Shown here: one piece after another, positions 1 through 64,000 of the stretch
Layout: each line of letters begins with the position of its first letter
How positions within the stretch are numbered: the stretch's first letter is position 1
Assembly (NCBI RefSeq): GCF_030013205.1
Contig: NZ_CP122648.1
From: Escherichia coli
GTDB taxonomy: Bacteria > Pseudomonadota > Gammaproteobacteria > Enterobacterales > Enterobacteriaceae
Direction: 5' to 3' (one strand)
DNA length: 64,000 bases
Made by a program: the position numbers and the translations under genes
Notes under the pieces: model-generated
What the model was told of the DNA's origin: nothing
What the model saw: only the letters and a program-made list of their open reading frames with translations
The model's database searches: none

Positions 1-83
1 GCTGCGCGGACCCGCATGTTATGCCGGGAGCGGCAACGCTCGACCAGCATGGGGAACAAATTCGCCAGGAGTTCTCATCATAA
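1..83 (+). CDS. yfdE: 3' end of a CoA-transferase family gene (yfdE-like), partial, enters from window edge
   Basis: Open frame from the window start ending at TAA 81-83 (...ATLDQHGEQIRQEFSS); convergent with evgS as in the conserved evgAS neighbourhood. Identity from context and tail peptide only. Confidence 0.4.
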   Translation, partial: CADPHVMPGAATLDQHGEQIRQEFSS

Positions 84-138
84 ATGTAAGATGTGCTGGT
101 AAATAGCTCCCACATTTGAATATTGTGGGAGCCGCTAT

Positions 139-3100
139 TTAGTCATTTTGTTGACAGAAAACAGCTATCTCCTGGTCCAGCTCTGCAATGTGTTCTTTAA
201 CAGAGTTCAGCAACTTAAGAATTTCAGGCTTGCTGTCATCTGAAACGGGCGTTATTTCTAACTGATGGCTAAGATTAATCAACTTTTGCAAATTCAGGAT
301 GTTAGCCGCACCGTGGATGCGATGAATACACTGATGGAAAGTTCTGTTATCGCCAGCTTCTAACGCATGAAACGCAGCGGGTAGATCTTTATGCGTTTCA
401 TGCTGGAAAGTCATGAGAATCTCCTGCATCAGTTGTAGATCGTTCGCCGTATTATTTTTCAGGGCCTCGATATCAAGGTGGCGATACTGAGGTGCAATAG
501 GCGCAACCTGGTGTAACTGACTTAAATGTGTTTTCATTACATCCAGGGTCAACGGTTTGAACAAACATAAGTTCATGCCGCAATTTAACCCTTTTTCACG
601 TTCGTTAGCCTGTGCGTTGGCTGTAAGCCCCCAGATGGGTAAGGAAGAATTTTGCTCACGGAGTTTCCGAGTCAACTCAAAACCATCCATATTCGGCATA
701 TTAACGTCAGTAATAAGCAGATCATAATGTTGCATACTGACTTTGTGTAGCGCTTGCACACCATCAGTGGCTTCATCAACATCATATCCTAATAGGTTTA
801 GCTGGCGTTTGAGTAATAGCCTGTTGGTCGGATGATCATCCGCGATTAATATGCTCAACTTTTCAGGGAGTGTCATGGGTTGTTCTGCTTTTGCCTCGAC
901 AGTCGCCACTTGTTGGGTAATTTCTACCGGGATTGTGATCGTAAATGTCGTTCCTATGCCTGGATGACTTTCTAATGACAAATCGCCCTGCATGTTTTTA
1001 ATTAATTCTTTGCAGATTATTAAGCCTAAACCAGAACCTGTTTGCTGACGACCTGCACTTGTTTGGCTATAACGTTTAAACAGTTGTTGTTGTTCTTCCT
1101 GTGATAATCCACTTCCAGAATCCATAATCGTCATTTTGATTACAGCGTGGTTGTCATCAATGTTAACCAGGGAGGTCGTAATTTTTACTGCACCCTCGGT
1201 GGTAAATTTGAGAGCATTGCTCAGTAAATTAGATAAGACCTGCTTAAACGCCTGAGGGTCGATCTTAACCAGGTAATGTTCAGGAAACGTACTGCTGCAA
1301 CTTAATGCGATCGATTTGCTTGCAGCAATCGCACCGAAAGAGTGACAAGTGTTCTGGACTAAAGTAGGGATGTCGACCCATTGTGGTTGAAGTTGATAGT
1401 TACCCGACTCAATTTTGTCGACATCAAGGATTTCACCAATTAAGCCGAGGAGTGATTGTCCGGTGGCGTAGGCAAGTGAAATCGCCTCCACCCGTTGCTC
1501 CTTGCTAAGACCAGAACCCGACAGAAGTTCCAGGAAGCCCATAATGGAGCTTATTGGTGTTCTTATTTCGTGACTCATTGTTGCCAGAAACTGACTTTTT
1601 GCGACAGTTGCATTGATCGCTTTATTTCTCTCTACTTCGAGAGCGTGAATTAAATCACGCGTCTCGGTAATATCTTGCCAACCACAAATATAAACAGCAT
1701 GATCGCTGGCTGGCAGATTGCATAATGTATGCCAGTGATTAATGCATCTTTTCTCGATGCCATTATCAATTTCAAATACCTGTGTGTATATTGTTCGATT
1801 TTCTTTCGTTTCTGCTGTGACTTCATGCGCATTAGAAAAAACATCTTTAAAGGGTGAGTCACTGTTTTCTAATGGTAACATTGCATTTTTGTAGTAATCC
1901 GCAGTGAAATAATGTTCAAAAGCACTATTATGACTAATGACATTACCTTGCCAGTTTACAACATAAGTTGGATTCGGTAAGGAATCCGAGAGTGCTTTTC
2001 GGAATGATATTTGGTTTTCTAAATCACCCTGAATGACTTTACGACGACGAACTGAGCGTAACAGGTAGAATCCCCATAAAAGGCTACTGCCAACTAATAA
2101 AACGGATAATGTCGTGACAATATAAAATTGCTCGCTATAGAGGTCCCATGTGTCAATGGTCACATTGGGCATTTTAATCCATTTTTCCGTCAGGCGCAGA
2201 ACTTCGCTTGGGGGAATTGCATTCAGTGCTTTATTAATAATATCCTTAAGTTCCGGTTCTCCGCGAGGAAAAGCGAACGAAAGCGATGCATTCGGAACGC
2301 CGGGAATAAGAAAATGATAAAGTTCATTAGGATAGTAATGGTCGATCATGTAACGTGAATTTAACTGTGTCGCGACCAGAGCATCAAGTTCGCCTTCTTT
2401 AACCTTGTGAAATGCAGCGCTTGCGTTATCGACTTTTATCCACTCTACCTCCGGATACATCTCTTTTAATTGCGAATGAAGCTCATAATAATAGGGAATG
2501 GCAACTTTCATTCCTTTTTTTAATGTTTGTTCACTGTCAGGCGCTTTTTGCATGACAAAAACGTAAGGCGTTGTTATGAAGGCTTCAGCAAATAAAACAT
2601 TATTTTCTCTATCTTCACTATAAATAGCGGCGGGCAATATATCCCATCCACCGGGGTTAAGCTGTGTCCCCGCATGAATATTGTGTGAAACGGTGATCGG
2701 AGAAAAATTTAAACCTGTTTGCAAGGTAATAATATTAAGAATATCACCCATCACGCCCCGAACTGAGCCAGTTTCATCTGTCATAGAATAGGGTGGCGAG
2801 TAAGGATTTTCCAGCACCTTTAAATCGGGATGCTGCTTAATCCACTGTTTTTCATGTTCAGTGAGTTCTAATGGTTTGTTCAGAAAGGCCAGGTTTCCTG
2901 TATCAAGCCAATTTTGTGATACTTCATAGCGAACTTCATTTGTTAAAGCATCAACAAATCGATTGAGTACTTCATTAAGAACGACTGAATCTTTTCTGGT
3001 TAAGAAAAAGTTATATTGACGCGGCGAGTTATAATATTTCACTACATTTAAGGAGTGAGTGAAATAGCGGGAAATCATACTGCTGGTAATAATGTTACTA

Positions 3101-3732
3101 CCAATAAAGTAATCATTCTGTCCGGCTGAGACGGATGCTAATGCCTGATATAAATTTGTAAAAGAGATAATTGTTGCTTTTGGAAATGATTGATGAATTA
3201 CCTCATCTGGAGGGTAATTTGCTACCCGAGCAATATTTACTGGTTTTGATGAGGTAAGCGGTCTCATTGAATCGTGAAGGGTGGTGACCAGCGCCGGAAA
3301 GGTAATTATCAGCGGTTTGGTTGCAGCAATGTCATCATTAAGAGGCGGCGAAGCAACTAAATGTGATAACACTATATCGACTTCCCCTTCTGTAAGCGCG
3401 TCCATTGCTTTTTGATGATCTGCGTATTCCCGGAGTGTTAATTTGATATTTAACGCTCTTTTTAAAAGATTTAAATAATCAGCATTAATACCACGAACCC
3501 GTTGCTGCGAATCGGTATGCAACAAAGTAGCCGTTTGGGACTTGTGTACTGCAATCACAAGATTTTTTTTGCTCGCTAACCAACGTAATTCCTTGTTGCT
3601 CAGACGTAGTGGATCAAGCGTGACACGGTTGTTACTACTGATGCCACGATATTCGATGTAATCTTCGTCTGCGAAACTTATGGTCGACCAAAGACCACAA
3701 CAGAGAAGAATAATATAGGGTAAAAACTTCAT
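139..3732 (-). CDS. evgS: Hybrid sensor histidine kinase EvgS (two periplasmic solute-binding domains, HisKA/HATPase, receiver, HPt)
   Basis: 1197-aa ORF with HEIRTP H-box, receiver domain and C-terminal HPt; immediately downstream of evgA on the same strand. Confidence 0.95.
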   Translation of the reverse strand: MKFLPYIILLCCGLWSTISFADEDYIEYRGISSNNRVTLDPLRLSNKELRWLASKKNLVIAVHKSQTATLLHTDSQQRVRGINADYLNLLKRALNIKLTLREYADHQKAMDALTEGEVDIVLSHLVASPPLNDDIAATKPLIITFPALVTTLHDSMRPLTSSKPVNIARVANYPPDEVIHQSFPKATIISFTNLYQALASVSAGQNDYFIGSNIITSSMISRYFTHSLNVVKYYNSPRQYNFFLTRKDSVVLNEVLNRFVDALTNEVRYEVSQNWLDTGNLAFLNKPLELTEHEKQWIKQHPDLKVLENPYSPPYSMTDETGSVRGVMGDILNIITLQTGLNFSPITVSHNIHAGTQLNPGGWDILPAAIYSEDRENNVLFAEAFITTPYVFVMQKAPDSEQTLKKGMKVAIPYYYELHSQLKEMYPEVEWIKVDNASAAFHKVKEGELDALVATQLNSRYMIDHYYPNELYHFLIPGVPNASLSFAFPRGEPELKDIINKALNAIPPSEVLRLTEKWIKMPNVTIDTWDLYSEQFYIVTTLSVLLVGSSLLWGFYLLRSVRRRKVIQGDLENQISFRKALSDSLPNPTYVVNWQGNVISHNSAFEHYFTADYYKNAMLPLENSDSPFKDVFSNAHEVTAETKENRTIYTQVFEIDNGIEKRCINHWHTLCNLPASDHAVYICGWQDITETRDLIHALEVERNKAINATVAKSQFLATMSHEIRTPISSIMGFLELLSGSGLSKEQRVEAISLAYATGQSLLGLIGEILDVDKIESGNYQLQPQWVDIPTLVQNTCHSFGAIAASKSIALSCSSTFPEHYLVKIDPQAFKQVLSNLLSNALKFTTEGAVKITTSLVNIDDNHAVIKMTIMDSGSGLSQEEQQQLFKRYSQTSAGRQQTGSGLGLIICKELIKNMQGDLSLESHPGIGTTFTITIPVEITQQVATVEAKAEQPMTLPEKLSILIADDHPTNRLLLKRQLNLLGYDVDEATDGVQALHKVSMQHYDLLITDVNMPNMDGFELTRKLREQNSSLPIWGLTANAQANEREKGLNCGMNLCLFKPLTLDVMKTHLSQLHQVAPIAPQYRHLDIEALKNNTANDLQLMQEILMTFQHETHKDLPAAFHALEAGDNRTFHQCIHRIHGAANILNLQKLINLSHQLEITPVSDDSKPEILKLLNSVKEHIAELDQEIAVFCQQND

Positions 3733-3736
3733 GTGG

Positions 3737-4351
3737 TTAGCCGATTTTGTTACGTTGTGCGAATGTGTAAAGATCCATCAGTGATTTACATTCTAATTTT
3801 TCCATCAGGCGACTTTTATAAGTGCTGACAGTTTTGTTGCTGATGAACATTTTTTCCGCAATGTCATTATTATCCTTGCCATCAAGAATATATCGCATGA
3901 CACTAATTTCTTGTTTCGATAAGGAGTCGAGTTTTTGCTGGTCGGACGTTAAACTTCCAACAAACCGGTTGAGAGAGAAGGGGAAATAGCAGTAGCCATT
4001 TTTTGCAGCTTCAATAGCCGCAATGATATTGTTCATGCCTTCTTTTTTACTCACGAATCCATTAGCGCCAGCATCAGCACAATGTTTCCCGTAAAAATGG
4101 TCATTTTTAGCGGAGACGATAATAATAATTCCGCTATATTGGCGCTTCCTCAGCGTTTCTAACACCTGGATACCGTTAACTCCGGGGATATCGACATCAA
4201 TGATGACGATATCAGGTTTAAGTGTTTCCACCCGCTGAACGGCACTTCCCCCTTCAGTCAACTCCGCTAAGATTTCAATATCGTTTTTGATCAATAAATT
4301 ACGAATTGCTGCGATAGCAAGAGGATGGTCATCAATAATTATTGCGTTCAT
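3737..4351 (-). CDS. evgA: Response regulator EvgA (receiver + LuxR-type HTH)
   Basis: 204-aa ORF MNAIIIDDHPLAIAAIRNLL... with C-terminal LuxR/FixJ HTH; divergent from emrK. Confidence 0.95.
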   Translation of the reverse strand: MNAIIIDDHPLAIAAIRNLLIKNDIEILAELTEGGSAVQRVETLKPDIVIIDVDIPGVNGIQVLETLRKRQYSGIIIIVSAKNDHFYGKHCADAGANGFVSKKEGMNNIIAAIEAAKNGYCYFPFSLNRFVGSLTSDQQKLDSLSKQEISVMRYILDGKDNNDIAEKMFISNKTVSTYKSRLMEKLECKSLMDLYTFAQRNKIG

Positions 4352-4576
4352 AGATTATTCCCTTTGCAATGAAGCATCTCCCTTCTCCCTGTAGTAATAC
4401 AGACATAAGGCATCATCTCATTTTCTCAATAAAAATAAGAAAATTTGAGCTTCCTTTAAGATAATTCGACAAGTATACCATATAAATAGTCGGCATGAAT
4501 GAAATGTCAACAATAAAATCAGGGATTGTACCGATGATTTATAGTTTCACATTAGCACTATAAGTCTTCTCACTAA

Positions 4577-4594
4577 TCCTACATGCGTAAGAAT
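4577..4594. promoter_or_regulatory. Candidate EvgA-binding inverted repeat in the evgA-emrK divergent promoter region
   Basis: 18-bp near-palindrome TCCTACATGCGTAAGAAT in the 415-bp intergenic region; resembles the EvgA box half-sites TTCYTACA/TGTARGAA as I recall them. Confidence 0.4.
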
Positions 4595-4766
4595 TGTATT
4601 GCAAAAGCCACGGTTTAGTCCTCTGTTGTTTTTTTTGCACCTCATTTAAATTAGGCCTCCAACGTTCCTGGGACAATGTGCAACACATGCACTGTGTTTG
4701 ATATGAAGAATGAATACTCTTTTCATTCAATTCATAAATTTCATCTATGCGAAATGAGAGATAATA

Positions 4767-5930
4767 GTGGAACAGATTAATTCAAATAAAAAACATTCTA
4801 ACAGAAGAAAATACTTTTCTTTATTGGCGGTAGTTTTATTTATTGCGTTTTCAGGTGCCTATGCCTATTGGTCAATGGAATTAGAAGACATGATTAGTAC
4901 AGATGATGCCTATGTCACGGGGAATGCAGATCCAATTTCTGCACAAGTTTCAGGCAGCGTCACTGTCGTTAATCATAAAGATACGAACTACGTTCGACAG
5001 GGTGACATTTTAGTCTCACTGGATAAGACTGATGCCACTATCGCACTCAATAAAGCTAAAAATAATCTGGCCAATATTGTTCGGCAAACGAATAAACTGT
5101 ACTTACAGGATAAACAATACAGTGCCGAAGTCGCTTCAGCACGTATTCAGTATCAACAATCTTTAGAAGATTATAACCGTCGTGTACCTTTAGCGAAGCA
5201 GGGGGTTATTTCAAAAGAAACGCTGGAGCATACCAAAGATACGTTAATAAGTAGCAAAGCGGCATTGAATGCCGCTATCCAGGCTTATAAAGCGAATAAA
5301 GCTTTAGTAATGAACACACCATTAAACCGTCAGCCACAAGTCGTTGAAGCGGCGGATGCAACCAAAGAAGCCTGGTTAGCGCTTAAACGTACGGATATTA
5401 AGAGTCCTGTTACCGGCTATATTGCCCAGCGAAGTGTTCAGGTTGGCGAAACAGTGAGTCCCGGACAATCGTTAATGGCTGTTGTACCGGCACGTCAAAT
5501 GTGGGTTAATGCCAACTTTAAAGAAACACAACTCACGGATGTACGGATTGGTCAATCGGTCAATATTATCAGCGATCTTTATGGTGAAAATGTTGTGTTT
5601 CATGGTCGGGTGACAGGGATCAATATGGGAACCGGCAATGCATTCTCCTTATTACCTGCACAAAATGCGACAGGGAACTGGATCAAAATCGTTCAGCGTG
5701 TACCGGTTGAAGTTTCTCTTGATCCAAAAGAACTCATGGAACATCCCTTACGTATTGGTTTATCGATGACAGCAACTATTGATACGAAGAACGAAGACAT
5801 TGCCGAGATGCCTGAGCTGGCTTCAACCGTGACGTCCATGCCTGCTTATACCAGTAAGGCTTTAGTTATCGATACCAGTCCGATAGAAAAAGAAATTAGC
5901 AACATTATTTCGCATAATGGACAACTTTAA
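4767..5930 (+). CDS. emrK: Multidrug efflux membrane fusion protein EmrK
   Basis: 387-aa ORF with N-terminal TM anchor and HlyD-family periplasmic adaptor features; stop overlaps emrY start. Confidence 0.95.
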   Translation: MEQINSNKKHSNRRKYFSLLAVVLFIAFSGAYAYWSMELEDMISTDDAYVTGNADPISAQVSGSVTVVNHKDTNYVRQGDILVSLDKTDATIALNKAKNNLANIVRQTNKLYLQDKQYSAEVASARIQYQQSLEDYNRRVPLAKQGVISKETLEHTKDTLISSKAALNAAIQAYKANKALVMNTPLNRQPQVVEAADATKEAWLALKRTDIKSPVTGYIAQRSVQVGETVSPGQSLMAVVPARQMWVNANFKETQLTDVRIGQSVNIISDLYGENVVFHGRVTGINMGTGNAFSLLPAQNATGNWIKIVQRVPVEVSLDPKELMEHPLRIGLSMTATIDTKNEDIAEMPELASTVTSMPAYTSKALVIDTSPIEKEISNIISHNGQL

Positions 5931-7468
5931 TGGCAATCACTAAATCAACTCCGGCACCATTAACCGGTGGGACGTTATGGTGCGTCACTATTGCATTGTC
6001 ATTAGCGACGTTTATGCAAATGTTGGATTCCACTATTTCTAACGTCGCAATACCGACAATATCTGGCTTTCTGGGAGCATCAACAGACGAAGGCACCTGG
6101 GTTATCACTTCGTTTGGCGTAGCAAATGCCATTGCGATCCCTGTTACCGGCAGGCTGGCACAAAGAATAGGCGAATTAAGATTATTTTTACTTTCAGTAA
6201 CCTTTTTTTCGCTATCTTCATTAATGTGTAGCCTATCGACCAATCTTGATGTGCTGATATTTTTTAGAGTCGTTCAGGGGTTAATGGCGGGGCCGTTAAT
6301 TCCACTGTCACAGAGTTTATTATTAAGGAATTATCCGCCAGAAAAAAGAACATTTGCTCTGGCATTATGGTCAATGACCGTAATTATCGCGCCGATATGT
6401 GGGCCGATATTGGGTGGCTACATTTGCGATAACTTTAGCTGGGGTTGGATATTTTTAATCAATGTCCCAATGGGGATTATCGTCCTGACATTATGCTTAA
6501 CCTTACTTAAAGGAAGAGAAACTGAGACTTCACCGGTCAAAATGAATCTACCAGGACTGACCCTGTTAGTGCTCGGTGTTGGTGGCTTGCAAATTATGCT
6601 CGATAAAGGGCGCGATCTGGATTGGTTCAACTCGAGTACAATAATAATACTAACAGTAGTGTCAGTTATTTCTCTGATCTCTTTAGTCATTTGGGAGTCG
6701 ACCTCAGAGAACTCGATTCTTGACCTCAGTTTGTTTAAGTCCCGTAATTTCACCATTGGTATTGTGAGTATCACATGCGCGTATTTATTTTACTCTGGGG
6801 CAATAGTCCTTATGCCGCAATTACTCCAGGAAACGATGGGGTATAATGCGATATGGGCCGGACTTGCCTATGCGCCCATCGGCATCATGCCGCTATTAAT
6901 ATCGCCTTTGATAGGACGTTATGGCAACAAAATTGATATGCGGTTGTTGGTGACATTTAGTTTTTTAATGTATGCGGTTTGCTATTACTGGCGTTCTGTG
7001 ACATTTATGCCAACGATTGATTTTACAGGCATCATTTTGCCACAGTTTTTCCAGGGATTCGCCGTCGCCTGTTTCTTTTTACCCTTAACAACGATTTCGT
7101 TTTCAGGTTTGCCAGATAATAAATTTGCCAATGCCTCGAGTATGAGTAATTTTTTTCGTACCTTGTCAGGATCAGTTGGTACGTCGTTGACAATGACGCT
7201 GTGGGGACGACGCGAATCGTTACACCATAGTCAGTTGACAGCAACCATCGATCAATTAAACCCCGTGTTTAATTCATCGTCACAAATTATGGATAAATAC
7301 TATGGTTCGCTTTCAGGGGTTCTTAATGAAATTAATAATGAAATAACTCAGCAGTCACTTTCAATTTCTGCAAATGAGATTTTCCGTATGGCGGCTATTG
7401 CTTTTATCTTACTTACAGTTTTGGTTTGGTTTGCGAAACCGCCGTTTACAGCGAAAGGCGTTGGGTGA
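5930..7468 (+). CDS. emrY: MFS multidrug efflux transporter EmrY (14-TM)
   Basis: 512-aa polytopic membrane ORF, translationally coupled to emrK. Confidence 0.95.
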   Translation: MAITKSTPAPLTGGTLWCVTIALSLATFMQMLDSTISNVAIPTISGFLGASTDEGTWVITSFGVANAIAIPVTGRLAQRIGELRLFLLSVTFFSLSSLMCSLSTNLDVLIFFRVVQGLMAGPLIPLSQSLLLRNYPPEKRTFALALWSMTVIIAPICGPILGGYICDNFSWGWIFLINVPMGIIVLTLCLTLLKGRETETSPVKMNLPGLTLLVLGVGGLQIMLDKGRDLDWFNSSTIIILTVVSVISLISLVIWESTSENSILDLSLFKSRNFTIGIVSITCAYLFYSGAIVLMPQLLQETMGYNAIWAGLAYAPIGIMPLLISPLIGRYGNKIDMRLLVTFSFLMYAVCYYWRSVTFMPTIDFTGIILPQFFQGFAVACFFLPLTTISFSGLPDNKFANASSMSNFFRTLSGSVGTSLTMTLWGRRESLHHSQLTATIDQLNPVFNSSSQIMDKYYGSLSGVLNEINNEITQQSLSISANEIFRMAAIAFILLTVLVWFAKPPFTAKGVG

Positions 7469-7575
7469 TGATAAAAGGAGGGGGTTATAGCAGGTAAGAC
7501 CAGGGACCTTAAGTCTGCGCCATCGGCAGCATCGCTCACCCAGGGAAAGGATGGCGATGCTGAATTGAAAATTAA

Positions 7576-8904
7576 TTAGCGGCCTTTTGCCAGATATTGC
7601 TCCATCTCTTCTTCCGGCACCATTCCACCTCCCGTCGCCCACACCAGATGAGTGGCATTACGCAGTTGTTCTGCGCTGAAACCGTGCATCTGTTGGTAAC
7701 TTACTGATGCGCACACGCGCTGAGGCCCGGCCATACCCGCCAGTGCCGAAGGTTCAAGACGAATGCCTTCTTCCTGCGCCAGCCAGCCAAGCATGTCATA
7801 CATGGTTTGATCGCTAAGGGTATAGAAGCCATCCAGTAGACGCTCCATTGCCCGCCCGACAAAGCCTGATGCGCGACTAACTGCAAGGCCATCCGCTGCG
7901 GTAAGGTTGTCGATACCAATATCCTGAACAGAAATCTGATCGTGTAATCCAGTATGGACGCCTAACAACATACAAGGGGAGTGCGTTGGTTCGGCAAAAA
8001 AGCAGTGAACATGATCGCCAAACGCCAGTTTAAGTCCGAATGCGACGCCACCAGGACCACCGCCAACACCACACGGCAGATAGACAAACAGAGGGTTATC
8101 AGCATCGACGATACGACCTTGCTCGGCAAATTGCGCTTTAAGACGCTGGCCTGCGACGGAGTACCCAAGGAACAACGTGCGGGAATTCTCGTCATCAATA
8201 AAGAAACAGTTCGGGTCAGACTGCGCTGCTTTACGTCCTTCCTCGACGGCAACACCATAATCTTGCTCATATTCCACGACCGTAACGCCATGGCTGCGCA
8301 GTTTCGCTTTTTTCCACGCCCGGGCATCAGCAGACATATGCACTGTCACCTTAAAGCCAATGCGGGCGCTCATAATGCCGATTGATAACCCCAGATTTCC
8401 GGTTGAGCCCACAGCAATGCTGTATTGACTAAAGAACTGTTTAAACTCCGGAGACAGTAGTTTGCTGTAGTCATCTTCAGGCGTCAGCAACCCCGCTTCC
8501 AGAGCCAGTTTTTCTGCGTGTGCCAGGACTTCATAAATCCCGCCGCGTGCTTTTATGGAGCCGGAAATGGGTAAATGGCTATCTTTTTTCAGTAGCAGTT
8601 GCCCGCTGATCGGTTGTTGATATTCCTTTTCCAGCCGTTTTTGCATAGCCGGAATGGCAACCAGTTCTGATTCAATAATCCCCCCAGTGGCAGCAGTTTC
8701 AGGAAATGCTTTTGCCAGATAGGGTGCAAAACGAGATAAGCGCGCATGGGCGTCCTGAACATCCTGTTCGGTCAGGCCAACATAAGGTAAACCTTCAGCC
8801 AATGAGGTCGTGCCAGGATTAAACCAGGTGGTTTCTTGAAGAGCAACCAGATCCTTTACCAACGGATACTGGGCGATGAGCGAATTCATTTTAGCGTTTT
8901 CCAT
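7576..8904 (-). CDS. dsdA: D-serine dehydratase (PLP-dependent)
   Basis: 442-aa [34 protein letters not shown]... matching DsdA. Confidence 0.95.
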
Positions 8905-8921
8905 AGTACGTCTCTTTGCGC

Positions 8922-9145
8922 TTAGATGATAAATGACAGCAGGAATGTGCCCGCCAGAGCGACGACTGAAGCGATAAATGTCGCTGTCGTATAGTATTTA
9001 AATGTTTCATTGAGCGTAGCGCCGCAATATTGCTTCACCAGCCAGAAAAGCGAGTCCGTAACGATCGTGCAGCCAATTGCACTTGAACCGATATCAATCG
9101 TAAAAATTTCCGGGCTGATGTCGGGATACAGCGCCAGCACAATGA
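8922..9145 (-). pseudogene. dsdX: 3' remnant of the D-serine permease gene dsdX (about 75 C-terminal codons only)
   Basis: Minus-strand frame encodes ...LALYPDISPEIFTIDIGSSAIGCTIVTDSLFWLVKQYCG...LLSFII (GntP-family C-terminus) with no upstream coding continuation; csc DNA follows immediately. Confidence 0.75.
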
Positions 9146-9382
9146 TCCATATTTATATTTTCTTCTCCAGATTGGCGATGCCAGTTGGCATGTTTTACCT
9201 ACTTGCCTACATGGTTACTCGTTGGCAAGAACAGAGGCGGAATTGGGTACAATTGTCCGGGAATTATTGTTATTTTTTATTGTATTGCCGTGTCGGGTGA
9301 TAGGGCGTCGAGAATATCGTTGGATCTCGCCAGTGACGTCTGTTTCTGCTACAGTGCCCGTTTTACGGCAAACGGCTTGGGT

Positions 9383-10378
9383 ATGGCTTCATTAAAGGAT
9401 GTCGCACGCCTGGCGGGAGTGTCGATGATGACAGTCTCCCGGGTGATGCATAATGCAGAATCTGTGCGTCCTGCAACGCGTAACCGCGTATTGCAGGCAA
9501 TCCAGACCCTGAATTATGTTCCTGATCTTTCCGCCCGTAAGATGCGCGCTCAAGGACGTAAGCCGTCGACTCTCGCCGTGCTGGCGCAGGACACGGCCAC
9601 CACTCCTTTCTCTGTTGATATTCTGCTTGCCATTGAGCAAACCGCCAGCGAGTTTGGCTGGAATAGTTTTTTAATCAATATTTTTTCTGAAGATGACGCT
9701 GCCCGCGCGGCACGTCAGCTGCTTGCCCACCGTCCGGATGGCATTATCTATACTACAATGGGGCTGCGACATATCACGCTGCCTGAGTCTCTGTATGGTG
9801 AAAATATTGTATTGGCGAACTGTGTGGCGGATGACCCAGCGTTACCCAGTTATATCCCTGATGATTACACTGCACAATATGAATCAACACAGCATTTGCT
9901 CGCGGCGGGCTATCGTCAACCGTTATGCTTCTGGCTACCGGAAAGTGCGTTGGCAACAGGGTATCGTCGGCAGGGATTTGAGCAGGCCTGGCGTGATGCT
10001 GGACGAGATCTGGCTGAGGTGAAACAATTTCACATGGCAACAGGTGATGATCACTACACCGATCTCGCAAGTTTACTCAATGCCCACTTCAAATCGGGCA
10101 AACCAGATTTTGATGTTCTGATATGTGGTAACGATCGCGCAGCCTTTGTGGCTTATCAGGTTCTTTTGGCGAAGGGGGTACGTATCCCGCAGGATGTCGC
10201 CGTAATGGGCTTTGATAATCTGGTTGGCGTCGGGCATCTGTTTTTACCGCCGCTGACCACAATTCAGCTTCCACATGACATTATCGGGCGGGAAGCTGCA
10301 TTGCATATTATTGAAGATCGTGAAGGGGGAAGAGTGACGCGGATCCCTTGCCCGCTGTTGATCCGTTGTTCCACCTGA
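9383..10378 (+). CDS. cscR: LacI-family sucrose operon repressor CscR
   Basis: Start taken at MASLKDVARLAGVSMMTVSRV (HTH); the 66 codons upstream in the ORF track are judged non-coding read-through. 331 aa with a periplasmic-binding-like sugar domain. Confidence 0.9.
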   Translation: MASLKDVARLAGVSMMTVSRVMHNAESVRPATRNRVLQAIQTLNYVPDLSARKMRAQGRKPSTLAVLAQDTATTPFSVDILLAIEQTASEFGWNSFLINIFSEDDAARAARQLLAHRPDGIIYTTMGLRHITLPESLYGENIVLANCVADDPALPSYIPDDYTAQYESTQHLLAAGYRQPLCFWLPESALATGYRRQGFEQAWRDAGRDLAEVKQFHMATGDDHYTDLASLLNAHFKSGKPDFDVLICGNDRAAFVAYQVLLAKGVRIPQDVAVMGFDNLVGVGHLFLPPLTTIQLPHDIIGREAALHIIEDREGGRVTRIPCPLLIRCST

Positions 10379-10385
10379 TATTATG

Positions 10386-11828
10386 TTAACCCAGTTGCCA
10401 GAGTGCTCCATGTTGCAGCACAGCCACTCCGTGGGAGGCATAGAGCGACAGTTCCCGTTCTTCTGGCTGCGGATATATTCGGCTACTCATCACCGCCTCC
10501 CCGTCGTTAATAAATACTTCCACGGATGATGTATCGATAAATATCCTTAGGGCGAGCATGTCACCCTGCGGGAGGGGAATACTACGGTAGCCATCTAAAT
10601 TCTCGTGTGGGTAATACCGCCACAAAACAAGTCGCTCAGATTGGTTATCAATATACAGCCGCATTCCAGTGCCGAGCTGTAATCCGTAATGTTCGGCATC
10701 ACTGTTCTTCAGCGCCCACTGCAACTGAATCTCAACTGCTTGCGCGTTTTCCTGCAAAACATATTTATTGCTGATTGTGCGGGGAGAGATAGATTGATGC
10801 TGCTGGCGTAACGACTCAGCTTCGTGTACCGGGCGTTGTAGAAGTTTGCCATTGCTCTCTGATAGCTCGCGCGCCAGCGTCATGCAGCCTGCCCAGCCTT
10901 CACGTTTTGAGGGCATTGGCGATTCCCACATATCCATCCAGCCGATAACAATACGCCGACCATCCTTCGCTAAAAAGCTTTGTGGTGCATAAAAGTCATG
11001 CCCGTTATCAAGTTCAGTAAAATGCCCGGATTGTGCAAAAAGTCGTCCTGGCGACCACATTCCGGGTATTACGCCACTTTGAAAGCGATTTCGGTAACTG
11101 TATCCCTCGGCATTCATTCCCTGCGGGGAAAACATCAGATAATGCTGATCGCCAAGGCTGAAAAAGTCCGGACATTCCCACATATAGCTTTCACCCGCAT
11201 CAGCGTGGGCCAGTACGCGATCGAAGGTCCATTCACGCAATGAACTGCCGCGATAAAGCAGGATCTGCCCCGTGTTGCCTGGATCTTTCGCCCCGACAAC
11301 CATCCACCATGTGTCGGCTTCACGCCACACTTTAGGATCGCGGAAGTGCATGATTCCTTCTGGTGGAGTGAGGATCACACCCTGTTTCTCGAAATGAATA
11401 CCATCCCGACTGGTAGCCAGACATTGTACTTCGCGAATTGCATCGTCATTACCTGCACCATCGAGCCAGACGTGTCCGGTGTAGATAAGTGAGAGGACAC
11501 CATTGTCATCGACAGCACTACCTGAAAAACACCCGTCTTTGTCATTCTCGTCTCCTGGCGCTAGCGCAATAGGCTCATGCTGCCAGTGGATCATATCGTC
11601 GCTGGTGGCATGTCCCCAGTGCATTGGCCCCCAGTGTTCGCTCATCGGGTGATGTTGATAAAACGCGTGATAACGATCGTTAAACCAGATCAGGCCGTTT
11701 GGATCGTTCATCCACCCGGCAGGAGGCGCGAGGTGAAAATGGGGATAGAAAGTGTTACCTCGGCGCTCGTGAAGTTTTGCTAGTGCGTTTTGCGCCGCAT
11801 GTAATCGAGATTGCGTCATTTTTATCAT
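10386..11828 (-). CDS. cscA: Sucrose-6-phosphate hydrolase / invertase CscA (GH32)
   Basis: GH32 motifs WMNDPNG and FRDP, EC catalytic region; true start may be three codons in (MTQSRL...). Confidence 0.9.
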   Translation of the reverse strand: MIKMTQSRLHAAQNALAKLHERRGNTFYPHFHLAPPAGWMNDPNGLIWFNDRYHAFYQHHPMSEHWGPMHWGHATSDDMIHWQHEPIALAPGDENDKDGCFSGSAVDDNGVLSLIYTGHVWLDGAGNDDAIREVQCLATSRDGIHFEKQGVILTPPEGIMHFRDPKVWREADTWWMVVGAKDPGNTGQILLYRGSSLREWTFDRVLAHADAGESYMWECPDFFSLGDQHYLMFSPQGMNAEGYSYRNRFQSGVIPGMWSPGRLFAQSGHFTELDNGHDFYAPQSFLAKDGRRIVIGWMDMWESPMPSKREGWAGCMTLARELSESNGKLLQRPVHEAESLRQQHQSISPRTISNKYVLQENAQAVEIQLQWALKNSDAEHYGLQLGTGMRLYIDNQSERLVLWRYYPHENLDGYRSIPLPQGDMLALRIFIDTSSVEVFINDGEAVMSSRIYPQPEERELSLYASHGVAVLQHGALWQLG

Positions 11829-12034
11829 CCTGGTTAAGCAAATTTGGTGAATTGTTAACGTTAACTTTTATAAAAATAAAGTCCCTTACTTTCATAAATG
11901 CGATGAATATCACAAATGTTAACGTTAACTATGACGTTTTGTGATCGAATATGCATGTTTTAGTAAATCCATGACGATTTTGCGAAAAAGAGGTTTATCA
12001 CTATGCGTAAGTCAGATGAATTTAAGGGAAAAAA

Positions 12035-12958
12035 ATGTCAGCCAAAGTATGGGTTTTAGGGGATGCGGTCGTAGATCTCTTGCCAGAATCAGACGGGCGG
12101 CTACTGCCTTGTCCTGGCGGCGCGCCAGCTAACGTTGCGGTGGGAATCGCCAGATTAGGCGGAACAAGTGGGTTTATAGGTCGGGTCGGTGATGATCCTT
12201 TTGGTGCGTTAATGCAAAGAACGCTGCTAACTGAGGGTGTCGATATCACGTATCTGAAGCAAGATGAATGGCACCGGACATCCACGGTGCTTGTCGATCT
12301 GAACGATCAAGGAGAACGTTCATTTACGTTTATGGTCCGCCCCAGTGCCGATCTTTTTTTAGAGACGACAGACTTGCCCTGCTGGCGACATGGCGAATGG
12401 TTACATCTCTGTTCAATTGCGTTGTCTGCCGAGCCTTCGCGTACCAGCGCATTTACTGCGATGACGGCGATCCGGCATGCCGGAGGTTTTGTCAGCTTCG
12501 ATCCCAATATTCGTGAAGATCTATGGCAAGACGAGCATTTGTTCCGCTTGTGTTTGCGGCAGGCGCTACAACTGGCGGATGTCGTCAAGCTCTCGGAAGA
12601 AGAATGGCGACTTATCAGTGGAAAAACACAGAACGATCGGGATATATGCGCGCTGGCAAAAGAGTATGAGATCGCCATGCTGTTGGTGACTAAAGGTGCA
12701 GAAGGGGTGGTGGTCTGTTATCGAGGACAAGTTCACCATTTTGCTGGAATGTCTGTGAATTGTGTCGATAGCACTGGGGCGGGAGATGCGTTCGTTGCCG
12801 GGTTACTCACAGGTCTGTCCTCTACGGGATTATCTACAGATGAGAGAGAAATGCGACGAATTATCAATCTCGCTCAACGTTGCGGAGCGCTTGCAGTAAC
12901 AGCGAAAGGGGCAATGACAGCGCTGCCATGTCGACAAGAACTGGAAGGTGAGAAGTAA
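12035..12958 (+). CDS. cscK: Fructokinase CscK (PfkB/ribokinase family)
   Basis: 307-aa ORF with GG and GAGD(A/T) PfkB signatures. Confidence 0.9.
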   Translation: MSAKVWVLGDAVVDLLPESDGRLLPCPGGAPANVAVGIARLGGTSGFIGRVGDDPFGALMQRTLLTEGVDITYLKQDEWHRTSTVLVDLNDQGERSFTFMVRPSADLFLETTDLPCWRHGEWLHLCSIALSAEPSRTSAFTAMTAIRHAGGFVSFDPNIREDLWQDEHLFRLCLRQALQLADVVKLSEEEWRLISGKTQNDRDICALAKEYEIAMLLVTKGAEGVVVCYRGQVHHFAGMSVNCVDSTGAGDAFVAGLLTGLSSTGLSTDEREMRRIINLAQRCGALAVTAKGAMTALPCRQELEGEK

Positions 12959-13019
12959 ACGGCGAGGCCGCTCTTATCTCTAAATAGGACATGAATTTTT
13001 TAACGACAGGCAGGTAATT

Positions 13020-14267
13020 ATGGCACTGAATATTCCATTCAGAAATGCGTACTATCGTTTTGCATCCAGTTACTCATTTCTCTTTTTTATTTCCTGGTCG
13101 CTGTGGTGGTCGTTATACGCTATTTGGCTGAAAGGACATCTAGGATTAACAGGGACGGAATTAGGTACACTTTATTCGGTCAACCAGTTTACCAGCATTC
13201 TATTTATGATGTTCTACGGCATCGTTCAGGATAAACTCGGTCTGAAGAAACCGCTCATCTGGTGTATGAGTTTCATTCTGGTCTTGACCGGACCGTTTAT
13301 GATTTACGTTTATGAACCGTTACTGCAAAGCAATTTTTCTGTAGGTCTAATTCTGGGGGCGCTCTTTTTTGGCCTGGGGTATCTGGCGGGATGCGGTTTG
13401 CTTGACAGCTTCACCGAAAAAATGGCGCGAAATTTTCATTTCGAATATGGAACAGCGCGCGCCTGGGGATCTTTTGGCTATGCTATTGGCGCGTTCTTTG
13501 CCGGTATATTTTTTAGTATCAGTCCCCATATCAACTTCTGGTTGGTCTCGCTATTTGGCGCTGTATTTATGATGATCAACATGCGTTTTAAAGATAAGGA
13601 TCACCAGTGCATAGCGGCGGATGCGGGAGGGGTAAAAAAAGAGGATTTTATCGCAGTTTTCAAGGATCGAAACTTCTGGGTTTTTGTCATATTTATTGTG
13701 GGGACGTGGTCTTTCTATAACATTTTTGATCAACAACTCTTTCCTGTCTTTTATGCAGGTTTATTCGAATCACACGATGTAGGAACGCGCCTGTATGGTT
13801 ATCTCAACTCATTCCAGGTGGTACTCGAAGCGCTGTGCATGGCGATTATTCCTTTCTTTGTGAATCGGGTAGGGCCAAAAAATGCATTACTTATCGGTGT
13901 TGTGATTATGGCGTTGCGTATCCTTTCCTGCGCGTTGTTCGTTAACCCCTGGATTATTTCATTAGTGAAGCTGTTACATGCCATTGAGGTTCCACTTTGT
14001 GTCATATCCGTCTTCAAATACAGCGTGGCAAACTTTGATAAGCGCCTGTCGTCGACGATCTTTCTGATTGGTTTTCAAATTGCCAGTTCGCTTGGGATTG
14101 TGCTGCTTTCAACGCCGACTGGGATACTCTTTGACCACGCAGGCTACCAGACAGTTTTCTTCGCAATTTCGGGTATTGTCTGCCTGATGTTGCTATTTGG
14201 CATTTTCTTCCTGAGTAAAAAACGCGAGCAAATAGTTATGGAAACGCCTGTACCTTCAGCAATATAG
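13020..14267 (+). CDS. cscB: Sucrose:H+ symporter CscB (MFS, LacY-like)
   Basis: 415-aa 12-TM ORF MALNIPFRNAYYRFASSYSFLFFISWSLWWSLYAIW..., oligosaccharide:H+ symporter family. Confidence 0.9.
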   Translation: MALNIPFRNAYYRFASSYSFLFFISWSLWWSLYAIWLKGHLGLTGTELGTLYSVNQFTSILFMMFYGIVQDKLGLKKPLIWCMSFILVLTGPFMIYVYEPLLQSNFSVGLILGALFFGLGYLAGCGLLDSFTEKMARNFHFEYGTARAWGSFGYAIGAFFAGIFFSISPHINFWLVSLFGAVFMMINMRFKDKDHQCIAADAGGVKKEDFIAVFKDRNFWVFVIFIVGTWSFYNIFDQQLFPVFYAGLFESHDVGTRLYGYLNSFQVVLEALCMAIIPFFVNRVGPKNALLIGVVIMALRILSCALFVNPWIISLVKLLHAIEVPLCVISVFKYSVANFDKRLSSTIFLIGFQIASSLGIVLLSTPTGILFDHAGYQTVFFAISGIVCLMLLFGIFFLSKKREQIVMETPVPSAI

Positions 14268-14708
14268 ACGTAAACTTTTTCCGGTTGTTGTCGATATTTC
14301 CATATCCCTCAACCGGAAAATAATAATACAAAAATGCTTAGCCCAACTAATAATCACCTAATCCAAACGCCTCATTCATGTTCTGGTACAGTCGCTCAAA
14401 TGTACTCCGGATACGCGGTTCGCTGATTTCCAGGACATTGTCGTCATTCAGCGACCTGTCCCGAGTATCACGGGCCTGCGAATTCATCAAGGAATGCATT
14501 GCAGAGTGAAGTATCGAGTCACGCCATATTTCGCTATCAGGATTCTGTATGATGGTTACATCGCCCGGCCCAGGGCTGTTTAGTCATCAGCGCTTTCTGA
14601 CAGTGCTGAGATTTCAACCTGTTGCAGTAAAAATGAGTAGATATAGGGCAAGTGTGCTGCCAAACCCATCTTTTACGGGGTGAAGGTAGATATTGTTAGA
14701 AGGGTATC

Positions 14709-14723
14709 TGGTGTCCCCTGCAG
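14709..14723. repeat. argW-derived att core fragment (matches the 3'-terminal 15 nt of argW)
   Basis: TGGTGTCCCCTGCAG is identical to the first 15 nt of the argW gene as read on the + strand at 40640-40654. Confidence 0.7.
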
Positions 14724-14796
14724 ACATCTACTTGAAGCGGCAGGGGATTGATTGGAATGGTGTTTTTTAGGTGTGAGAAATATTTTACCCGCTATT

Positions 14797-14997
14797 TTAC
14801 CCATTGGCGCGGCTTAAGAGCTTATTTTTGAATTCACAATGGTCACGATATAACCATCTTGCTCGCCCGTGGATAACTTTGGCTTTTGGCAGGTCGCCGG
14901 ACTTAATCCGGTCGTAGATGAAGGTTTTACCAAAGCCAGTATCAGCCATGATGAATTTCAAATCAACCAGGGAATCAGGCTGTAGTTCGTGTTGCAT
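14797..14997 (-). CDS. Excisionase / AlpA-family small HTH DNA-binding protein
   Basis: 66-aa ORF ...FIMADTGFGKTFIYDRIKSGDLPKAKVIHGRARWLYRD... fits the Xis/AlpA HTH pattern; sits between two att-core fragments. Confidence 0.6.
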   Translation of the reverse strand: MQHELQPDSLVDLKFIMADTGFGKTFIYDRIKSGDLPKAKVIHGRARWLYRDHCEFKNKLLSRANG

Positions 14998-15016
14998 GAG
15001 TGCTATCTCCGAATAG

Positions 15017-15032
15017 GGAATCGAACCTGCAA
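15017..15032. repeat. Second argW-derived fragment (matches the next 16 nt of the tRNA 3' region)
   Basis: GGAATCGAACCTGCAA is identical to argW 40654-40669; together with 14709-14723 it covers 30 nt of the tRNA 3' end, but the two halves are separated by 293 bp. Confidence 0.6.
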
Positions 15033-15107
15033 ATCAGGCAAGAAAAAACCGCCATCAGGCGGTTTGGTGTTCTTTCAGTTCTTCAATTCGAATATTGGTT
15101 ACGTCTG

Positions 15108-15327
15108 CATGCGCTATCTGCGCCCATATCATCCAGTGGTTATAGCAGTCGTTGATGTCCTCTGCTTCGATAAGGAGAAGAAATTCCCAATTACTCAAGA
15201 GCTATACGAGCGACTGGAAAGCGTCATCCATGATTACGATGGTGAAATCAGTTTATGCGAGGCGATTGGCACACTTGAATTGCTGAAGCAGTCATTGATT
15301 GAAGGCGCGAAAGAGTCCTTAGCCTGA
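15108..15327 (+). CDS. Hypothetical small phage protein upstream of the terS remnant
   Basis: Open frame ending ...ITQELYERLESVIHDYDGEISLCEAIGTLELLKQSLIEGAKESLA; start chosen at the first ATG, uncertain. Confidence 0.3.
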
Positions 15328-15344
15328 AATAACAACTAAGTGAG

Positions 15345-15555
15345 ATGAATATGGCAGCACCAAAGGGCAACCGATTTTGGGAGGCCCGCAGTAGTCATGG
15401 GCGAAATCCTAAATTCGAATCGCCTGAGGCGCTGTGGGCTGCTTGTTGTGAATACTTCGAGTGGGTAGAAGCTAACCCGCTATGGGAGATGAAGGCATTC
15501 TCGTATCAGGGTGAAGTGATACAAGAGCCTATCGCCAAGATGCGAGCGATGACCA
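15345..15555 (+). pseudogene. Small terminase subunit (P22 gp3-like), N-terminal about 70 codons only
   Basis: [71 protein letters not shown] matches the P22 gp3 N-terminus as I recall it; the rest of the 157-aa ORF is out-of-context read-through overlapping the next gene. Confidence 0.7.
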
Positions 15556-15657
15556 TTATCCAAACCGTATGCCTGTTGGTAGCGGTAATCAGTTGGCGAA
15601 GTGGAACGGTTGGAGTTACTTCCAGCGAAAGGAACCTTGCGATAACGGGAGCGAATA

Positions 15658-17076
15658 ATGCCGATTCAGCAACTTCCGCTCATGAAAGGTGTCGGAAAAG
15701 ACTTCCGAAACGCCGACTATATCGACTATCTGCCAGTGAATATGTTGGCTACACCCAAAGAAATCCTGAACAGCAGCGGATATCTTCGCTCATTCCCGGG
15801 CATTGCCAAACGTTCTGATGTGAACGGCGTATCGCGCGGAGTTGAGTACAACATGGCGCAGAGTGCTGTTTATCGCGTGTGTGGCGGCAAGCTGTACAAA
15901 GGAGAAAGTGAGGTCGGTGACGTCGCAGGAAGTGGTCGCGTATCAATGGCGCATGGTCGGACATCACAGGCGGTAGGCGTTAATGGTCAACTGGTCGAGT
16001 ATCGTTATGATGGCGCGGTCAAAACCGTCTCAAACTGGCCTACAGACAGCGGATTCACGCAGTATGAGTTAGGTTCTGTTCGTGACATTACGCGCTTACG
16101 TGGGCGTTATGCGTGGTCAAAAGACGGAACTGATTCATGGTTTATCACTGACCTTGAAGACGAATCGCATCCTGACCGTTACAGCGCACAATATCGTGCC
16201 GAGTCGCAGCCTGACGGCATCATCGGCATCGGAACATGGCGAGACTTCATCGTCTGCTTTGGTTCATCGACGATTGAATATTTCTCCCTGACTGGTGCAA
16301 CCACCGTTGGTGCCGCTTTGTATGTTGCACAGCCATCACTGATGGTGCAGAAAGGTATTGCTGGGACTTACTGCAAAACGCCATTCGCTGATTCTTATGC
16401 GTTCATCAGCAATCCGGCAACAGGTGCGCCGTCTGTATACATCATCGGCTCCGGTCAGGTGTCACCAATCGCCAGCGCGAGCATTGAGAAAATCCTCCGC
16501 TCCTACACTGCTGATGAACTGGCTGATGGCGTGATGGAATCGCTGCGGTTTGATGCGCATGAGTTGCTGATTATCCATCTTCCGCGCCATGTCCTCGTGT
16601 ACGACGCATCTTCAAGCGCCAATGGTCCGCAATGGTGTGTGCTGAAAACAGGCCTGTATGACCATGTGTACCGCGCTATTGACTTCATTTACGAAGGCAA
16701 TCAGATAACGTGCGGCGATAAGCTGGAGTCTGTTACCGGGAAATTGCAGTTCGATATATCTTCACAATACGAAAAACAACAAGAGCATATTTTATATTCC
16801 CCTCTAATAAAGGCAGATAACGCTTTAATAAATGACCTTGAATTAGAAACATCTGGCGGCGTGTGTGATAGAATAGATAAAATATTTATATCAGCCACTA
16901 CAGATGGAATTAGTTACGGTCGTGAGCAAATGGTCGTATTACAAAAACCATTTGTATATGAAAATCGCGTTTTATGGCGAAAGGTTGGTCGAGTTAGACG
17001 CCTCATTGGATTTAAATTCAGAGTTATTGCAAAAGGTCCTGTCACATTATCAGGCCTTTCTATTCGTGTAACATAA
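15658..17076 (+). CDS. P22 gp10-like packaged-DNA stabilization / head completion protein
   Basis: 472-aa [52 protein letters not shown]..., same length and near-identical N-terminal region as P22 gp10 from memory. Confidence 0.85.
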
Positions 17077-17097
17077 ATCGAAACTCAAGGAGTAGAT

Positions 17098-17631
17098 ATG
17101 TTAAGTGAAAACGCAAAAGATATCGAAGGATATGAAGGACTGTACGCCATCACTAATGATGGTAGAGTTTACTCGCATTCAAGAGTAAATTTGAGGGGAC
17201 GTCTTATTAAGGGTAGGTGGCTGAAGCATAATCATAACGTAAATGGATATAAGTATGTGTGTTTATATAAGGATGGCGTAAAAAAGAACATACTAATACA
17301 TAAGCTTGTTGCATCTCACTTTGTTGGTGGATTTGCTGAAGGGTTACAGGTAAATCATATAGATGGTGATAAATATAATAATAACTATCTAAATCTTGAA
17401 TGGGTTACTCCATCAGGAAACATCTCACACTCATATGGATTGGAGTCGAGAGGTAATGTAAAAGGAGAAAGGAATGGTAATTCTAAAATATCTAATGATG
17501 ATGTCATAAAGATAAAAGAAATGGTTGCCAATGGATTTCCTCAGTGTGAAGTTGCTAAATTATTTGGAATTCACAATTCAAAGGTTAGTAGAATTGTAAA
17601 TGGCAAGGCATGGAGGCATGTTAATGGCTGA
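17098..17631 (+). CDS. HNH homing endonuclease (HNH + AP2/NUMOD-like DNA-binding region)
   Basis: 177-aa ORF with [17 protein letters not shown] and HKLVASHFV...[11 protein letters not shown] (HNH) motifs; free-standing between gp10 and the tail needle gene. Confidence 0.8.
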
Positions 17632-18055
17632 TTCGAATCTCAACACCCCTGTTATTGTGCAGGCTACGCGGCTCGATACATCAATACTTCCACGCAATAT
17701 CTTCTCGCAGTCGTATCTGCTTTACGTTATCGCACAGGGCACTGATGTTGGTAACGTGGCTAACAAGGCCAACGAGGCCGGACAGGGCGCTTATGATGCA
17801 CAGGTCAGGAACGATGAGCAGGATGTGATTCTGGTCGATCATGAAGAAAGAATTCGTCAGCTCCGCATTGAAGTAGATGACCATGAAATCCGTATTGCTG
17901 CGAATACTGCGGCAATTGCAGCGCTGGATGTCAGACTAACCACGGCTGAAGGAGAAATAGTCACCTTACAGGCTGACGTCAGCGCTCTTGATGGCCGGGT
18001 TCCCGAGAAATACAAAGAGCAGAATTACAAGAAAAGGCTCTGGACAGACAGATAG
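17624..18055 (+). CDS. Tail needle protein (P22 gp26-like), N-terminal domain conserved, short divergent C-terminus
   Basis: [43 protein letters not shown]...[48 protein letters not shown] matches the gp26 N-terminal coiled coil; only 143 aa versus about 233 in P22. Confidence 0.7.
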
Positions 18056-18582
18056 CCAGAGAAAGCAATCAGTTAAAGCTCGAAGAGCTAAAACAGAAAC
18101 AGGCAGATGTTCGGCAAAAGGCTGACATAGCCCGCGCTGACAGGCAGGCCGCCGCTCAGGGTGCGGTTGATACGTTCAGCACCGCGCTTGATTCTCTCAA
18201 CGAGACAGAGCAAAGCCCCGGCCTTTCAAAAGCAGTAGGAATTCGCTCAGCGTTTCCGACAGTTCCTGGCTCTGATGCGGCTAACTTTGAAGCAAGACTC
18301 GACACCTTTAAAGCTCAAACTTTCCTCCCTATGGTGCAGTCCCTGAAGGGGATGGGGGCTCTTTCAGATGCTGAGGGTAAAAAATTATCTGATGCGGTTG
18401 GTGCTCTAAGTCCCAAAATGAGTGAAAAGGCTTTTCGTGACTCTATCGGAAAGATTCGAAATCAGCTTGAAAGCAAGTTGAGCACTGTTAAAAAACAGTT
18501 TGATTATCAGGAGCCAGTACAGAATACGCCAGGGCAACAATCTACTACTGGCAGTAACTTTTCTTCACTATGGGGTGATTAA
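17986..18582 (+). pseudogene. Start-less coiled-coil ORF fragment (possible 3' part of a tail needle or ejection gene after a deletion or frameshift)
   Basis: Frame open from 17986 with no ATG until 18331; encodes ...LKLEELKQKQADVRQKADIARADRQAAAQGAVDTFSTALDSL...; stop overlaps the start of the next gene (ATGA at 18579-18582). Confidence 0.3.
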
Positions 18583-20579
18583 TGGCTAAAGCATGGAAAG
18601 ATGTTATCGCCTCTCCACAGTATCAGGCGTTAGCACCAGAACAAAAAGCGCAGGCTCAGGAGCAATACTTCAATGAAGTCGTTGCCCCGCAAGCCGGAGA
18701 AAATGCAGAGCAGGCTAAGCAAGCTTTCTATGCTGCCTATCCATTGCCATATGTGCAGCAAGTGGAGACACAGCAACCAGTAGCACAGCAACAACCACAG
18801 CAAAGTGGATTTATGTCTGATCTTGGCGAAGCAGTAAAAGAGACTGGTCGCGGACTGGTGCAGGCTGGCGTGAACGTGGCAAACATACCTGCATCAGTTG
18901 CCGATGCTGTAACAAGCGCGGCGGCTTGGGCTGGCGGTAAACTCGGCATTGGCGATGGTACATATCAACCAGCGCCACGTGTAACAACGCAGGGATTAGA
19001 GCAGGACTTTGGCCTTCAGCAAGGCGCGCTGACTCCACAAACGACAGAGGGAAGGGTATTTGCTGAAGCATTGCCTTACCTCACTCCTGCTGGCGTTGAG
19101 AGAGCGGCAGCACAGGCACCAACACTTGCTGGTCGAATTGCTCATGGGGCAACTCGCCTTCTAGCAGAAAACGCAGTTGGATCACTTGCTGCAAATAGTG
19201 CGAAAGATGATGCGGAAGCACTCGCCACCGATTTGGGCGTTGGTGTGCTGGCTGGCGGTGCTATTAACGCTGCCGGACGTGGATTAGGTGCTGCTTATCG
19301 TGGAGTTCGTGGTGCTATTGCGCCAGAAGCGCAGCAAGCTATCAGATTTGCAGAGCGTGAAGGAGTGCCTCTGCACACCACAGACATGTTACAGCCTACT
19401 TCCCGCGTCGGAAAAATGGCGCAAACGACAGCAGAAAATATCCCCCTGGCGGGCACAAGCGGAATGAGAGCAACGCAACAGGAAGCGAGAAGCCAGTTGG
19501 TTCAGAGATTTGCTGATAAATTCGGTGAGTATGATCCAGCGGTTGTTATTGACAGCCTTAAAGCGAAAACATCAGGAATTCGTCGCGCTGCAGGAAATCG
19601 ACTGGAGCAGGTTCAGAATGCTATGGCGGGAATAAACATTCAGCCTGCAAGAGCAATTCAGCAGATTGATACAGAAATATCTAACCTGCAGAAGCTTGGT
19701 AAGGTTGCTGATAACGAGACTATTTCAAAACTTCAGTCCTATCGTGATGAGCTTGTTCGCAATGCTGGTCCTGATGGTCCGGTAAATCTGGATTTGAAGC
19801 AATTAAGCGATCTGCGCAGCCAGTTCAGAATGGACGTGAAGGGTGAGCGACCAGTGTTACCAAACCGTTCCGATGCTGCAATTCAGCGCGTTTACAAGGC
19901 AATGACCGACGATATCAATGGTGCCATTGGTCAGAATCTTGGCAACGATACTCTCCGTAAATATCAGCAGGCCAATGCCGTCTACGCTGACGAAGCCGCG
20001 AAACTAAAGAATACCAGGCTGAAGAATGTTCTCATGAAAGGCGATCTGACGCCGGAAGTTGTCAACAACATGCTATTCAGCAAGAACAAATCGGAAATTA
20101 AGACGCTGTATAACTCAGTTGGTCGTGTTGGCAGGGCGCAAATGCGCAATGGCATCATTGGAAAGGCGATGGAGAAATCTGGCGGATCCCCTGACCAGTT
20201 CCTTCGGCAGCTTAACATCCTGCAAAACCAGACTGGCATCACATTTAAGGGGCAGGACGCTGCTTATCTGAAAGGATTAAAAAACTACCTGCAATCTACG
20301 CAGCAGGCTGCAAAAGCGGCAGTAACAACACCCACAGGGCAGCAAACTATCCCGTTCATTATTGGGTATGGGACGGCAATGAACCCTGCGACAACTGGCG
20401 CAGCAGTAAGCTACGGACTTCTTACTCGCGCCTATGAGAGCGAGCCATTCAGAAATGCAATGCTCAGAATGGCAAACACCCCACGCGGATCAACAGCGTT
20501 TGAGAAAGCCATGCAGCAGGCACAAAAGGCAATTAACGCTCTGACGCAGGGGGCTAAGTCTGATGCGTTGTCAGAATAG
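18582..20579 (+). CDS. Putative phage DNA-transfer (ejection/injection) protein
   Basis: 665-aa Ala/Gln/Gly-rich protein in the position of the P22 ejection-protein genes (after the tail needle, before mnt); assignment is positional and compositional. Confidence 0.5.
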   Translation: MAKAWKDVIASPQYQALAPEQKAQAQEQYFNEVVAPQAGENAEQAKQAFYAAYPLPYVQQVETQQPVAQQQPQQSGFMSDLGEAVKETGRGLVQAGVNVANIPASVADAVTSAAAWAGGKLGIGDGTYQPAPRVTTQGLEQDFGLQQGALTPQTTEGRVFAEALPYLTPAGVERAAAQAPTLAGRIAHGATRLLAENAVGSLAANSAKDDAEALATDLGVGVLAGGAINAAGRGLGAAYRGVRGAIAPEAQQAIRFAEREGVPLHTTDMLQPTSRVGKMAQTTAENIPLAGTSGMRATQQEARSQLVQRFADKFGEYDPAVVIDSLKAKTSGIRRAAGNRLEQVQNAMAGINIQPARAIQQIDTEISNLQKLGKVADNETISKLQSYRDELVRNAGPDGPVNLDLKQLSDLRSQFRMDVKGERPVLPNRSDAAIQRVYKAMTDDINGAIGQNLGNDTLRKYQQANAVYADEAAKLKNTRLKNVLMKGDLTPEVVNNMLFSKNKSEIKTLYNSVGRVGRAQMRNGIIGKAMEKSGGSPDQFLRQLNILQNQTGITFKGQDAAYLKGLKNYLQSTQQAAKAAVTTPTGQQTIPFIIGYGTAMNPATTGAAVSYGLLTRAYESEPFRNAMLRMANTPRGSTAFEKAMQQAQKAINALTQGAKSDALSE

Positions 20580-20668
20580 CTTTTCAAACACCAGGAACGT
20601 GCAAAAACCAAATATGTAGAATGCAATATTCATCATATCTCTGTGCATAAATCCTCCGTAACGGATGG

Positions 20669-20932
20669 TTATCTGCTGTCTTTTTTATATAGCTCCTTGA
20701 GCGTATCAAAGACAATTTTCTTAACCATATCAGATTGTTGTTCTGCCATACGCTCTGCATCGTCAATGTAAACTGATGCAGAGCTTTGTTTATCCAATGA
20801 TTCTTCAATCGCTGCAATTATCTCTGAGTTCAGCGACCTGTTATTCATCTTCGCACGCAGCTTAATTTTCGCGTGGAGTTCATGCGGAAGTCTCAAGTGA
20901 AACTGCGCCTCATCGTATTTGCTGTACATCAT
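20669..20932 (-). CDS. mnt: Mnt/Arc-family ribbon-helix-helix repressor
   Basis: 87-aa product MMYSKYDEAQFHLRLPHELHAKIKLRAKMNNRSLNSEIIAAIEESL...DMVKKIVFDTLKELYKK resembles P22 Mnt; the longer 244-aa ORF in the track is an upstream read-through. Confidence 0.75.
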   Translation of the reverse strand: MMYSKYDEAQFHLRLPHELHAKIKLRAKMNNRSLNSEIIAAIEESLDKQSSASVYIDDAERMAEQQSDMVKKIVFDTLKELYKKDSR

Positions 20933-21064
20933 CAATGCCTCACCAAATGGGTGGAATGGCATCGTAAAACCCACTGTACAAATCAACAATCGTACCGTTT
21001 CGGTATGTAACAAATTCCAACCGTAGCCATGCTGCGGCCATTCCTTGTATCTGGAGCAAATTAA

Positions 21065-21734
21065 ATGACAGACATTACAGCCAATGTGATCGTATCGATG
21101 CCTTCGCAACTCTTCACTATGGCTCGTTCTTTTAAAGCCGTAGCCAATGGCAAAATTTATATCGGTAAAATTGACACTGACCCGGTAAATCCTGAAAACC
21201 AGATTCAGGTTTATGTGGAGAACGAAGACGGTTCTCACGTTCCTGTTGCACAGCCAATCATCATTAACGCCGCTGGTTATCCTGTATATAACGGACAGAT
21301 TGCCAAGTTCGTTACTGTGCAAGGCCATTCCATGGCTGTTTATGATGCGTATGGGGCGCAGCAGTTCTATTTTCCGAATGTGCTGAAGTACAACCCTGAT
21401 CAATTACGAACAATTCTTGAAGGAAGTATTATTGATTCTTCAGGCGATGTTTTTGGCTCTCCTGTGCGTGATTTTGAATATTTTGGCGCAGTAGGTGATG
21501 GTGTTGCCGATGACACTAATGCAATTAAATCCGCGGCTGCATGGGTTACTTCTGGAAATTATCGGCAAATAACTACCAGAGAACAAAAGATATATCGCGT
21601 AACATCAACCGTTGATTTTAATTTCGCTAACGGCCGCGGTCACTCGATTCTGATGAAGAGTCCAATCCGACCTGATGCTGGAACCGGCACTGCTTTTCTC
21701 ATTCAGAATACTCGAGACTCGGTATTCAATTTGA
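21065..21734 (+). pseudogene. Tailspike gene, 5' part (P22 gp9-type head-binding domain plus start of beta-helix), interrupted by IS1
   Basis: [58 protein letters not shown]... matches the P22 tailspike N-terminal domain; the frame is cut by the IS1 end at 21735. Confidence 0.85.
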
Positions 21735-21749
21735 GGTAATGACTCCAAC

Positions 21750-22253
21750 TTACTGATAGTGTTTTATGTTCAGATAATGCCCGATGACCTTGTCATGCAG
21801 CTCCACCGATTTTGAGAACGACAGTGACTTCCGTCCCAGCCTTGCCAGATGTTGTCTCAGATTCAGGTTATGCCGCTCAATGCGCTGAGTATAACGCTTG
21901 CTGATAACGTGCAGCTTTCCCTTCAGGCGTGATTCATACAGCGGCCAGCCATCCGTCATCCATACCACGACCTCAAAGGCCGACAGCAGGCTCAGAAGAC
22001 GCTCCAGTGTGGCCAGAGTGCGTTCACCGAAGACGTGCGCCACAACCGTCCTCCGCATCCTGTCATACGCGTAAAACAGCCAGCGCTGACGTGATTTAGC
22101 ACCGACGTAGCCCCACTGTTCGTCCATTTCAGCGCAGACAATCACATCACTGCCCGGTTGTATGCGCGAGGTTACCGACTGCGGCCTGAGTTTTTTAAGT
22201 GGCGGAAAATCGTGTTGAGGCCAACGCCAATAATGCGTGCACTGGCGCGACAT
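21750..22253 (-). CDS. insB: IS1 InsB' (transposase made as an InsAB' frameshift fusion)
   Basis: 167-aa ORF ending ...[18 protein letters not shown], overlapping insA in the -1 frame. Confidence 0.95.
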
Positions 22254-22447
22254 CCGACGCCATTCATGGCCATATCAATGATTTTCTGGTGCGTACCGGG
22301 CTGAGAGGCGGCGTAAGTGAACTGTAGTTGCCATGTTTTACGGCAGTGAGAGCAGAGATAGCGCTGATGTCCGGCGGTGCTTTTGCCGTTACGCACCACC
22401 CCGTCAGTAGCTGAACAGGAGGGACAGCTGATAGAAACAGAAGCCAC
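22172..22447 (-). CDS. insA: IS1 InsA
   Basis: 91-aa [46 protein letters not shown]... Confidence 0.95.
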
Positions 22448-22502
22448 TGGAGCACCTCAAAAACACCATCATACACTAAATCAGTAAGTTGGCAGCATCA
22501 CC

Positions 22503-23790
22503 CAATTTGAAAGTAGATGGGGGCGGGGACTCAAATGCGGATTACTATGTTCCTGGAAGCACAAACTTCGTTGACTATAGCCAGGCAGACCCGGCAGGCG
22601 CCCAGACAGCATTTTATATCAGGGGGGTCAGAAATTCTGATATTGATGTGACTGGGCTTAAATTTGCAGGGCGAGTTCTTCGCACCAATGCGTTGGACGT
22701 TGCCGCTGGTGGGATTATCAAAACATCGTTCAATACATTGCGCATTAAGACTGGGGACCAGGGGGCCGGTGAAACTGTACGTTGTGGTCAGGCGTATTAT
22801 CTACAAGGTGATGATTCTGCATGGGGCAAGATTGATCGCGCCTGGCTTAACTGGGACAGGTTTGGCAGTGTGCATTACAAACTAGTGGATGTTACCATTG
22901 GGAATATAGAAGCTGGTTTTGCAGGTAACGGCGGGCTTCAGTTTTATGGGATAGCTACCGCCCACATTGGAACTCTTTCCGTTGGTGATGAGACATTAAC
23001 TAACACTAATATCTTGTTCGCTAACTCAACGGACGGACAAGAATGTATTGCAGTACATATAGACAGAATCTTTACTGGCTCAGGTAATATCGGGGTAGAG
23101 CTAAGGGGTTCTAATGGGGGTGGTGGTGGTAATAGACCAAACTTTGATATCAACAGCATCTACGTAATTACGTGTGCAAACAGCAATGTCATATTGAACG
23201 GAACCAATAATAGCATCATAAGGAATATTCAATCTCAGGGCGGCGCTGTTGCCGTTAGATTGCAGCGGGTTATAAGAAACCTTCATCTCACTATTAATAG
23301 CTCCTCTGAATCAGGATCTAGCATCCTCGCAGACCCAGGTTCAAACATAAATAACTTGTATGTTAATGGCAGGAGTTACGGTAATACAGGAGCAGCTACT
23401 GTAGACCTTTTAGCCGCTACTGGGGGTATGCGCTGTGTGTTTGATGGATATACCGTGCGATCTGGAATGGCAGCGTACGCCATTCCAGTAACAAACTCTG
23501 TCACCATTCAAAATGGTGAAATAGATATATCATCTGGAGGTGTTGCTTTCTCGGTTGGAGTTCCAAGGGTAAACGTAAATAACGTTGGGTTTATTACTAG
23601 GAATAGAGGGTCAGGTTTAATTTTGGCAGGAAACCAGACCATTACTATCTCTCATGGTCTTGCACAACAGCCAACAGAAATATGTGTGACGCCATTATCA
23701 ACAGCAACTGGGTTTAGAGTGCTTAATATTACAGCGACATCATTTGATGTGAGATTATCCTCTGCATTAGGTGGTTCGGATCCAGCTTAG
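22503..23790 (+). pseudogene. Tailspike gene, 3' part (receptor-binding beta-helix domain)
   Basis: Frame continues directly from the 5' part once IS1 and one TSD copy are removed (...DSVFNL|KVDGGGDSNADYY...); Gly/Asn/Thr-rich beta-helix-like repeats. Confidence 0.8.
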
Positions 23791-23828
23791 ACATTCAATT
23801 GGTTTGCATCATGTGAGTATCATTAAAA

Positions 23829-23860
23829 TATTAAGGGGGCGCGCCCCCTTAATATTTTTG
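23829..23860. terminator. Bidirectional intrinsic terminator between tailspike and the glycosylation cassette
   Basis: GC-rich palindrome AAGGGGGCGCGCCCCCTT flanked by A-run and T-run. Confidence 0.6.
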
Positions 23861-23861
23861 C

Positions 23862-24794
23862 TCACTTACCAATACTTAAGTAGAAAAGAGATTTCATCTC
23901 TCTTCTGCTTACAGTTATTGCCTGCAATATGATCCCGCACATAAATGACAGGACTGAAATAAGCATAATTGCACTTGCTGCGACTGCCGTTGGCAATCTT
24001 GGTACCAGTCCTGTTTCTGCAAACTCTTTAACGATAGGCAGGCCAAGAGATAGAGAAATAACCGCAAAAAAGCATGAAAGTATTCCGAAGAAATATATTG
24101 GTCTTTCAATTGCATAAAGCTTTATTATAGTCTTCAGGATTCTGAATCCATCTTTGTAAGTTGAAAGCTTACTTTCAGAACCATCAGGTCTGCTTCCATA
24201 ATATGTATCTACTTCACCATATTTCATACGTAATTCCAGAGCATGAATCGTCAGCTCTGTTTCAGTCTCAAATCCTCTTGACTGGCTTGGAAAAGATTTT
24301 ACATATCGTTTTGTAAAAGCTCTATATCCTGAAAGCATGTCAGTAAATTCACCTTTAAATATTGTCGTAACAGTGCCAGTTAAAACTCTGTTTCCAAACC
24401 TGTGACCAGATCGATATGTTTTTATAGACCCATCATCTTTTCTACATCCAACAACCATATCTAGGTCATCATCAATAAGTTTATCGATGAGTTTTTTTAC
24501 AGCTGCTGCCTCATAGGTATCATCGCCGTCAACCATGATGTAAATGTCAGCATCAACATCAGCAAACATTCGTCTAACAACGTTACCTTTCCCTTTTAAG
24601 TTAACGTGCTTAACTATAGCTCCAGACTGTTTTGCTACATCTCCGGTAGAGTCTGTGGAATTATTGTCAAATACGTAAATATCACCTTCCGGAAGGAACC
24701 TTCTAAAATCTGTGACGACATTAACTATAGAAAGCGCCTCATTATGGCAAGGTATTATAACTGCAACTTTAAAACCTCTGTAGTTATTCATCAC
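23862..24794 (-). CDS. GT2-family polyprenyl-phosphate glycosyltransferase (GtrB-like architecture: GT-A domain plus two C-terminal TM helices)
   Basis: 310-aa ORF with ...AVIIPCHNE... and ...MVDGDD... (DxD) motifs and a hydrophobic C-terminus; N-terminus diverges from canonical GtrB. Confidence 0.7.
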   Translation of the reverse strand: MMNNYRGFKVAVIIPCHNEALSIVNVVTDFRRFLPEGDIYVFDNNSTDSTGDVAKQSGAIVKHVNLKGKGNVVRRMFADVDADIYIMVDGDDTYEAAAVKKLIDKLIDDDLDMVVGCRKDDGSIKTYRSGHRFGNRVLTGTVTTIFKGEFTDMLSGYRAFTKRYVKSFPSQSRGFETETELTIHALELRMKYGEVDTYYGSRPDGSESKLSTYKDGFRILKTIIKLYAIERPIYFFGILSCFFAVISLSLGLPIVKEFAETGLVPRLPTAVAASAIMLISVLSFMCGIILQAITVSRREMKSLFYLSIGK

Positions 24795-24801
24795 ATAACC
24801 T

Positions 24802-26160
24802 CTACATGTAATATCTAGTAATAATGGAAGGAATCATTGCGTTCAACGAAACAATTAACATTATAACTGTGATAATGTACGCAATCATTTGTTTTTTCTT
24901 GTTCTGGCTCATTAACAAGAAGGCGGAAATAATTACAGGAATCACAAAGTATCGCCCCTGAATACCAATTATAACATCGGTAGGAAATTTTGAATATTGC
25001 ACAAGTAATGCGCAAAAAATCAATGCTGCTGACCCAAGTGACACTATAGCCACTGATAAGGAAAAGAATATATGTTTTTTGATTTCCGAATAAGAAATAG
25101 ATAATGATATTAATGCAACTATTACTACAAAAGAAACAATATAAAGATAGGTTGGCATCCATATGTCTAGCCACCCCAACTTCCCTACAAAACTCTTGAA
25201 GTAGAATGAACTGCGACCGTAATCAGAAATGGTATTGTAAATTATACTTAAAATTTCAAATGGATGTTTTAAGTAATATGCTATAACCTCGCCTTGACTT
25301 ATTCCAGGGTGGTTTACCCCTCCATCCACGGTTATTGATATTGTTAATCCTATCCATCCTAGAGATAGCACTGCAGCAAAAAATGGAGGTAACAATCTTA
25401 TTTTTGATTGTGAATAATATGCCGCAATGAATGGTAAAATCAACACTGGTATAAGGTTAGCCCTGCTTGAAACTAGAATAAATGCAATAAATGAAATAAA
25501 TATTAAGCAGGTGTCTCCAATCTCCTTTTTCATTGCCCCTCTTGCAAGTAAGCACATCATAAGAACAGACAATGATGTTGTTATACCATCTATAGTTGTT
25601 GCAATGAACTGAAAAAGCATCATCGGCATGACCATAACACATAAAGCAAGTGCTGGTATTCTATATATGCTATTGGCATATATAATGATTGAGATGCAAG
25701 TTATAAATGCCAGAAATCGCGATATTTTATAAGTGTCTAGGATGGATAAATTAAAAGCTTTACCAAACATAATCCCTATTGACTGAGGGATGTATACAGC
25801 GGGGAAGTAAAATGCTGTGTTTGGTATCTCTTTGTATACTTTGTTATCCCCCCAATTTTTCATATCAATGCCTAACATCATTGAATTGGATATTTTCCCA
25901 ACATGTCCATTATTAAATATTTCAAATGAGTCATTTAGAGACTTATCAATGTAACCACCTGACTTAAAACCATCGTTATTATTTAGGGTTATTACCCCGT
26001 TAGTAAGAAGATAAGCGCGTGAAAAATGATGTGGCTCATCAGGGCTCATAAATGGTGGAGTTACAGAACTTATCGCAATATATAAAACAAAAGAAAAGAT
26101 AAATAAAAATAATTTTTTATGTAATGATTTCATTTGGCAATCACTTATCATTAAAAACAA
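24802..26160 (-). CDS. Polytopic membrane glycosyltransferase (GT-C/GtrC-like, serotype-specific O-antigen modification candidate)
   Basis: 452-aa AT-rich multi-TM ORF between gtrA and the GT2 gene; 20-bp overlap with gtrA. Confidence 0.55.
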   Translation of the reverse strand: MFLMISDCQMKSLHKKLFLFIFSFVLYIAISSVTPPFMSPDEPHHFSRAYLLTNGVITLNNNDGFKSGGYIDKSLNDSFEIFNNGHVGKISNSMMLGIDMKNWGDNKVYKEIPNTAFYFPAVYIPQSIGIMFGKAFNLSILDTYKISRFLAFITCISIIIYANSIYRIPALALCVMVMPMMLFQFIATTIDGITTSLSVLMMCLLARGAMKKEIGDTCLIFISFIAFILVSSRANLIPVLILPFIAAYYSQSKIRLLPPFFAAVLSLGWIGLTISITVDGGVNHPGISQGEVIAYYLKHPFEILSIIYNTISDYGRSSFYFKSFVGKLGWLDIWMPTYLYIVSFVVIVALISLSISYSEIKKHIFFSLSVAIVSLGSAALIFCALLVQYSKFPTDVIIGIQGRYFVIPVIISAFLLMSQNKKKQMIAYIITVIMLIVSLNAMIPSIITRYYM

Positions 26161-26500
26161 TAAATTTTGCGTACAAGAAGCCTATAAATAAGCTTATTGC
26201 TGAAAATATAATGGCGCTAAGCATAGGTGGCGTATAAAGTATGTCTCCAACCCATCCAACGCAAGAGCTGAGTATTCCCATAAATCCCACATAGAGTAGA
26301 TATCGCATTGTTGATGTTCTTGACATAAATGTGAATCTGGCATTTGCAAAGAATGAGAAGCTTACTGCAAAGATAAAACCGGCTAAATTAGATAACGCTT
26401 GGGTTGCGTGCATTGAATAATAACAAAAAGCAAATATAACCCAATGTATGATTGTGTTGATGATGCCAATAGATGTGTACTTAGCGAACAATTTTAACAT
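26141..26500 (-). CDS. gtrA: GtrA-family flippase-like small membrane protein
   Basis: 119-aa ORF MLKLFAKYTSIGIINTIIHWVIFAFCYY...FFANARFTF... matches the GtrA family. Confidence 0.85.
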   Translation of the reverse strand: MLKLFAKYTSIGIINTIIHWVIFAFCYYSMHATQALSNLAGFIFAVSFSFFANARFTFMSRTSTMRYLLYVGFMGILSSCVGWVGDILYTPPMLSAIIFSAISLFIGFLYAKFIVFNDK

Positions 26501-26650
26501 TTTTTTGTCAACTAACTCTTAAAGGGGGGAGTCTATCACTTTAGTCTCAATCGATCGATACTTGCTGTGGTTGATGGGGCAAAACTGAGACACAAAAAGC
26601 TTTGCACTGGATTGCAAGGCTTTGTGCACTTCGATAGTGGTTAAGGTGGA

Positions 26651-27808
26651 TCACTCCACCTTTTCATCAATCCAGTCCGCCCACCACTGCATCATCTCCC
26701 GGCGCTTATCGAGATACTGAGCATGGTTGTAAATCCCGCGCACAGATCCGCCGTTGGCATGTGCCAGTTGCACTTCAATAGCATCAGCAGGCCATTCGTG
26801 CTCGTTCATAATCGTGCTGAATTCATGCCTGAATCCGTGACCGCTTTCCAGACCTTCATAGCCGATTTGTTTGATCACAAGCAGTACAGCGTTCTCGCAG
26901 ATTGGCTTCTTCTTATCGTTGCGCCCGGCAAAAACAAACTCTGATACTGGTTTAGTGATTGAGCTTAGTGTAGTGAGAAGTTCAACCACCTGGTCTGACA
27001 TCGGGACAACATGAATTTTGCGTCCCTTCATCACACTGGCGTCGATGGTGATAATCCTGTTTTCAAAATCGACGTTCTTCCATAGCATGGAACGAAGCTC
27101 TTTTGTTCTTAGGGCTGTGTAGCGTAAAACTTTGGTCGCAATGAGCGATACGATACTTCCTGAAAATGTTGCAAGTGCTTTGTTGAATGCCGGGATCTGG
27201 TCGGCAGGTAAAAACGGGAAGTTCTTCTTGCGGTATCCCTTCATGGCGTCAGCAAGGTCAGGTGCCGGGTTATATTTAGCCCTACCAGTAACAATAGCGT
27301 AACGGAAAACCTCGCCGCATCTTCTGCGTGCTTTGTTGGCTCGCTCCATTGCACCGCGATCTTCAAATCTGCGGATTACTTCCAGAAGTTGCATCGGCTC
27401 AATATCCTGAATTTCAAGGCCGCCGATGATAGGTAAAATGTCGTCATCAAACATTTTTGCAAGTTCATTTGCATAGCCTACTGACCAGACTTGCTTCTTG
27501 TGCTCGTACCATTCCTTGTAAATGGCGCTAAAGGAATTGTTGTTAGACGAAGCCTTTTTCGCCTTTACCGGATCGATGCCAACCGAGATGTCTTTCCTCG
27601 CAGTCCATGCTTTATCCCTTGCCTCTTGCAAAGTCATAAGCGGATATTTTCCGACGGTCAGGATTTTCTCCTTACCGTCAATCTTGTAGCGAAGCTGCCA
27701 TACCTTTTTCCCTGATACAGGGACATAAAGATACAGGCCATTACCATCGAGTAGGCGGTATGGTTTTTCTTTCGGCTTTGCTGCTTCAATCTGCTTAACG
27801 GTGAGCAT
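26651..27808 (-). CDS. intS: Tyrosine integrase, IntS/CP4-57 type (DUF4102 arm-binding N-domain)
   Basis: Start taken at MLTVKQIEAAKPKEKPYRLLDGNGLYLYV...; C-terminal ...HGFRHEFSTIMNE... catalytic region; adjacent to an argW-derived att copy. The track's upstream GTG start is judged less likely. Confidence 0.85.
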   Translation of the reverse strand: MLTVKQIEAAKPKEKPYRLLDGNGLYLYVPVSGKKVWQLRYKIDGKEKILTVGKYPLMTLQEARDKAWTARKDISVGIDPVKAKKASSNNNSFSAIYKEWYEHKKQVWSVGYANELAKMFDDDILPIIGGLEIQDIEPMQLLEVIRRFEDRGAMERANKARRRCGEVFRYAIVTGRAKYNPAPDLADAMKGYRKKNFPFLPADQIPAFNKALATFSGSIVSLIATKVLRYTALRTKELRSMLWKNVDFENRIITIDASVMKGRKIHVVPMSDQVVELLTTLSSITKPVSEFVFAGRNDKKKPICENAVLLVIKQIGYEGLESGHGFRHEFSTIMNEHEWPADAIEVQLAHANGGSVRGIYNHAQYLDKRREMMQWWADWIDEKVE

Positions 27809-27969
27809 GGGTAAAAATCCGGTGGGTAAAATTATTTTATCCACTTTTTACCCGTCATGGAGTGCGGCTGTCAACGATCTGACGCGAACCATGACGAACC
27901 GTGAATATACGGAAGGCTTGATATTCAGGGTATTTTGCGGACTGGTACGGATGGGAGCGAACTGATAAA

Positions 27970-27991
27970 TGGTGTCCCTGCAGAAATCATC
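27970..27991. repeat. argW-derived att copy at the junction of the two tandem islands
   Basis: TGGTGTCCCTGCAGAAATCATC versus argW TGGTGTCCCCTGCAGGAATCGA (one missing C, two mismatches). Confidence 0.7.
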
Positions 27992-28205
27992 TTAATTATT
28001 ATCATATTGATTTATATGTTATTTATTTTAGCCATCTTGTTTTTGTACCCGTTTTGTACCCGTTTTATTCTATTCCCAATTTAAACTTCGATTCTGGAAA
28101 GGTGAGTAGGGGAGGTTATCATTTTATGTATCATTGTTGTAGACACAGAATAATTACTCGCCTATCCTCACTGTATACACACCATAGATACAGGAGTTAA
28201 CCCAC

Positions 28206-28454
28206 ATGCGCACACAGGTTGTATTGCAAAAATGGGGTAACAGCATTGCCCTTCGACTAACGGGAAACCTTAAAACCGTTCCGGGTTTTTCAGTGGGTGA
28301 TATCGTCAACGTTGAAATTAGTGAAAAAGGGCTTTTTGTAGAAAAGCCTGCACGCCGTCGCCTGAGTGAAGCCGAACTACTCGCCGGGATAACGCCAGTT
28401 ACAGCGCACGCTGACGAAATTGCCACCCCATTCAATGAGGAGGTTGATTACTGA
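28206..28454 (+). CDS. MazE/PemI/ChpS-family antitoxin (AbrB/SpoVT fold)
   Basis: 82-aa ORF MRTQVVLQKWGNSIALRLTGNLKTVPGFSVGDIVNVEISEKGLFVEKP... Confidence 0.8.
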   Translation: MRTQVVLQKWGNSIALRLTGNLKTVPGFSVGDIVNVEISEKGLFVEKPARRRLSEAELLAGITPVTAHADEIATPFNEEVDY

Positions 28455-28798
28455 TGTTTGTACCTAAGCGTGGTGATATTTGCTGGCTGGATTTTGAGCC
28501 GCAGAAAGGAAAAGAGATCGGAAAGTATCGCCCGGCACTCATACTATCCCATGAGCAATATAACCGACTCACCGGGCTTGTCATATGCTGCCCCATAAGT
28601 ACGAGCATACGAAATGCTCCCACAGAAGTTCCGGTAACAAATCTGGACGCCCCCAGCGTGGTAGCAACCACACTCATTCAAACCCTTGACTGGCGTCAGC
28701 GGAAAGCGCGCTTAATCACAGAGGCAGAAGATGGGGTATTTAATGATGTGCTTGAAAGAGTCATTACTCTGATTGGTGGAGAGCATCTGCTTAAGTAA
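28454..28798 (+). CDS. MazF/PemK-family endoribonuclease toxin
   Basis: 114-aa ORF MFVPKRGDICWLDFEPQKGKEIGKYRPALILSHEQYNRLTGLVICCPISTS..., start overlapping the antitoxin stop. Confidence 0.8.
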   Translation: MFVPKRGDICWLDFEPQKGKEIGKYRPALILSHEQYNRLTGLVICCPISTSIRNAPTEVPVTNLDAPSVVATTLIQTLDWRQRKARLITEAEDGVFNDVLERVITLIGGEHLLK

Positions 28799-28841
28799 AA
28801 GGAGGGCTGAGAAGCCCTCAACGTTACCGGAAATTTCCTTG

Positions 28842-30113
28842 CTATTCTTTCCAGTCAATCCCATCCAGTAAGCACCCTGCCTCATATTGCCCCACCACCC
28901 AGTCAAGGTTACAGGACTCATAGAACGCGAGGCGATTATACTGAGGCTCGTTTTTTACCAGGCCACGAACGGAACCACGCTGCCAGTACAGACACAGATT
29001 GGCAAGAGGTGTGATCAATACAGCATTGTCCGGGAAAAATGGAACGGTCACAGCCGGGAGATTCCCCAGAACGGGATTTTTAATGATTTCCTCGTTAAGC
29101 AAAATTTCCTGATTCATCTGCGATGGATCAAGACGGTTTATCAAAGGCCATTGTTTACGGACCAGCGTATTGTGACTGCATACGGCCACAATGCCTTCCT
29201 GCCACTGTTCATCAATCATGGATTGCCAGGCATCCAGAACGAGCGCATCTATCGTATGGTGTGTACCGCGTATATTACTTTTCGGTGATGAGACAGAAAG
29301 GCCGCTGATAACCCTTCCCGCCGCTTCATTTCGAAACTTCTGCAACCAGCCCACGCCGCAATCGTCACGCCCCGGATATGTTCCGGGATCTGATACATCG
29401 GCATAGTGCGTACCGTTAAAACCAATCTGAATCAAATCCAGCCATTTCTGGCGTTCAAAAGCAGCCCGGGCGCTTCCTTCAAGACCGTTTGCGGATGCGT
29501 GAGCATCAACATTGTCGTAGTTCAGCGCAAAATCAAAATTAACCTGCTCGCAGCGGTAGCCCCTTGAAACCAGTGAATGCGCCTGTAGTGGCGAGCGGCG
29601 CTCGTGAGGTGGCGATGTACGTGCTAACGGCCCCGAAGCGTCTACCAGCACAACCTGACCTGATATATCCGTAACAGGCACGGGAGTTATTTCAGCAAGG
29701 AAATTTGCCTGCCATCCACTGGCAAGCGTTGCACTCTGGCGGGGGACGGGTTCAACTTCTGACGAATAGCGCGCAGTGTCACCGGAAAAGTGCAAATCCT
29801 TCGGATGCTTTCCGGTTATCGACTCGATAGCGCAATTGAAAACCATCTGAGACTGTTGATTTCGTTGTGATACAACAGAATCAGCAGTGCAATTATAACG
29901 CTCAATGCCGTCGTTATTACCCCCACCGCTTGCAGTATGCAGGGTGTGAAGCTCAAGCTCACGCTCCAGTTTTTGATATTCATTGTCCAGCGCGCGACGC
30001 GTCTCATCGCTTATGCTTGCTGTGTTTGCTTTCAGGCGATTCCGGGACATTAATCCCCTGAGTCGGCTCACTATATCAGCGCCGTGCAAATGTGGAGTAT
30101 TCAGACCGCCCAT
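28842..30113 (-). CDS. P2 gpN-family major capsid protein homologue with divergent N-terminal region
   Basis: Start taken at internal ATG 30113 (TAATG overlap with the upstream gene stop). C-terminal two-thirds align by eye with P2 gpN (...YRCEQVNFDF..., ...GWLQKFRNEAAGRV..., ...GNLPAVTVPFFPDNAVLITPLANL..., ...YESCNLDWVVGQYEAGCL...). Confidence 0.7.
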   Translation of the reverse strand: MGGLNTPHLHGADIVSRLRGLMSRNRLKANTASISDETRRALDNEYQKLERELELHTLHTASGGGNNDGIERYNCTADSVVSQRNQQSQMVFNCAIESITGKHPKDLHFSGDTARYSSEVEPVPRQSATLASGWQANFLAEITPVPVTDISGQVVLVDASGPLARTSPPHERRSPLQAHSLVSRGYRCEQVNFDFALNYDNVDAHASANGLEGSARAAFERQKWLDLIQIGFNGTHYADVSDPGTYPGRDDCGVGWLQKFRNEAAGRVISGLSVSSPKSNIRGTHHTIDALVLDAWQSMIDEQWQEGIVAVCSHNTLVRKQWPLINRLDPSQMNQEILLNEEIIKNPVLGNLPAVTVPFFPDNAVLITPLANLCLYWQRGSVRGLVKNEPQYNRLAFYESCNLDWVVGQYEAGCLLDGIDWKE

Positions 30114-30823
30114 TACTGCCACCCCCGGCAGAGTTCTCTGCCCTCCGCAAGGTCGCGCATTTTTTCTGGATTCTGTCGCGCCGCGCTCCATTGTACAGGT
30201 GAAGGGGCGCTCCTGATTGCGCAGCTTACTGAATCCGGGAGTTTCTCCGGGCAATAACGCAGCGGGCTGGAGGTGTCGCTTTCGGTATCGTTAATCCGGC
30301 CGCGAATCATCCCGACACTTTCAGCAGTATCTGCCGCTTTCAGTGTTTCGCATATTTTCTTTTCTGCGTTATACAGCGGCTGGCCAAGTAGCTCACATAA
30401 ACCACGAATCAATAACAGAACAGGGGTCAGCTCGTTAATCAGTTCGGGAAGTGCTTTTGCAAATATCTCTGCCCGCAACTTATTATCAATGCTTTCGTAA
30501 GCACAACCAGCCTCTGCCGCGTTATAACGACACTCCAGTAGCCTGATGCGCGCTTCATCATGCAATACCCGCAGACGCTCAAGATTTTCTCGCGCCACAC
30601 CCGCCTGAATGGATAATTTCGCGGAGGCTTCCGTTTTTACGCCCAGCGCAGACAGGATTGAGTTCTGCCAGTCACGATCGAGAGATTCCAGCTCCCCTTT
30701 CGTCTGTTCGATAGTCGCTTCCAGATTGGTGATTAATGATTCCTGTTCACTGAGTTTTGCCATGGCTGTATCAAACTGTGCTTTACATACCTGATGTTCG
30801 GCGCTTGCCTGAGTTATATCCAT
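30113..30823 (-). CDS. Coiled-coil protein coupled to the capsid homologue (candidate scaffold, Sid or Psu-like morphogenetic factor)
   Basis: 236-aa helical ORF immediately upstream of and overlapping the capsid gene start; assignment is positional. Confidence 0.4.
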   Translation of the reverse strand: MDITQASAEHQVCKAQFDTAMAKLSEQESLITNLEATIEQTKGELESLDRDWQNSILSALGVKTEASAKLSIQAGVARENLERLRVLHDEARIRLLECRYNAAEAGCAYESIDNKLRAEIFAKALPELINELTPVLLLIRGLCELLGQPLYNAEKKICETLKAADTAESVGMIRGRINDTESDTSSPLRYCPEKLPDSVSCAIRSAPSPVQWSAARQNPEKMRDLAEGRELCRGWQ

Positions 30824-30873
30824 TATTTGCTCCTGTAATACATTTTTTTACTTACGCCGATTTTTTCCATATT

Positions 30874-30934
30874 GCGTAATACATTCCAGCCGATTTTGTT
30901 CTCGTAATACGCTCACAATACTGTTGTATTACGC
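30874..30934. promoter_or_regulatory. Three palindromic operator-like sites GCGTA(A/T)TACGC in the divergent promoter region
   Basis: Sites at 30874-30882, 30903-30912 and 30926-30934 between the coiled-coil gene start (30823) and the RHH gene start (30989); further copies at 31014-31024, 31545-31555 and 31906-31913. Confidence 0.55.
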
Positions 30935-30988
30935 TTTCTTATATCGCGGGTGTTAAATCCCGGCATAAACAATCAGGGAGGCAACACG

Positions 30989-31222
30989 ATGAAAAAACAA
31001 AAGAAAATGCGATGCGTATTACGCTGTATTCGTATCCCGCACGAAATCGACCATAAAATAAATCAGATATGTGAGGACAGAGAGATGAACTACTCCCAGT
31101 GCGTCAGAATGTTTATCAGTCAGGGAATTAAGGCCGGGGAAAAGCAGGAAGAAGACCACAACGGGCGCAATGTAGCGGGGGATGTGTGGGCCTGGGCAAA
31201 TGACCAGAACCACACGACGTAA
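30989..31222 (+). CDS. Small ribbon-helix-helix-like putative transcriptional regulator
   Basis: 77-aa product MKKQKKMRCVLRCIRIPHEIDHKINQICEDREMNYSQCVRMFISQGIKAG...; GGGAGG RBS 8 nt upstream; divergent from the capsid operon. Confidence 0.45.
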   Translation: MKKQKKMRCVLRCIRIPHEIDHKINQICEDREMNYSQCVRMFISQGIKAGEKQEEDHNGRNVAGDVWAWANDQNHTT

Positions 31223-31272
31223 TACAGAAATAACGCAGCCGGTCACACTCGCTGGCTGTGTTATACAAATCA

Positions 31273-31455
31273 CTATGAAGTTTTCGACTTCCTGCGCTTA
31301 GTAATGCGTACAAACGACTCAAGCGTACAAAAACAAGCCCCACACTCAATATTGTTGCACTGGTAATACGTTCTGTAGATGTTTTGTTCGTGTTCTTCCA
31401 ACGAACGACCACGGGTGCGAGCTGAAGCGCCACAGGCCGGGCAAGGGAAAGACAT
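31273..31455 (-). CDS. Ogr/Delta-family zinc-finger late-gene transcriptional activator
   Basis: 60-aa ORF MSFPCPACGASARTRGRSLEEHEQNIYRTYYQCNNIECGACFCTLESF... with the CPxC...RT.R...YxQCxNxxCxxxFxTxES pattern of P2 Ogr. Confidence 0.8.
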   Translation of the reverse strand: MSFPCPACGASARTRGRSLEEHEQNIYRTYYQCNNIECGACFCTLESFVRITKRRKSKTS

Positions 31456-31817
31456 ATCGCGCTCCTCTTACTGGCGTGAAATTTAACCTATTATATCTTC
31501 CGTTGCCTCCTCTGGCTGTATCAAATAAATCCGCGATGGTCGCTGCGTATTACGCGCAGACACACCGTTCCCATGCTCACTCCTCACATTCCCCGTATCA
31601 ATTCTCTCTTGCCGTAAGAACGGCTCTGGCTGGCGATAAAACTAACCCGGTCAGGCATTCCCGCAGTCTTTAGCGAAAGATGTAATTTACCCCCTGAAAC
31701 GCGGGCTGTTCCCCCGTCACCTGCGCGCGAAAAACTCACCGTTTTTTGTGCACGCACGAAATCGCCCTCCGGGCGCGCCAGTACCGGGCCGGATGGGCAA
31801 AAAGTTACTCTAAAAAA

Positions 31818-31845
31818 TTGTGCAAATTTGTGCACTTTTGTGCAG
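31818..31845. promoter_or_regulatory. Three direct TTGTGCA repeats with 10-bp phasing (operator-like)
   Basis: TTGTGCAAATTTGTGCACTTTTGTGCAG; a fourth TTGTGCAC at 31746-31753. Confidence 0.45.
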
Positions 31846-32059
31846 ATGAACAACAGCGTCAAAAAGAGTGCTTTTGAGAGATTTTTTATGGCAACTGCGC
31901 CGCGTGTATTACGTTTTTACCATCCCCGCCGCGCATGTACATACTTCATTTTTCTGCCAAACAACAGGGCAACTCCCCGTGACTGACAGCCCCAAAAAAT
32001 CAATGATTAATGTTGCGTCTTTGTTAGAGGTCAGATCAGTTGTTTTGGGACTCTGCCTC

Positions 32060-32383
32060 AAAATCCGGTAGGGGGTGCGGAAACGGGTTACAAAGGTTAC
32101 ACCCCCCTAAAACACACTATAATCATATGATTTTAAAACATATTTCTTGTAACCTTTTTGAGGTTACAGAAGGTTACACGAGGTTACAGCTCTCAAAAAC
32201 AGATTAATTATCAATTAATTATAAATTTAACCTGTAACCAACAGTAACCACTACATAAAGGTTACATGTAACCCTGTTGTAACCCGTTTGTAACCTTTTA
32301 AATTTATTATAATATATTGATATATAATACGTTTTTCTGTTTGTAACCTTTGTAACCCGTTTCCGCACCCCCCCCCGGATTTT
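32060..32383. repeat. Block of about 14 GGTTACA/TGTAACC repeats flanked by near-perfect inverted repeats of about 40 bp (candidate attP-like or origin region)
   Basis: Left arm AAAATCCGGTAGGGGGTGCGGAAACGGGTTACAAAGGTTACA (32060-32101) is the reverse complement of the right arm (about 32339-32383); AT-rich core with both-orientation GTAACC repeats. Confidence 0.6.
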
Positions 32384-32628
32384 AGCGCGACCCTTTAAAA
32401 TGTTAATTAAACTCACTAACTCTGTATCACTCTCATTAACTCTCTATGATTGAAATGTATCTCACTGCTGTTTAACTCTTTCTGATAATCAAGAAAGGAG
32501 AGCAAAAAACTGATGGCGCTACCGCTGCAATATGGCCACCATCGCATTGCTGTTACCGTTGGCTTTGGCCAACAAAAAAGGCCAGTGGAAAACTGACCTC
32601 TTTTGCTGTGAATGTAGTGTTCTGCGGG

Positions 32629-33630
32629 TTACTCTACTGGCTCTTTTTGTTCAGTGAATGCCATGTTAGCTATCGGGTTAAACCTCATGGCATCCGCCAG
32701 ATAGTCGGGGGAAAAATGCGCATAAGTCATCGTTTGCTGGATAGTCGCATGTCCAAGAATCCGTTGTAATGTAACGATATTCCCACCGTTAATCATAAAG
32801 TGTGTGGCAAATGTATGACGCATGACATGCGTAGCCTGCCCCTTCGGTAAATCCGGCTTCACCTCCTGAAGGATCTCCCGGAACTTCAGATAATCAACCT
32901 GATACAACAACCCCGTCCGGCGGGTCTTAATCAGCGGCACGACCGAATCAGCCACAGGAACCGAACGGGATTTTCCGTTTTTGGTGTTAAAGAACGTCAC
33001 CCGGTTGCCAATGATGTGCTCTCCACGTAGTTCCGATGCTTCACTCCATCGGGCACCAGTAGAAAGACACAGAATGGCAACACGACGCGCATCACCCTCC
33101 AGTCGCTCAAGAAGCCGCTCAATCTCATCATCAGAAAGAAAGGCCATCTCTGTATTCTGAATTTTTAGCTTGCGTATACCGCGTACAGGGTTCGGGTTGT
33201 GAAAGACCTCAGCTTCAATCAGCACCGTGAACATGGTAGACAGAACGCACAAGTCACGATTAATGCTGGATGGCATTAAGCCGGCCTGTAATTTCTCTGA
33301 CCGATACTCAAGCATAAATTTTTGCGTCATCTGGCTGGCACGCGGATCTCCCATTTCACGAATCACTTTCTCCATCCGGATCCTGTAGGTATCACCGTAA
33401 GCCTGGTTACGGCCATCAAGCATCCACCATATATCAAGCAGCTCTGATAATCTCCGTCGATCAGCAGGTTTAGCCAGCCATGGGTTGTTATGGAAATTCT
33501 GTAAAATATGTTCTTTGAAGGCCTCCGCACTCCCTTTCCTGACAAAAATTTTACGTATCCGTTTGCCGTACGCCCCTTGGGGCCTGATATCGAGCAGCCA
33601 TCGCCCATCATCCATCTTTCTGATCGACAT
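32629..33630 (-). CDS. P2-type tyrosine integrase
   Basis: 333-aa ORF MSIRKMDDGRWLLDIRPQGAYGKRIRKIF...LSELLDIWW...INRDLCVLSTMFTVLIEAE...ILCLSTGARWSEA...GQATHVMRHTFATHFMINGGNIVTLQRILGHATIQQTMTYAHF matches P2 Int in length and motifs. Confidence 0.8.
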   Translation of the reverse strand: MSIRKMDDGRWLLDIRPQGAYGKRIRKIFVRKGSAEAFKEHILQNFHNNPWLAKPADRRRLSELLDIWWMLDGRNQAYGDTYRIRMEKVIREMGDPRASQMTQKFMLEYRSEKLQAGLMPSSINRDLCVLSTMFTVLIEAEVFHNPNPVRGIRKLKIQNTEMAFLSDDEIERLLERLEGDARRVAILCLSTGARWSEASELRGEHIIGNRVTFFNTKNGKSRSVPVADSVVPLIKTRRTGLLYQVDYLKFREILQEVKPDLPKGQATHVMRHTFATHFMINGGNIVTLQRILGHATIQQTMTYAHFSPDYLADAMRFNPIANMAFTEQKEPVE

Positions 33631-33632
33631 AC

Positions 33633-36302
33633 TTAAGCCCCCTCCTTGTTACTAAATATCCAGCATTTCAATACCTCCTTCTCTCTGGCCTCGGCTATTC
33701 CCCTCCCGGCGTTCGCCTGTCTGGATACCTCGCTACGGACGGGCTTGTATCCAATCAGCGATCGAGAACGGCCAGCCTTGAGAAGCTTTATCATTTCGGG
33801 ATTGGTTTGGGTCTTCACGTGGTGAACGGCGGCAACCTGCTCAAGTTGCGGGATACTGACGGCAAACTCATTCTGCCGTCCCTTGCCAAAATGATTTACG
33901 CCGTATGCTGTGATGCCGTCCAGATAGTCGAACGCCTCCCAGAACGCCATCACTTCCGGCAAGTCATCCATTACCGCTTTAGCCTGCTCCTCTGCCATTC
34001 GCTCCAGTTCCAGACATGTGGCATCAAGCCATTCATCCGGGATATCAATAACGCATTTCAGCGCCCTGACCAGTGCAATTAGTTGCGCGTGATTTTTGGC
34101 AATACGCTGATGGCGAATATTCTCGCAACCGTAAAGGCGGGTTGTTTCAGAATCCGAGAGTGCCATAAACAGATCCATAATCGCCCGCTCCTGGCTTACT
34201 GCCCGATGGATAAAACCTGATACCTGCTCAACGGGGTAAAGCTCCAGCCGTTTTGCTGCCAGTCGGCTATCTGGTGAGTGGCGTTTTTTATCGGTGTATA
34301 TACGTACCAGACGCTCGATAATTGCCGATGAGGCGTTTACCGTGGCATTCTGCGCAATCACGACAGCCCCTTTAAAAACGGGGTCATATGTGGCGTTATC
34401 ATTAGTTTTAACACCACGTACCCCAATACCACCGCCGTTATAGAGGCTTTTCAGGTTATCAAAGTCAAACGCACCTCTTTTTTGCGCATTGTCCCCCCGG
34501 TCTGCTTCAATCAGAACAACAGGTAATCCGGCGACCTGTCCAAAAGTTCGCTTCCAGCCTGATTCCGATCCTTTGGTTGGATCAACACCTTCATAGTTGT
34601 CACGGCCACACAAACGCCAACAAAAATCAATCAGCGTTGTTTTACCCGTTCCAGGCTCTCCGGTAATCTCAAGAAAAGGGTAAGACGTGTTTTTCTGCCT
34701 GATTTGTTCGCTGAACAACGAACCCAGCCAGAAGGCCAGGGTAATAATTCCCTTTTCACCAAAAGCCAGCCAGAGATCTTCCACCCAGGATATTGTGAAT
34801 TTATCCGGTTTTTTATAGTTAATCTGCAATATTGGTTTTTTATTCAATGGTTTTGCGTTTATGCCATCAATTTCAAAATAATCCTCTTCATTGATTTCGT
34901 AGGTTTTACCATTACAAACCGCGACATCATTAAACAGCCACGCGCCAATCTCTTTGTTGTATCCGATAAAATCCTGACCGATAACATTTTTTATTGCGGG
35001 AAGGTCATTTTTTATTAATGCATCAAGGTGCGCAGTCGTTCCGGTATAAATACCGCCTTTTGCCACATGCAACAGGCGTTTTTTAAATTCAGATGCGGAT
35101 GTTAATTGTCCTGATGTAAAGGTGTTTTTCACCGTCGCACCATCCGGGAACGTAACACGGAAGTAATACCATGCTTCATCCGTGTCATTGTTTCGAATGT
35201 AATAAAGCGGCGCCGGGTTACAGTTTGCGATTTCTTTTACAGCGCCGGATTCCTTAAGTGCAATTTTGCGCGCTTCATCTTCGTCAACATTTCGCTCATT
35301 TATGACGCGTTCAACAGCCTTCATATGGCGCTCAATATCCAGTTTGAACCAGAAAACACGGTTATCAAAAGTAAAATGAAATTCCTTTCGCTCACGAAAG
35401 GAAAACATTATCAGCGCCTTATCTCTCGGAGATTTTGCCAGCAATAAATCACCGTAATAACGGTATCTTTTCACATCATGGCCACGCAGCTTTCCGGCGA
35501 TGTGTAAATCATTCCAGTCGCGTTTATTGCTGTTTTTTCCTGGTAACGCCGCTGCCGTTCTCCAGCCGTCTTCGGCGCTGCGTTCTGCATGTTTTTTCGC
35601 ATAACGCTCACCCGCACGCCCGTTATCCAGCGCCCACACGATAACCGGACGGGGATTATCCCCGCACAGCTTCGCCAGCTCTTCCAGCGCCTTATCAGGG
35701 TAGTTTACGGCAGACATGACAGAAACGGCCGCAATGCCATTCTGGTTAAGGCTGATGGCATCAAAGATACCCTCACAAATCCAGATTTCTTTGGCCTTGC
35801 TTAAATCATCTCCCGGATAAGCCCACCACAACCCCTTGTAGCTGCCGGAAAAATTCGCCTTGCGCGCGAAGCGTTCCGGTCGGTCTATGATGCGCTCCCA
35901 CCACACGCCGTCAGCCAGTGTAAAACGCACAGTAGCGGCCTGTTCGCCGCTTTCCTTGTCCTGGTATCGCTCCTGAGTAAATGCTCCCTTCAGTGGCTCC
36001 ACAGCAATATTGCGTGCTTCCAGAAGATAAGCTGTCGCCGCTGCGTATGGATTGTCTTTCGTGCTGATATAGCGATCTGACCATGATGAAAACACATCCG
36101 GGTAAAGTTCTTTGGTCAACAGGTCTGTACCGCATTTATTTTCGCGCCCACAGTGCACGATGTACGGCCTTTCAAGGCTGGTAAAGAGCTCCTTCTTTCC
36201 ACATTGCGGACAAACACCATACCGGAGGTAGTTATTTTCTTCTTTGAAGTTGTAATCACGGATAAGACGGTTAATAATCTCTTTTCTGGTGTTATGTTTC
36301 AT
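33633..36302 (-). CDS. Primase-helicase replication protein (Cys4 zinc finger + TOPRIM primase + P4/D5-type NTPase)
   Basis: 889-aa ORF with CPQCGKK...HCGRENKCG, TOPRIM-like WICEGIFDAISL and ALDNGRAGERYA, Walker A GEPGTGKT and Walker B VVLIEAD. Confidence 0.75.
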   Translation of the reverse strand: MKHNTRKEIINRLIRDYNFKEENNYLRYGVCPQCGKKELFTSLERPYIVHCGRENKCGTDLLTKELYPDVFSSWSDRYISTKDNPYAAATAYLLEARNIAVEPLKGAFTQERYQDKESGEQAATVRFTLADGVWWERIIDRPERFARKANFSGSYKGLWWAYPGDDLSKAKEIWICEGIFDAISLNQNGIAAVSVMSAVNYPDKALEELAKLCGDNPRPVIVWALDNGRAGERYAKKHAERSAEDGWRTAAALPGKNSNKRDWNDLHIAGKLRGHDVKRYRYYGDLLLAKSPRDKALIMFSFRERKEFHFTFDNRVFWFKLDIERHMKAVERVINERNVDEDEARKIALKESGAVKEIANCNPAPLYYIRNNDTDEAWYYFRVTFPDGATVKNTFTSGQLTSASEFKKRLLHVAKGGIYTGTTAHLDALIKNDLPAIKNVIGQDFIGYNKEIGAWLFNDVAVCNGKTYEINEEDYFEIDGINAKPLNKKPILQINYKKPDKFTISWVEDLWLAFGEKGIITLAFWLGSLFSEQIRQKNTSYPFLEITGEPGTGKTTLIDFCWRLCGRDNYEGVDPTKGSESGWKRTFGQVAGLPVVLIEADRGDNAQKRGAFDFDNLKSLYNGGGIGVRGVKTNDNATYDPVFKGAVVIAQNATVNASSAIIERLVRIYTDKKRHSPDSRLAAKRLELYPVEQVSGFIHRAVSQERAIMDLFMALSDSETTRLYGCENIRHQRIAKNHAQLIALVRALKCVIDIPDEWLDATCLELERMAEEQAKAVMDDLPEVMAFWEAFDYLDGITAYGVNHFGKGRQNEFAVSIPQLEQVAAVHHVKTQTNPEMIKLLKAGRSRSLIGYKPVRSEVSRQANAGRGIAEAREKEVLKCWIFSNKEGA

Positions 36303-36314
36303 ATATAAATCCCC

Positions 36315-36344
36315 CCCACTGCACCTTTTGCAGTGGGTTTTTTA
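36315..36344. terminator. Hairpin plus T-run between the primase gene start and the upstream small ORF
   Basis: CCCACTGCA-CCTTTT-TGCAGTGGG followed by TTTTTTA; reads as a canonical terminator on the + strand. Confidence 0.4.
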
Positions 36345-36348
36345 TTAA

Positions 36349-36648
36349 TTACTCGTTGCTTATTGCTTTGGCAATCCCGGCGGTTTCGGCGCTATGCCAT
36401 GAAAAAATTCCGCCGGATGAATGCATACCAGATTTTATTGATTGTAATTCCCTATAAATAATGTTAGACAGAGATGCAATTTCTTCATTTATAATTTCTG
36501 CTGATGCTCCGCCATTTTTATCGTCAAAAACCACAGATATTAAACTGACGAGATTAATCACATCTGTGAGATCTTCCTTTGCACTTTCTGTAAAAAAGCC
36601 AACATATTCTCTATCTAAAAAATTTTCGCTATTCTGACGTTTAGACAT
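36349..36648 (-). CDS. Hypothetical protein (AT-rich, island-specific)
   Basis: 99-aa ORF, first of a run of small co-oriented genes upstream of the primase gene; no family recognised. Confidence 0.4.
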   Translation of the reverse strand: MSKRQNSENFLDREYVGFFTESAKEDLTDVINLVSLISVVFDDKNGGASAEIINEEIASLSNIIYRELQSIKSGMHSSGGIFSWHSAETAGIAKAISNE

Positions 36649-36715
36649 AAAAACTCCCCGACCCGTTAAGGCCGAAATATAAATTTAATTCAGTTATCAG
36701 TTGGTAATTCGGGAA

Positions 36716-36934
36716 TCAGGCGGAAAGCTGCGTCACCTTCAACGCCCTGAAATGTGTCATTCCCAGCTCTTCCAGCCCTTCGGCTGCGCGGCGTATGGCT
36801 TCGCCCGGTCCCGTTCCGTATACCGTTGCATGTGCATGTTTGGTTAACCCACGTTTATTAACGGCATAACCCAACACAAAGAAACGTTTTTCACCACTGC
36901 CATTATTTTTACGGGATGTTGAACGGGTTTTCAT
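36716..36934 (-). CDS. Hypothetical small protein
   Basis: 72-aa ORF; start overlaps the stop of the upstream gene (4-nt overlap). Confidence 0.35.
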   Translation of the reverse strand: MKTRSTSRKNNGSGEKRFFVLGYAVNKRGLTKHAHATVYGTGPGEAIRRAAEGLEELGMTHFRALKVTQLSA

Positions 36935-37119
36935 TTCTTCACCTTTACCACTGATGCTGTGAGTTCTTCTTCTGGCAACTGATATTTCGGCGCAATTTCT
37001 TCCGTATACCTGATAGCGTCCCTTGCCGCTTTTCCTTTTGATTTATATTTATATGTGGTCCGGTAGTTTTCTTCCTCTCCTGTTACCACATTACGCAATT
37101 TAATATGAATCTCGTACAT
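36931..37119 (-). CDS. Hypothetical small protein
   Basis: Start taken at MYEIHIKLRNVVTGEEENYRTTYKYKSKGKAARDAIRYTEE...; the track ORF extends 10 codons further upstream. Confidence 0.35.
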   Translation of the reverse strand: MYEIHIKLRNVVTGEEENYRTTYKYKSKGKAARDAIRYTEEIAPKYQLPEEELTASVVKVKK

Positions 37120-37121
37120 CG

Positions 37122-37304
37122 TTACCCCTCCATGATTTTTACTGCGCATTTGTGGGTTAATCGCCCCTGTTCATTCGTGCGGCTGTACTCCATGCGGCTG
37201 GCAGCACGCAGGGCATCATCACAGGTCTGATATTCCCTGACATGAAAAAACTGACGAACGTCGCCGCTCTGGCAGTTAATCAGGGTGATAAGGAGCTTAA
37301 ACAT
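37122..37304 (-). CDS. Hypothetical small protein
   Basis: Start taken at MFKLLITLINCQSGDVRQFFHVREYQTCDDALRAASRMEY...; the longer track ORF overlaps the upstream gene. Confidence 0.3.
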   Translation of the reverse strand: MFKLLITLINCQSGDVRQFFHVREYQTCDDALRAASRMEYSRTNEQGRLTHKCAVKIMEG

Positions 37305-37824
37305 TGCACGCCTCCCGGATACGAATACGGGCAACAGAGACCAGACGGGATGCCGGAAGCAGGGCGCGCGCTTCGCGCTCACTGGCGGCGGTAACGGTAT
37401 GAAGGCGGATATTTTTACCGTGGCACTGCATAAAGCGCCAGATAAAATCAGGGCGTGTTGATATAGCCATTTTGGCGGCTCCTTTGTCTAATTTACGGAG
37501 TCTCGCCAGCACGCTGCTAAACATGGTGGCGGGACGTAACAGGGTTAGCAGACTGGTGACAAAGAAACCAGCAGGCCTTACGGCCTCCCCATTACGCCCC
37601 GCCATAATACGGGAAAGGGTGGTATTACGGGCACAAAAAAACCGCATTACGGAAATATAGCGGCTACCCGCTTTGTCAATCAGGCTGCTAAACCCGGCAC
37701 CCGCTTTATGAGGTGCGGGCAAACGATACGCCATGACAAAAAAGCGAGTCAAGCAATATTGCAAATTATTTTTGCGTGATTGCGCTGAGTAATTGATTTT
37801 TAAGAGTAAAAAAGCCATAATCAT
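37297..37824 (-). CDS. Hypothetical protein (basic, Arg/Ala-rich)
   Basis: 175-aa ORF, first gene downstream of alpA; true start may be the internal MAYRLPAPHKAG... Confidence 0.35.
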   Translation of the reverse strand: MIMAFLLLKINYSAQSRKNNLQYCLTRFFVMAYRLPAPHKAGAGFSSLIDKAGSRYISVMRFFCARNTTLSRIMAGRNGEAVRPAGFFVTSLLTLLRPATMFSSVLARLRKLDKGAAKMAISTRPDFIWRFMQCHGKNIRLHTVTAASEREARALLPASRLVSVARIRIREACNV

Positions 37825-37885
37825 TTCTGCCTATTATTTCTTATTGTTGGTTTCAGGTGCACTAAATGCACATCCTTGACTGGTT

Positions 37886-37917
37886 GGCTCGCTAGCTTTA
37901 GCGAGCTTCTTTTTTGC
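37886..37917 (+). terminator. Plus-strand intrinsic terminator-like hairpin with no annotated plus-strand gene upstream
   Basis: GCTCGCTA-GCTT-TAGCGAGC followed by TTCTTTTTTG; a second hairpin GGTGCACTAAATGCACATCC lies about 20 nt upstream. Confidence 0.4.
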
Positions 37918-38377
37918 TCTGCAGCCAGTACCCGGCCTCCTTCCCTCACATGTAGTCATGTGCTCATTCCAGTCAGGTGGATAATGCTGTATTACCGGAC
38001 ATCCGGTTATGATGTTTAAAGCGTTTGTTTGTTTATGCCACGTGGAGAATATACCCACGCCGCCATTACTTGTATTTATCATAACAGTTCATCCAATTCG
38101 GTTAATGTAACCGGAATAACTCAATTTCATACACTGTAAATAAATGCTGATTTTAAACTTAGCTCCTTGGAATATATTTCTTACGTGTGACGTACAGGTG
38201 AAAATATCCCTCTGATAGTCCATTTTCTTTTATTGGGTCACATCTTTTTACTCCGGTTCCCTTAACAAGGGTAGAGCATCTTTTAAACCATGAATGCATC
38301 TTTGGTTAAGTGATGTTTCTTATTGAATGAAATGTTTAGGCGCATATCGCGCCATGCTGACTATAAAGTGAAAATAA

Positions 38378-50190: not shown

Positions 50191-50392
50191 GAAGGTCAAA
50201 GCTATATGAATCCGCGCTGAATGGCGGAGTGTTGCTCAAAATGTGAACGCATATTGACTATACTTACGCCATTGAGGTAAAAAACAGCGTTTCATTCGGT
50301 GAATGGATAAGGCACAATGCCGGCCACCGTTTTCTTTCTCTGGTTTCAGATGAAAGAAAACGGGCGAATCTGGTTAACAAAAGCGGTGCAAT

Positions 50393-50878
50393 ATGCAAGT
50401 TTTTATCATGCGTCACGGCGACGCAGCCCTCGATGCCGCCAGTGATTCGGTTCGTCCTCTGACCACTAACGGTTGTGACGAATCTCGCCTGATGGCGAAC
50501 TGGCTGAAAGGTCAAAAAGTGGAAATCGAACGCGTTCTGGTGAGCCCGTTCCTGCGAGCCGAGCAAACACTGGAAGAAGTAGGGGATTGTCTGAACCTGC
50601 CTTCCAGTGCAGAAGTTCTGCCGGAGTTAACGCCCTGCGGCGATGTTGGTCTGGTCAGTGCCTATTTGCAGGCGTTGACCAATGAAGGTGTTGCTTCGGT
50701 ACTGGTGATCTCCCACTTACCCTTAGTCGGGTATCTGGTTGCCGAGTTATGTCCGGGCGAAACGCCGCCTATGTTTACCACCTCGGCCATTGCCAGCGTA
50801 ACGCTTGATGAAAGCGGAAACGGCACATTCAATTGGCAGATGAGCCCATGTAATCTGAAGATGGCAAAGGCGATTTAA
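50393..50878 (+). CDS. sixA: Phosphohistidine phosphatase SixA
   Basis: 161-aa ORF MQVFIMRHGDA... with the RHG motif. Confidence 0.9.
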   Translation: MQVFIMRHGDAALDAASDSVRPLTTNGCDESRLMANWLKGQKVEIERVLVSPFLRAEQTLEEVGDCLNLPSSAEVLPELTPCGDVGLVSAYLQALTNEGVASVLVISHLPLVGYLVAELCPGETPPMFTTSAIASVTLDESGNGTFNWQMSPCNLKMAKAI

Positions 50879-51536
50879 TACGCATGCACAAGGCCCGCTG
50901 GTGTAAGCTATCGGGCCTTTATTTTCTGGCAATGTTGAATTTTTTTAATCTTATTGTACTAACAATGATCCGCTTGTGATCGAATAGTCATAATTTTATA
51001 CGGTATGACGCTTTTATTTGTGGAAATTTACATATTGAAAGAAAATTTACTTTTATTCATAAATTATTTTTCTGGAAGCATTTTTAGGTAAATAATGACT
51101 AAAGTGAAAAATATTATTGGGTCTTGATTTTATATTAATTATAGTGTTTTAATATTATATCGTTGCGAAATTAATATCACAAGATAGTCATTGCCATGTG
51201 ATTGTTTTTGACTTTGATTTATTCACTGAATTTTTGCATTTGCTGTTTTTTTGAACTCATTCTTCATAACTGAGATGAAAAATTTCAGTAATTATTATCC
51301 CCGTCCATTAATTAAGTATTTCTAACTTTTAATGTTAGAAAATTTAAATTGCATCAGTCATATTAAAATATCAACATGTTCGGCACGCCAAAGAATATTA
51401 TATCAAGGAACCTGTTTTTTCAGGAGCTGAAAATCTGTTCATTGGCTGCTTAAAAGTCGCTGTAAAAATTGAAGAAGCTCTGCGTCAATATTTCAGTTGG
51501 CTTATATTATAATTATTTATGATTTAAGGACAAATA

Positions 51537-52103
51537 ATGAGTAAGTTTGTAAAAGCAGCAGTTGCCACGGCAATGCTCATGGGGGCGCTGACTTCAGCAT
51601 CAGTCGTTGCCGCAGGGAATAACGGTACAGTGAGATTTTACGGCACAATTGAAGACTCCCCGTGCTCAATTGTTCCTGACGATCATAAACTGGAAGTGGA
51701 TATGGGCAGCATCGGTACGGGTTCTTTAACCGGCGGCAAAACAACCACACCAAAAGATTTCCAGATTCGTTTACAGGACTGTAATTTCAATACTGAAACG
51801 ACAATGTCTACCACATTCACCGGTAATCCATACTCCACTAACGCAGATAACTATTCTCTGTCTAACATGGATAATGGAACTGAAATTCCAAACGTTAGCC
51901 TGGTTATCGGTGACCAGCACGGTACAGGTTATGCTCTGGGAGCAGAGATTAAGCAACCTATCGTGAGGGACAGTTCAACGGGAAAAGGCAAACCTAAACA
52001 AACTCTGAACTTTAAAGCATGGTTAGTGGGTGAAACGGCTGCTGTAACACCAACACCGGCACCGTTTGAAACGCTGACGACGTTCCAGATCACGTATCTC
52101 TAA
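51537..52103 (+). CDS. yfcV: Fimbrial major subunit (chaperone-usher pilin)
   Basis: 188-aa ORF with signal peptide and C-terminal pilin beta-strand (...TFQITYL). Confidence 0.85.
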   Translation: MSKFVKAAVATAMLMGALTSASVVAAGNNGTVRFYGTIEDSPCSIVPDDHKLEVDMGSIGTGSLTGGKTTTPKDFQIRLQDCNFNTETTMSTTFTGNPYSTNADNYSLSNMDNGTEIPNVSLVIGDQHGTGYALGAEIKQPIVRDSSTGKGKPKQTLNFKAWLVGETAAVTPTPAPFETLTTFQITYL

Positions 52104-52173
52104 TGTATTTCCCCCATAGCTGCAAAGTTATGGGGTTATAACTACCAAATAACTAAATTATAAAAAATCATGG

Positions 52174-54825
52174 ATGGATACGCCGATGCCAGAACATTCT
52201 TTTCTCCGTTTACGGGGGCTTTCGTGGTGGATTGCTCTGGCAATTTCTGGAAGTCCATTTAATGCCCTGGCTGACGATACCATTCAGTTTGATGGCCGAT
52301 TTCTTGATTTAAAAGGCAATACCAAAATTGATTTGGGCCGTTTTTCGCAAAAAGGCTATGTAGAACCGGGAAAATATAACTTACGCGTTCATGTAAATAA
52401 TCAGCCGTTACCTGACGAATACGATATCTACTGGTACGCAACTGAAAACGATCCGAATAAATCATATGCCTGCTTATCGCCAGAGCTGGTTGCCCAGTTT
52501 GGTCTGAAGGAAGATATTGCGAAAAATGTGCAATGGATCCGCGATGGTCAGTGTCTGAATACGGCACTTTTAGCAGGTACAGAAATTAGCGGCGATTTAG
52601 GCCAGTCTGCACTCCTTGTTTCTGTACCGCAGGCTTATCTGGAATATACCGACAGCGAGTGGGACCCGCCTTCGCGCTGGGATGACGGTATCCCTGGGCT
52701 TATTGCCGATTACAGTATCAACGCGCAAACCCGACATGAAAATGGGGGTGATGACACTAACGACATCAGCGGTAATGGTACGGTCGGCGTTAACGTGGGG
52801 CCGTGGCGCTTACGAGCTGACTGGCAGAGCGATTATCAGCATACGCGCAGTAACGATGACGGCGACACCGACGATAGCGGTACGCAAAAAAACTGGGAGT
52901 GGAGCCGTTACTACGCCTGGCGCGCCTTGCCGTCATTAAAAGCCAAACTTTCGCTGGGCGAAGATTACCTCAACTCCGATATTTTTGATGGTTTCAGTTA
53001 CATTGGCGGCAGCATCAGTACCGATGATCAAATGTTACCGCCAAACCTGCGCGGCTACGCCCCCGATATTTCAGGTGTTGCACACACTACCGCTAAAGTG
53101 ACTGTAACCCAAATGGGCCGTGTCATTTACGAAACCCAGGTGCCCGCAGGGCCATTCCGCATTCAGGATATTGGCGATTCCGTCTCTGGCACGCTGCATG
53201 TCCGCATTGAAGAACAAAACGGCCAGGTACAAGAATACGACGTCAGCACGGCGTCCATGCCATTCCTGACTCGCCCCGGCCAGGTGCGTTATAAAGTGAC
53301 AATGGGGCGTCCACAAAACTGGGACCATCAGGTTGCAGGTAGCTTCTTCTCGGGCGGCGAGGCATCGTGGGGGATTGCCAATGGCTGGTCGCTCTACGGC
53401 GGTGCGTTAGCCGATGAAAACTACCAGTCGGCGGCGCTGTGCCTCGGTCGTGACCTGGCGCTGTTAGGCGCGTTAGCGTTTGATGTCACTCACTCTCGTG
53501 TTCAACTCGACGATAACAGCGTGTATGGCAACAAAACGCTGGACGGCAACTCTTATCGCGTCAGCTATGCCAAAGATTTTGATGAACTCAACAGTCGGGT
53601 GACGTTTGCTGGATACCGCTTCTCTGAAAAAAACTACATGACCATGAGCGAGTATCTGGATGCGAACGACGACGACCGGGCGCGCACCGGTAACGACAAA
53701 GAGATGTATACGGTCACCTATAACCAGAACTTCACGGATGCGCGCGTTTCGGTCTATCTCAACTATTCCCACCATACCTACTGGGATCGCCAGGATCAGA
53801 CCAACTACAACATGATGCTTTCTCATTATTTCAATTTAGGAAACCTTCGTAACTTGAGCGTTTCTCTGACTGGTTATCGCTACGAATACGATAAAAGTGC
53901 CGACAAGGGTGTTTATCTGTCCTTAAGTTTGCCGTGGGGCGACAACAGCACCATCAGTTACAACGGCAACTATGGCAGCGGTGCCGACAGCAATCAGGTG
54001 AGCCTGTACCACCGCATTGATGACGCCAGCCACTACACGTTAAGCGCCGGAACCAGCGAAAACCACAGCAGCGTGGATGGCTACTACAGCCACGATGGTA
54101 CTCTGGCAAAAGTTGATCTCAGTGCCAACTACCATGAAGGGCAATACACCTCAGCAGGGATCTCTTTACAGGGCGGGGCAACGTTGACCGCTCACGGCGG
54201 GGCGCTGCATCGTACACAAAACATGGGCGGTACACGTCTGTTAATCGACGCTGATGGCGTTGCTAATGTGCCGGTTGAAGGTAATGGTTCCGCCGTTTAT
54301 ACCAACATGTTCGGCAAAGCGGTGGTGGCAGATGTTAATGATTACTACCGCAACCAGGCTTATATCGATTTGACCAAACTGCCGGAAAACGCCGAAGCCA
54401 CGAAATCAGTGGTTCAGGCAACGCTGACGGAAGGCGCTATTGGCTACCGTAAATTTGCGGTGATCAGCGGTGAGAAGGCGATGGCAGTGCTGCGCTTGCA
54501 GGATGGCAGCCATCCGCCATTTGGGGCGGAAGTGAAAAACGATAATCAACAACAAGTTGGATTGGTTGATGACGAAGGTAATGTTTATCTGGCAGGCGTT
54601 AAACCGGGTGAACATATGACCGTTTCTTGGGAGGGTGAATCTCACTGCGATATCAGCCTGCCAGACCCGTTACCGAATGACCTGTTCAATGGCTTGTTGT
54701 TGCCATGCCAGCAAAAGGGGGGAAGTTCTCCCGTCATACCGCATGATATTCAACCTGTCATTCAGGAGCAGACACAACAGGTGGCACCAATGGAACCGCC
54801 GATGTCTGTTTCATCGAACCAATAA
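52174..54825 (+). CDS. yfcU: Fimbrial outer membrane usher, full length
   Basis: 883-aa continuous ORF with usher-family features throughout. Confidence 0.85.
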   Translation: MDTPMPEHSFLRLRGLSWWIALAISGSPFNALADDTIQFDGRFLDLKGNTKIDLGRFSQKGYVEPGKYNLRVHVNNQPLPDEYDIYWYATENDPNKSYACLSPELVAQFGLKEDIAKNVQWIRDGQCLNTALLAGTEISGDLGQSALLVSVPQAYLEYTDSEWDPPSRWDDGIPGLIADYSINAQTRHENGGDDTNDISGNGTVGVNVGPWRLRADWQSDYQHTRSNDDGDTDDSGTQKNWEWSRYYAWRALPSLKAKLSLGEDYLNSDIFDGFSYIGGSISTDDQMLPPNLRGYAPDISGVAHTTAKVTVTQMGRVIYETQVPAGPFRIQDIGDSVSGTLHVRIEEQNGQVQEYDVSTASMPFLTRPGQVRYKVTMGRPQNWDHQVAGSFFSGGEASWGIANGWSLYGGALADENYQSAALCLGRDLALLGALAFDVTHSRVQLDDNSVYGNKTLDGNSYRVSYAKDFDELNSRVTFAGYRFSEKNYMTMSEYLDANDDDRARTGNDKEMYTVTYNQNFTDARVSVYLNYSHHTYWDRQDQTNYNMMLSHYFNLGNLRNLSVSLTGYRYEYDKSADKGVYLSLSLPWGDNSTISYNGNYGSGADSNQVSLYHRIDDASHYTLSAGTSENHSSVDGYYSHDGTLAKVDLSANYHEGQYTSAGISLQGGATLTAHGGALHRTQNMGGTRLLIDADGVANVPVEGNGSAVYTNMFGKAVVADVNDYYRNQAYIDLTKLPENAEATKSVVQATLTEGAIGYRKFAVISGEKAMAVLRLQDGSHPPFGAEVKNDNQQQVGLVDDEGNVYLAGVKPGEHMTVSWEGESHCDISLPDPLPNDLFNGLLLPCQQKGGSSPVIPHDIQPVIQEQTQQVAPMEPPMSVSSNQ

Positions 54826-54844
54826 CGTGATTAAGGAATGATCC

Positions 54845-55594
54845 ATGATTAAACATCTCTCTGCCAAAACATTGACAACGGTACTGTCGTTGCTGGCAGC
54901 AACGGTAAGTTTTTCTGCCCAGGCGTCAGTAACGCCCGATCGTACCCGGCTGATTTTCAATGAAAGCGATAAATCTATCAGCGTGACGCTGCGTAATAAC
55001 GACCCCAAACTGCCTTATCTGGCGCAAAGCTGGATTGAAGATGAAAAGGGCGTCAAGATCAGCTCGCCGCTGGCGGTATTGCCGCCCGTACAGCGCATTG
55101 ATGCAATGATGAATGGTCAGGTTAAAATTCAGGGCCTGCCGGATATTCATAAATTACCTGCCGATCGGGAATCGATGTTCTATTTCAACGTGCGCGAAAT
55201 TCCGCCGAAATCGAACAAATCCAACACGCTGCAAATCGCCCTCCAGACGCGTATCAAACTTTTCTGGCGACCGAAAGCCCTGGAAAAAACCACTACGCAA
55301 AACCCGTGGCAGCATAAAGTGACCTTAACCCGCAACGGTCAGGAATTTACCGTTAATAACCCGACGCCGTATTACGTCATTTTCAGTAATGCCAGCGCAC
55401 AGAAAAATGGCAATCCGGCAGCCGGTTTCTCGCCAATAGTGATGTCGCCGAAAACCTCTGCACCGCTGAATGTGAAGATGGGTAGCGTGCCGGTACTGAC
55501 CTATGTCAACGACTATGGCGCTCGGATGCCGCTCTTTTTCACCTGCAACGGTAACAGTTGCCAGGTTGATGAAGAGCAGAGCCGCAAAGGCTGA
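54845..55594 (+). CDS. yfcS: Fimbrial periplasmic chaperone (PapD-like)
   Basis: 249-aa ORF with signal peptide and PapD-fold motifs. Confidence 0.85.
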   Translation: MIKHLSAKTLTTVLSLLAATVSFSAQASVTPDRTRLIFNESDKSISVTLRNNDPKLPYLAQSWIEDEKGVKISSPLAVLPPVQRIDAMMNGQVKIQGLPDIHKLPADRESMFYFNVREIPPKSNKSNTLQIALQTRIKLFWRPKALEKTTTQNPWQHKVTLTRNGQEFTVNNPTPYYVIFSNASAQKNGNPAAGFSPIVMSPKTSAPLNVKMGSVPVLTYVNDYGARMPLFFTCNGNSCQVDEEQSRKG

Positions 55595-55609
55595 GGCCGG
55601 GAGTGTGAG

Positions 55610-56101
55610 ATGAAACGACTACTTTTGGCCGGGTTGGGAGGAGTGCTGCTTACGGGCAGTGCTCTTGCCGGTGAAACGAAAAGTGTGCCATTAACATTGC
55701 ACGTGCTGGTAGATCCACCACCTCCATGTACCGTAAAAGGCAGTAACGTCGATTTTGGTGATGTGATCATCAAAAAAATCAATGGTACTGAATATCGCAA
55801 AGATGCAGGTTATACCCTGAACTGTGCCAATAGCCTGAGCGATGACCTTCAGATGCAGTTTAAGGGCACAACCACCACGATCAATGGCGAAACGGTGTTA
55901 AGCACGGGAATTACCGGGTTTGGCATTCGTATTGAAAATGCAGCAGATAACTCTCTGTTTGCGATTGGCGACAATACCTGGACTCCATTTAGTGTCAGTA
56001 GCCAGCCACAACTCAAAGCAGTGCCAGTCAAACAGAATGGCGTGACGCTGACAGGCGCACAGTTTAACGCCAGCATGACAATGGTGGTGGATTACCAATG
56101 A
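55610..56101 (+). CDS. yfcR: Fimbrial minor subunit
   Basis: 163-aa pilin-like ORF with signal peptide and conserved Cys pair. Confidence 0.8.
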   Translation: MKRLLLAGLGGVLLTGSALAGETKSVPLTLHVLVDPPPPCTVKGSNVDFGDVIIKKINGTEYRKDAGYTLNCANSLSDDLQMQFKGTTTTINGETVLSTGITGFGIRIENAADNSLFAIGDNTWTPFSVSSQPQLKAVPVKQNGVTLTGAQFNASMTMVVDYQ

Positions 56102-56577
56102 AACGACTCTCGTTAATTTTATTATCCGCTTTTTGCACCATAACGCATGCCGCACCGGAAGATATCACCTTCACGGGTACGCTGATCGAACCTCCGGTCT
56201 GCACCGTCAGCAATGGTGATGATATTGAGATCCAGTTTATCGACGTCATTATCGACAATATTGACGGGGTTAATTACCGCAAAGATGTTCCGTACCAGAT
56301 AACGTGTGACCCTGATATTACCGATGACGCCTGGGTAATGACGCTAACCTGGACCGGTACACAGACCAGCTATAACGATGCGGCGATTCAGACGGATGTG
56401 ACGGGTTTAGGGATTGAACTCCAGCAAAACGGTCAGCCCTTTAAGCTGAATACCCCGCTTAACGTGACACCCGCCAACCTGCCGAAGTTGAAGGCCGCAC
56501 CTGTAAAAGCTTCCGATGCCACGCTGACTGACGGTAACTTTTCCGCTTACGCCACATTGCAGGTGGATTATCAATGA
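56098..56577 (+). CDS. yfcQ: Fimbrial minor subunit
   Basis: 159-aa pilin-like ORF ending ...TLQVDYQ. Confidence 0.8.
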   Translation: MKRLSLILLSAFCTITHAAPEDITFTGTLIEPPVCTVSNGDDIEIQFIDVIIDNIDGVNYRKDVPYQITCDPDITDDAWVMTLTWTGTQTSYNDAAIQTDVTGLGIELQQNGQPFKLNTPLNVTPANLPKLKAAPVKASDATLTDGNFSAYATLQVDYQ

Positions 56578-57119
56578 ACAAACTGAAGAAATATCAATGT
56601 ATCAGGGTGCAAACCCTTCTGTTGGGCGGTGTGCTGGTGCTGGTGAGTCATTCAGCACTGGCAGCTAATAATTTGCATTTTTACGGCAACCTGATGAGCA
56701 AAACCTGTACTCCGGTGGAACAGGCTGGAACGTTGGCAGAGGTACAGTTTGCTGATATCAGCTACAAAGATTTGATGGTGCGCGGTCAGTCCGATCGTGT
56801 ACCGGTGGTTTTTCGCCTGAAAGATTGCCATGGGCCAGCGCAGTACAGCGTAAAAGTTACTCTGACCGGAACAGAAGACAGTGGGCAACCGGGATTTCTG
56901 GCTCTGGATGATACCTCCGGTGCACAGGGCGTAGGCATTGGTATGGAAACTACTGACGGTACTGCGGTTGCTATTAATAACACGACGGGGGTGACCTTTG
57001 TGCTGAATGATGGCAATAACAGTCTTAATTTCAGGGCCTGGTTACAGGCGAAAGAAGGGCGTGCAGTAACGCCCGGTAATTTTACTGCCCAGTTAACCGC
57101 CACGTTTGAGTACATTTAA
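56574..57119 (+). CDS. yfcP: Fimbrial minor subunit
   Basis: 181-aa pilin-like ORF ending ...TATFEYI. Confidence 0.8.
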   Translation: MNKLKKYQCIRVQTLLLGGVLVLVSHSALAANNLHFYGNLMSKTCTPVEQAGTLAEVQFADISYKDLMVRGQSDRVPVVFRLKDCHGPAQYSVKVTLTGTEDSGQPGFLALDDTSGAQGVGIGMETTDGTAVAINNTTGVTFVLNDGNNSLNFRAWLQAKEGRAVTPGNFTAQLTATFEYI

Positions 57120-57984
57120 GATGAAAAAAATACGCTGGATTTTTGGCCTGATAATGTTGTTTTTTTTCAGTACAGCAGTACAGGCGAATACCATTGTTGC
57201 CACATTGTATACTCCCGTTGGATATTCAACGCATACTACAAAGATTGTTTATTATCTCGATGTTCTCACTCCCGAGTCCGTCAACCACGGTAGCTATAAA
57301 CCACCAGATGGTTATGGGGTGATCACGGGATGGATGGATAAAATCAGTTGGACAGGATCGGGGACTGCACCATCATTAAAAATTATATCTTTGACCAAGA
57401 TCGGTAAATCATCATGCCCCGGGCTTGACGAGTTTGATAGTCGTTCTGGTTATAGTGACTGGACTTGTTATGAAGCGCGAATTGAAGTCTGGAAGGAAGA
57501 CTCCAGCGTCCATGGTTGCCCGTGGCTGGTTTCGACACATGCTGATAGCCGTCTACCTTTAGACCCTGGTCCAGGAACCTATTCCGGACCTACAGTCAGT
57601 AACTCTTCTTGTCCACCTATACCGTTAGGGCCTTATGATGTGTCCTGGAATGAAAGTCGGGTTGTGCGTGATAAGACGTTAACTCTCCAGTCTACCGGCG
57701 GGATAATTGAAAAAACGCTCTCCACCTACCTGATGAAAGACGGCAAACTGTGTGATGGCAGCAAATTTGGCGATACTGACGATCGTGGTGCTTATTGTCG
57801 TTGGGTGTCGCAAATGCTCACCTTCACCTCATCGGGCTGTGACAATGCCAAAGTGACGGTAACACCAAATCGTCACCCCGTTACCGACAAAGAGCTTCAC
57901 GATATGGTGCTTCGCGTGGATACCACCTCGCGGCAACCTATTGATTCTACCTGTCGATTCCAGTACGTGCTGAATATGCTGTAG
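57106..57984 (+). CDS. yfcO: Fimbrial operon terminal protein (putative tip adhesin)
   Basis: 292-aa secreted Cys-containing ORF at the operon end; start may be 57121 (MKKIRW...). Confidence 0.7.
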   Translation: MSTFKMKKIRWIFGLIMLFFFSTAVQANTIVATLYTPVGYSTHTTKIVYYLDVLTPESVNHGSYKPPDGYGVITGWMDKISWTGSGTAPSLKIISLTKIGKSSCPGLDEFDSRSGYSDWTCYEARIEVWKEDSSVHGCPWLVSTHADSRLPLDPGPGTYSGPTVSNSSCPPIPLGPYDVSWNESRVVRDKTLTLQSTGGIIEKTLSTYLMKDGKLCDGSKFGDTDDRGAYCRWVSQMLTFTSSGCDNAKVTVTPNRHPVTDKELHDMVLRVDTTSRQPIDSTCRFQYVLNML

Positions 57985-58005
57985 TAGTTCGTCGTTGTGC
58001 ACTGA

Positions 58006-58040
58006 TGCCTGATGCGACGCTGAAGCGTCTTATCAGGCAT
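58006..58040. repeat. REP (repetitive extragenic palindromic) element
   Basis: ATGCCTGATGCGACGCTGAAGCGTCTTATCAGGCAT, a typical enterobacterial REP palindrome between convergent genes. Confidence 0.8.
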
Positions 58041-58053
58041 TCGATGCCAGCAT

Positions 58054-58605
58054 TCACGGTAATTCCGGCGGCAACCACTCATCCACTTCAATCAACACCA
58101 GCAATGCCGCATCACCACCGTACTCTTTTGGTGCCTGGTGAAATGCCATGACATGTGGATGCTGCGCCAGCCACAGCGGCGTTTGCTGCTTCAAAATATG
58201 CTTCCCATGACCATGCATCACGCAGGCACAAAACACATGTTCGCGGCGGCAGGCAGCAATCAATGCGCCTAATTCCTGCTTGGCTTGCAGCTGCGTCAAA
58301 CCGTGCAAATCCAAAAACAGCTCCGGTGAATAATCGCCACGGCGTAACTTCTTCGCCTCAAAATGGCTTACATCCGGGCGAACATATTTCACCGGACCTT
58401 CGGTATTCAATAACGGCTGAAACTCATCGGAAAAATAATGGCTGGCATCGGCCTGCTCCTGAATCAACCGCTTCACCGGCACTTCGCTGATTTTTTTACG
58501 CTGCGGTCGGTGGACAATCGTGTCCTGCTTAATCTTGCGAGTCCCCGCCATCAACTGGCGAAACAGAGCCTGGTCCTCCTCGCTAAGTGTTGTTTTCTTT
58601 TTCAT
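58054..58605 (-). CDS. smrB: Smr-domain ribosome rescue endonuclease SmrB
   Basis: 183-aa ORF with C-terminal Smr domain (...[23 protein letters not shown]...VMHGHGK...). Confidence 0.9.
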
Positions 58606-58770
58606 TTATCTGTCTCTATTTCTAATTTTCCTACAGTTTACCCGACTCGTAGCACAATCGATCGTTTTAAACGTATTTTTCCTCACTCACCGCGCGTGAA
58701 TGCTGATTTATCGTCATCTTCATGGCAAACTAGCCGCCGAAATTATTGCGATCATGCCCTGGAGGAATAC

Positions 58771-59703
58771 GTGGATAAAATTTTCGTTGATGAAGCAGTA
58801 AATGAGCTGCAAACCATTCAGGACATGTTGCGCTGGTCGGTGAGCCGCTTCAGCGCGGCGAATATCTGGTACGGCCACGGCACTGACAACCCGTGGGATG
58901 AAGCCGTGCAACTGGTGTTGCCTTCGCTCTACCTGCCGCTGGATATCCCGGAAGATATGCGCACCGCGCGTCTGACCTCCAGCGAAAAACACCGTATTGT
59001 TGAGCGCGTGATTCGCCGCGTCAACGAGCGCATTCCGGTGGCCTACCTGACCAACAAAGCCTGGTTCTGCGGTCATGAATTTTACGTCGATGAACGTGTG
59101 CTGGTGCCGCGCTCGCCGATTGGTGAACTGATTAACAATAAATTTGCCGGACTCATCAGCAAGCAACCGCAGCACATTCTGGATATGTGCACCGGAAGCG
59201 GCTGCATTGCAATTGCCTGTGCTTATGCCTTCCCGGAAGCGGAAGTCGACGCGGTAGATATCTCTCCCGACGCGCTGGCGGTGGCTGAACAGAACATCGA
59301 AGAACACGGTCTGATCCACAACGTCATCCCAATTCGCTCCGATCTGTTCCGTGATTTGCCGAAAGTACAGTACGACCTGATCGTCACTAACCCGCCGTAC
59401 GTCGATGCGGAAGATATGTCCGACCTGCCAAATGAATACCGCCACGAGCCGGAACTGGGCCTGGCATCTGGCACCGACGGCCTGAAACTGACGCGTCGCA
59501 TTCTCGGTAACGCGGCAGATTACCTCGCTGATGATGGCGTGCTGATTTGTGAAGTGGGCAACAGCATGGTACATCTTATGGAACAATATCCGGATGTTCC
59601 GTTCACCTGGCTGGAGTTTGATAACGGCGGCGATGGTGTGTTTATGCTCACCAAAGAGCAACTGCTGGCGGCCCGTGAACATTTCGCGATTTATAAAGAT
59701 TAA
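58771..59703 (+). CDS. prmB: Ribosomal protein L3 glutamine N5-methyltransferase PrmB
   Basis: GTG start giving 310 aa; methyltransferase motifs [13 protein letters not shown] and NPPY; the long ORF in the track is an upstream extension. Confidence 0.9.
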
Positions 59704-59737
59704 GTAAACACGCAAACACAACAATAACGGAGCCGTG

Positions 59738-60823
59738 ATGGCTGGAAACACAATTGGACAACTCTTTCGCGTAACCACCTTCGGCGAATCGCACGGGCTG
59801 GCGCTCGGCTGCATCGTCGATGGTGTTCCGCCAGGTATTCCGCTCACGGAAGCGGACCTGCAACATGACCTCGACCGTCGTCGCCCTGGGACATCGCGCT
59901 ATACCACCCAGCGCCGCGAGCCGGATCAGGTCAAAATACTCTCCGGTGTTTTTGAAGGTGTTACTACCGGCACCAGCATTGGCTTGTTGATCGAAAATAC
60001 CGACCAGCGTTCTCAGGATTACAGCGCCATTAAAGACGTTTTCCGTCCAGGCCATGCCGATTACACCTATGAACAAAAATACGGTCTGCGCGATTATCGC
60101 GGCGGTGGACGTTCTTCCGCCCGTGAAACCGCTATGCGCGTGGCGGCAGGGGCGATTGCCAAAAAATATCTCGCCGAGAAATTTGGCATTGAGATTCGCG
60201 GCTGCCTGACCCAGATGGGCGACATTCCGCTGGAAATCAAAGACTGGTCGCAGGTCGAGCAAAATCCATTCTTCTGCCCGGACCCGGACAAAATCGACGC
60301 GTTAGATGAACTGATGCGCGCGCTGAAAAAAGAGGGCGACTCTATTGGCGCGAAAGTCACCGTCGTTGCCAGTGGCGTACCCGCCGGACTTGGCGAGCCG
60401 GTCTTTGACCGCCTGGATGCCGACATCGCCCATGCGCTGATGAGCATCAACGCGGTGAAAGGCGTGGAAATTGGCGACGGTTTTGACGTGGTGGCGCTGC
60501 GTGGCAGCCAGAACCGCGACGAAATTACCAAAGACGGTTTCCAGAGCAACCATGCAGGCGGCATTCTTGGCGGCATCAGCAGCGGGCAGCAAATCATTGC
60601 CCATATGGCGCTGAAACCGACCTCCAGCATTACCGTGCCAGGGCGCACAATCAACCGCTTTGGCGAAGAAGTTGAGATGATCACCAAAGGCCGTCACGAT
60701 CCTTGTGTCGGGATCCGTGCGGTGCCGATCGCAGAAGCGATGCTGGCGATCGTTTTGATGGATCACCTGTTACGGCAACGGGCGCAAAATGCCGATGTGA
60801 AGACTGATATTCCACGCTGGTAA
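59738..60823 (+). CDS. aroC: Chorismate synthase
   Basis: [36 protein letters not shown]... Confidence 0.95.
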
Positions 60824-60826
60824 AAA

Positions 60827-61651
60827 ATGAACAAAACCGCGATTGCGCTGCTGGCCCTGCTTGCCAGTAGCGCCAGCCTGGCAGCGACGCCGTGGCAAAA
60901 AATAACCCAACCTGTGCCGGGTAGCGCACAATCGATAGGCAGTTTTTCTAATGGTTGTATCGTCGGCGCTGACACGCTGCCGATACAGTCCGAACATTAT
61001 CAGGTCATGCGTACCGATCAGCGTCGCTATTTCGGACATCCGGATCTGGTGATGTTTATCCAGCGTCTGAGTAGCCAGGTGAGCAATCTGGGCTTGGGCA
61101 CGGTGCTGATTGGCGATATGGGGATGCCTGCTGGTGGGCGTTTCAACGGCGGTCACGCCAGCCACCAGACCGGACTGGATGTCGATATCTTCCTGCAACT
61201 GCCAAAAACACGCTGGACCTCCGCGCAGCTCTTGCGCCCACAAGCGTTAGATTTAGTTTCCCGCGACGGTAAACACGTTGTCTCCACGCTGTGGAAGCCG
61301 GAAATTTTCAGCTTGATCAAACTCGCCGCCCAGGACAAAGACGTCACGCGCATTTTTGTTAATCCGGCGATTAAACAACAACTTTGCCTTGATGCGGGCA
61401 CCGATCGCGACTGGTTGCGCAAAGTGCGACCCTGGTTCCAGCATCGCGCACATATGCATGTACGATTACGTTGTCCTGCCGATAGTCTGGAGTGTGAAGA
61501 TCAACCTTTACCGCCACCGGGCGATGGTTGCGGGGCAGAACTGCAAAGCTGGTTTGAACCTCCAAAACCGGGAACAACAAAGCCTGAGAAGAAGACACCG
61601 CCTCCGTTGCCGCCTTCCTGCCAGGCGCTACTGGATGAGCACGTGATCTAA
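60827..61651 (+). CDS. mepA: Penicillin-insensitive murein DD-endopeptidase MepA
   Basis: 274-aa ORF with signal peptide, immediately after aroC. Confidence 0.9.

Positions 61652-64000: not shown

Follow-up and report, generated by a model that had tools for sequence, protein, structure and literature searches.

A known EvgA box in the evgA-emrK divergent control region of Escherichia coli: register, conservation and probable activation of emrKY

In 2003 Masuda and Church reportedly described an 18-bp inverted repeat that recurs in the six upstream regions of seven operons activated by EvgA in E. coli, emrKY/evgAS among them, and are said to have confirmed it by gel shift. Mutations of the repeat that reduce EvgA-dependent expression were reportedly made for ydeP and b1500-ydeO and not for emrK, while binding studies of the emrK/evgA region are said to have been carried out by Kato et al. 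in 2000 and Tanabe et al. in 1998. The site considered here is presumably the same EvgA-binding inverted repeat (half-site TTCPyTACA) already described for the emrK/evgA region. The locus, the regulator and the motif coincide, and nothing of substance is different; the element is already known and its assignment is an ordinary one.

A described counterpart outside this regulon is BvgA of Bordetella, which binds as a phosphorylated dimer to inverted repeats of TTTCCTA-type heptads with a TTCCTA-like core. BvgA-dependent promoters typically combine a high-affinity distal site with cooperative low-affinity sites reaching the -35 region. By analogy, EvgA would be a homologous regulator (NarL/FixJ family, GerE domain) acting on a similar inverted repeat, although the emrK/evgA region contains a single full box and belongs to another organism and another regulon. 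NarL, on 7-2-7 heptamer pairs, and RcsB likewise bind as GerE-domain dimers to short inverted repeats that lie close to the -35 element or overlap it, but the half-site sequences and spacing of their sites are unlike those of the EvgA box. The EvgAS system was named for its similarity to BvgS/BvgA (PMC9496106). EvgS senses mild acidity and alkali metals and phosphorylates EvgA (PMC6393483, PMC8350985, PMC9496106). According to reviews that cite Kato et al. 2000 (PMC8350985, PMC9496106), the emrKY promoter region is a direct target of EvgA binding. Deleting evgA or evgS abolishes the expression of emrK (PMC6393483).

The window, namely the whole 64-kb stretch of E. coli DNA that was analysed, carries the following genes on either side of the control region.

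139-3732, minus strand: evgS, a 1,197-aa ORF identified by RefSeq annotation, hybrid sensor kinase phosphorylating EvgA
3737-4351, minus strand: evgA, with its ATG at 4351, response regulator with Response_reg and GerE (LuxR-type helix-turn-helix) domains
4348-4377, minus strand: evgL, ORF for the leader peptide MLHCKGNNL*, with a stop codon overlapping the ATG of evgA
4767-5930, plus strand: emrK, with a GTG start, named from RefSeq and containing Pfam membrane-fusion domains
5930-7468, plus strand: emrY, identified by its ORF and RefSeq name, forming with emrK an efflux operon (4767-7468)

According to the ORF list, the gap between the divergent evgA and emrK genes is non-coding and comprises 415 bp (4352-4766), exactly the bounds given in the original prediction; the assignment of the two flanking genes was likewise borne out by the ORFs and by the RefSeq names in E. 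coli strains CFSAN018748 and K-12. The stretch 3700-4900 is 100% identical to that of CFSAN018748, for which RefSeq lists evgS, evgA and emrK, and it was found in 5,398 of 5,426 complete E. coli genomes; a 91-bp core is present in 5,397 of the 5,426. K-12 MG1655 has the same gene order as the window, plus the nine-codon evgL (annotated as b4781), which is translationally coupled to evgA (PMC11210196). The intergenic region has a G+C content of 34%, against 47% for the whole window.

The cognate regulator expected for an operator of the NarL/FixJ family is encoded at the locus itself, since EvgA contains both a receiver domain (PF00072, Response_reg, 1.5e-27) and a GerE domain (PF00196, 2.8e-22). 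The EvgA of the window matches the solved EvgA structures 5F64 and 8ZWN (E about 1e-132), and its nearest solved relatives other than EvgA are NarL (E = 5.5e-23) and RcsB (E = 6e-14). A search with EvgA, using one genome per species, yielded two divergent orthologous emrK-evgAS loci, designated L004 (labelled E. coli SCPM-O-B-8794) and L005 (labelled Yersinia vastinensis IP38594), and four distant evgAS-like loci. In addition, a 398-bp contig labelled Rhizobium cauense HU25 (L009) encodes EvgA residues 1-114 with 100% identity to the E. coli protein, and almost certainly represents E. coli contamination of that assembly.

The original prediction had placed a near-palindrome at 4577-4594, between the two divergent operons. 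The site is real, but the proposed register lies one base to the right of the symmetric one: the sequence at 4577-4594, TCCTACATGCGTAAGAAT, is self-complementary at only two of nine positions, while the symmetric register, 4576-4593, reads ATCCTACATGCGTAAGAA, that is, ATCCTACA-TG-CGTAAGAA, with five of nine pairs complementary. The element and its parts are as follows.

4576-4593: EvgA box, 18-bp imperfect inverted repeat ATCCTACA-TG-CGTAAGAA, supported by motif match, weight matrix and conservation
4576-4583, plus strand: emrK-distal half-site ATCCTACA (consensus TTCYTACA), in which CCTACA at 4578-4583 is invariant in nine of nine sequences
4586-4593, plus strand: emrK-proximal half-site CGTAAGAA (consensus TGTARGAA), in which GTAAGAA is invariant

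The half-sites ATCCTACA and TTCTTACG, the latter being the reverse complement of CGTAAGAA, agree at five of eight positions and are inverted across a 2-bp spacer, an arrangement suited to a symmetric dimer, although the palindromy of 5/9 is imperfect and not significant alone. On the emrK side 173 bp separate the box from the GTG start, and on the other side its first base is 224 bp beyond the evgA ATG. Palindromy was rejected as evidence of function, which corrects this part of the prediction: five complementary pairs of nine are at chance level, being reached by 5% of the 18-mers of the window and by 23 of the 398 18-mers of the intergenic region. As a match to the EvgA motif, on the other hand, the same site is highly non-random.

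Two other palindromes of the intergenic region deserve mention in their own right. The best one, ACCTCATTTAAATTAGGC (4639-4656, 7/9 pairs), lies in the presumed emrK leader and is kept in E. coli, partly in L004 and not in L005. The second, CCCTGTAGTAATACAGAC (4387-4404, 6/9 pairs), is located in the transcribed evgA leader upstream of evgL, next to a block (4399-4411) that is invariant. It may form an RNA hairpin with a part in the control of translation by CsrA and evgL that PMC11210196 describes.

The EvgA consensus, taken to be TTCYTACANNTGTARGAA (TTCYTACA-NN-TGTARGAA), was then tested against the sequence. The 18-bp inverted repeat at 4576-4593, with two mismatches, is the sole match with no more than two mismatches in the 64 kb, where 0.05 would be expected according to dinucleotide shuffles. 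A leave-one-out weight matrix was built from six sites, those of frc, yfdX, safA, ydeP and yegR, with the emrK/evgA site excluded; with this matrix 4576-4593 ranked first among 127,966 window positions, scoring 15.4-16.2 bits against 10.7 bits for the next best. The second-best position of the window, 24969-24986 (TTATAACATCGGTAGGAA, 10-11 bits, three mismatches), is inside a 452-aa ORF (24802-26160, minus strand) and is probably a chance match. Within the intergenic region a second full box, as at yfdX, was sought and none was found, the next-best 18-mer there scoring 1.6 bits.

Because a consensus fixed in advance carried a risk of circularity, a consensus-free search was also run. Every 18-mer from the six upstream regions was tried in turn as a seed, its score being taken from the best match it reached in the remaining five. 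The EvgA motif came out on top, with 71 of 90 identities; over 100 dinucleotide-shuffled sets the mean was 64.2 (sd 1.1) and the maximum 67. The best seed from the emrK/evgA region was 4577-4594, with a score of 69.

The motif is present upstream of every other operon listed in the literature as EvgA-activated, namely frc, yfdX, safA-ydeO, ydeP and yegR, and inverted repeats bound by EvgA have been marked before yfdX and yfdWUVE (PMC3720670). The boxes identified in K-12 compare with the consensus as follows.

frc box: 0 mismatches
yfdX boxes, two sites: 1 and 3 mismatches
safA-ydeO box: 1 mismatch
yegR box: 1 mismatch
ydeP box: 2 mismatches
emrK/evgA box: 2 mismatches

The boxes of ydeP, safA-ydeO, yegR, frc and yfdX share the same 18-bp architecture and lie 98-261 bp upstream of the start codon. 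At ydeP, safA and frc, and in the proximal yfdX box, the GTAAGAA half is promoter-proximal, as it is in the emrK box when this is read towards emrK. Two features set the emrK/evgA box apart: it is the most degenerate of the set, with 16 bits against 19-28 bits for the others and with its two mismatches including C for T at position 11, and it alone is shared by two divergent operons. An apparent further element in common, AGTCYT, occurs at +24 to +29 past the box in emrK, ydeP and safA; it was set aside, as the other landmarks are offset by 4-5 nt.

Constraint on the element was assessed in an alignment of nine sequences, comprising the window, K-12, five other E. coli lineages, and the orthologous loci L004 and L005. 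Both CCTACA and GTAAGAATTGTATT are invariant in this alignment, and the changes within the box are confined to the two outermost bases (AT, TT or TG), spacer base 4584 (T, G or C) and position 4586, where E. coli has C while L004 and L005 have the consensus base, T. In a four-sequence alignment, in which 57% of the columns are invariant, GTAAGAATTGTATT (4587-4600) forms the longest invariant run of the intergenic region; other long runs coincide with the ribosome-binding site of emrK and with parts of the evgA leader, evgL among them. Judged from these alignments, the box region is the most constrained piece of the intergenic region that does not look transcribed, and its half-sites have been retained by the orthologous loci even though the non-coding DNA on either side has diverged.

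Both orthologous loci carry stronger boxes. In L004, whose EvgS and EmrK are 92% and 96% identical to those of the window, the box read towards emrK is TTCCTACAGGTGTAAGAA, a perfect match. In L005, where the identities are 94% for EvgA, 83% for EmrK and 82% for EvgS, the box is TGCCTACACGTGTAAGAA, with one mismatch. These perfect or near-perfect boxes score 23-27 bits, against 16 bits and two mismatches in E. coli. The L005 cluster lies on a 590-kb contig (NZ_CACVAF010000001.1) and its intergenic region is partly alignable; it is closer than would be expected for Yersinia versus Escherichia, and horizontal transfer or mislabelling is possible.

Within E. coli, the K-12 box, ATCCTACAGGCGTAAGAA (NC_000913.3, 2483513-2483530), differs from the copy in the window at one spacer base only, the window strain having T and not G at 4584; just upstream of the box, it has C and not T at 4571. 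The latter position falls in the sequence 4567-4574, which is TTCTCACT in the window and TTCTTACT in K-12 and some other strains, where it makes a third half-site of the EvgA type, one turn of the helix away from the box on its upstream side. The window strain, O157:H7, L004 and L005 all have TTCTCAYT here, and since it is polymorphic this third half-site is probably not required.

The box is situated upstream of an operon whose expression depends on EvgA (PMC6393483). Downstream of it, on the emrK side, two further features can be recognised, both putative and read from the sequence.

4594-4604, plus strand: conserved extension TTGTATTGCAA, containing -35-like TTGTAT and TTGCAA, putative emrK -35 region
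4622-4627, plus strand: weak -10-like TCTGTT, 17 nt after TTGCAA, a low-confidence assignment; it is TCTATT in L005, and TC.TCT.TT is conserved

The promoter-proximal position of the GTAAGAA half, the continuation of the conserved block into TTGTATTGCAA and the -10-like TCTGTT that follows together suggest that the dimer activates a weak promoter just downstream of the box. A scan of 4300-4820 with the sigma-70 consensus revealed no promoter beside the box and a single promoter-like site (4490-4519, plus strand), which is below the expectation from shuffled sequence; such a scan is uninformative here, because the promoter would be activator-dependent. The transcription start dataset of Kim et al. 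2012 contains no emrK start, and none for ydeP, ydeO, yegR or yfdX. A full-text search of the literature, with the primary binding papers outside its reach, returned no EvgA footprint coordinates for the emrK/evgA region. About 75 nt before the emrK start codon there is also a terminator-like hairpin, GTGCA-ACACA-TGCAC followed by TGTGTTTGAT (4678-4692, plus strand), which is not kept in L005.

The original prediction of a candidate EvgA box that activates emrKY is supported by the motif match, the boxes shared with co-regulated promoters, the conservation of the half-sites and the reviews of EvgA binding. We put at roughly 0.9 the probability that 4576-4593 is an EvgA operator in the evgA/emrK divergent control region through which emrKY is activated, binding at these particular bases being deduced from the reported studies together with the sequence. 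In the proposed sequence of events, mildly acidic pH and alkali metals would lead EvgS to phosphorylate EvgA, and a dimer of EvgA~P would bind the inverted half-sites ATCCTACA and CGTAAGAA via its GerE/LuxR-type helix-turn-helix domains. The bound dimer would then recruit or stabilise RNA polymerase, by a mode of contact that we infer, at a weak promoter starting right after the proximal half-site, with TTGTATTGCAA as the candidate -35 region. With a predicted start in the vicinity of 4630-4640, the centre of the box would fall at roughly -45 to -55, and emrKY would be switched on. From its position some 120 bp upstream of the evgA start, the dimer may also give evgAS transcription a modest boost, an effect that would be at most small under physiological induction.

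The evgA side of the region has a better defined start, from which the distance to the box can be given.

4465-4477, minus strand: evgA promoter, with the -10 hexamer TATACT (4477 to 4472) and the start at 4465, corresponding to -114 from the ATG

The evgA leader has been taken as -114 to +7 relative to the start codon (PMC11210196). The TATACT hexamer sits 7 nt upstream of the start at 4465, and the box centre (4584.5) is 119.5 bp upstream of that start. Since about 120 bp is far for a direct contact with polymerase, autoregulation of evgA is the weaker claim. Moreover, mild acid leaves the activity of evgA fusions unaltered, in spite of EvgA being 'reported to be autoregulatory' (PMC11210196), and in macrophages, a condition of strong emrK induction by EvgA, evgA mRNA stays at the same level (PMC6393483). 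The original prediction had joined autoregulation to emrKY activation. This half of it is less well founded than the emrKY half, the distance of ~120 bp and the unresponsive evgA counting against it and the boxes upstream of evgA-like genes in distant genera counting for it, and its likelihood lies somewhere between low and even.

Two other observations concern transcription towards evgA. The only start assigned to evgA by Kim et al. 2012 lies 613 nt upstream of the ATG, antisense inside emrK, and has 33 reads; it corresponds to window position 4964 on the minus strand, where the flanking sequence matches exactly (4964-4996, minus strand). Transcription from 4964 would extend across both the EvgA box and the promoter of emrK. 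On the evgA strand there is also a perfect TTGACA at 4505-4510, 27 nt upstream of TATACT and too far to pair with it, which may be part of the second (sigma-70) evgA promoter mentioned in PMC11210196.

The distant evgAS-like loci bear on whether the box could be mainly an autoregulatory operator of evgAS, ancestral to the EvgA-like family, with activation of emrKY being secondary or specific to some lineages. These loci come from Hafnia (L006), Klebsiella (L007), an Enterobacter MAG (L008) and Buttiauxella (L010), their EvgA proteins are 66-71% identical to that of the window, and three of the four have no adjacent emrK homologue. In all four, the best matrix position of the whole 4-6.6 kb locus is found 71-419 bp upstream of the evgA-like gene, which speaks for such an operator. 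Against it, the scores of these matches are no higher than 10-15 bits, and a motif rich in A and T is favoured in intergenic DNA of similar composition. Also in favour of such an origin is an identical 19-nt island, TTCCTACAGCTGTCATCCA, shared upstream of the evgA-like genes of Klebsiella pneumoniae ATCC 13883 (L007, 203-221) and Buttiauxella sp. B2 (L010, 2696-2714), whose flanks are otherwise unalignable; the left half of the island fits the EvgA half-site and the right half does not. Related palindromes are GTCCTACGTATGTAGGCG in Hafnia and TTCCTACGTCTGTAGTCC in the Enterobacter MAG. The report of EvgA autoregulation points the same way, while in E. coli the distance from the evgA start, the unresponsive evgA fusions and mRNA, and the conserved promoter-like sequence that adjoins the box on the emrK side all speak against it. 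A mainly autoregulatory box is on balance unlikely, although it is the most serious of the competing explanations. A self-regulatory role is plausible as an ancestral feature and weakly supported as a strong effect in E. coli. Only tentatively can an evolutionary scenario be suggested in which the box was an ancestral self-regulatory operator, retained without emrKY in Hafnia, Klebsiella and Buttiauxella and co-opted for emrKY in Escherichia, the E. coli copy having been weakened.

Returning to the reading of the box as an EvgA operator for emrKY, the invariant run GTAAGAATTGTATT continues 7 nt past the EvgA 18-mer, indicating constraint beyond the EvgA dimer. This could mean that the block is read by another regulator of the GerE/LuxR family (such as RcsB, GadE, NarL, UhpA or FimZ), or by RNA polymerase alone, and that its likeness to EvgA sites is incidental; a half-site of the TAAGAA/TTCCTA type also occurs in the RcsAB box. 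When the site was compared by eye with the RcsB/RcsAB consensus (TAAGAAT-ATTCCTA), only TAAGAAT at 4588-4594 agreed, the following TGTATTG being mismatched; TAAGAATTGTATTG lacks a matching second half for an RcsB box, and this candidate was rejected. The spacing and orientation of the half-sites are typical of the six other boxes at EvgA-dependent promoters, emrK is strictly dependent on evgA and evgS, and the 7-nt extension is simply explained as a -35 region, all of which makes another reader of the block highly improbable. A functionless near-palindrome arising by chance in AT-rich intergenic DNA is effectively refuted: the chance-level palindromy, the better palindromes nearby and the G+C content of 34% versus 47% would suit it, but not the 0.05 expected motif matches, the first rank among 127,966 positions, the boxes at five co-regulated promoters or the invariant half-sites.

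Control of emrKY by EvgA has been textbook knowledge since 2000-2003, and the present analysis adds nothing to the regulation of E. coli; it does illustrate that a genuine operator between divergent genes can be picked out by reading the sequence alone. Induction of emrKY via EvgSA matters for the survival of Shigella and adherent-invasive E. coli in macrophages (PMC6393483, PMC8350985). What is mildly new is the one-base correction of the register, the phylogenetic footprint in which the half-sites and the adjacent TTGTATT are the constrained bases, the related boxes in other genera, and the weakness of the E. coli box relative to its orthologues. The weaker E. coli box could set a higher threshold of EvgA~P for the efflux pump than for ydeP or safA.

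Follow-up and report, generated by a model that had tools for sequence, protein, structure and literature searches.

In Escherichia coli EDL933, E. coli W, and numerous further strains, the sucrose regulon cscRAKB has been described as occupying the place of dsdC and the dsdX 5′ portion (PMC7486766, PMC4366372, PMC3032704, PMC11251922, PMC13054288), and all five reports cite Jahreis 2002 and Moritz & Welch 2006. In wild-type csc strains, sucrose use is slow or dependent on high sucrose, due to repression by CscR (PMC11251922, PMC3938415), and sucrose growth and the behavior of csc and dsdA have been tested in EDL933-derived EHEC (PMC7486766). The regulon is controlled through a CRP site and two operators, each a 12-bp inverted repeat, a description that PMC11251922 credits to Jahreis 2002. 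Strains with the csc allele do not grow on D-serine and are sensitive to it (PMC4366372, PMC7486766, PMC13054288), and D-serine import continues via CycA, SstT, and YhaO (PMC7486766, PMC4699771). Also published are the Suc+/D-Ser− mutual exclusivity and a silent dsdA that can be reactivated by deletions through read-through from the cscA promoter (cscAp). The literature ties the trait to a preference for the gut over the urinary niche and, among LEE-positive pathogens, to mutual exclusion between it and dsdCXA, and a triplex PCR for typing exactly this csc/dsd dimorphism already exists (PMC13054288).

The window analyzed here is a stretch of 64,000 nucleotides of E. coli DNA (contig NZ_CP122648.1). 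In a BLAST comparison with K-12 MG1655, a 5,569-bp block (window positions 9140–14708) was found in place of 2,368 bp of K-12 sequence, which hold dsdX up to its nucleotide 1,120 as well as dsdC and the dsdC-dsdX control region. The left breakpoint (9139/9140) falls at nucleotide 1121 of K-12 dsdX (DsdX codon 374), and the K-12 dsdC and 5′ part of dsdX had no BLAST match within the window. On the other side, the block extends 441 bp past cscB, so that its right edge is the 15-bp core of the argW 3′ end and not the cscB stop codon, and K-12 homology is back at pawZ/torI. The locus thus has the two junctions of a csc-type allele, one inside dsdX beside an intact dsdA and one at the argW 3′ end, and the four-gene layout cscR(+), cscA(−), cscK(+), cscB(+) with a divergent cscA/cscKB control region; the gene order is collinear with that of O157:H7 and strain C1. 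No IS or repeat was found at the block breakpoints, an Rfam scan of positions 7000–16000 (E ≤ 0.1) gave no matches, and the GC content of the block (42–52%) is not distinctive relative to its flanks. The breakpoints and the profile match of the dsdX remnant bear out an earlier note on this DNA, which had read cscRAKB as a substitute for dsdC and the 5′ section of dsdX and had put the start of cscR about 240 bp past the breakpoint (243 bp were found). The remnant that it described as the last roughly 75 codons of dsdX is real but slightly shorter, with 218 nt (2 nt, 71 codons, and the stop) or about 72 codons; PGAP labels it 'DsdX, incomplete, missing N-terminus'. With the remnant, the 235 bp that precede the dsdA start codon have been kept. 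The coordinates of all features are listed in Table 1.

Table 1. Features of the csc block and its surroundings (positions in the window).
Feature	Position	Strand	Description and evidence
dsdA	7576–8904	−	D-serine ammonia-lyase, 442 aa, intact; TIGR02035 at 808 bits; full-length match to PDB 3ss7
dsdX 3′ remnant (dsdX′)	8922–9139	−	DsdX residues 374–445 and stop; NF007395 profile positions 374–445 of 445
Left spacer of csc block	9140–9382		243 bp, breakpoint to cscR start; no K-12 match
cscR	9383–10378	+	LacI-family repressor, 331 aa, intact; PF00356 and PF00532; 327/331 identical to O157:H7 CscR
cscA	10386–11819	−	GH32 invertase/sucrose hydrolase, 477 aa, intact; TIGR01322; PF00251 and PF08244; 473/477 identical to O157:H7
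Divergent cscA/cscKB control region	11820–12034		Between cscA and cscK; sequence and repeats
Two perfect 12-bp palindromes GTTAACGTTAAC	11854–11865 and 11918–11929		Putative CscR operators; sequence and repeats
CRP-like site TGCGATGAATATCACA	11899–11914		In cscA/cscKB control region; sequence
cscK	12035–12958	+	Fructokinase (PfkB), 307 aa, intact; NF006957; PF00294
cscB	13020–14267	+	Sucrose:H+ symporter, LacY family, 415 aa, intact; PF01306; TIGR00882; 413/415 identical to O157:H7
Right spacer of csc block	14268–14708		441 bp; flank in 2,620 genomes
DUF4942 gene fragment	14347–14499	−	50 codons, in right spacer; PF13708 positions 18–62 of 190
15-bp argW 3′ end copy	14709–14723	−	K-12 'pawZ'; attR of CPS-53-type prophage; exact repeat of 40640–40654
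argW	40640–40714	−	tRNA-Arg(CCU), intact; ARAGORN; K-12 synteny argW-yfdC-mlaA

Between the csc block and the intact argW, 26 kb away, are two tandem integrated elements. This is why ARAGORN found no tRNA genes in positions 1–25000 of the window. In genomes without a prophage at this site, the right flank of the csc block directly abuts tRNA-Arg, and the two mobile elements would have inserted in tandem at argW later, moving the tRNA away from the block in this porcine-ETEC-type chromosome. The csc locus thus adjoins a tRNA integration hotspot that holds an IS1 along with the two tandem elements.

CscA, CscK, and CscB scored above the curated cut-offs of their families (TIGR01322 at 478 bits with a cut-off of 356, NF006957 at 505.9 bits with a cut-off of 450, and TIGR00882 at 595 bits with a cut-off of 220, respectively; CscB also matched PF01306 at 644 bits), and CscR, which reached no specific equivalog model, was assigned at the family level. 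The control region is 99.5–100% identical in O157:H7 and strain C1 (one base different from O157:H7, none from C1), and its palindromes and CRP-like site fit the published description (PMC11251922), with binding predicted from sequence. A sigma-70 scan was uninformative, as it scored more promoter-like sites in shuffled sequence than in the real one and picked up none of the known csc promoters. The csc proteins are 98.7–99.8% identical to those of bovine strain C1. Because they are 98–99.8% identical to those of the O157:H7 strain, we infer that the csc locus confers sucrose-inducible, CscR-repressed growth on sucrose. In a mechanism drawn from homology and from published experiments on near-identical loci, CscB would import sucrose with H+, CscA would hydrolyze it, and CscK would phosphorylate the fructose; CscR would repress the divergent cscA and cscKB promoters at the two GTTAACGTTAAC operators, and CRP-cAMP would be required for csc expression.

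The retained dsdA encodes a protein identical to K-12 DsdA at 435/442 positions. It would be transcriptionally silent without DsdC, and D-serine that enters by CycA and other carriers would stay undegraded and act as a bacteriostatic agent. The toxicity of D-serine to csc-type strains is thus explained by CycA, SstT, and YhaO still bringing it in, and the lost function is DsdC-dependent dsdA induction and detoxification, not D-serine uptake. The earlier expectation of impaired D-serine uptake and induction therefore holds for induction and is correct only in part for uptake (PMC7486766, PMC4699771). Since cscA, dsdX′, and dsdA are co-directional, loss of cscR by deletion could bring dsdA under control of the cscA promoter, so that D-serine is catabolized again. 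Three substitutions in DsdA are private to this lineage (K23Q, L142P, and G343S), two of them at positions that are conserved in Salmonella DsdA; CscR, CscK, and CscA have a few private substitutions each, those of CscR being D34N (in the DNA-binding domain), D234A, and G312D. Given these substitutions, CscR or DsdA could differ in behavior from the characterized versions.

The spread of the left junction was determined with a 301-bp query centered on it, counting matches with at least 80% coverage in a collection of 5,426 complete E. coli genomes. The junction was found at the same nucleotide in 2,671 of them (about 49%), and the right flank of the csc block was present in 2,620; in the dsd-type genomes listed, only positions 1–150 of the query matched. 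The earlier note was right that the arrangement has been published, and the locus matches the published loci of E. coli W, EDL933, and many others, but 'some E. coli lineages' understated its frequency. The sharing of both junctions indicates one old event that is not strain-specific. This is further supported by the divergence from O157:H7, which is 1.5% in the csc block and 2.9% in the adjacent emrY-dsdA core, with collinearity between the two lineages. At the E. coli argW-dsd locus, this DNA therefore very probably carries the common csc-type allele, derived from one ancient event. That event would have put the 5.57-kb block between the argW 3′ end and codon 374 of dsdX and taken out 84% of dsdX along with dsdC and the dsdXA promoter region that depends on DsdC, and the allele would since have been inherited vertically and by homologous recombination through its conserved flanks.

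There is next to no chance that the csc/dsdX junction was instead made by a recent strain-specific insertion or rearrangement, or by an assembly artefact. The locus does adjoin the tRNA hotspot with its tandem elements and IS1, but the junction recurs in independent complete genomes, the block has diverged between lineages, and its breakpoints are free of IS and repeats; a recent or independent insertion was rejected, as both junctions are common to thousands of genomes. The common csc-type allele could also have decayed here, as in Shigella, whose csc loci are mostly disrupted (PMC11251922), which would make the strain both sucrose-negative and D-serine-negative. The private substitutions in CscR, CscK, and CscA would fit such decay, but it is very unlikely given the family scores, the near-invariant control region, and four full-length csc ORFs without internal stops, frameshifts, or IS, none of which PGAP called a pseudogene; with intact ORFs, a pseudogenized locus was rejected. 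Compensation by a second intact dsdCXA at another genomic site, of the kind found in many K1 strains, would abolish the D-serine phenotype, and the earlier note had named such a copy as what would refute its reading of the phenotype. Strains with two copies reportedly exist, going by the title of Moritz & Welch 2006. A few genomes have csc and dsd together (PMC11251922), and across the whole collection a composite cscR and dsdC query found 276 more places than genomes. Among the closest relatives the picture is different: each of the 18 closest complete genomes has dsdA in a single place, the composite query hit nothing but the csc place in every one of the 17 genomes with 100% identity, and neither dsdA nor dsdC is on any plasmid of the collection. 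The window and 17–18 near-identical porcine ETEC/O139:H1 genomes thus lack a second dsdA or dsdC; a compensating copy, rejected for the closest genomes on these counts, is highly improbable. The 8-kb region is 100% identical to several porcine ETEC chromosomes, which, with the junction shared by 2,671 genomes, speaks against a chance pattern. The window and ETEC1748 are 99.994% identical across 49.8 kb and differ by a small indel near 32377.

It is unlikely, but less so, that dsdA is not fully silent because a sucrose-derepressed cscA promoter reads through antisense cscR into dsdX′-dsdA and couples D-serine detoxification to sucrose. The orientation of cscA is the same as that of dsdX′ and dsdA, the cscA and cscR stop codons are only 7 bp apart, no terminator-like sites were found on the minus strand from 10386 to 8956, and in EHEC with cscR deleted the dsdA read density follows that of cscA (PMC7486766). 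However, a wild-type cscAp-to-dsdA reporter fragment gave low GFP, and its authors see the changed genomic context as chiefly responsible (PMC7486766); 1 kb of untranslated antisense transcription is a likely target of Rho termination, and csc-type strains fail to grow on D-serine. These published reporter data from the wild-type arrangement speak against strong read-through when sucrose is absent. There is a slim chance that the layout cscA, antisense cscR, dsdX′, dsdA could be a working conditional circuit and not just a scar. If so, sucrose-induced read-through would lower cscR expression through antisense interference and switch on a dsdA that is otherwise silent, and sucrose-fed cells would gain D-serine tolerance. 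This would explain why dsdA is intact in nearly all csc-type genomes (near full-length in 5,377/5,426 genomes overall).

As a common csc-type allele, the locus predicts a strain that is sucrose-positive, D-serine-non-utilizing, and D-serine-sensitive. Its value lies in annotation and phenotype prediction only; the csc-for-dsdC/dsdX arrangement is already known, real but ordinary, and the allele adds no new biology. When it is compared with the csc regulon of EC3132, W, and O157:H7 EDL933 (Bockmann 1992; Jahreis 2002; Moritz & Welch 2006; O'Boyle 2020, PMC7486766), it is apparent that the four genes, their order, and their orientation are the same, as are the dsdX truncation point, the spacers, the operators, and the CRP-like site. 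Nucleotide identity to O157:H7 is 98.5% across the whole 5.57-kb block, and only allelic detail differs, i.e. a few private substitutions per protein and a CscK of 307 aa instead of 304 aa, caused by a 1-nt indel near the 3′ end of the gene. Beyond the argW core, however, the neighborhood is unlike that of the EC3132/W/EDL933 locus, with a different prophage remnant and an extra 12.65-kb island. The dsdCXA-type locus of K-12 and CFT073 is flanked in the same way, by emrKY-dsdA at one end and the argW 3′ core/torI at the opposite end, and has a DsdA protein that is 98% identical in K-12, but where the 5,569-bp csc block lies here, K-12 carries 2,368 bp with full-length dsdX, dsdC, and the divergent promoter region. 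By description, the csc locus of Citrobacter freundii also confers sucrose catabolism, with homologous proteins and conserved operators (PMC11251922), although its cscA and cscR are each inverted and its DNA is under the BLASTN detection threshold with an E. coli csc query (PMC11251922). Plasmid- or transposon-borne scr systems, again compared by description, likewise catabolize sucrose, but through a PTS permease, a porin, and a sucrose-6-phosphate hydrolase, and they are unlinked to dsd.

BLAST comparison of the window with the K-12 MG1655 locus (L002) revealed that homology spans positions 4106–9139 and resumes at 14709. The left breakpoint lies between dsdX nucleotides 1120 and 1121, leaving 218 nt of the gene, and the right breakpoint is exactly pawZ, the 15-bp K-12 copy of the 3′ end of the tRNA-Arg gene argW; the identical 15-mer is found both at 14709–14723 and in the genuine argW tRNA, at its 3′ end. 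The intervening 5,569-bp csc block (9140–14708) occupies the position of 2,368 bp in K-12, made up of dsdC with 95 bp of its downstream sequence, a divergent control region (217 bp) and the first 1,120 nt of dsdX. The replacement of dsdC and 5′ dsdX by the sucrose genes cscRAKB, as claimed in the earlier note, is therefore observed, but the replaced segment does not end at cscB and extends 441 bp past its stop codon. The sizes claimed were essentially right: the dsdX remnant (dsdX′) has 72 codons (∼75 claimed), and the spacer to cscR is 243 bp (∼240 claimed). The assignments of dsdA, dsdX′ and cscRAKB were all borne out by NCBIfam and Pfam. Next to dsdA, emrY is intact in the window; its counterpart in O157:H7 strain SS TX 313-1 (locus L005, 1–1200) is an annotated pseudogene interrupted by a stop codon.

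Table. Features of the argW-dsd region (ORFs and annotation)
Feature	Position	Strand	Details
emrY	5930-7468	+	intact, 512 aa
dsdA	7576-8904	-	442 aa; TIGR02035, 808 bits
dsdX′ ORF	8922-9140	-	C-terminal, 72 codons; NCBIfam DsdX profile positions 374-445/445
cscR	9383-10378	+	331 aa; LacI family
cscA	10386-11819	-	477 aa from RefSeq start; GH32/TIGR01322, 478 bits
cscK	12035-12958	+	307 aa; fructokinase NF006957, 506 bits (cut-off 450)
cscB	13020-14267	+	415 aa; LacY_symp, 644 bits
DUF4942 fragment	14347-14499	-	50 codons; Pfam positions 18-62/190
torI	14797-14997	-	prophage
Truncated small-terminase and gp4 genes			prophage
Packaged-DNA stabilisation protein	15658-17076		prophage
NUMOD4 protein	17098-17631		prophage
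Tail and acyltransferase pseudogenes; Arc repressor			prophage
IS1	about 21750-22447		prophage
gtrA/DUF2142/glycosyltransferase			prophage; O-antigen modification cassette
intS	26651-27808	-	prophage
MazE/MazF pair	28206-28798	+	island
P2-type major head protein	28842-30113	-	island; phrog_70
236-aa protein	30113-30823	-	island; no PHROG match
ogr/Delta-like zinc finger			island
Second integrase	32629-33630	-	island
Primase	33633-36302	-	island; 889 aa, phrog_1139
Icd-like protein	37297-37824	-	island
HTH regulator			island
Integrase	39199-40461	-	island

A second intact dsdCXA copy, which would remove the phenotypic consequence, was found neither in the window nor in the closest genomes. Such a copy is very unlikely, because BLAST against K-12 detected no dsdC or dsdX 5′ sequence in the 64-kb window, all 18 closest genomes have a single dsdA, and a composite query joining K-12 dsdC to 1.5 kb from the window's cscR region matched a single place in 17/17 genomes that are 100% identical. 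No plasmid anywhere in the collection carried dsdA. The claimed failure of dsdA induction stands, whereas the claimed impairment of D-serine uptake is only partly right, as D-serine still enters via CycA, SstT and YhaO (PMC7486766, PMC4699771); the phenotype is thus toxicity with uninduced dsdA, and, this caveat apart, the earlier interpretation is supported. The silent dsdA is recoverable, since deletions removing cscR bring it under the cscA promoter, cscAp (PMC7486766), a rescue that follows from the location of cscA, dsdX′ and dsdA on the minus strand, as in the window. The only reading with any novelty would be that, in the wild-type layout, transcription from cscAp reads through into dsdA in a sucrose-dependent manner. 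The lack of terminator-like sites on the minus strand from 10386 to 8956 is compatible with this, but published reporter data make it unlikely. Compared with K-12, O157:H7 and strain C1, DsdA of the porcine lineage has three substitutions of its own (K23Q, L142P and G343S), two of which change residues (K23 and G343) that are conserved in the Salmonella DsdA of known structure (3r0x); selection on the silent gene may have been relaxed.

No csc ORF contains internal stops, and the csc proteins are 98–99.8% identical to those of the O157:H7 strain and bovine strain C1. EDL933-derived EHEC grows on sucrose and loses this ability upon csc deletion (PMC7486766). The cscA-cscK intergenic region contains the perfect palindrome GTTAACGTTAAC twice, 64 bp apart, and a CRP-like TGCGATGAATATCACA between the copies. 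Judged by sequence, these putative sites fit the two 12-bp operators and CRP site described in the passage of PMC11251922 that credits them to Jahreis et al. 2002. CscR carries lineage-private substitutions relative to O157:H7 and C1 (D34N in the LacI DNA-binding domain, D234A and G312D), which might change repression strength and hence sucrose growth rate.

Two tandem elements separate the csc block from argW. The 12.65-kb island directly at argW (27984–40639) looks like a P4-type satellite with its own capsid gene and is rare, with just 19 of the 5,426 complete genomes covering at least 80% of it. In tandem with it lies a degraded P22/CPS-53-type prophage (14709–27983), bounded by the exact argW core (14709–14723) and a degenerate core (TGGTGTCCC-TGCAG) at ∼27970–27983.

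Several porcine ETEC and O139:H1 chromosomes match the 8-kb region at 100% identity, and 2,644 of the 5,426 complete genomes carry at least 80% of it in a single place. A 301-bp query with the left junction at its centre was covered in 2,671 genomes; among the matches listed, dsd-type genomes (the K-12-like allele) aligned with no more than bases 1–150, which means that homology in them ends at the same nucleotide. The right spacer of the block occurs in 2,620 genomes and directly adjoins annotated tRNA-Arg where argW carries no prophage. The block aligns collinearly with that of O157:H7 at 98.5% identity, compared with 97.1% for the adjacent emrY-dsdA core. Together, the shared junctions, the distribution of the right flank and the similarity to O157:H7 indicate one ancient argW-dsdX replacement, present today as a dimorphic allele within the species. 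The csc-type genomes share a conserved DUF4942 fragment, located between cscB and the argW core; its presence suggests that the block came with or beside an argW-integrated island of which this scrap is the only remainder.

The csc-type arrangement is already known and is carried by roughly half of the E. coli sequenced. The substitution of csc for dsd is stated explicitly in the literature: in E. coli W, the csc regulon lies between the argW region and dsdX, and D-serine use is lost (PMC3032704); 35% of ECOR strains had csc, which for the most part is mutually exclusive with dsd (PMC11251922), and the two alleles are typed by triplex PCR (PMC13054288).

Follow-up and report, generated by a model that had tools for sequence, protein, structure and literature searches.

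In the 64,000-nt stretch of Escherichia coli DNA analysed here (contig NZ_CP122648.1, hereafter the window), the sucrose permease gene cscB and a copy of the 3' end of argW, a tRNA gene, are separated by a spacer of 441 bp, and it is this spacer that carries the remnant of a DUF4942 gene described in this work (Table 1). The locus is a part of the well-known argW-dsd/csc variable region, a hotspot of phage integration (PMC11251922, PMC3032704, PMC3509656). The 15-mer shared by argW and the spacer boundary agrees with the 16-nt core of KplE1, CTGCAGGGGACACCAT (PMC2951348), and represents the att core. Between argW and the remnant lies a prophage composed of a KplE1-type intS/torI module and P22-like remnants, to which the integrase encoded at 39199-40503 also belongs. 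Both copies of the core are accounted for by this prophage, and the window contains no third one.

Table 1. Features of the region between cscB and argW, in coordinates of the window
Feature	Position	Strand	Description and basis
cscB, sucrose permease	13020-14267	plus	ORF, annotation
Interval from the cscB stop to the secure 3' end of the pseudogene	14268-14363	minus	Last codons of the open frame and its stop; hairpin at ~14277-14320
Open remnant frame, DUF4942	14347-14583	minus	78 codons (14350-14583) and TAA (14347-14349); translation, ORF list
Out-of-frame upstream continuation of the pseudogene	14593-14658	minus	Parent nt 97-161, codons ~33-54; contains stops; 74% identity
50-nt spacer from the att core to the pseudogene	14659-14708	minus	No significant DUF4942 match
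att core copy, last 15 nt of argW	14709-14723	minus	attR of the resident ~26-kb prophage; exact 15-mer shared with 40640-40654
torI, excisionase of the KplE1-type recombination module	14797-14997	minus	First prophage gene beside attR; ORF, annotation, K-12 comparison
argW, tRNA-Arg(CCU), integration target	40640-40714	minus	ARAGORN

According to the K-12 annotation of pawZ and CPS-53, the core copy adjacent to the spacer corresponds to pawZ at attR of E. coli K-12. The homology to K-12 runs through torI and ends exactly at the core, beyond which K-12 has ~95 bp followed by dsdC and the window the remnant-bearing spacer of 441 bp followed by cscB. In two strains with no element at argW (L004 and L012) the order is cscB, 441 bp, argW, and in such prophage-free strains the remnant is found 50 nt from the 3' end of argW, i.e. 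directly 3' of the tRNA gene at the att core. In the window it is located outside attR, and not between the two copies of the core.

The prophage side of the junction shows several features of its own. An exact 16-mer, GGAATCGAACCTGCAA, identical to a part of the argW T-arm (40654-40669), is present just upstream of the torI start (15017-15032) and also upstream of torI in K-12 (locus L003, 12276-12291); it appears to be a conserved component of the KplE1-type recombination module rather than a second att of this strain, and it may be what the original prediction had counted as a second att copy. A segment of the plus strand that overlaps the 5' end of torI (14947-15074) gives a sub-threshold Rfam match to the sRNA STnc130 (30.6 bits compared to the gathering score of 55, E=0.019), and this segment encloses a hairpin (15046-15065; 8-bp stem) that resembles a terminator. 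Judging from how RefSeq annotates the K_EC180 locus, which is near-identical, the region 15000-20600 is a truncated P22-like mosaic (partial small terminase, partial gp4, gp10, a NUMOD4 protein, a partial tail protein and a partial acyltransferase), which indicates that the resident prophage is itself defective.

The open frame and its existing annotation

The original prediction described the fragment as the C-terminal part of a gene, devoid of a start codon and located outside the csc block. The peptide it quoted is reproduced exactly, together with its stop, by the translation of the minus strand, and the position between the cscB stop and the argW-derived core copy indeed places the fragment outside the csc block. 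However, the open frame is longer than had been noted, as it extends upstream as far as two consecutive stops at 14584-14589, and it does contain a start codon: an ATG at 14499 opens a 50-codon ORF (14347-14499) within it. No Shine-Dalgarno sequence was found before this ATG, and an Rfam scan of 14200-14800 matched no RNA family.

The fragment is already known in the sense that it is annotated in RefSeq, where PGAP lists the 50-codon ORF as a "DUF4942 domain-containing protein" (WP_001316510.1). The segment 14268-14800 of the window occurs with 100% identity in several chromosomes of swine E. coli, in which the RefSeq order is the MFS transporter gene (cscB), the WP_001316510.1 CDS and torI. 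The region is the same argW-dsdCXA/csc variable locus for which PMC11251922 and PMC3032704 cite Jahreis et al. 2002 and Moritz & Welch 2006; the published accounts that we consulted deal with the alternation of csc and dsd and with phage integration at this site and make no mention of the fragment.

An internal piece of a DUF4942 gene

Translated searches for the parent gene revealed a homologue from the DUF4942 family. The open frame matches the Pfam profile PF13708 with a score of 38.3 bits (gathering cut-off 25, E=1.5e-9), and the match spans positions 5-62 of 190, which is less than one third of the domain. As the reference parent we used an intact homologue from E. coli (locus L009, 9001-9843; 280 aa), in which the domain occupies residues 87-275. 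In a tblastn search the open frame aligned with residues 76-151 of this protein with 49% amino acid identity (E=4e-19), and a second, collinear HSP covered residues 38-70 in another frame upstream, with stops inside. At the DNA level, positions 14658-14364 of the window align with nt 97-445 of the parent with 74% identity over 292 positions; the securely homologous part of the open frame is 14364-14564, which is 73% identical to parent nt 244-445. The lesions within the aligned pseudogene comprise a net deletion of ~55 nt mid-way and a 1-nt frameshift. The alignment score of the main block was 84.5 compared to a maximum of 19 among shuffled sequences, and that of the upstream block 28.5 compared to a mean of 11.0 and a maximum of 17.5; in each case none of the 500 shuffles scored as high. 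Open stretches of 50-80 codons abound in this region whichever of the six frames is read, and a chance ORF without any real parent might therefore be envisaged, but the Pfam, tblastn and DNA scores listed above refute this explanation, to which we assign a practically negligible probability.

The retained sequence corresponds to codons ~33-150 of the 280 in the parent, while the first ~32 and the last ~130 are gone. Thus, the relic does not comprise a complete domain of ~190 positions within a protein of ~280 aa with its own start and stop, and what had been regarded as a C-terminal fragment is in fact an internal piece. Since the last ~130 residues of the parent are missing, the TAA that terminates the relic frame is not the native stop codon.

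On the cscB side, a 17-nt segment (14283-14299) shows a collinear 15/17 match to parent nt 522-538, which was marginal in a semi-global test (28 of 1000 shuffles reach its score); judging from this match, the decayed DUF4942 sequence may continue into the interval 14268-14363, down to ~14283. A hairpin predicted directly after the cscB stop (~14277-14320) has an 11-bp stem, UUUUUCCGGUUG...CAACCGGAAAA, a free energy of -17.3 kcal/mol and a z-score of -3.2; it is not followed by a U tract on either strand, and its distal arm overlaps the 15/17 match.

No canonical terminator or promoter signal stood out in the spacer. On the argW side, when aligned from the core without gaps, the 50-nt spacer matches the attL arm of a genomic island found at argW in the E. 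coli genome L26 (see below) at 25 of 50 positions (31 of 57), i.e. 50-54%, for a length of 50-57 nt that was picked after seeing the data, compared to 28% for the attR/dsdC flank of K-12. This similarity is a hint that suggests that the spacer could be an arm of an old element, similar to attL.

The search for a closer parent was fruitless. An exhaustive search of 1.84 billion cluster representatives yielded intact or longer relatives with at most ~53% amino acid identity, the matches from a word-based protein search were all further alleles of the relic (50-85 aa), with no intact parent among them, and a degenerate pattern for the relic motif FERLYQNMNE had no matches in 100,044 species-representative genomes. 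With no intact gene closer than ~53% and no hit to the motif, the parent lineage cannot be traced. Sequence searches of NCBIfam, PADLOC and PDB gave no function for the parent family.

Decay across alleles

The alignment of eight relic sequences from different lineages (seven distinct alleles) shows a pattern of variation that differs from that of the neighbouring gene. In the relic frame 26 of the 237 sites (11%) are variable, distributed among the first, second and third codon positions as 6:10:10, as opposed to 39 of 1248 sites (3.1%) in cscB, where the distribution is 8:1:30. The relic is thus more variable than even the third positions of cscB (30/416, 7%), and the density of variable sites in the flanking non-coding DNA is 12.7% and 13.6%. 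Two of the alleles carry disrupting lesions. In the empty-site strain L004 an in-frame CGG is changed to TGA, the same change is present in PSS-07, and the allele with this stop is that of the three similar genomes looked at, namely L004, PSS-07 and the empty-site type; the L012 allele has a 1-nt deletion at 14569. Moreover, in the band of 95.5% identity many genomes have no annotated CDS at the relic. Neither purifying selection nor a frame that remains intact across the alleles was found, and we conclude that the relic is non-functional and evolves neutrally, with no coding constraint.

These data also bear on the possibility that the 50-codon ORF is a surviving part of the DUF4942 domain that still makes a functional small protein. 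It would be consistent with the presence of the RefSeq CDS WP_001316510.1 in many genomes and with the retention of the segment in nearly all csc-positive genomes. On the other hand, the ORF covers less than one third of the domain and has no ribosome-binding site before its ATG, it shows no third-position bias and is as variable as the flanking non-coding DNA, and it is interrupted by the in-frame TGA in one allele, frameshifted in another, and left without a CDS in many genomes. We therefore regard a functional small protein as very improbable.

DUF4942 genes in CP4-44/SRL-type islands and the use of argW

Full-length DUF4942 genes are found in 8295 copies in 4009 genomes. In locus L009 the gene is the last in the series Ag43, DUF932, antirestriction, RadC, YeeT, CbeA(YeeU), CbtA, DUF5983, DUF957, DUF4942, and the SRL pathogenicity island has the same backbone order, orf49-orf56 (PMC6980539). 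DUF4942 is therefore the normal last gene of the CP4-44/SRL-type island backbone, and it is these distal-end genes of the CP4-44, CP4-57 and SRL-PAI-type islands of E. coli and Shigella (SRL PAI orf56, related to L0010) that the relic resembles, with 49% amino acid and 74% nucleotide identity. Such islands use a tyrosine integrase to insert at tRNA gene 3' ends. Like the intact island genes, the relic adjoins a tRNA gene that is used by islands and reads away from it, which is the orientation of DUF4942 in the CP4-44/SRL-type islands. Unlike them, it is confined to the internal codons, bears the frameshift, the stops and the ~55-nt deletion, and is accompanied by neither a backbone nor an integrase. 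Specifically, of the antirestriction-RadC-YeeT-YeeU-CbtA-DUF5983-DUF957 backbone nothing is found in 14268-14708, where the DUF4942 piece stands by itself; there is no tyrosine integrase of its own between the core and the relic, and the relic does not lie between direct repeats (attL and attR) of the tRNA 3' end. Its divergence also far exceeds that of the 8295 other copies in E. coli, all of which are at least 80% identical to one another (megablast).

Islands of this type do insert at argW, and their YeeU/DUF4942 end is then the one away from the tRNA gene. In the genomes PSS-07 and L26 the order is argW, integrase, ~50 kb of cargo, Ag43, DUF932, antirestriction, RadC, YeeT, YeeU, and beyond YeeU in PSS-07 follow the attR core, the 50-nt spacer, the relic and cscB; in L26, IS903B has removed the attR of the island together with 22 bp of the spacer. 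Because the relic lies outside the attR of the modern island, it predates that island. The island encodes a tyrosine integrase of 396 aa, in which the domains Arm-DNA-bind_3, Phage_int_M and Phage_integrase were recognised, and 266 complete genomes carry this integrase.

The islands of PSS-07 (loci L016/L017) and L26 (L014/L015) carry, among their cargo, a TerB-N/ATPase/DEAD-helicase cluster, an HsdR-N protein, autotransporters and Ag43; both end right after YeeU and have no CbtA toxin or DUF4942 gene. Two other csc-positive strains, O157:H7 ECP19-198 (L010) and WCHEC005784 (L011), have, in place of torI and ~160 bp past the att core, a gene whose product is a serine "recombinase family protein" of 208 aa, which indicates a third kind of element at argW. 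Finally, in the ETEC strain L7_E1373 (L006) the relic is replaced by ISEc46, of the IS200/IS605 type (tnpA and TnpB), so that of the sequence following cscB only the initial 77 nt are left, and beside argW there is the N-terminus of a truncated integrase.

Two other sequences may be compared with the relic. The K-12 pseudogene pawZ, a copy of the argW 3' end at attR of KplE1/CPS-53, is likewise a scar at the same site, and its equivalent in the window is the core copy next to the spacer. However, pawZ is the duplicated att core of a resident prophage, while the relic is situated outside attR, derives from another type of element and is missing in K-12. In Salmonella, the SPI-3 island next to selC contains a DUF4942 homologue upstream of rhuM (serovar Infantis SARB27, locus L002, 7710-8594) that is 40% identical to the relic. 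Similarly to the relic, it resides in an island linked to a tRNA gene, and it is annotated as short hypothetical ORFs; the tRNA site and the species are different. It is probably a comparable decayed copy.

Origin of the relic

The original prediction proposed that the fragment may be a relic of an earlier element at this site. The parent family, the use of argW by islands of the appropriate type, the orientation of the relic and its neutral decay all agree with this proposal; its co-occurrence with cscB, on the other hand, would also fit an arrival of the two together. The relic is an ordinary pseudogene scar at the argW tRNA insertion hotspot, a decayed, functionless internal piece of a DUF4942 gene, and we consider it likely that a CP4-44/SRL-type island at argW was its source.

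We propose the following scenario, in which both the integration of the relic's own element at argW and the order of events are inferred. A CP4-44/SRL-type island would have inserted at argW, with its DUF4942 gene reading away from the tRNA gene. A deletion would then have taken everything from just past the attL arm to codon ~33 of the DUF4942 gene, and a second event would have removed the 3' part of the gene together with whatever was located beyond it, leaving the relic ~100 nt from cscB. Throughout, argW would have remained intact, and it would later have accepted the prophage seen in the window, the CP4-type island of PSS-07 and L26, and the serine-recombinase element of O157:H7. We also considered whether the deletion had been caused by microhomology linking the argW core to the parent's 5' region, an idea to which the actual DNA of the parent gave no support.

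The association with cscB deserves separate consideration. The 441-bp spacer with the relic is present in 2644 of the 5426 complete E. coli genomes, with 93-100% identity, the 3' end of cscB is present in 2645, and the relic adjoins cscB in every context examined. The truncation points of the relic are identical across all alleles, and because this holds for 2644 genomes, all csc-positive E. coli share one ancestral junction, of which these points are a marker. The relic is thus a fixed component of the csc-bearing haplotype, between cscB and argW. Such a pattern would also be expected if the relic had never belonged to an element resident at argW in E. coli, and had instead been a passenger on an imported csc segment, which either took the place of dsdC and of the 5' part of dsdX through recombination or is what remains of an island that delivered csc. 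The almost exact co-occurrence with cscB and the two truncation points common to all alleles speak for this explanation, as does the fact that the csc haplotype and the dsd haplotype of K-12 differ from the first base after the argW core; furthermore, csc is scarcely found outside E. coli, and it is considered to have been gained by horizontal transfer at a hotspot of recombination (PMC11251922). However, the haplotype's left boundary falls at the tRNA gene's 3' end and the adjacent 50 nt resemble an attL arm, which favours site-specific integration at argW over recombination at an arbitrary position. Neither an att copy nor an island gene is found beyond cscR, and the FERLYQNMNE pattern is absent from the 100,044 species-representative genomes. 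We therefore find it unlikely that the relic was simply a passenger; and if integration at argW is favoured, this explanation largely merges with the scenario of an argW-integrated CP4-44/SRL-type island, with the island as the vehicle of csc.

It is tempting to take this one step further and to consider the relic and the attL-like arm of 50 nt as the last trace of a CP4-44/SRL-type vehicle that brought the csc regulon to argW. The mobility genes of such a vehicle would have been deleted later, and the loss of its far end would have taken dsdC and the 5' part of dsdX with it. We regard this extension as doubtful at present.

Implications

As a neutral pseudogene scar, the relic is of small biological importance, and a flag of a pseudogene fragment would suit the 50-aa RefSeq CDS better than its present description as a "DUF4942 domain-containing protein". 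Its only use is that of a marker, which would record one or more past occupations of argW by a CP4-type island, earlier than the elements found there at present. If, however, the relic is what remains of the vehicle of the csc regulon, it would provide a concrete mechanism for the long-known mutually exclusive polymorphism of csc and dsd at this locus.

Follow-up and report, generated by a model that had tools for sequence, protein, structure and literature searches.

How can the 3' end of one tRNA gene come to lie in two pieces at the far border of a genomic island? The window analysed here, a 64-kb stretch of Escherichia coli DNA, carries argW together with further copies of its 3' end (Table 1). 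A sequence-only reading had located three such copies, at 14709, 15017 and 27970, had proposed tandem integration at argW, and had ascribed the divided distal core to a secondary insertion or to overlapping att remnants from different elements. Our comparison makes it highly probable that a phage and a satellite, presumably in that order, integrated in tandem at argW and that the 16-mer at 15017 is phage-borne; its 11-nt core is a putative cis element of torI, apparently kept by selection.

Copies of the argW 3' end

The 3' end of argW reads, on the plus strand, TGGTGTCCCCTGCAG directly followed by GAATCGAACCTGCAA. An exact 15-nt repeat of TGGTGTCCCCTGCAG lies at 14709-14723, and an exact 16-nt repeat of the 3'-end segment GGAATCGAACCTGCAA at 15017-15032. 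Within the tRNA these two overlap by 1 base; in the window they are separated by 293 bp, in which a 66-aa ORF on the minus strand is the sole credible gene. The third copy, at 27970-27991, is degenerate, with a 1-nt deletion (CCCC to CCC) and one mismatch, and agrees with the argW end at 18 of 20 aligned positions (GATT[T]CTGCAGG-GACACCA); a search allowing mismatches only overlooked this indel-bearing copy. As many argW matches were obtained in none of 100 dinucleotide shuffles. Two exact copies and one degenerate copy, the exact ones being consecutive tRNA segments on either side of one small gene, are thus present as first reported. Matches of 11-13 nt to the tRNA D-arm region at 17240, 30813 and 39039 are AT-rich and at chance level, and were discarded.

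Table 1 Features of the argW locus, in window coordinates
Feature	Position	Strand	Basis or comment
attR core of island 2	14709-14723	+	argW 3' end displaced by integration; chromosomal flank starts at 14708
P arm of attR	14724-14796	-	Sequence; alignment with relatives
Island 2, HK620/Sf6-like (Lederbergvirus) prophage remnant	14724-27969		
torI (hkaC), 66 aa	14797-14997	-	Recombination directionality factor (excisionase) of KplE1/HK620/Sf6
Second argW-like element	15016-15032	-	16-mer at 15017-15032
Intrinsic terminator hairpin	15046-15065	-	Just upstream of the 16-mer
intS, KplE1/HK620-type integrase	26651-27808	-	383/385 identical to CUS-3 integrase
P' arm of KplE1-type att	27809-27969	-	TorI sites, IntS arm-type repeats, intS promoter region
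Middle, hybrid att	27970-27991	+	Joins island 1 right end, degenerate argW core and IntS-side (P') arm of island 2
Island 1, P4-like satellite	27992-40639		
P2-family capsid homologue	28842-30254	-	
Ogr/Delta-like protein	31273-31455	-	
P4 alpha-type primase	33633-36302	-	
C4 antisense RNA and isrK-like RNA	37522-37716	-	
AlpA-like excisionase	38378-38599	-	
P4-family integrase	39199-40503	-	33% identical to IntS
att core, now attL of P4-like island	40640-40654		argW 3' 15 nt
argW, tRNA-Arg(CCU)	40640-40714	-	ARAGORN; Rfam tRNA at 63 bits; sequence

Tandem integration at argW

In genomes with an empty site, the alignment runs through 14723 and then straight into tRNA-Arg. Because the join between flank and argW falls exactly there, 14709-14723 is evidently the distal attR. 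In about 1,900 E. coli genomes intS directly abuts argW, and the intS arm 27800-27988 adjoins the intact tRNA gene; a satellite between intS and argW was found in only about 10 genomes, a small swine clone. Loci with zero, one and two islands thus all exist and bear out the proposed tandem: the empty site is known, each element has its own integrase (the two are only 33% identical to each other), and three core copies bound the elements. The window sequence and the rarity of the junction (about 10 genomes) likewise uphold 27970-27991 as the boundary between satellite and P22-like remnant, which we place between the P4-like satellite and the HK620/Sf6-like prophage remnant.

Like P4 and P4-like satellites, island 1 combines a P4-family integrase at a tRNA 3' end with an alpha primase, a C4/CI-type antisense RNA and an Ogr/Delta-type activator. 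It differs from them in adding the P2-family capsid homologue, MazEF and an extra XerC/D-like recombinase, and its target is argW, whereas that of P4 is leuX. Island 2, whose gene names follow phage matches and the annotation of a genome 100% identical across 14300-15500, contains torI, intS, a NUMOD4 gene, Arc, fragments of terminase, gp4 and tail genes, a tailspike head-binding fragment cut by IS1, and gtrA/gtrB/gtrC-like O-antigen modification genes. Its integrase, named intS by RefSeq in that same genome, has the NCBIfam PRK09692 domain and is of the IntS type (P4-family, DUF4102 arm-binding); the ORF list starts it at a GTG at 27844, and homology at the ATG at 27808. It is transcribed away from the tRNA-side att, as in the KplE1/HK620-type module.

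The P' arm upstream of intS carries arrays of GTTCG, GTCCG and GATCG, the sequences whose mutation defined the TorI sites (PMC2951348), together with arm-type repeats TTTTACCC. The reverse complement of 27850-27969 (...CAGTTCGCTCCC...GTCCG...GGTTCGTCATGGTTCGCGTCAGATCGTTGAC) agrees with HK620 and with the TorI and IntS sites described in PMC2951348. The attL core at 27970-27991 lies outside any tRNA and, one G/C short in its GGGG run, is not identical to the attR core; this loss concerns present function, not ancestry.

In the order of events that we propose, a temperate phage of the HK620/Sf6/KplE1 type would have integrated first into the argW 3' end. With its attP between torI and intS, the resulting prophage would have had intS beside the tRNA and torI at the far end, where it stands 73 bp inward of the attR core. 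The integrated phage would then have decayed into the 13-kb remnant, and the P4-like satellite, with its own P4-family integrase, would later have entered the regenerated argW and displaced the old attL out to 27970-27991. Distribution and geometry point to this order, phage before satellite. Neither element would be likely to excise alone, because the crossover segment of 27970-27991 is now one nucleotide short.

torI and the attR end

The 66-aa gene, previously noted as Xis/AlpA-like, is indeed an excisionase gene, torI. Its product (WP_001163428.1, an accession shared with K-12 TorI) is 100% identical to HK620 HkaC and Sf6 gp18, is likewise identical to PDB 1Z4H (E=7e-43), matches PHROG 66 (excisionase), and gives weak Pfam matches to HTH_17 and Phage_AlpA. 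torI is the last prophage gene, beside attR, and 73 bp separate its stop codon from the core. The P arm carries IntS arm-type repeats TTTTACCC at 14783-14790 and 14795-14802, a conserved inverted repeat in which GCAGGGG (14740-14746) pairs with CCCCTGC (14715-14721), and a degenerate T-loop-like half-site beside the core.

In published descriptions attP lies between int and xis, and each end of the prophage has a copy of the 16-17-nt core (PMC2951348, PMC8787464). The attR core of the window matches the annotated attP core of HK620 and Sf6, and agrees at 15 of 16 positions with the 16-nt KplE1 core CTGCAGGGGACACCAT (PMC2951348), the 16th base being flank in this strain. The argW-end module with torI is accordingly the already described end of HK620/KplE1-type phages. 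On its other side, DNA common to lambda and many lambdoid phages occupies 15035-15100, the lambda match beginning at 15035; the intrinsic terminator hairpin (15046-15065) marks where this common DNA sets in. KplE1 excision works in vitro on a 135-bp attR (PMC3509656), which, when its primers are mapped on K-12 KplE1, ends inside torI and lacks the 16-mer; the 16-mer is thus dispensable for in vitro excision.

Origin and conservation of the 16-mer

Most of a conserved 11-nt core, GTTCGATTCCC (15016-15026), falls within the 16-mer TTGCAGGTTCGATTCC; this core begins at -29 relative to the ATG of torI. The order att core, 73 bp, torI, 19 bp, 16-mer recurs in the free phages HK620, Sf6 and Kapi1 and at least 15 others, where the block lies within or beside attP and is 96-98% identical to the window. 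The same block is carried, at 97-98% identity, by KplE1 of K-12 and by 1,404 of 5,426 complete E. coli genomes. Since it exists in all of these, one integration delivers the whole block, which contradicts the earlier statement that a single integration cannot produce a split core. Left of the att core, most relatives have TTCGATGTA joined to TGCAGGGG and HK620 has GTAGATGTC, the tRNA having TTCGATTCC joined to TGCAGGGG. Because the true attP retains its own degenerate T-loop adjoining the core, the 16-mer is evidently a second copy and not the missing half of the core. The sequence-only reading had also allowed that the 16-mer might be part of a longer conserved phage sequence unrelated to argW; it does lie in such a sequence, but given how closely it matches and where it sits, a relation to argW must be assumed.

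The new point at this locus is the apparent conservation of the 11-nt GTTCGATTYCC at -29 of the xis ATG. With up to three mismatches, it was present at 81 of 92 sampled xis loci, its hosts being argW-integrating phages of Escherichia, Salmonella, Citrobacter, Pantoea, Edwardsiella and Erwinia, and in 21 of 22 representative lineages its first base lies 28-29 nt ahead of the ATG. Over these 22 lineages, computed on loci chosen for having the motif, mean pairwise identity was 96.9% for the motif, 45.8% for the adjacent 11 nt and 46.9% for xis third codon positions; in lineage pairs below 60% amino-acid identity, on the same choice of loci, the motif stood at 96.7% versus 38%. It is kept in phiEt88, whose Xis is 36-39% identical, and occurs in two tandem copies in Midgardsormr38. 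The motif is not essential, because 11 of the 92 loci are without it, including one group with a clean 26-nt deletion. We infer that the 16-mer goes back to an old piece of argW and that selection has maintained its 11-nt core, a putative cis element of torI.

An unlikely alternative is that the 16-mer and the att core are overlapping att remnants of two elements, or that the 16-mer is a neutral argW att fossil, carried by the phage lineage and functionless now. A 16/16 match to the core-adjoining tRNA segment is hardly possible without descent from argW, and the 16-mer stands exactly at a mosaic boundary, with lambda homology from 15035 and a 'boundary sequence bsq2' annotated there in Sf6. 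The CUS-3 record took it for the att core, and some lineages have lost it with no apparent harm. A neutral fossil is nevertheless difficult to reconcile with a core that, among the motif-bearing loci, is 97% identical while flanks and synonymous sites are at 38-47%, with a fixed spacing to the ATG, and with a C in place of the tRNA's T in nearly all lineages, which suggests one ancestral element kept by selection. Overlapping remnants of different elements, one of the two origins offered earlier, are excluded as a local event by the occurrence of the block in free phages, K-12 and 1,404 genomes.

The other offered origin, local insertion of a torI cassette into a once-contiguous 30-nt attR core, here or in recent ancestors, is very improbable. 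In its favour, the tRNA has the two pieces in exact succession and a lone small gene fills the gap, but the supposed insert is present in free phage DNA (HK620, Sf6 and Kapi1 at 97-98%) as well as in K-12 and the 1,404 genomes. Among the top matches to a synthetic contiguous attR, none showed the 16-mer joined directly to the core next to phage DNA; each match came in two pieces separated by torI, and no uninterrupted progenitor was matched. All relatives, moreover, have in their P arm a homologue of the DNA left of the core, with the degenerate T-loop included. Chance is practically negligible as the source of the match: T-loop sequences are frequent in tRNA-bearing DNA, and a motif-first scan of viral contigs found mostly real tRNAs, but 0 of 100 shuffles reproduced it, about 0.002 exact 16-mers are expected from a 75-nt tRNA in 128 kb, and the match adjoins the core segment and occupies the same place across genera.

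Candidate roles of the 11-nt element

Judged from sequence, the chances are about even that the retained 11-mer at -29 is an exapted fragment of the integration target that controls excisionase synthesis, through TorI and/or the IntS core-binding domain or as an anti-Shine-Dalgarno strand. No description of such an element, and no dissection of the torI upstream region, was found in the literature searched. A TorI operator is the most likely mechanism, because the element has the TorI pentamer GTTCG and closely resembles site I1 (compare TCAGTTCGATTCCCA, L297-type, with I1, TCAGTTCGCTCCCA). Counting against an operator, GTTCG is followed by A in the element, whereas some 25 arm sites have C or T there, never A, and phiEt88 keeps the motif though its arm repeats have changed. 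Alternatively, the IntS core-binding domain may bind the element, whose sequence is that of the attB left half-site. Thirdly, and compatibly with either of these, the element may form the 5' strand of a hairpin hiding the torI Shine-Dalgarno sequence.

That the element acts solely at the RNA level seems doubtful. On this reading GGUU...AUUYCC would pair with GGAGAU...AACC, masking the ribosome-binding site of torI and blocking translation of the excisionase until the stem is opened. Most lineages have this hairpin as their MFE fold, and it would explain why AU is conserved behind GGAG and AAC ahead of the ATG, for which no other reason is apparent. The hairpin is compatible with 83% of cells, versus 33-63% for slid controls. 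Where the motif varies, the change is most often C to T, by which a U-A pair replaces a C.A mismatch (z = -2.5 to -3.3). Compensatory change is absent, however, with only 1 pair varying on both sides and shuffles doing as well, the invariant CG sits in an internal loop, and the HK620/window type, which lacks the AACC partner, folds no better than its shuffled versions (z = -0.26). No Rfam family reached threshold for a hairpin sequestering the Shine-Dalgarno sequence.

Comparison with known systems

The K-12 cryptic prophage KplE1 (CPS-53) has the same integrase family, an identical TorI, and the same core, arm repeats, TorI sites and 16-mer, with intS as first gene and torI as last. It differs in body (yfd genes, against P22-like late genes and a gtr cluster in the window) and in left flank (dsdC, against the csc sucrose cluster), while the attL of the window is parted from argW by the satellite and has the 1-nt deletion. 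HK620, Sf6 and Kapi1 (Lederbergvirus) are 96-98% identical over 14709-15100, have the attP core annotated at the 15-mer, and have xis and int flanking attP; they are intact phages, whereas the window has a remnant. The HK620 annotators assigned the 16-mer region to a cII-dependent 'integration' promoter (TTGC-N6-TTGC), a prediction that fails in relatives without the TTGC tetrads.

The CUS-3 prophage of E. coli K1 RS218 has a 99% identical integrase and the same 16-mer at its right end, but its GenBank record calls the 16-mer the attL/attR core and ends there. The CUS-3-type prophage of UTI89 matches it at 100% identity over the first 700 bp of that end and carries torI and the true core just beyond. 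The CUS-3 label is best read as a mis-call due to the 16-mer repeat. Lambda likewise has a heterobivalent tyrosine integrase and a directionality factor with direct-repeat site arrays, and the DNA directly upstream of xis at 15035-15100 corresponds to lambda 29098-29163. Lambda has xis next to int, the two being transcribed together, and attP downstream of them, whereas here attP separates them; in the KplE1 type the directionality factor sites are found on the int-side arm, P', and int is expressed from a separate, autoregulated promoter (PMC2951348).

Implications

The 16-mer is an annotation trap, as together with argW it gives an exact 16-nt direct repeat close to the two ends of the prophage; taken as the att core, as in CUS-3, it cuts torI and the real attR off the prophage. 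Prophages at argW, among them Stx phages and phages that convert the O-antigen, should be delimited by the CTGCAGGGGACACCA core beyond torI. In this phage group the main excision switch is considered to be control of the excisionase gene (PMC2951348, discussion), and the near-invariant element at -29, which resembles both the attB half-site and a TorI site, would be an obvious candidate for that control.

Three copies of the argW 3' end

Read on the + strand, the 3' end of argW runs TGGTGTCCCCTGCAG and then GAATCGAACCTGCAA. The attR core (the 15-mer) is an exact repeat of the first 15 nt of this end, and a second copy (the 16-mer) exactly repeats the next 16 nt, the two segments overlapping by one G. 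The third copy has one C/G deleted in the CCCC run and one mismatch, and agrees at 18 of 20 aligned positions. Between the 15-mer and the 16-mer lie 293 bp, in which the single credible gene is an ORF of 66 aa. None of the dinucleotide shuffles reached the match count of the real sequence, ruling out a chance match to argW. The sequence-only reading, which had described the three copies and the 293-bp gap with its 66-aa gene, was thus correct in every detail.

Features of the argW locus and its inserted elements
Feature	Position	Strand	Remarks
15-mer	14709-14723		attR core
HK620/Sf6-like (P22-like) phage remnant	14724-27969		gtrA/B/C-type genes, with intS at its end
torI	14797-14997	-	66-aa ORF
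16-mer	15017-15032		second argW-like copy
Intrinsic terminator	15046-15065		inside lambda-shared DNA
NUMOD4 gene	17098-17631	+	homing-endonuclease-type, among P22-like tail genes
IS1	21750-22447	-	interrupts tailspike region of prophage remnant
Third argW copy	27970-27991		degenerate
P4-like satellite	27992-40639		P4-family integrase, AlpA-like gene, C4 antisense RNA, alpha primase, Ogr/Delta-like gene
MazE/MazF pair	28206-28798	+	in satellite
P2-family major capsid homologue	28842-30254	-	in satellite; N-terminal extension of ~165 aa
Second XerC/D-like tyrosine recombinase	32629-33630	-	in satellite; 333 aa
C4 antisense RNA (79.7 bits) beside isrK-like RNA (52.1 bits)	37522-37716	-	P4-type immunity region of satellite
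argW	40640-40714	-	tRNA-Arg CCU; sole tRNA of the window

The apparent split core is a phage attR

The 66-aa gene is torI. Its product carries the same protein accession as K-12 TorI and is 100% identical to HK620 HkaC, Sf6 gp18 and the solved structure 1Z4H; an NCBIfam search returned no model for TorI. The KplE1 (CPS-53) prophage has TorI as its excisionase. KplE1, HK620, Sf6, CUS-3 and Kapi1 carry attP between xis and int, which leaves the two genes at opposite prophage ends, and the duplicated core of KplE1/HK620-type phages is CTGCAGGGGACACCAT (PMC2951348; PMC8787464). A 15-mer with the end of torI 73 bp away, as found here, is what a textbook attR of this group looks like.

The free phages HK620, Sf6, Kapi1, HK633 and others share all of 14709-15100, with the 16-mer in it, at 96-98% identity, and their attP core is annotated at the 15-mer. 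The block of core, torI and 16-mer is also found in K-12 KplE1, and at a coverage of at least 80% in 1,404 of 5,426 complete E. coli genomes. A synthetic query joining the 15-mer to the 16-mer gave only two-piece matches with torI between them. The earlier argument that a single integration cannot give a split core is not borne out, since free phages and K-12 carry the whole block. Nor is either event proposed for this chromosome needed, whether a secondary insertion into an attR core or an overlap of the att remnants of two elements, because the block is present in free phage genomes and one phage integration delivers it. What looked like a "split core" is how the KplE1/HK620 recombination module is known to be built, and involves no rearrangement.

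A 7-bp inverted repeat places CCCCTGC (14715-14721) in the att core and GCAGGGG (14740-14746) in the P arm, with 18 nt between them. All relatives examined, even those with Xis at 36% identity, retain both arms with little or no change, while the spacer differs among them. The repeat may form a hairpin or be a pair of core-type Int sites.

The 16-mer is a second argW-like copy

The 16-mer is a second argW-like copy and not the missing half of the core. On the torI side, the core region reads TTCGATGTA followed by TGCAGGGG in most relatives and GTAGATGTC followed by TGCAGGGG in HK620-type phages; the tRNA has TTCGATTCC followed by TGCAGGGG at the same place. Judged by this comparison of core-adjacent sequence, attP already has a diverged T-loop-like half-site of its own where tRNA homology fades. 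Such a half-site is expected at the edge of the crossover region. Insertion of xis into a longer ancestral B-C attP is ruled out, as attP keeps this degenerate half-site beside the core. A 135-bp attR ending inside the torI 3' end, an extent derived by mapping the published primers on K-12, suffices for in vitro excision (PMC3509656), which places the 16-mer outside the minimal recombination site. Homology to lambda and many lambdoid phages starts at 15035, directly after the 16-mer, marking a mosaic boundary, and the Sf6 annotation labels the 16-mer region as boundary sequence.

The argW-like repeat has already misled annotation. In the CUS-3 GenBank record CP000711 (retrieved sequences L005 1-16 and L006 1-16), TTGCAGGTTCGATTCC is labelled as both attL and attR core, and the record stops there. 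UTI89 carries a CUS-3-type prophage that matches the first 700 bp from this end of the record at 100% identity; there torI lies directly beyond the point where the record stops (UTI89 sequence L010 981-1181), and the true core CTGCAGGGGACACCA would be expected beyond torI. The deposited CUS-3 prophage therefore appears to be ~310 bp short at its right end. The view of CUS-3 as a relative lacking torI, with its site in one piece, is rejected because UTI89 has torI beyond the record end.

Tandem occupation of argW

Over 14300-15500, strain K_EC180 and a set of swine ETEC/O139 genomes match the window at 100% identity. Where the site is empty, the gene order is csc transporter, DUF4942 fragment, argW, yfdC; such genomes align to the left flank of the window exactly as far as 14723, and the alignment then enters the tRNA. 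This identifies 14709-14723 as the original end of the tRNA gene, from which 25.9 kb of inserted DNA now separates it. The integrase of the phage remnant matches that of phage CUS-3 at 383 of 385 residues; the P4-family integrase of the satellite is 33% identical to IntS. The intS-side arm (27800-27988) adjoins intact argW in ~1,900 complete E. coli genomes, whereas the junction of arm and satellite seen in the window occurs in only ~10. From this distribution we infer that the phage integrated first and that the satellite later entered the regenerated argW. Tandem integration of two elements at argW, as first proposed, stands on the empty site and these genome counts; the locus is unexceptional, with elements of known kinds occupying argW one behind the other.

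Several late genes of the prophage remnant are annotated as fragments, and the second-recombinase region of the satellite is ~1.66 kb shorter in K_EC180 than in the window, which makes the source of the window a sister strain of K_EC180. The left flank (~9000-14500) is the argW-dsd region, known to be hypervariable; it holds the csc sucrose-utilisation cluster beside a truncated dsdX and a frameshifted dsdA, with dsdC in place of the csc cluster in K-12. A DUF4942 fragment of 50 aa separates csc from the att core.

Conservation of the element upstream of torI

TorI-family loci were sampled from annotated phages, from one genome per species (20 loci) and from viral contigs; a first viral scan with the TorI alignment gave solely 100% identical copies. 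The 11-nt element GTTCGATTYCC, allowing up to 3 mismatches, was found in 81 of the 92 sampled excisionase loci, and in 21 of 22 representative lineages its first base lies 28-29 nt ahead of the ATG. It is kept even alongside Xis proteins that share no more than 36-52% identity with TorI (Erwinia phiEt88, Salmonella Emek/g341c). Among loci still having the element, on which the statistic is conditioned, mean pairwise identity over the 22 lineages was 96.9% for all pairs and 96.7% for pairs below 60% amino-acid identity; the corresponding values were 45.8% and 42.1% for the 11 nt just upstream, and 46.9% and 38% for xis third codon positions. The Erwinia phage Midgardsormr38 (L007 2300-2335) has CAGGTTCGATTCCC twice in tandem, 16 nt apart, upstream of xis, the only duplicated instance seen.

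At the base following TTCC, nearly all lineages have C and the tRNA T; this shared base argues for a single ancestral sequence probably retained by selection rather than captured repeatedly. Some lineages are without the element, one through a clean 26-nt deletion, so it is not essential. In the HK620, L097 and L292 types (the latter two retrieved sequences), argW similarity reaches 15-16 nt (TT[G/C]CAGGTTCGATTCC), taken as a likely trace of origin from the tRNA.

Among the matches listed in a motif-first scan of viral contigs (GGTTCGATTCCC-N3-9-GGAG) were at least 78 real tRNAs, at least 18 TorI-type loci and at least 28 others, mostly tRNA-like. Two IMG/VR contigs, L213 (3648, 5703, 6178) and L214 (315, 981, 1371), each carry a tRNA-3'-half-like unit (...GGCGGGTTCGATTCCCGCCTCCGGAGCAATGCC...) three times, each copy preceding a different ORF; these are unrelated to the present locus.

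Candidate functions of the element

One candidate role is that of a TorI operator. Published work used mutations in GTTCG/GATCG/GTCCG to define the sites of TorI (PMC2951348). HK620, Midgardsormr38, Chronis, EhrS49 and Emek keep GTTCG in their arm arrays, and some versions of the element (TCAGTTCGATTCCCA) differ little from the proven site I1 (TCAGTTCGCTCCCA). However, the base after GTTCG is A in the element and never in arm sites, and phiEt88 keeps the element despite different arm repeats. The element could instead be an IntS half-site: it equals what the core-binding domain has to contact on the left of attB, and it keeps the tRNA form as the half-site in attP drifts.

The element might also act as one strand of an anti-Shine-Dalgarno hairpin, in which GGUU..AUUYCC pairs with GGAGAU..AACC. 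This would explain the >90% conservation of AU after GGAG and of AAC before the ATG; the hairpin is the MFE fold in most lineages, and paired cells make up 83% of the total, compared with 33-63% in slid controls. Yet covariation was looked for and none was found, and the window version folds no better than shuffles (z = -0.26; T variant, -2.5 to -3.3).

A T-arm-like mRNA hairpin is not conserved across lineages, and the cII-dependent promoter of the HK620 annotation fails because TTGC-N6-TTGC occurs only in the HK620 type and is absent in Emek, phiEt88 and Pantoea-type relatives. A sigma-70 promoter scan of 14500-15400 gave no match.

Rfam gave no family at threshold in the torI upstream region. 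A sub-threshold match to STnc130, a Salmonella Hfq-associated sRNA candidate near dmsA, spans 14947-15074 (+) with 30.6 bits against a gathering score of 55. In antisense orientation it covers the 5' end of torI and the 16-mer, stops at the bidirectional terminator hairpin, and is based on the antisense of conserved LVDLKF codons plus the terminator; STnc130 itself may be the antisense of a TorI-like xis remnant.

An upstream element tracking the T-loop of each target tRNA would favour a target-derived or Int-binding origin, and one staying GTTCGATTCCC whatever the target tRNA would favour an RDF- or RNA-specific role. We found no description in the accessible literature of the strong conservation of a tRNA-like element upstream of the excisionase gene. 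The element offers a modest lead on the control of torI, the presumed master switch of excision in the KplE1/HK620 group.

What the first reader, a model, noticed from the sequence alone, without database searches (positions are those of the whole stretch)
15345..15660. Internal deletion in the prophage fuses the 5' 70 codons of the small terminase gene to what looks like the 3' end of the gene preceding gp10
The terS-like N-terminus stops matching after ...AKMRAMTI at about 15555. The next 100 bp, in another frame, end with a stop that overlaps the gp10 start codon (TAATG), as expected for the natural end of the upstream head gene. This implies one deletion removed terS-3', large terminase, portal, scaffold, coat and most of gene 4. 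The prophage therefore cannot package DNA but keeps tail and ejection genes.
Basis: partly seen in the sequence, partly recalled or inferred. Interest (0 to 1): 0.35.

Follow-up and report, generated by a model that had tools for sequence, protein, structure and literature searches.

The report
Prophage head-gene deletion at a recurrent breakpoint

Summary
**Observation confirmed.**
- Window 15351-15558 is the first 69 codons of a P22-type small terminase gene (97.4% identical to P22 gene 3).
- 15556/7-15658 is the last 33 codons plus stop of an IME10-type gene 4.
- An intact gene 10 follows from 15658.
- The two pieces overlap by 3 nt (TTA). Against complete phages the gap is about 6.8 kb: the terS 3' part with pac, terL, portal, scaffold, coat and most of gene 4.
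- RefSeq/PGAP already annotates both fragments as partial genes in 17 identical swine E. coli genomes, so the scar itself is ordinary.

**What is not ordinary.** The gene-4 endpoint (GGTTA|TCCAAACC) recurs.
- I found nine independent deletions, eight leftward and one rightward, with different partner sites: two in terS, and one each in orf80, portal, a region after the helicase gene and an early-left region, two at replication-gene starts, and gene 14.
- All use this same position.
- Every partner has TA exactly at the crossover.

**Controls** (E. coli complete genomes, 240-nt queries):

| Query | Records truncated |
|---|---|
| Hot-spot site | 28 of 247 (all seven displayed start at the site) |
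| Gene-10 internal | 0 of 910 |
| Sf6-type gene 4, same position | 1 of 247, at another position |

No transposon end, att-like core, stable hairpin, CRISPR spacer or homing-endonuclease immunity polymorphism explains it. The enzyme is unknown.

The parts
14709..14723 (.). Left attachment-site core (TGGTGTCCCCTGCAG), a copy of the argW 3' end; outer boundary of the prophage remnant
   Evidence: Exact second copy at 40640-40654 inside tRNA-Arg(CCU). A degenerate third copy (TGGTGTCCC-TGCAG) lies at 27970-27983, between intS and the neighbouring satellite.
14797..14997 (-). torI (excisionase of the KplE1/HK620-type IntS/TorI module)
   Evidence: RefSeq annotation of the identical DNA, WP_001163428.1; ORF.
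15171..15173 (.). Junction of a second, larger deletion (TAA microhomology). It joins the torI-proximal early-left region to the 3' part of an orf59c-like gene.
   Evidence: Homology to CUVET19-1937 ends at 15173 and homology to P22 41281 starts at 15171. The parents read CTCGATAA|CTCTG and GGGTAA|GGAGAAG.
15171..15350 (+). 3' fragment of the orf59c-like gene plus the spacer upstream of terS
   Evidence: 97.4% identical to P22 41281-41460.
15351..15558 (+). 5' fragment of the small terminase gene (P22 gene 3 type): 69 codons, pac site missing
   Evidence: Pfam GP3_package. PGAP: 'terminase small subunit, incomplete, missing C-terminus'.
15556..15558 (.). Deletion junction: TTA shared by both parents (terS ...CCATTA|CNGG; gene 4 ...CCGGTTA|TCCAAACC)
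15557..15658 (+). 3' fragment of gene 4 (head-tail adaptor): 33 codons plus stop, no start codon
   Evidence: Pfam P22_Tail-4 positions 128-153/159. PGAP: 'gp4 family protein, incomplete, missing N-terminus'.
15345..15818 (+). Chimeric 157-aa ORF: the TerS N-terminus reads out of frame through the gene-4 fragment into gene 10. Probably meaningless.
15658..17076 (+). Gene 10 (head closure / packaged-DNA stabilisation protein), intact
   Evidence: Pfam Phage_stabilise 1-468/469.
17098..17631 (+). Free-standing NUMOD4 + HNH_3 homing-endonuclease-like gene between gene 10 and gene 26
   Evidence: Pfam. Present only in some relatives.
17624..18001 (+). 5' fragment of the tail needle gene (gp26)
   Evidence: PGAP partial. 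Homology to P22 8234-8587 ends at 18001.
18331..18582 (+). C-terminal fragment of the gene-20-position ejection protein
   Evidence: The ORF matches the last ~83 aa of the 433-aa ORF of L130.
26651..27844 (-). intS integrase of the remnant

Best explanation
**What it is (shown).** The feature is the scar of a roughly 6.8-kb internal deletion in a P22-like (KplE1/HK620-type, IntS/TorI) prophage integrated at argW in a swine E. coli lineage.
- DNA was joined illegitimately at a 3-nt overlap (TTA).
- The left parent is codon 69/70 of a P22-type small terminase gene. The right parent is a point 102 nt before the end of an IME10-type gene 4.
- terL, portal, scaffold, coat, most of gene 4 and the pac site were lost.
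- The remnant therefore cannot make heads or package DNA.
- It is one of at least four lesions in a prophage that is far along in decay.

**What is unusual (shown).** The right endpoint is not random. The same phosphodiester, within the TA of GGT-TA-TCCAAACC, is an endpoint of at least nine independent deletions in other E. coli P22-like prophages.
- The deletions run in both directions.
- The partner sites are scattered over about 25 kb and share nothing except a TA at the crossover.

**How it probably works (inferred).** This gene-4 allele carries a sequence that is cut or strand-transferred by a sequence-specific enzyme with a 2-nt TA stagger or overlap, and the end is then joined to another TA in cis.
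- The enzyme is not identified.
- Candidates: an HUH-type nickase or rolling-circle initiator, a serine recombinase acting at quasi-sites, or a homing/defence endonuclease.
- My confidence figure covers the deletion and the reality of the sequence-specific hot spot. It does not cover the identity of the enzyme.
For: **Deletion and endpoints.**; independent PGAP annotation; 17 identical genomes.

**Recurrent endpoint, one row per independent event.**

| Event | Partner site | Junction |
|---|---|---|
| Window / L001 | terS nt 208 | CATTA\|TCC |
| CUVET19-1937 (prophage otherwise complete) | terS nt 417 | TGATA\|TCC |
| L129 | portal, in-frame fusion | GATTA\|TCC |
| L094 = TW14425 | 7 codons into a replication gene | |
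| L099 = L131 | 11 codons into another replication gene | |
| XH2172 | early-left region | |
| ZY22049 | after the helicase gene | |
| GPEC1240 | orf80 | |
| L130 (reciprocal, rightward) | gene 14 | GGTTA\|CCCGTG |

**Partner sites.** The intact parent sequences of all nine partners carry TA immediately before the crossover. No junction at the site lacks TA (zero hits).

**Census.** Among about 126 loci carrying the site, gene 4 is never truncated at any other position.

**E. coli complete genomes.**
- 28 of 247 records are truncated in a 240-nt window centred on the site. All seven truncated rows that were displayed start at query positions 116-119, which is the site.
- 0 of 910 are truncated in a gene-10 window 0.5 kb away.
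- 1 of 247 is truncated for Sf6-type gene 4 at the homologous position, and at a different place.
Against: - No enzyme was found.
- The site has no inverted copy.
- It has no significant hairpin (z about -1.1).
- It does not resemble the IntS core.
- There is no matching I-E CRISPR spacer.
- The site is identical in genomes with and without the nearby homing endonuclease genes.
- Only 7 of the 28 truncated E. coli records were inspected individually. About 4 remain unassigned to an event.
- CUVET19-1937 and XH2172 have identical right flanks. They may be two successive events in one lineage rather than fully separate lineages.
- The rightward class rests on one locus.
- Events in which both sides were resected would be invisible to my searches, so the apparent absence of end resection is partly an ascertainment effect.
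Confidence: 0.8

Rival explanations
1. An ordinary random microhomology-mediated deletion. The shared endpoint is coincidence, or an artefact of how I searched.
For: 2-3 nt microhomology is typical of RecA-independent deletions. My pattern scans could only find junctions that keep the exact flank.
Against: - Nine different partners meet at one nucleotide.
- An ORF-length census found no other truncation point in gene 4.
- BLAST-based counts that do not depend on exact patterns give 28/247 at the site against 0/910 and 1/247 in controls.
- All nine partners carry TA. On the assumption that each dinucleotide is equally likely, that has a probability of about (1/16)^9.
Confidence: 0.02
2. Shared ancestry. 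One old deletion created the gene-4 junction, and later deletions extended it leftward, so the right end is inherited rather than re-created.
For: CUVET19-1937 and XH2172 carry near-identical prophages with identical right flanks, and their deletions are nested.
Against: - A second deletion would have to end exactly at the old junction, or it would leave a piece of the old partner. No junction shows such a piece.
- The prophage backbones differ: lambda-type cI/cro/cII in L094, a lambda-like integrase in L130, IntS/TorI in others.
- The rightward event L130 keeps the opposite side of the site.
- Even nested events would need the half-site to stay hot.
Confidence: 0.05
3. Selection rather than mutation bias. 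Cells keep only deletions that retain exactly the last 33 codons of gene 4, for example for translational coupling or a promoter for gene 10.
For: Gene 4 stop and gene 10 start overlap or abut. Downstream genes such as gtr and the ejection genes could benefit the host.
Against: - Selection does not give single-nucleotide precision when other TA and longer microhomologies lie within 12 nt on either side.
- The fusions are in different frames: one is in frame with portal, three read through out of frame, and one stops after 14 codons.
- L130 deletes the supposedly selected part.
- Sf6-type gene 4 has the same gene architecture but shows no pile-up.
Confidence: 0.04
4. The break is made by one of the NUMOD4-HNH homing endonucleases that sit next to gene 10 in this phage group, including the one at window 17098-17631. 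Failed homing repair then leaves deletions.
For: - Three families of such genes lie within 0.2-1.5 kb of the site.
- From my own recall, free-standing homing endonucleases can cut at a distance (T4 SegG). I did not check this in a paper.
Against: - The site and its 100-nt surroundings are identical in endonuclease-plus and endonuclease-minus genomes.
- The cassette inserted between gene 4 and gene 10 carries a recoded gene-10 5' end. That points to a target in gene 10, not gene 4.
- Most deletion-bearing prophages have no such gene.
- The enzyme would then have to act in trans from a superinfecting phage.
Confidence: 0.1
5. CRISPR-Cas type I self-targeting. A spacer against AAG|TCCGGTTATCC... 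directs a Cas3 nick about 8 nt into the protospacer followed by unidirectional degradation, and survivors have lost the PAM and seed.
For: An AAG PAM sits 8 nt upstream of the break (sequence). There is a strong leftward bias (8:1). The right end is precise and the left ends are variable and distant.
Against: - No I-E array in 5,426 complete genomes carries that spacer in that or nearby registers.
- The deletion-bearing genomes have only one match to the 240-nt site window.
- The rightward event and the strict TA rule are not predicted.
- I-F arrays were not tested.
Confidence: 0.03
6. Assembly or annotation artefact.
For: None beyond the general possibility.
Against: The junctions occur in complete genomes from unrelated projects and countries, each with consistent flanking gene order, and in IMG/VR and ENA contigs.
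Confidence: 0.01

Closest known systems
Defective KplE1 (CPS-53) prophage of E. coli K-12 and other argW-integrated P22-like remnants (IntS/TorI module; PMC2951348, PMC3509656)
   Same: - Same integration site (argW).
- intS and torI lie at opposite ends.
- gtr genes sit next to intS.
- Structural and early genes are progressively lost.
   Different: This remnant has a different set of scars. It keeps gene 10, a homing endonuclease gene and a gene-16-like gene, and it lies in tandem with a P4-like satellite.
Deletions with one endpoint fixed at a rolling-circle origin nick site (M13 gpII and pC194 Rep; Michel and Ehrlich 1986).
   Same: One endpoint is fixed to the nucleotide. The other is variable and shares only a few bases around the nick. 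The events are intramolecular deletions.
   Different: No HUH/Rep protein or origin is known or found here. The site lies in a structural gene of a lambda-like theta/sigma replicating phage. The resemblance is of pattern only.
Quasi-site recombination by Din-family serine invertases (Cin/cixQ; Iida and Hiestand-Nauer 1986-87).
   Same: A good site recombines with many poor sites, chosen by identity of the 2-bp central dinucleotide. Here TA is invariant.
   Different: The site does contain TTATCCAAACC, which resembles a gix/cix half-site. However, the observed crossover is at the outer end of that half-site, 11-12 nt from where an invertase would cut. No invertase is linked to these prophages.
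Microhomology-mediated (RecA-independent, alternative end-joining) deletions in E. coli, and prophage decay in general
   Same: Microhomology of 2-6 nt. Loss of lytic functions. The second scar at 15171-15173 looks like a plain example.
   Different: Such deletions are not expected to reuse one phosphodiester in independent lineages.

Membership tests
P22 gp3-type small terminase (Pfam GP3_package) | N-terminal sequence of gp3 | tested here: met
   69 aa identical in length and nearly in sequence to P22 gp3 residues 1-69. Pfam E 2.4e-9.
P22 gp3-type small terminase (Pfam GP3_package) | Full-length 162-aa protein with oligomerisation core and C-terminal terL-binding tail | tested here: not met
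   Homology stops at nt 208 of 489. It is a gene fragment, not a functional member.
P22 gp3-type small terminase (Pfam GP3_package) | pac site inside the gene (nt 268-289 in P22) | tested here: not met
   The pac feature at P22 4-25 lies beyond the last homologous base, P22 41668.
P22 gp4 head-tail adaptor (Pfam P22_Tail-4) | C-terminal segment | tested here: met
   33 aa match profile positions 128-153/159. 95% DNA identity to IME10 gene 4.
P22 gp4 head-tail adaptor (Pfam P22_Tail-4) | Start codon and the N-terminal ~130 residues | tested here: not met
   The upstream DNA is terS.
KplE1/HK620-type argW prophage (IntS/TorI recombination module) | Integration in argW with a duplicated core, intS next to the tRNA side and torI at the far end | tested here: met
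   Core at 14709-14723 and 40640-40654, with a degenerate core at 27970-27983. torI at 14797-14997 and intS at 26651-27844.
Simple microhomology-mediated deletion | Colinear parents, short overlap at the joint, no filler DNA | tested here: met
   TTA overlap with no inserted bases.
Simple microhomology-mediated deletion | Endpoints not reused in independent events | tested here: not met
   Nine events share the endpoint. Controls.
Transposable-element end / IS-mediated adjacent deletion | Element or inverted terminal repeat present at the fixed endpoint | tested here: not met
   No second or inverted copy of the 20-mer in the window or in the complete CUVET prophage. No insertion at the site in IMG/VR.
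Integrase secondary-site recombination (IntS) | Similarity of the site to the att core, with att as one partner | tested here: not met
   The core TGGTGTCCCCTGCAG is unrelated to the site. The partners are not att.
CRISPR self-targeting escape deletion (type I-E) | A matching spacer in an array | tested here: not met
   Single match per genome. Type I-F not tested.
Homing-endonuclease target site | Endonuclease gene nearby | tested here: met
   NUMOD4+HNH_3 at 17098-17631 and homologues elsewhere.
Homing-endonuclease target site | Target differs between endonuclease-plus (immune) and endonuclease-minus alleles | tested here: not met
   The site and flanks are identical in both classes.
Site-specific strand transferase hot spot (HUH nickase or serine recombinase with quasi-sites) | One endpoint fixed to the nucleotide; partners share the crossover dinucleotide only | tested here: met
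Site-specific strand transferase hot spot (HUH nickase or serine recombinase with quasi-sites) | Identified enzyme that binds or cuts the site | not testable with these tools
   No candidate is consistently linked in cis. This needs association analysis over thousands of genomes, or biochemistry.

The most novel reading that the evidence does not exclude
The conserved 20-nt stretch of IME10-type gene 4 (GGTTA|TCCAAACCGTATGCC) is the target of a dedicated, still unknown site-specific nickase or recombinase, encoded by the host, a plasmid, a satellite or a rival phage. It works through a TA overlap and, as a by-product or on purpose, cuts head or tail genes out of P22-like prophages. That would be a new route of prophage disarmament or inter-element conflict.
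Probability: 0.3. Interest if true: 0.8.

Novelty: new variant of a known kind. Interest (0 to 1): 0.5.

Why it matters
The scar in this window only tells us that one more prophage is dead, and the public annotation already says so.

The recurrent endpoint matters more.
- About one in nine E. coli genomes that carry this gene-4 allele has the gene broken at exactly this nucleotide. Neighbouring DNA, and a different allele of the same gene, are essentially never broken.
- Prophage decay is usually treated as random deletion filtered by selection. A sequence-specific, TA-anchored breakpoint would show that part of it is enzymatically directed.
- It also offers a simple handle for finding the enzyme: a 40-bp site with a synonymous knock-out variant.

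Tried and rejected
- **Transposon-end idea.** No inverted or second copy of the site in the window or in a complete relative.
- **IntS secondary site.** The att core is unrelated to the site.
- **Hairpin or cruciform.** DNA folds of 120-125 nt around the site are not better than shuffles (z -1.07 and -1.08). Only weak inverted repeats exist: TCCGGTTATC/GATAACGGGA 80 nt apart, and a 5-bp stem CGGTT/AACCG with the break at the loop edge (and the sequence).
- **CRISPR I-E spacer.** Not found.
- **Homing endonuclease.** No immunity polymorphism at the site. The cassette in L062 points to a gene-10 target.
- **Din-invertase half-site resemblance.** The crossover is in the wrong place (reasoning from the sequence and remembered gix/hix sites).
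- **RusA, RuvC, gyrase, Chi, type III restriction and EcoKI motifs.** None fits the position (reasoning from remembered consensus sequences, not computed).
- **DnaA box.** TTATCCAAA fits the consensus TTATNCACA at 8 of 9 positions. My memory that it equals oriC box R3 could not be confirmed in the paper library.
- **Rpn nucleases.** The paper reports no sequence specificity (PMC5350276).
- **Metagenome and species-representative genome scans.** These added only a duplicate of the L099 event and chance 17-19-mers.
- **P22-proper gene-4 allele.** Only 8 loci, all intact, which is too few to judge.
- **Literature.** Searches for a described hot spot found nothing.
- **Insertions near gene 4.** A 197-aa ORF lies between coat and gene 4 in 18 loci. 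It is not an obvious nuclease and was not followed up.
Full report
**Context.**
- The window is E. coli chromosome around argW. It reads evgS/evgA, emrKY, dsdA, the csc sucrose genes, a prophage remnant, a second integrated element, tRNA-Arg(CCU) at 40640-40714, then yfdC, mlaA and fadL.
- The 2.8 kb around the finding is 100% identical in 17 complete genomes, all from pigs or wild boar, of the ETEC / O139:H1 type.
- The remnant runs from an att core at 14709-14723 (TGGTGTCCCCTGCAG, the 3' end of argW) to intS at 26651-27844 and a degenerate core at 27970-27983. A P4-like satellite then fills the space up to argW.
- With torI at one end and intS at the other, this is the KplE1/HK620-type module described for argW prophages (PMC2951348, PMC3509656).

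**The observation.**
- P22 gene 3 aligns to window 15171-15558 at 97.4%, starting inside the upstream orf59c. From the P22-type ATG at 15351 that is 208 nt, or 69 codons, ending AKMRAMTI.
- IME10 gene 4 and gene 10 align from 15556 at 95.4%.
- The two homologies overlap in TTA (15556-15558). terS reads CCATTA|CNGG and gene 4 reads CCGGTTA|TCCAAACC.
- The gene-4 frame gives [33 protein letters not shown]. Its TAA shares an A with the gene-10 ATG.
- Pfam places the pieces in GP3_package, P22_Tail-4 (positions 128-153 of 159) and Phage_stabilise.
- Against IME10 the missing stretch is about 6.83 kb, and against P22 about 6.77 kb. It comprises the terS 3' part with pac, terL, portal, scaffold, coat, a small ORF and most of gene 4.
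- PGAP annotates exactly this in the identical RefSeq genomes: 'terminase small subunit, missing C-terminus' next to 'gp4 family protein, missing N-terminus'.

**Other damage in the same remnant.**
- A second junction at 15171-15173 (TAA overlap; parents CTCGATAA|CTCTG and GGGTAA|GGAGAAG) joins the torI-proximal early-left region directly to orf59c. The recombination, immunity, replication, nin, antiterminator and lysis genes are all gone (compare the complete relative).
- gp26 is cut at about 18001.
- Only the last ~83 codons of the gene-20-position protein remain (18331-18582).
- The tailspike is interrupted by IS1.
- So the statement that tail and ejection genes are kept holds only for gene 10 and the 665-aa gene-16-position ORF.

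**The unexpected part.**
- A search with a 161-nt probe across the junction found four dog and cat isolates (CUVET19-...) in which terS and gene 4 are also joined, but 210 nt further into terS.
- Their prophage is otherwise complete from torI to intS.
- The joint reads ACACCTGATA|TCCAAACC, which is the same gene-4 position.
- I then scanned IMG/VR for the right flank with and without the normal upstream bases. I also probed the 5,426 complete E. coli genomes with a 240-nt intact sequence centred on the site.

**The nine independent junction types.**
1. Window: terS nt 208.
2. CUVET19-1937: terS nt 417.
3. L129: portal near codon 490, in frame.
4. L094 (= strain TW14425): 7 codons into a replication gene behind lambda-type cI/cro/cII.
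5. L099 (= ENA contig L131): 11 codons into another replication gene.
6. XH2172: early-left region.
7. ZY22049: just after the helicase gene.
8. GPEC1240: end of orf80.
9. L130: the reciprocal type. It keeps gene 4 up to GGTTA and joins it to the 3' end of gene 14, deleting the gene-4 tail, gene 10, gene 26 and most of gene 14.

Sources.

**The TA rule.**
- For every event I recovered the undeleted partner sequence from relatives.

| Partner | Sequence at crossover |
|---|---|
| terS nt 208 | ATTA\|CNGG |
| terS nt 417 | GATA\|AGGG |
| portal | GATTA\|CCAG |
| L094 | ATCTA\|GCCG |
| L099 | GCATA\|ACCC |
| XH2172 | CGATA\|ACGC |
| ZY22049 | GGGTA\|TCCA |
| GPEC1240 | CACTA\|CCGG |
| gene 14 (L130) | GCGCTA\|CCCG |

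- All nine have TA at the crossover, and nothing else is shared.
- Scans for junctions at this position without the T or without the A returned nothing.

**Is it a real hot spot?**
- Among about 126 loci that carry the site, an ORF-length census found gene 4 truncated only at this position.
- In complete E. coli genomes, 28 of 247 records with this gene-4 allele are truncated inside the 240-nt probe. All seven truncated rows displayed start at probe positions 116-119, which is the site.
- A 240-nt probe inside gene 10, 0.5 kb away, matched 910 records with none truncated.
- A probe from Sf6-type gene 4, at the same place in the gene but with a different sequence, matched 247 records. One was truncated, and elsewhere.
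- The effect therefore follows the sequence, not the gene position or the locus.
- The right flanks of the events differ by 0-5 per 100 nt, like intact phages do. CUVET19-1937 and XH2172 are identical there, so they may be two events in one lineage.
- Shared descent cannot produce different partners abutting the same base without leaving a remnant of the older partner, and none is seen.

**What could do it.** The pattern has three elements: an endpoint fixed to the nucleotide on either side, a strict 2-nt identity with no resection of the retained end, and partners in cis. This is what enzymes with a covalent or concerted strand-transfer step leave behind. I tested what I could:
- No transposon-like inverted end.
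- No resemblance to the IntS core.
- No significant DNA structure.
- No I-E CRISPR spacer, although an AAG PAM lies 8 nt upstream and the leftward bias would fit Cas3.
- No immunity polymorphism linking the site to the NUMOD4-HNH genes that populate this region. One of those cassettes carries a recoded gene-10 5' end, which points to a target in gene 10.
- The TTATCCAAACC string resembles a gix/cix half-site, but the crossover lies at its outer end, not at the position an invertase would cut.

One weak lead: three of the eight leftward partners lie within about 330 nt of the P22-type pac site, and two lie within 35 nt of a replication-gene start. That hints that breaks or single-stranded DNA at those places supply the second partner. 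I did not test this.

The enzyme remains unknown. I commit only to a sequence-directed cut or strand transfer at the TA, followed by joining to another TA in cis.

**Verdict.**
- The finding is real and correctly interpreted. Taken alone it is an already-annotated scar of prophage decay and of low interest.
- Its right endpoint is a member of a recurrent, sequence-specific, TA-anchored breakpoint that I could not find described and could not explain.
- That raises the overall interest to moderate.

Noticed in passing
window 27970-40640 (capsid gene 28842-30254, primase 33633-36302, integrases 32629-33630 and 39199-40503, MazEF-like pair about 28204-28796): - The element between the remnant and argW looks like a P4-type satellite: an integrase next to the tRNA, a toprim primase, an Icd-like gene and an ogr/Delta-like gene.
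- It also encodes a P2-family major capsid protein with a ~180-aa N-terminal extension, a second integrase-like gene and a toxin-antitoxin pair.
- A satellite with its own P2-type capsid gene is unusual.
   Followed up: partly
window 15017-15032: - A 16-nt exact copy of the next segment of tRNA-Arg (GGAATCGAACCTGCAA, also at 40654-40669) lies on the inner side of torI.
- The 15-nt att core lies on torI's outer side.
- So torI sits between two consecutive pieces of argW-derived sequence.
- The segment is conserved in relatives (L099).
   Followed up: no
L062 1572-3663 (same in L052, L012, L021): A NUMOD4-HNH gene, 43% identical to the window's, is inserted between gene 4 and gene 10. It sits behind a duplicated native 93-nt gene-10 5' fragment and in front of a full gene 10 whose first ~35 codons are recoded. 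This looks like a homing cassette carrying an immune target allele.
   Followed up: partly
L135 (GPEC1240) about 2611: The same prophage that has the orf80::gene-4 junction has a second junction only 9 nt into gene 10 (ATGCCGATT|TGTGC). It joins to the immI (arc/ant) region, leaving the 102-nt gene-4 tail as an isolated island.
   Followed up: no
L003 (strain 74-2) 3347-3616: Another argW remnant has a different scar. The torI-proximal region is joined to the last 141 nt of the coat gene, with gene 4 intact. So not all head-gene deletions in this family use the gene-4 site.
   Followed up: no
Partner sites of the nine events (terS nt 208 and 417, orf80 3' end; first 7-11 codons of two replication genes): The variable endpoints seem to cluster near the P22-type pac site (3 of 8) and at the start of the replication initiator gene (2 of 8). 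The numbers are too small for a firm statement.
   Followed up: no
18 IMG/VR loci, e.g. L101, between coat and gene 4: A 197-aa ORF (MSVMIFQAGGDTKIWGRK...) replaces the usual small ORF between the coat gene and gene 4. Function unknown.
   Followed up: no
window 21065-22447: An IS1 copy (21750-22447) sits about 330 bp downstream of the tailspike fragment (21065-21422), which ends just after its head-binding domain. The gtrA / DUF2142 / glycosyltransferase genes next to intS are intact, so the remnant may still modify O-antigen.
   Followed up: no
IME10-type gene 4 N-terminus (e.g. L005 8498-8560): The annotated gene 4 of IME10-type phages starts with a variable run of QS repeats (CAGAGC units). 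This makes the coat-to-site distance vary in steps of 6 nt among loci (650-734 nt).
   Followed up: no

Follow-up and report, generated by a model that had tools for sequence, protein, structure and literature searches.

A free-standing HNH endonuclease gene in a putative homing cassette at the gene 10/26 junction of P22-like prophages of Escherichia coli

In phage P22, the structural genes 10 and 26 lie side by side, separated by 3 nt and by no insert. In a 64,000-nucleotide stretch of Escherichia coli DNA (GCF_030013205.1 NZ_CP122648.1; the whole stretch is referred to here as the window), an open reading frame for a 177-aa protein lies between the homologues of these two genes. What does this reading frame encode, how could it have come to occupy the junction, and is the copy in the window likely to have any effect where it now lies? 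The window is E. coli chromosome, and the surroundings of the reading frame are a decayed and heavily deleted P22-like prophage, not a phage genome. We consider it very probable, from sequence comparison and structure prediction combined, that the gene specifies a free-standing HNH homing endonuclease of the I-HmuI type, carried in a cassette of ~870 bp, and that the window copy is most likely inert; we infer its nuclease activity, target position and homing from comparison.

The endonuclease gene and its product

The open reading frame listing of the window contains an ATG-started frame of 177 aa on the + strand at 17098-17631, and direct reading places an AAGGAG ribosome-binding site at 17087-17092, with 5 nt between it and the ATG. 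Gene 10 terminates at a TAA (17074-17076), and a spacer of 21 nt separates it from the endonuclease start. The 472-aa ORF that ends there is a full-length homologue of P22 gp10 (Pfam Phage_stabilise, E=1e-280; phrog_578). Downstream, the tail-needle ATG at 17624 and the endonuclease TGA at 17629-17631 overlap by exactly 8 nt, the endonuclease frame ending within gp26 codon 3, and residues 1-127 of the tail-needle ORF match phrog_1219 in PHROGs (E=8e-65). The features of the junction, all on the + strand, are as follows.

15658-17076, +: gene 10 homologue (packaged-DNA stabilization/head-closure protein), 472 aa; Phage_stabilise match
16758-17076, +: recoded low-GC 3' end of gene 10, left part of the cassette; GC drop, identity drop and HNH linkage
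17077-17097, +: 21-nt cassette leader with the endonuclease ribosome-binding site, AAATCGAAACTnAAGGAGTAGATATG; direct reading
17098-17631, +: HNH endonuclease gene, type A, identical to RefSeq WP_000947776.1; Pfam, PHROGs and 1U3E matches
17612-17616, +: GGAGG Shine-Dalgarno sequence of the tail-needle gene, in the 3' end of the HNH ORF, 7 nt before the ATG at 17624
17624-18001, +: tail-needle (gp26) gene, N-terminal ~126 codons only; phrog_1219, tblastn, and "incomplete" in RefSeq

The GGAGG inside the 3' end of the HNH gene stands in for the AAGGA that the gene 10 end provides at empty junctions. The HNH gene has a ribosome-binding site and a start codon of its own and stands apart from the host genes on either side of it. 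An Rfam scan of 16400-18400 returned no credible intron or other RNA family, its sole match at E<=1 being a chance snoRNA (E=0.71). Because neither a group I intron nor any other Rfam family surrounds the gene, we regard it as free-standing. An endonuclease encoded within a group I or group II intron was rejected on the same scan, the flanking ORFs being complete without splicing.

The 177-aa protein contains a NUMOD4 domain (PF07463) at residues 7-57 (49.5 bits, cut-off 23.4) and an HNH_3 domain (PF13392) at residues 67-108 (39.3 bits, cut-off 24.8), and Pfam matches to helix-turn-helix (HTH) families at residues 138-168 fall below cut-off. It belongs to phrog_59, HNH endonuclease, in PHROGs (E=2e-49), and the PADLOC "HEase" (homing endonuclease) model scores 1e-31 on it. 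RefSeq already names it a "NUMOD4 domain-containing protein", and no NCBIfam model matched it (type A below) or the type C and type E proteins described later. When PDB sequences were searched with phmmer, the match was I-HmuI (1U3E; E=8e-21), with query residues 7-174 aligned to residues 4-163 of the 174-residue chain. Along this alignment, H87 corresponds to H75, N108 to N96, N99 to N87 and N86 to D74. Among 71 aligned IMG/VR relatives, H87 is present in 70, N99 in all 71 and N108 in 69. Position 86 is Asn in 57 of the 71, making Asn the family norm, unlike Asp74, the metal ligand of I-HmuI.

The AlphaFold2 model, for which 33 sequences were aligned, reaches a mean pLDDT of 91.7 and drops below 80 only in the linker at residues 111-130. 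Its C-terminal helices (133-144, 149-156 and 160-167) form a three-helix HTH domain spanning residues 133-167. The best match of the model in a Foldseek search against the PDB was again 1u3e (E=5e-10, 179 columns), followed by I-PpoI; lower matches were HTH domains (resolvase, IstA, KorA) that fit the three C-terminal helices. In enzymes of the I-HmuI type, the nuclease domain is tethered to an elongated, multi-module DNA-binding region that contacts up to ~30 bp (PMC3943268). With an HNH_3 domain, NUMOD4, the catalytic His and Asn residues, a C-terminal HTH and an extended three-module fold, the window protein is a full-length member of this type by every computable criterion, and nuclease activity is predicted for it.

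The likeness to I-HmuI, which is encoded in the DNA-polymerase intron of Bacillus phage SPO1, covers architecture and size (177 versus 174 aa), and the NUMOD4 sheet, the beta-beta-alpha-metal site of the HNH_3 domain and the C-terminal HTH are shared, along with the two equivalences H87/H75 and N108/N96. Identity between the two proteins, however, is only ~30%, and Asn replaces Asp74. The settings also differ. The I-HmuI gene is carried by a group I intron that interrupts a replication gene in a lytic phage of Gram-positive bacteria, whereas the window gene is free-standing, between structural genes of a temperate enterobacterial podophage, without an intron signal.

The initial annotation had described a 177-aa HNH gene at the gp10/tail-needle junction, with its own DNA-binding region and an 8-bp overlap with the tail-needle start, between two genes that are adjacent in P22. 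All of this holds: the frame and the overlap are read directly, Pfam and PHROGs matches identify both flanks, P22 has its genes 10 and 26 only 3 nt apart, and a DNA-binding region is indicated by the NUMOD4 match above cut-off, which accompanies that to HNH_3, by the modeled HTH and by the full-length match to 1U3E. The HNH gene is real, its first interpretation is supported, and it is an ordinary member of the I-HmuI/HNH_3-NUMOD4 family. Only two of its features are mildly unusual, namely the recoded flank that forms part of its cassette and the multiple colonization of its junction.

Occupancy of the junction and the sister lineages

Empty junctions are found in several well-known relatives. 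In Sf6 and in the prophage of E. coli strain ANT, genes 10 and 26 overlap at TAATG, and the junction is likewise empty in HK620 and CUS-3. A megablast search of 50,697 phage records gave a junction ~548 bp shorter than that of the window in the listed P22-like phages matching both flanks; the exceptions among the matches listed were HZ41 and vB_EcoP-683R2. In a sample of 5,426 complete E. coli genomes, the window gene (type A, counted at >=95% identity) was present in 35. A contiguous Sf6-type junction was present in 807 genomes, 16 of which had a different insert of 495 bp (type C). In total, ~790 of roughly 860 E. coli junctions are empty and ~71 are occupied (35 type A, ~20 type B or D, 16 type C), which puts occupied junctions at ~8%, those without an insert at ~92% and type A at ~4%, counts that are inflated by clonal lineages (swine O139/ETEC, O111:H8) and do not represent independent events. 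The comparison of P22-like junctions called for by the initial annotation, here extending over these genomes and P22, Sf6, HK620 and CUS-3, therefore does not make the gene a normal resident of most P22-like genomes, type A being found in 35 genomes against ~790 with nothing at the site. In the searchable literature, we found no published account of P22-like phages with an HNH gene between genes 10 and 26; a mention within comparisons of virion genes is possible.

Translation of the junction inserts, followed by a Pfam scan, defined four types of endonuclease at this junction.

Type A: window gene, WP_000947776.1; 177 aa; NUMOD4 + HNH_3; reference
Type B: WP_021514124.1, in strain A42 and phage HZ41; 181 aa; NUMOD4 + HNH_3; 52% identity to A
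Type D: WP_042048397.1, in strain KE40; 181 aa; NUMOD4 + HNH_3; 44% identity to A, 56% to B
Type C: phage vB_EcoP-683R2, URC09345.1; 164 aa; HNH_3 + AP2; 22% identity to A

Types B and D share with type A the exact junction, the leader, the last 8 aa and the linked gene 10 end, but their proteins are only 52% and 44% identical to it. The 21-nt leader common to the three is AAATCGAAACTnAAGGAGTAGAT, and it also precedes type E at another site. The three proteins begin with nearly identical residues up to about position 29 and finish with GKxWRHVNG. Their genes end in ...GGAGGCATGT(T/G)AATGGCTGA, and this shared ending places the stop codon within gp26 codons 2-3 and a GGAGG 7 nt before the gp26 ATG; the Shine-Dalgarno sequence is thus conserved across types A, B and D.

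Type C occupies the same junction as type A but is an unrelated HNH_3 + AP2 protein, and it lies behind an ordinary gene 10 end instead of a recoded one. GenBank annotates the type C gene of 683R2 as an "endolysin", an annotation that can now be corrected to an HNH-AP2 endonuclease. Type E (UPF_BP1 SPUPF_00057) has a leader and N-terminus like those of type A, but differs in its site: it lies between gp4 and gp10, and there it is the 5' end of gene 10 that is recoded. The junction has undergone at least four colonizations, and the essential gene 10 has been used at both of its ends.

The recoded gene 10 end and the limits of the cassette

When the window gene 10 was compared with those of Sf6, ANT and 683R2, identity per 60-nt block was 92-98% up to nt ~1080 and 47-68% thereafter. 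At the protein level, the diverged end is 55-65% identical to other P22-like gp10 C-termini. GC content falls from ~0.51 upstream to 0.30-0.40 (about 35%) in the 3' end of gene 10, and it stays low through the HNH gene. By these comparisons, gene 10 is a chimera, with codons 1 to ~366 of the ordinary Sf6/HK620 type and the remainder from the cassette. Chimeric gp10 proteins are now marked as such, which matters for structural work on the P22/Sf6 tail hub.

The recoded end and the endonuclease gene occur together. The diverged gene 10 end was seen in 55 E. coli genomes, and in every one of them an annotated NUMOD4/HNH gene follows it, of type A in 35, type B in 16 and type D in 4. In IMG/VR, a type A, B or D gene lies immediately downstream in 28 of 28 loci with this gp10 C-terminus (at least 87% identity, GC 0.34-0.40), versus none of 23 loci with an ordinary C-terminus (62-69% identity, GC 0.43-0.50), where gp26 starts 3-18 nt downstream; Fisher's exact test on these loci, which are not independent, gives 5e-15. 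Every gp10 C-terminus sampled was either at least 87% identical and HNH-linked or at most 69% identical. Since genes of types A, B and D invariably come with the recoded end of gene 10, the mobile unit, as delimited by alignment, is a low-GC replacement cassette of ~870 bp at 16758-17623, comprising ~106 recoded gene 10 codons, the leader and the HNH ORF. In strain M160133, an IS1 element lies between the diverged gene 10 end and the HNH gene.

The right edge of the cassette is sharp: in alignment, identity to phages with an empty site begins again precisely with the ATG of gp26, TAATGGCTGATTCG, and polymorphisms in the first 40 nt of gp26 show no linkage with the HNH gene. On the left there are two breakpoints, one at gene 10 nt ~1101 in type A carriers and the type B loci L016 and L017, and another at nt ~1131 in A42, HZ41, L018, L019, KE40, L033 and L036. 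Among sequenced phages, HZ41 alone has this gp10 C-terminus by tblastn, those of P22, Sf6, HK620 and the Proteus, APSE and Sodalis phages being 58-67% identical. Searches for a donor of the low-GC end found no gp10 with this type of C-terminus that was HNH-free or low in GC throughout, either in the phage collection (tblastn, blastn) or in IMG/VR. We suggest that the recoded end is likely to be a putative "immune" allele of the region that the endonuclease targets.

The cassette has evidently been placed in different backgrounds. It is found with differing gp4, gp26 and gp14 alleles, including several needle types, and its backbones overall have 70-99% identity in the N-terminal part of gp10. 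In three loci the gp10 N-terminal part is 70% (L118), 87% (L114) and 92% (L115) identical to that of the window, and the cassette part is 87-93% identical; in L118, with 70% in the N-terminal part versus 87% in the C-terminal part, the cassette is better conserved than the backbone. One further locus, L021, has a gene 10 of 57% GC with a 3' end of 41% GC, and the HNH gene behind it shares 41% identity with type A. Within lineages, the HNH ORF is under strong purifying selection, the Nei-Gojobori dN/dS values being 0.06-0.07 (type A), 0.05-0.07 (type B) and 0.04 (type D). The isolated phage HZ41, whose record is marked UNVERIFIED, carries type B, which shows that a chimeric gp10 together with an HNH gene is compatible with an isolated phage.

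The gene therefore combines the absence of an intron, presence/absence polymorphism at a fixed site, a co-transferred flank with a diverged allele, and a selected ORF, and by every comparative criterion its behavior supports a free-standing homing endonuclease gene. The initial annotation had judged the arrangement consistent with a selfish homing insertion. Homing is supported by its sporadic presence, linkage, breakpoints and selection and by homology to I-HmuI, but the insertion is not a clean intergenic one: a block of ~870 bp has been replaced.

Proposed homing and alternative readings

We propose that the enzyme would act as a monomeric, extended, site-specific DNA nickase or cleavase. 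Its N-terminal NUMOD4 beta-sheet and C-terminal HTH would read a long target, and the beta-beta-alpha-metal active site would cut it, with H87 as general base and N86, N99 and N108 serving metal binding and structure. Where cassette-bearing and cassette-free P22-like phages replicate together, the enzyme would nick or cut the cassette-free allele either within the final ~320 nt of gene 10 or at the 10/26 junction. Resection would then proceed to the nearest good homology, which on the left lies upstream of gene 10 nt ~1100 and on the right at the gp26 start. Strand invasion would succeed only outside the heterology, the gene 10 ends being ~55% identical, and repair would copy the whole heterologous block. 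Because each event would copy the entire block, the edges of the cassette would coincide with the edges of homology. The carrier allele would be protected because its own gene 10 end is recoded and only ~55% identical in DNA, and the cassette would be harmless to the phage because gene 10 remains full length and the translational signals of gene 26 are kept. The locus would offer a clean natural example of a homing cassette that brings its own recoded "immune" target-gene end, in the tractable P22/Sf6/HK620 group, and target-site choice, co-conversion across heterology and competition between endonucleases are directly testable with HZ41, 683R2, Sf6 and HK620.

By analogy, the best precedent for this mechanism would be MobE of phage T4, a free-standing HNH enzyme encoded without a promoter, which drives co-conversion by nicking the neighboring gene of a MobE-less phage (PMC2790892). 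The mobE gene lies between two essential genes and depends on upstream transcription; its product acts on the neighboring gene and not on the site where mobE is inserted, and the gene is inherited together with the co-converted flank (PMC2790892). Like mobE, the window gene has no promoter of its own that we could see, is translationally embedded in an operon and travels with a converted flank. The parallel is not complete. T4 Mob proteins have their HNH domain at the N-terminus, and their domain order and DNA-binding modules differ from those of the window protein. The linked flank here is deeply diverged (~45% DNA difference over 320 nt) rather than marked by a few polymorphisms, and the host, unlike that of MobE, is a temperate phage or prophage.

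Could the arrangement have arisen without a driving nuclease? In a passive mosaic module, the HNH gene would be a passenger ("moron") spread by general recombination, its nuclease not driving inheritance and being either inactive on phage DNA or used in another role. P22-like phages are strongly mosaic, the gp4, gp26 and gp14 alleles assort independently at these loci, cassette edges that match homology edges are what any recombination gives, and ordinary recombination alone could in principle move the block. Even so, we hold this explanation to be unlikely, given four HNH lineages at one junction with a fifth, type E, at the other end of gene 10, a protein under selection (dN/dS 0.04-0.07), the architecture of proven homing enzymes and the complete linkage with the diverged "immune" flank. 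With five independent HNH insertions around one gene and selection on the ORF, we favor insertion driven by the nuclease. Nor does a role for the protein as a phage component fit well, although the gene lies within the late structural operon and HNH proteins beside terminase genes, such as those of the HK97 gp74 type, are described as required for cos cleavage in many phages (PMC3592412, PMC5304195). A helper in packaging or morphogenesis would hardly be missing from ~92% of E. coli P22-like junctions and from P22, Sf6 and HK620. P22-like phages package by a headful mechanism, and in the intact O111:H8 prophage a distance of ~6.6 kb separates the end of the terminase large-subunit gene from the HNH gene downstream of it (positions in the intact prophage L007: terminase genes, 2087-3921; HNH gene, 10499). 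Furthermore, the protein has long sequence-reading NUMOD4 and HTH modules, as in I-HmuI, and in the terminase-associated proteins that PMC3592412 describes, the HNH motif is instead paired with zinc-ribbon domains. We rejected the terminase-associated class on position, distribution and architecture, the distribution effectively refuting it, and regard a functional role of this kind as exceedingly improbable.

Two further readings accept the nuclease and give it a wider part, both of them bearing on what the window copy may do. Gene 10 could be the battleground of a diversifying I-HmuI-like family, whose lineages also cut alleles occupied by rivals (marker exclusion, as for I-HmuI and I-HmuII) and whose remnant copy still excludes or converts superinfecting phages. 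Types A, B and D at the 10/26 site and type E at the 4/10 site share one leader and one N-terminus, and their middle and C-terminal parts have diverged; under the battleground reading, these diverged parts may determine specificity. We give this extension a small chance of being correct. Alternatively, the remnant HNH gene could be a retained weapon or defense that is expressed and cleaves the gene 10/26 region of cassette-free P22-like phages entering the cell, either protecting the host through superinfection exclusion or converting the invader. Its ORF specifies a protein 100% identical to intact-prophage copies while neighboring genes are deleted or truncated, the PADLOC "HEase" match (1e-31) and published mentions of competition between same-site I-HmuI-type enzymes (PMC3943268; PMC2790892) count in its favor, and possible homology arms remain in the form of ~1.1 kb of gene 10 and ~380 bp of gp26. 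Whether any of this outweighs the decay of the remnant has to be judged from the prophage itself, and, as set out below, we find the weapon or defense quite unlikely.

The remnant, in a swine-associated E. coli lineage, is bounded by the csc sucrose genes and by the intS/argW end of a KplE1-type site. Strain K_EC180 and a set of swine O139:H1/ETEC isolates match the segment 16600-18100 at 100% identity; K_EC180 coordinates were used where checked, and judged by the position of argW they differ downstream from those of the window by ~1.66 kb. What is left of the prophage begins with torI, a fusion of terS and gp4 fragments, the intact gp10 gene and the HNH gene. The gp26 gene is cut at 18001 after ~126 codons, as judged by tblastn with the proteins of an intact relative, and is incomplete in the RefSeq annotation. 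There follow a fragment that matches an ejection protein over its last 83 codons, a gp16-like ORF, an Arc-family gene, gtr genes and intS, and the tailspike head-binding domain is cut by IS1 at ~21750. By RefSeq annotation and tblastn, the remnant lacks the terminase large subunit, portal, scaffold, coat, gp14, gp7 and most of gp26 and the tailspike. No sigma-70-like site was found near the HNH gene, the scan giving fewer sites than in shuffled controls, and in the sister strains ETEC6333 and ETEC6334 an IS3 element lies inside the HNH ORF.

Because the remnant is poor in genes, offers no sigma-70-like site and has sister strains with IS3 in the ORF, we think that the window copy is probably an inert passenger in a deleted, apparently promoterless remnant. 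The weapon or defense reading rests on the flanking gene 10 and gp26 homology that has been kept, with ~1.1 kb of ordinary gene 10 upstream and ~380 bp of gp26 downstream of the cassette, and if the window copy were expressed, it could convert or damage a superinfecting relative. Set against it are the lack of a promoter-like site upstream, the missing promoter region of the late operon, and the IS3 insertions, which indicate that loss is tolerated in two sister strains. Intactness is not specific to the HNH gene either, since intact gp10 and gp16-like ORFs survive as well. Finally, the HNH protein of the window is identical to that of an apparently intact O111:H8 prophage, the two genes differing by 1 synonymous change, which indicates recent decay and not long-term retention.

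Endonuclease genes at both ends of gene 10

A fifth related HNH gene, which we call type E, lies between gp4 and gp10, at the opposite end of gene 10 from type A, the NUMOD4 and HNH_3 endonuclease gene of the window. Its product of 194 amino acids is 43% identical to type A, and its N-terminus of approximately 47 amino acids is near-identical to that of the related type B lineage. The leader of the type A cassette is common to type E as well. Upstream of type E, a 34-codon stub is left from the original 5' end of gene 10, and a recoded, AT-rich start of gene 10, overlapping the 3' end of type E, is supplied by type E itself. At four loci type E is accompanied by type A or B, which gives gene 10 an endonuclease gene on each side.

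Type E and type C genes
L027:888-1613, type E region
L024-L026, L029-L032, L035, L037, L096, L100 and L110, further loci with type E
20433-20957 of phage UPF_BP1, type E
L006:1980-2474 (ON470594.1 32056-32550, phage vB_EcoP-683R2), type C

In phage vB_EcoP-683R2, the ORF between gp10 and gp26 is annotated as an 'endolysin' and is instead the type C gene, coding for an endonuclease with HNH_3 and AP2 domains. Type C is located at the 10|26 junction, as type A is, and follows an ordinary end of gene 10. Its final codons, RQRIE*, mimic the gp10 ending RIE* that normally stands just before gp26. Type C was found in 16 E. coli genomes.

The cassette has been struck repeatedly by IS elements. Two swine ETEC strains, ETEC6333/6334 (L090:1181-2409), have an IS3-family element within type A, at about codon 17. 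In M160133 (L008:2889-3586) and in one IMG/VR locus (L109), gene 10 and type B are separated by an IS1, with the HNH start codon removed there.

Decay of the prophage remnant

Deletion scars were seen in the remnant at window positions 15345-15660 and 17624-18582. Directly before gene 10, a 5' piece of the small-terminase gene is fused to a 3' piece of gp4. The gp26 gene breaks off near position 18001, where it is fused to a fragment named 'acyltransferase, incomplete' in RefSeq, the final 83 codons of which (18331-18579) match the C-terminus of a P22 ejection protein family (phrog_2534). Of the tailspike gene, only the head-binding domain is left (Pfam Head_binding, 1-113), followed by IS1.

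Tailspike region of the window
21065-22447, tailspike gene region, with IS1
21750-22253, minus strand, InsB ORF of the IS1 interrupting the tailspike gene

Neighbours of the remnant

A second integrated element, a P4-like satellite, lies between intS of the P22-like remnant and argW (window 28842-40714). It also has an Icd-like gene and is adjoined by a MazEF-type toxin-antitoxin pair. The window exceeds E. coli K_EC180 in length by approximately 1.66 kb, and the difference falls within the interval from about 30.8 to 32.6 kb.

Satellite features and argW in the window
28842-30254, P2-family major capsid gene
33633-36302, toprim primase-like ORF
39199-40503, integrase
40640-40714, minus strand, argW, tRNA-Arg (CCT)

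The sucrose (csc) regulon, which includes a CscB-type permease, also adjoins the remnant (13020-14267 and upstream). The RefSeq annotation of the matching genome records frameshifts in dsdA, emrK and emrY and marks dsdX as truncated.
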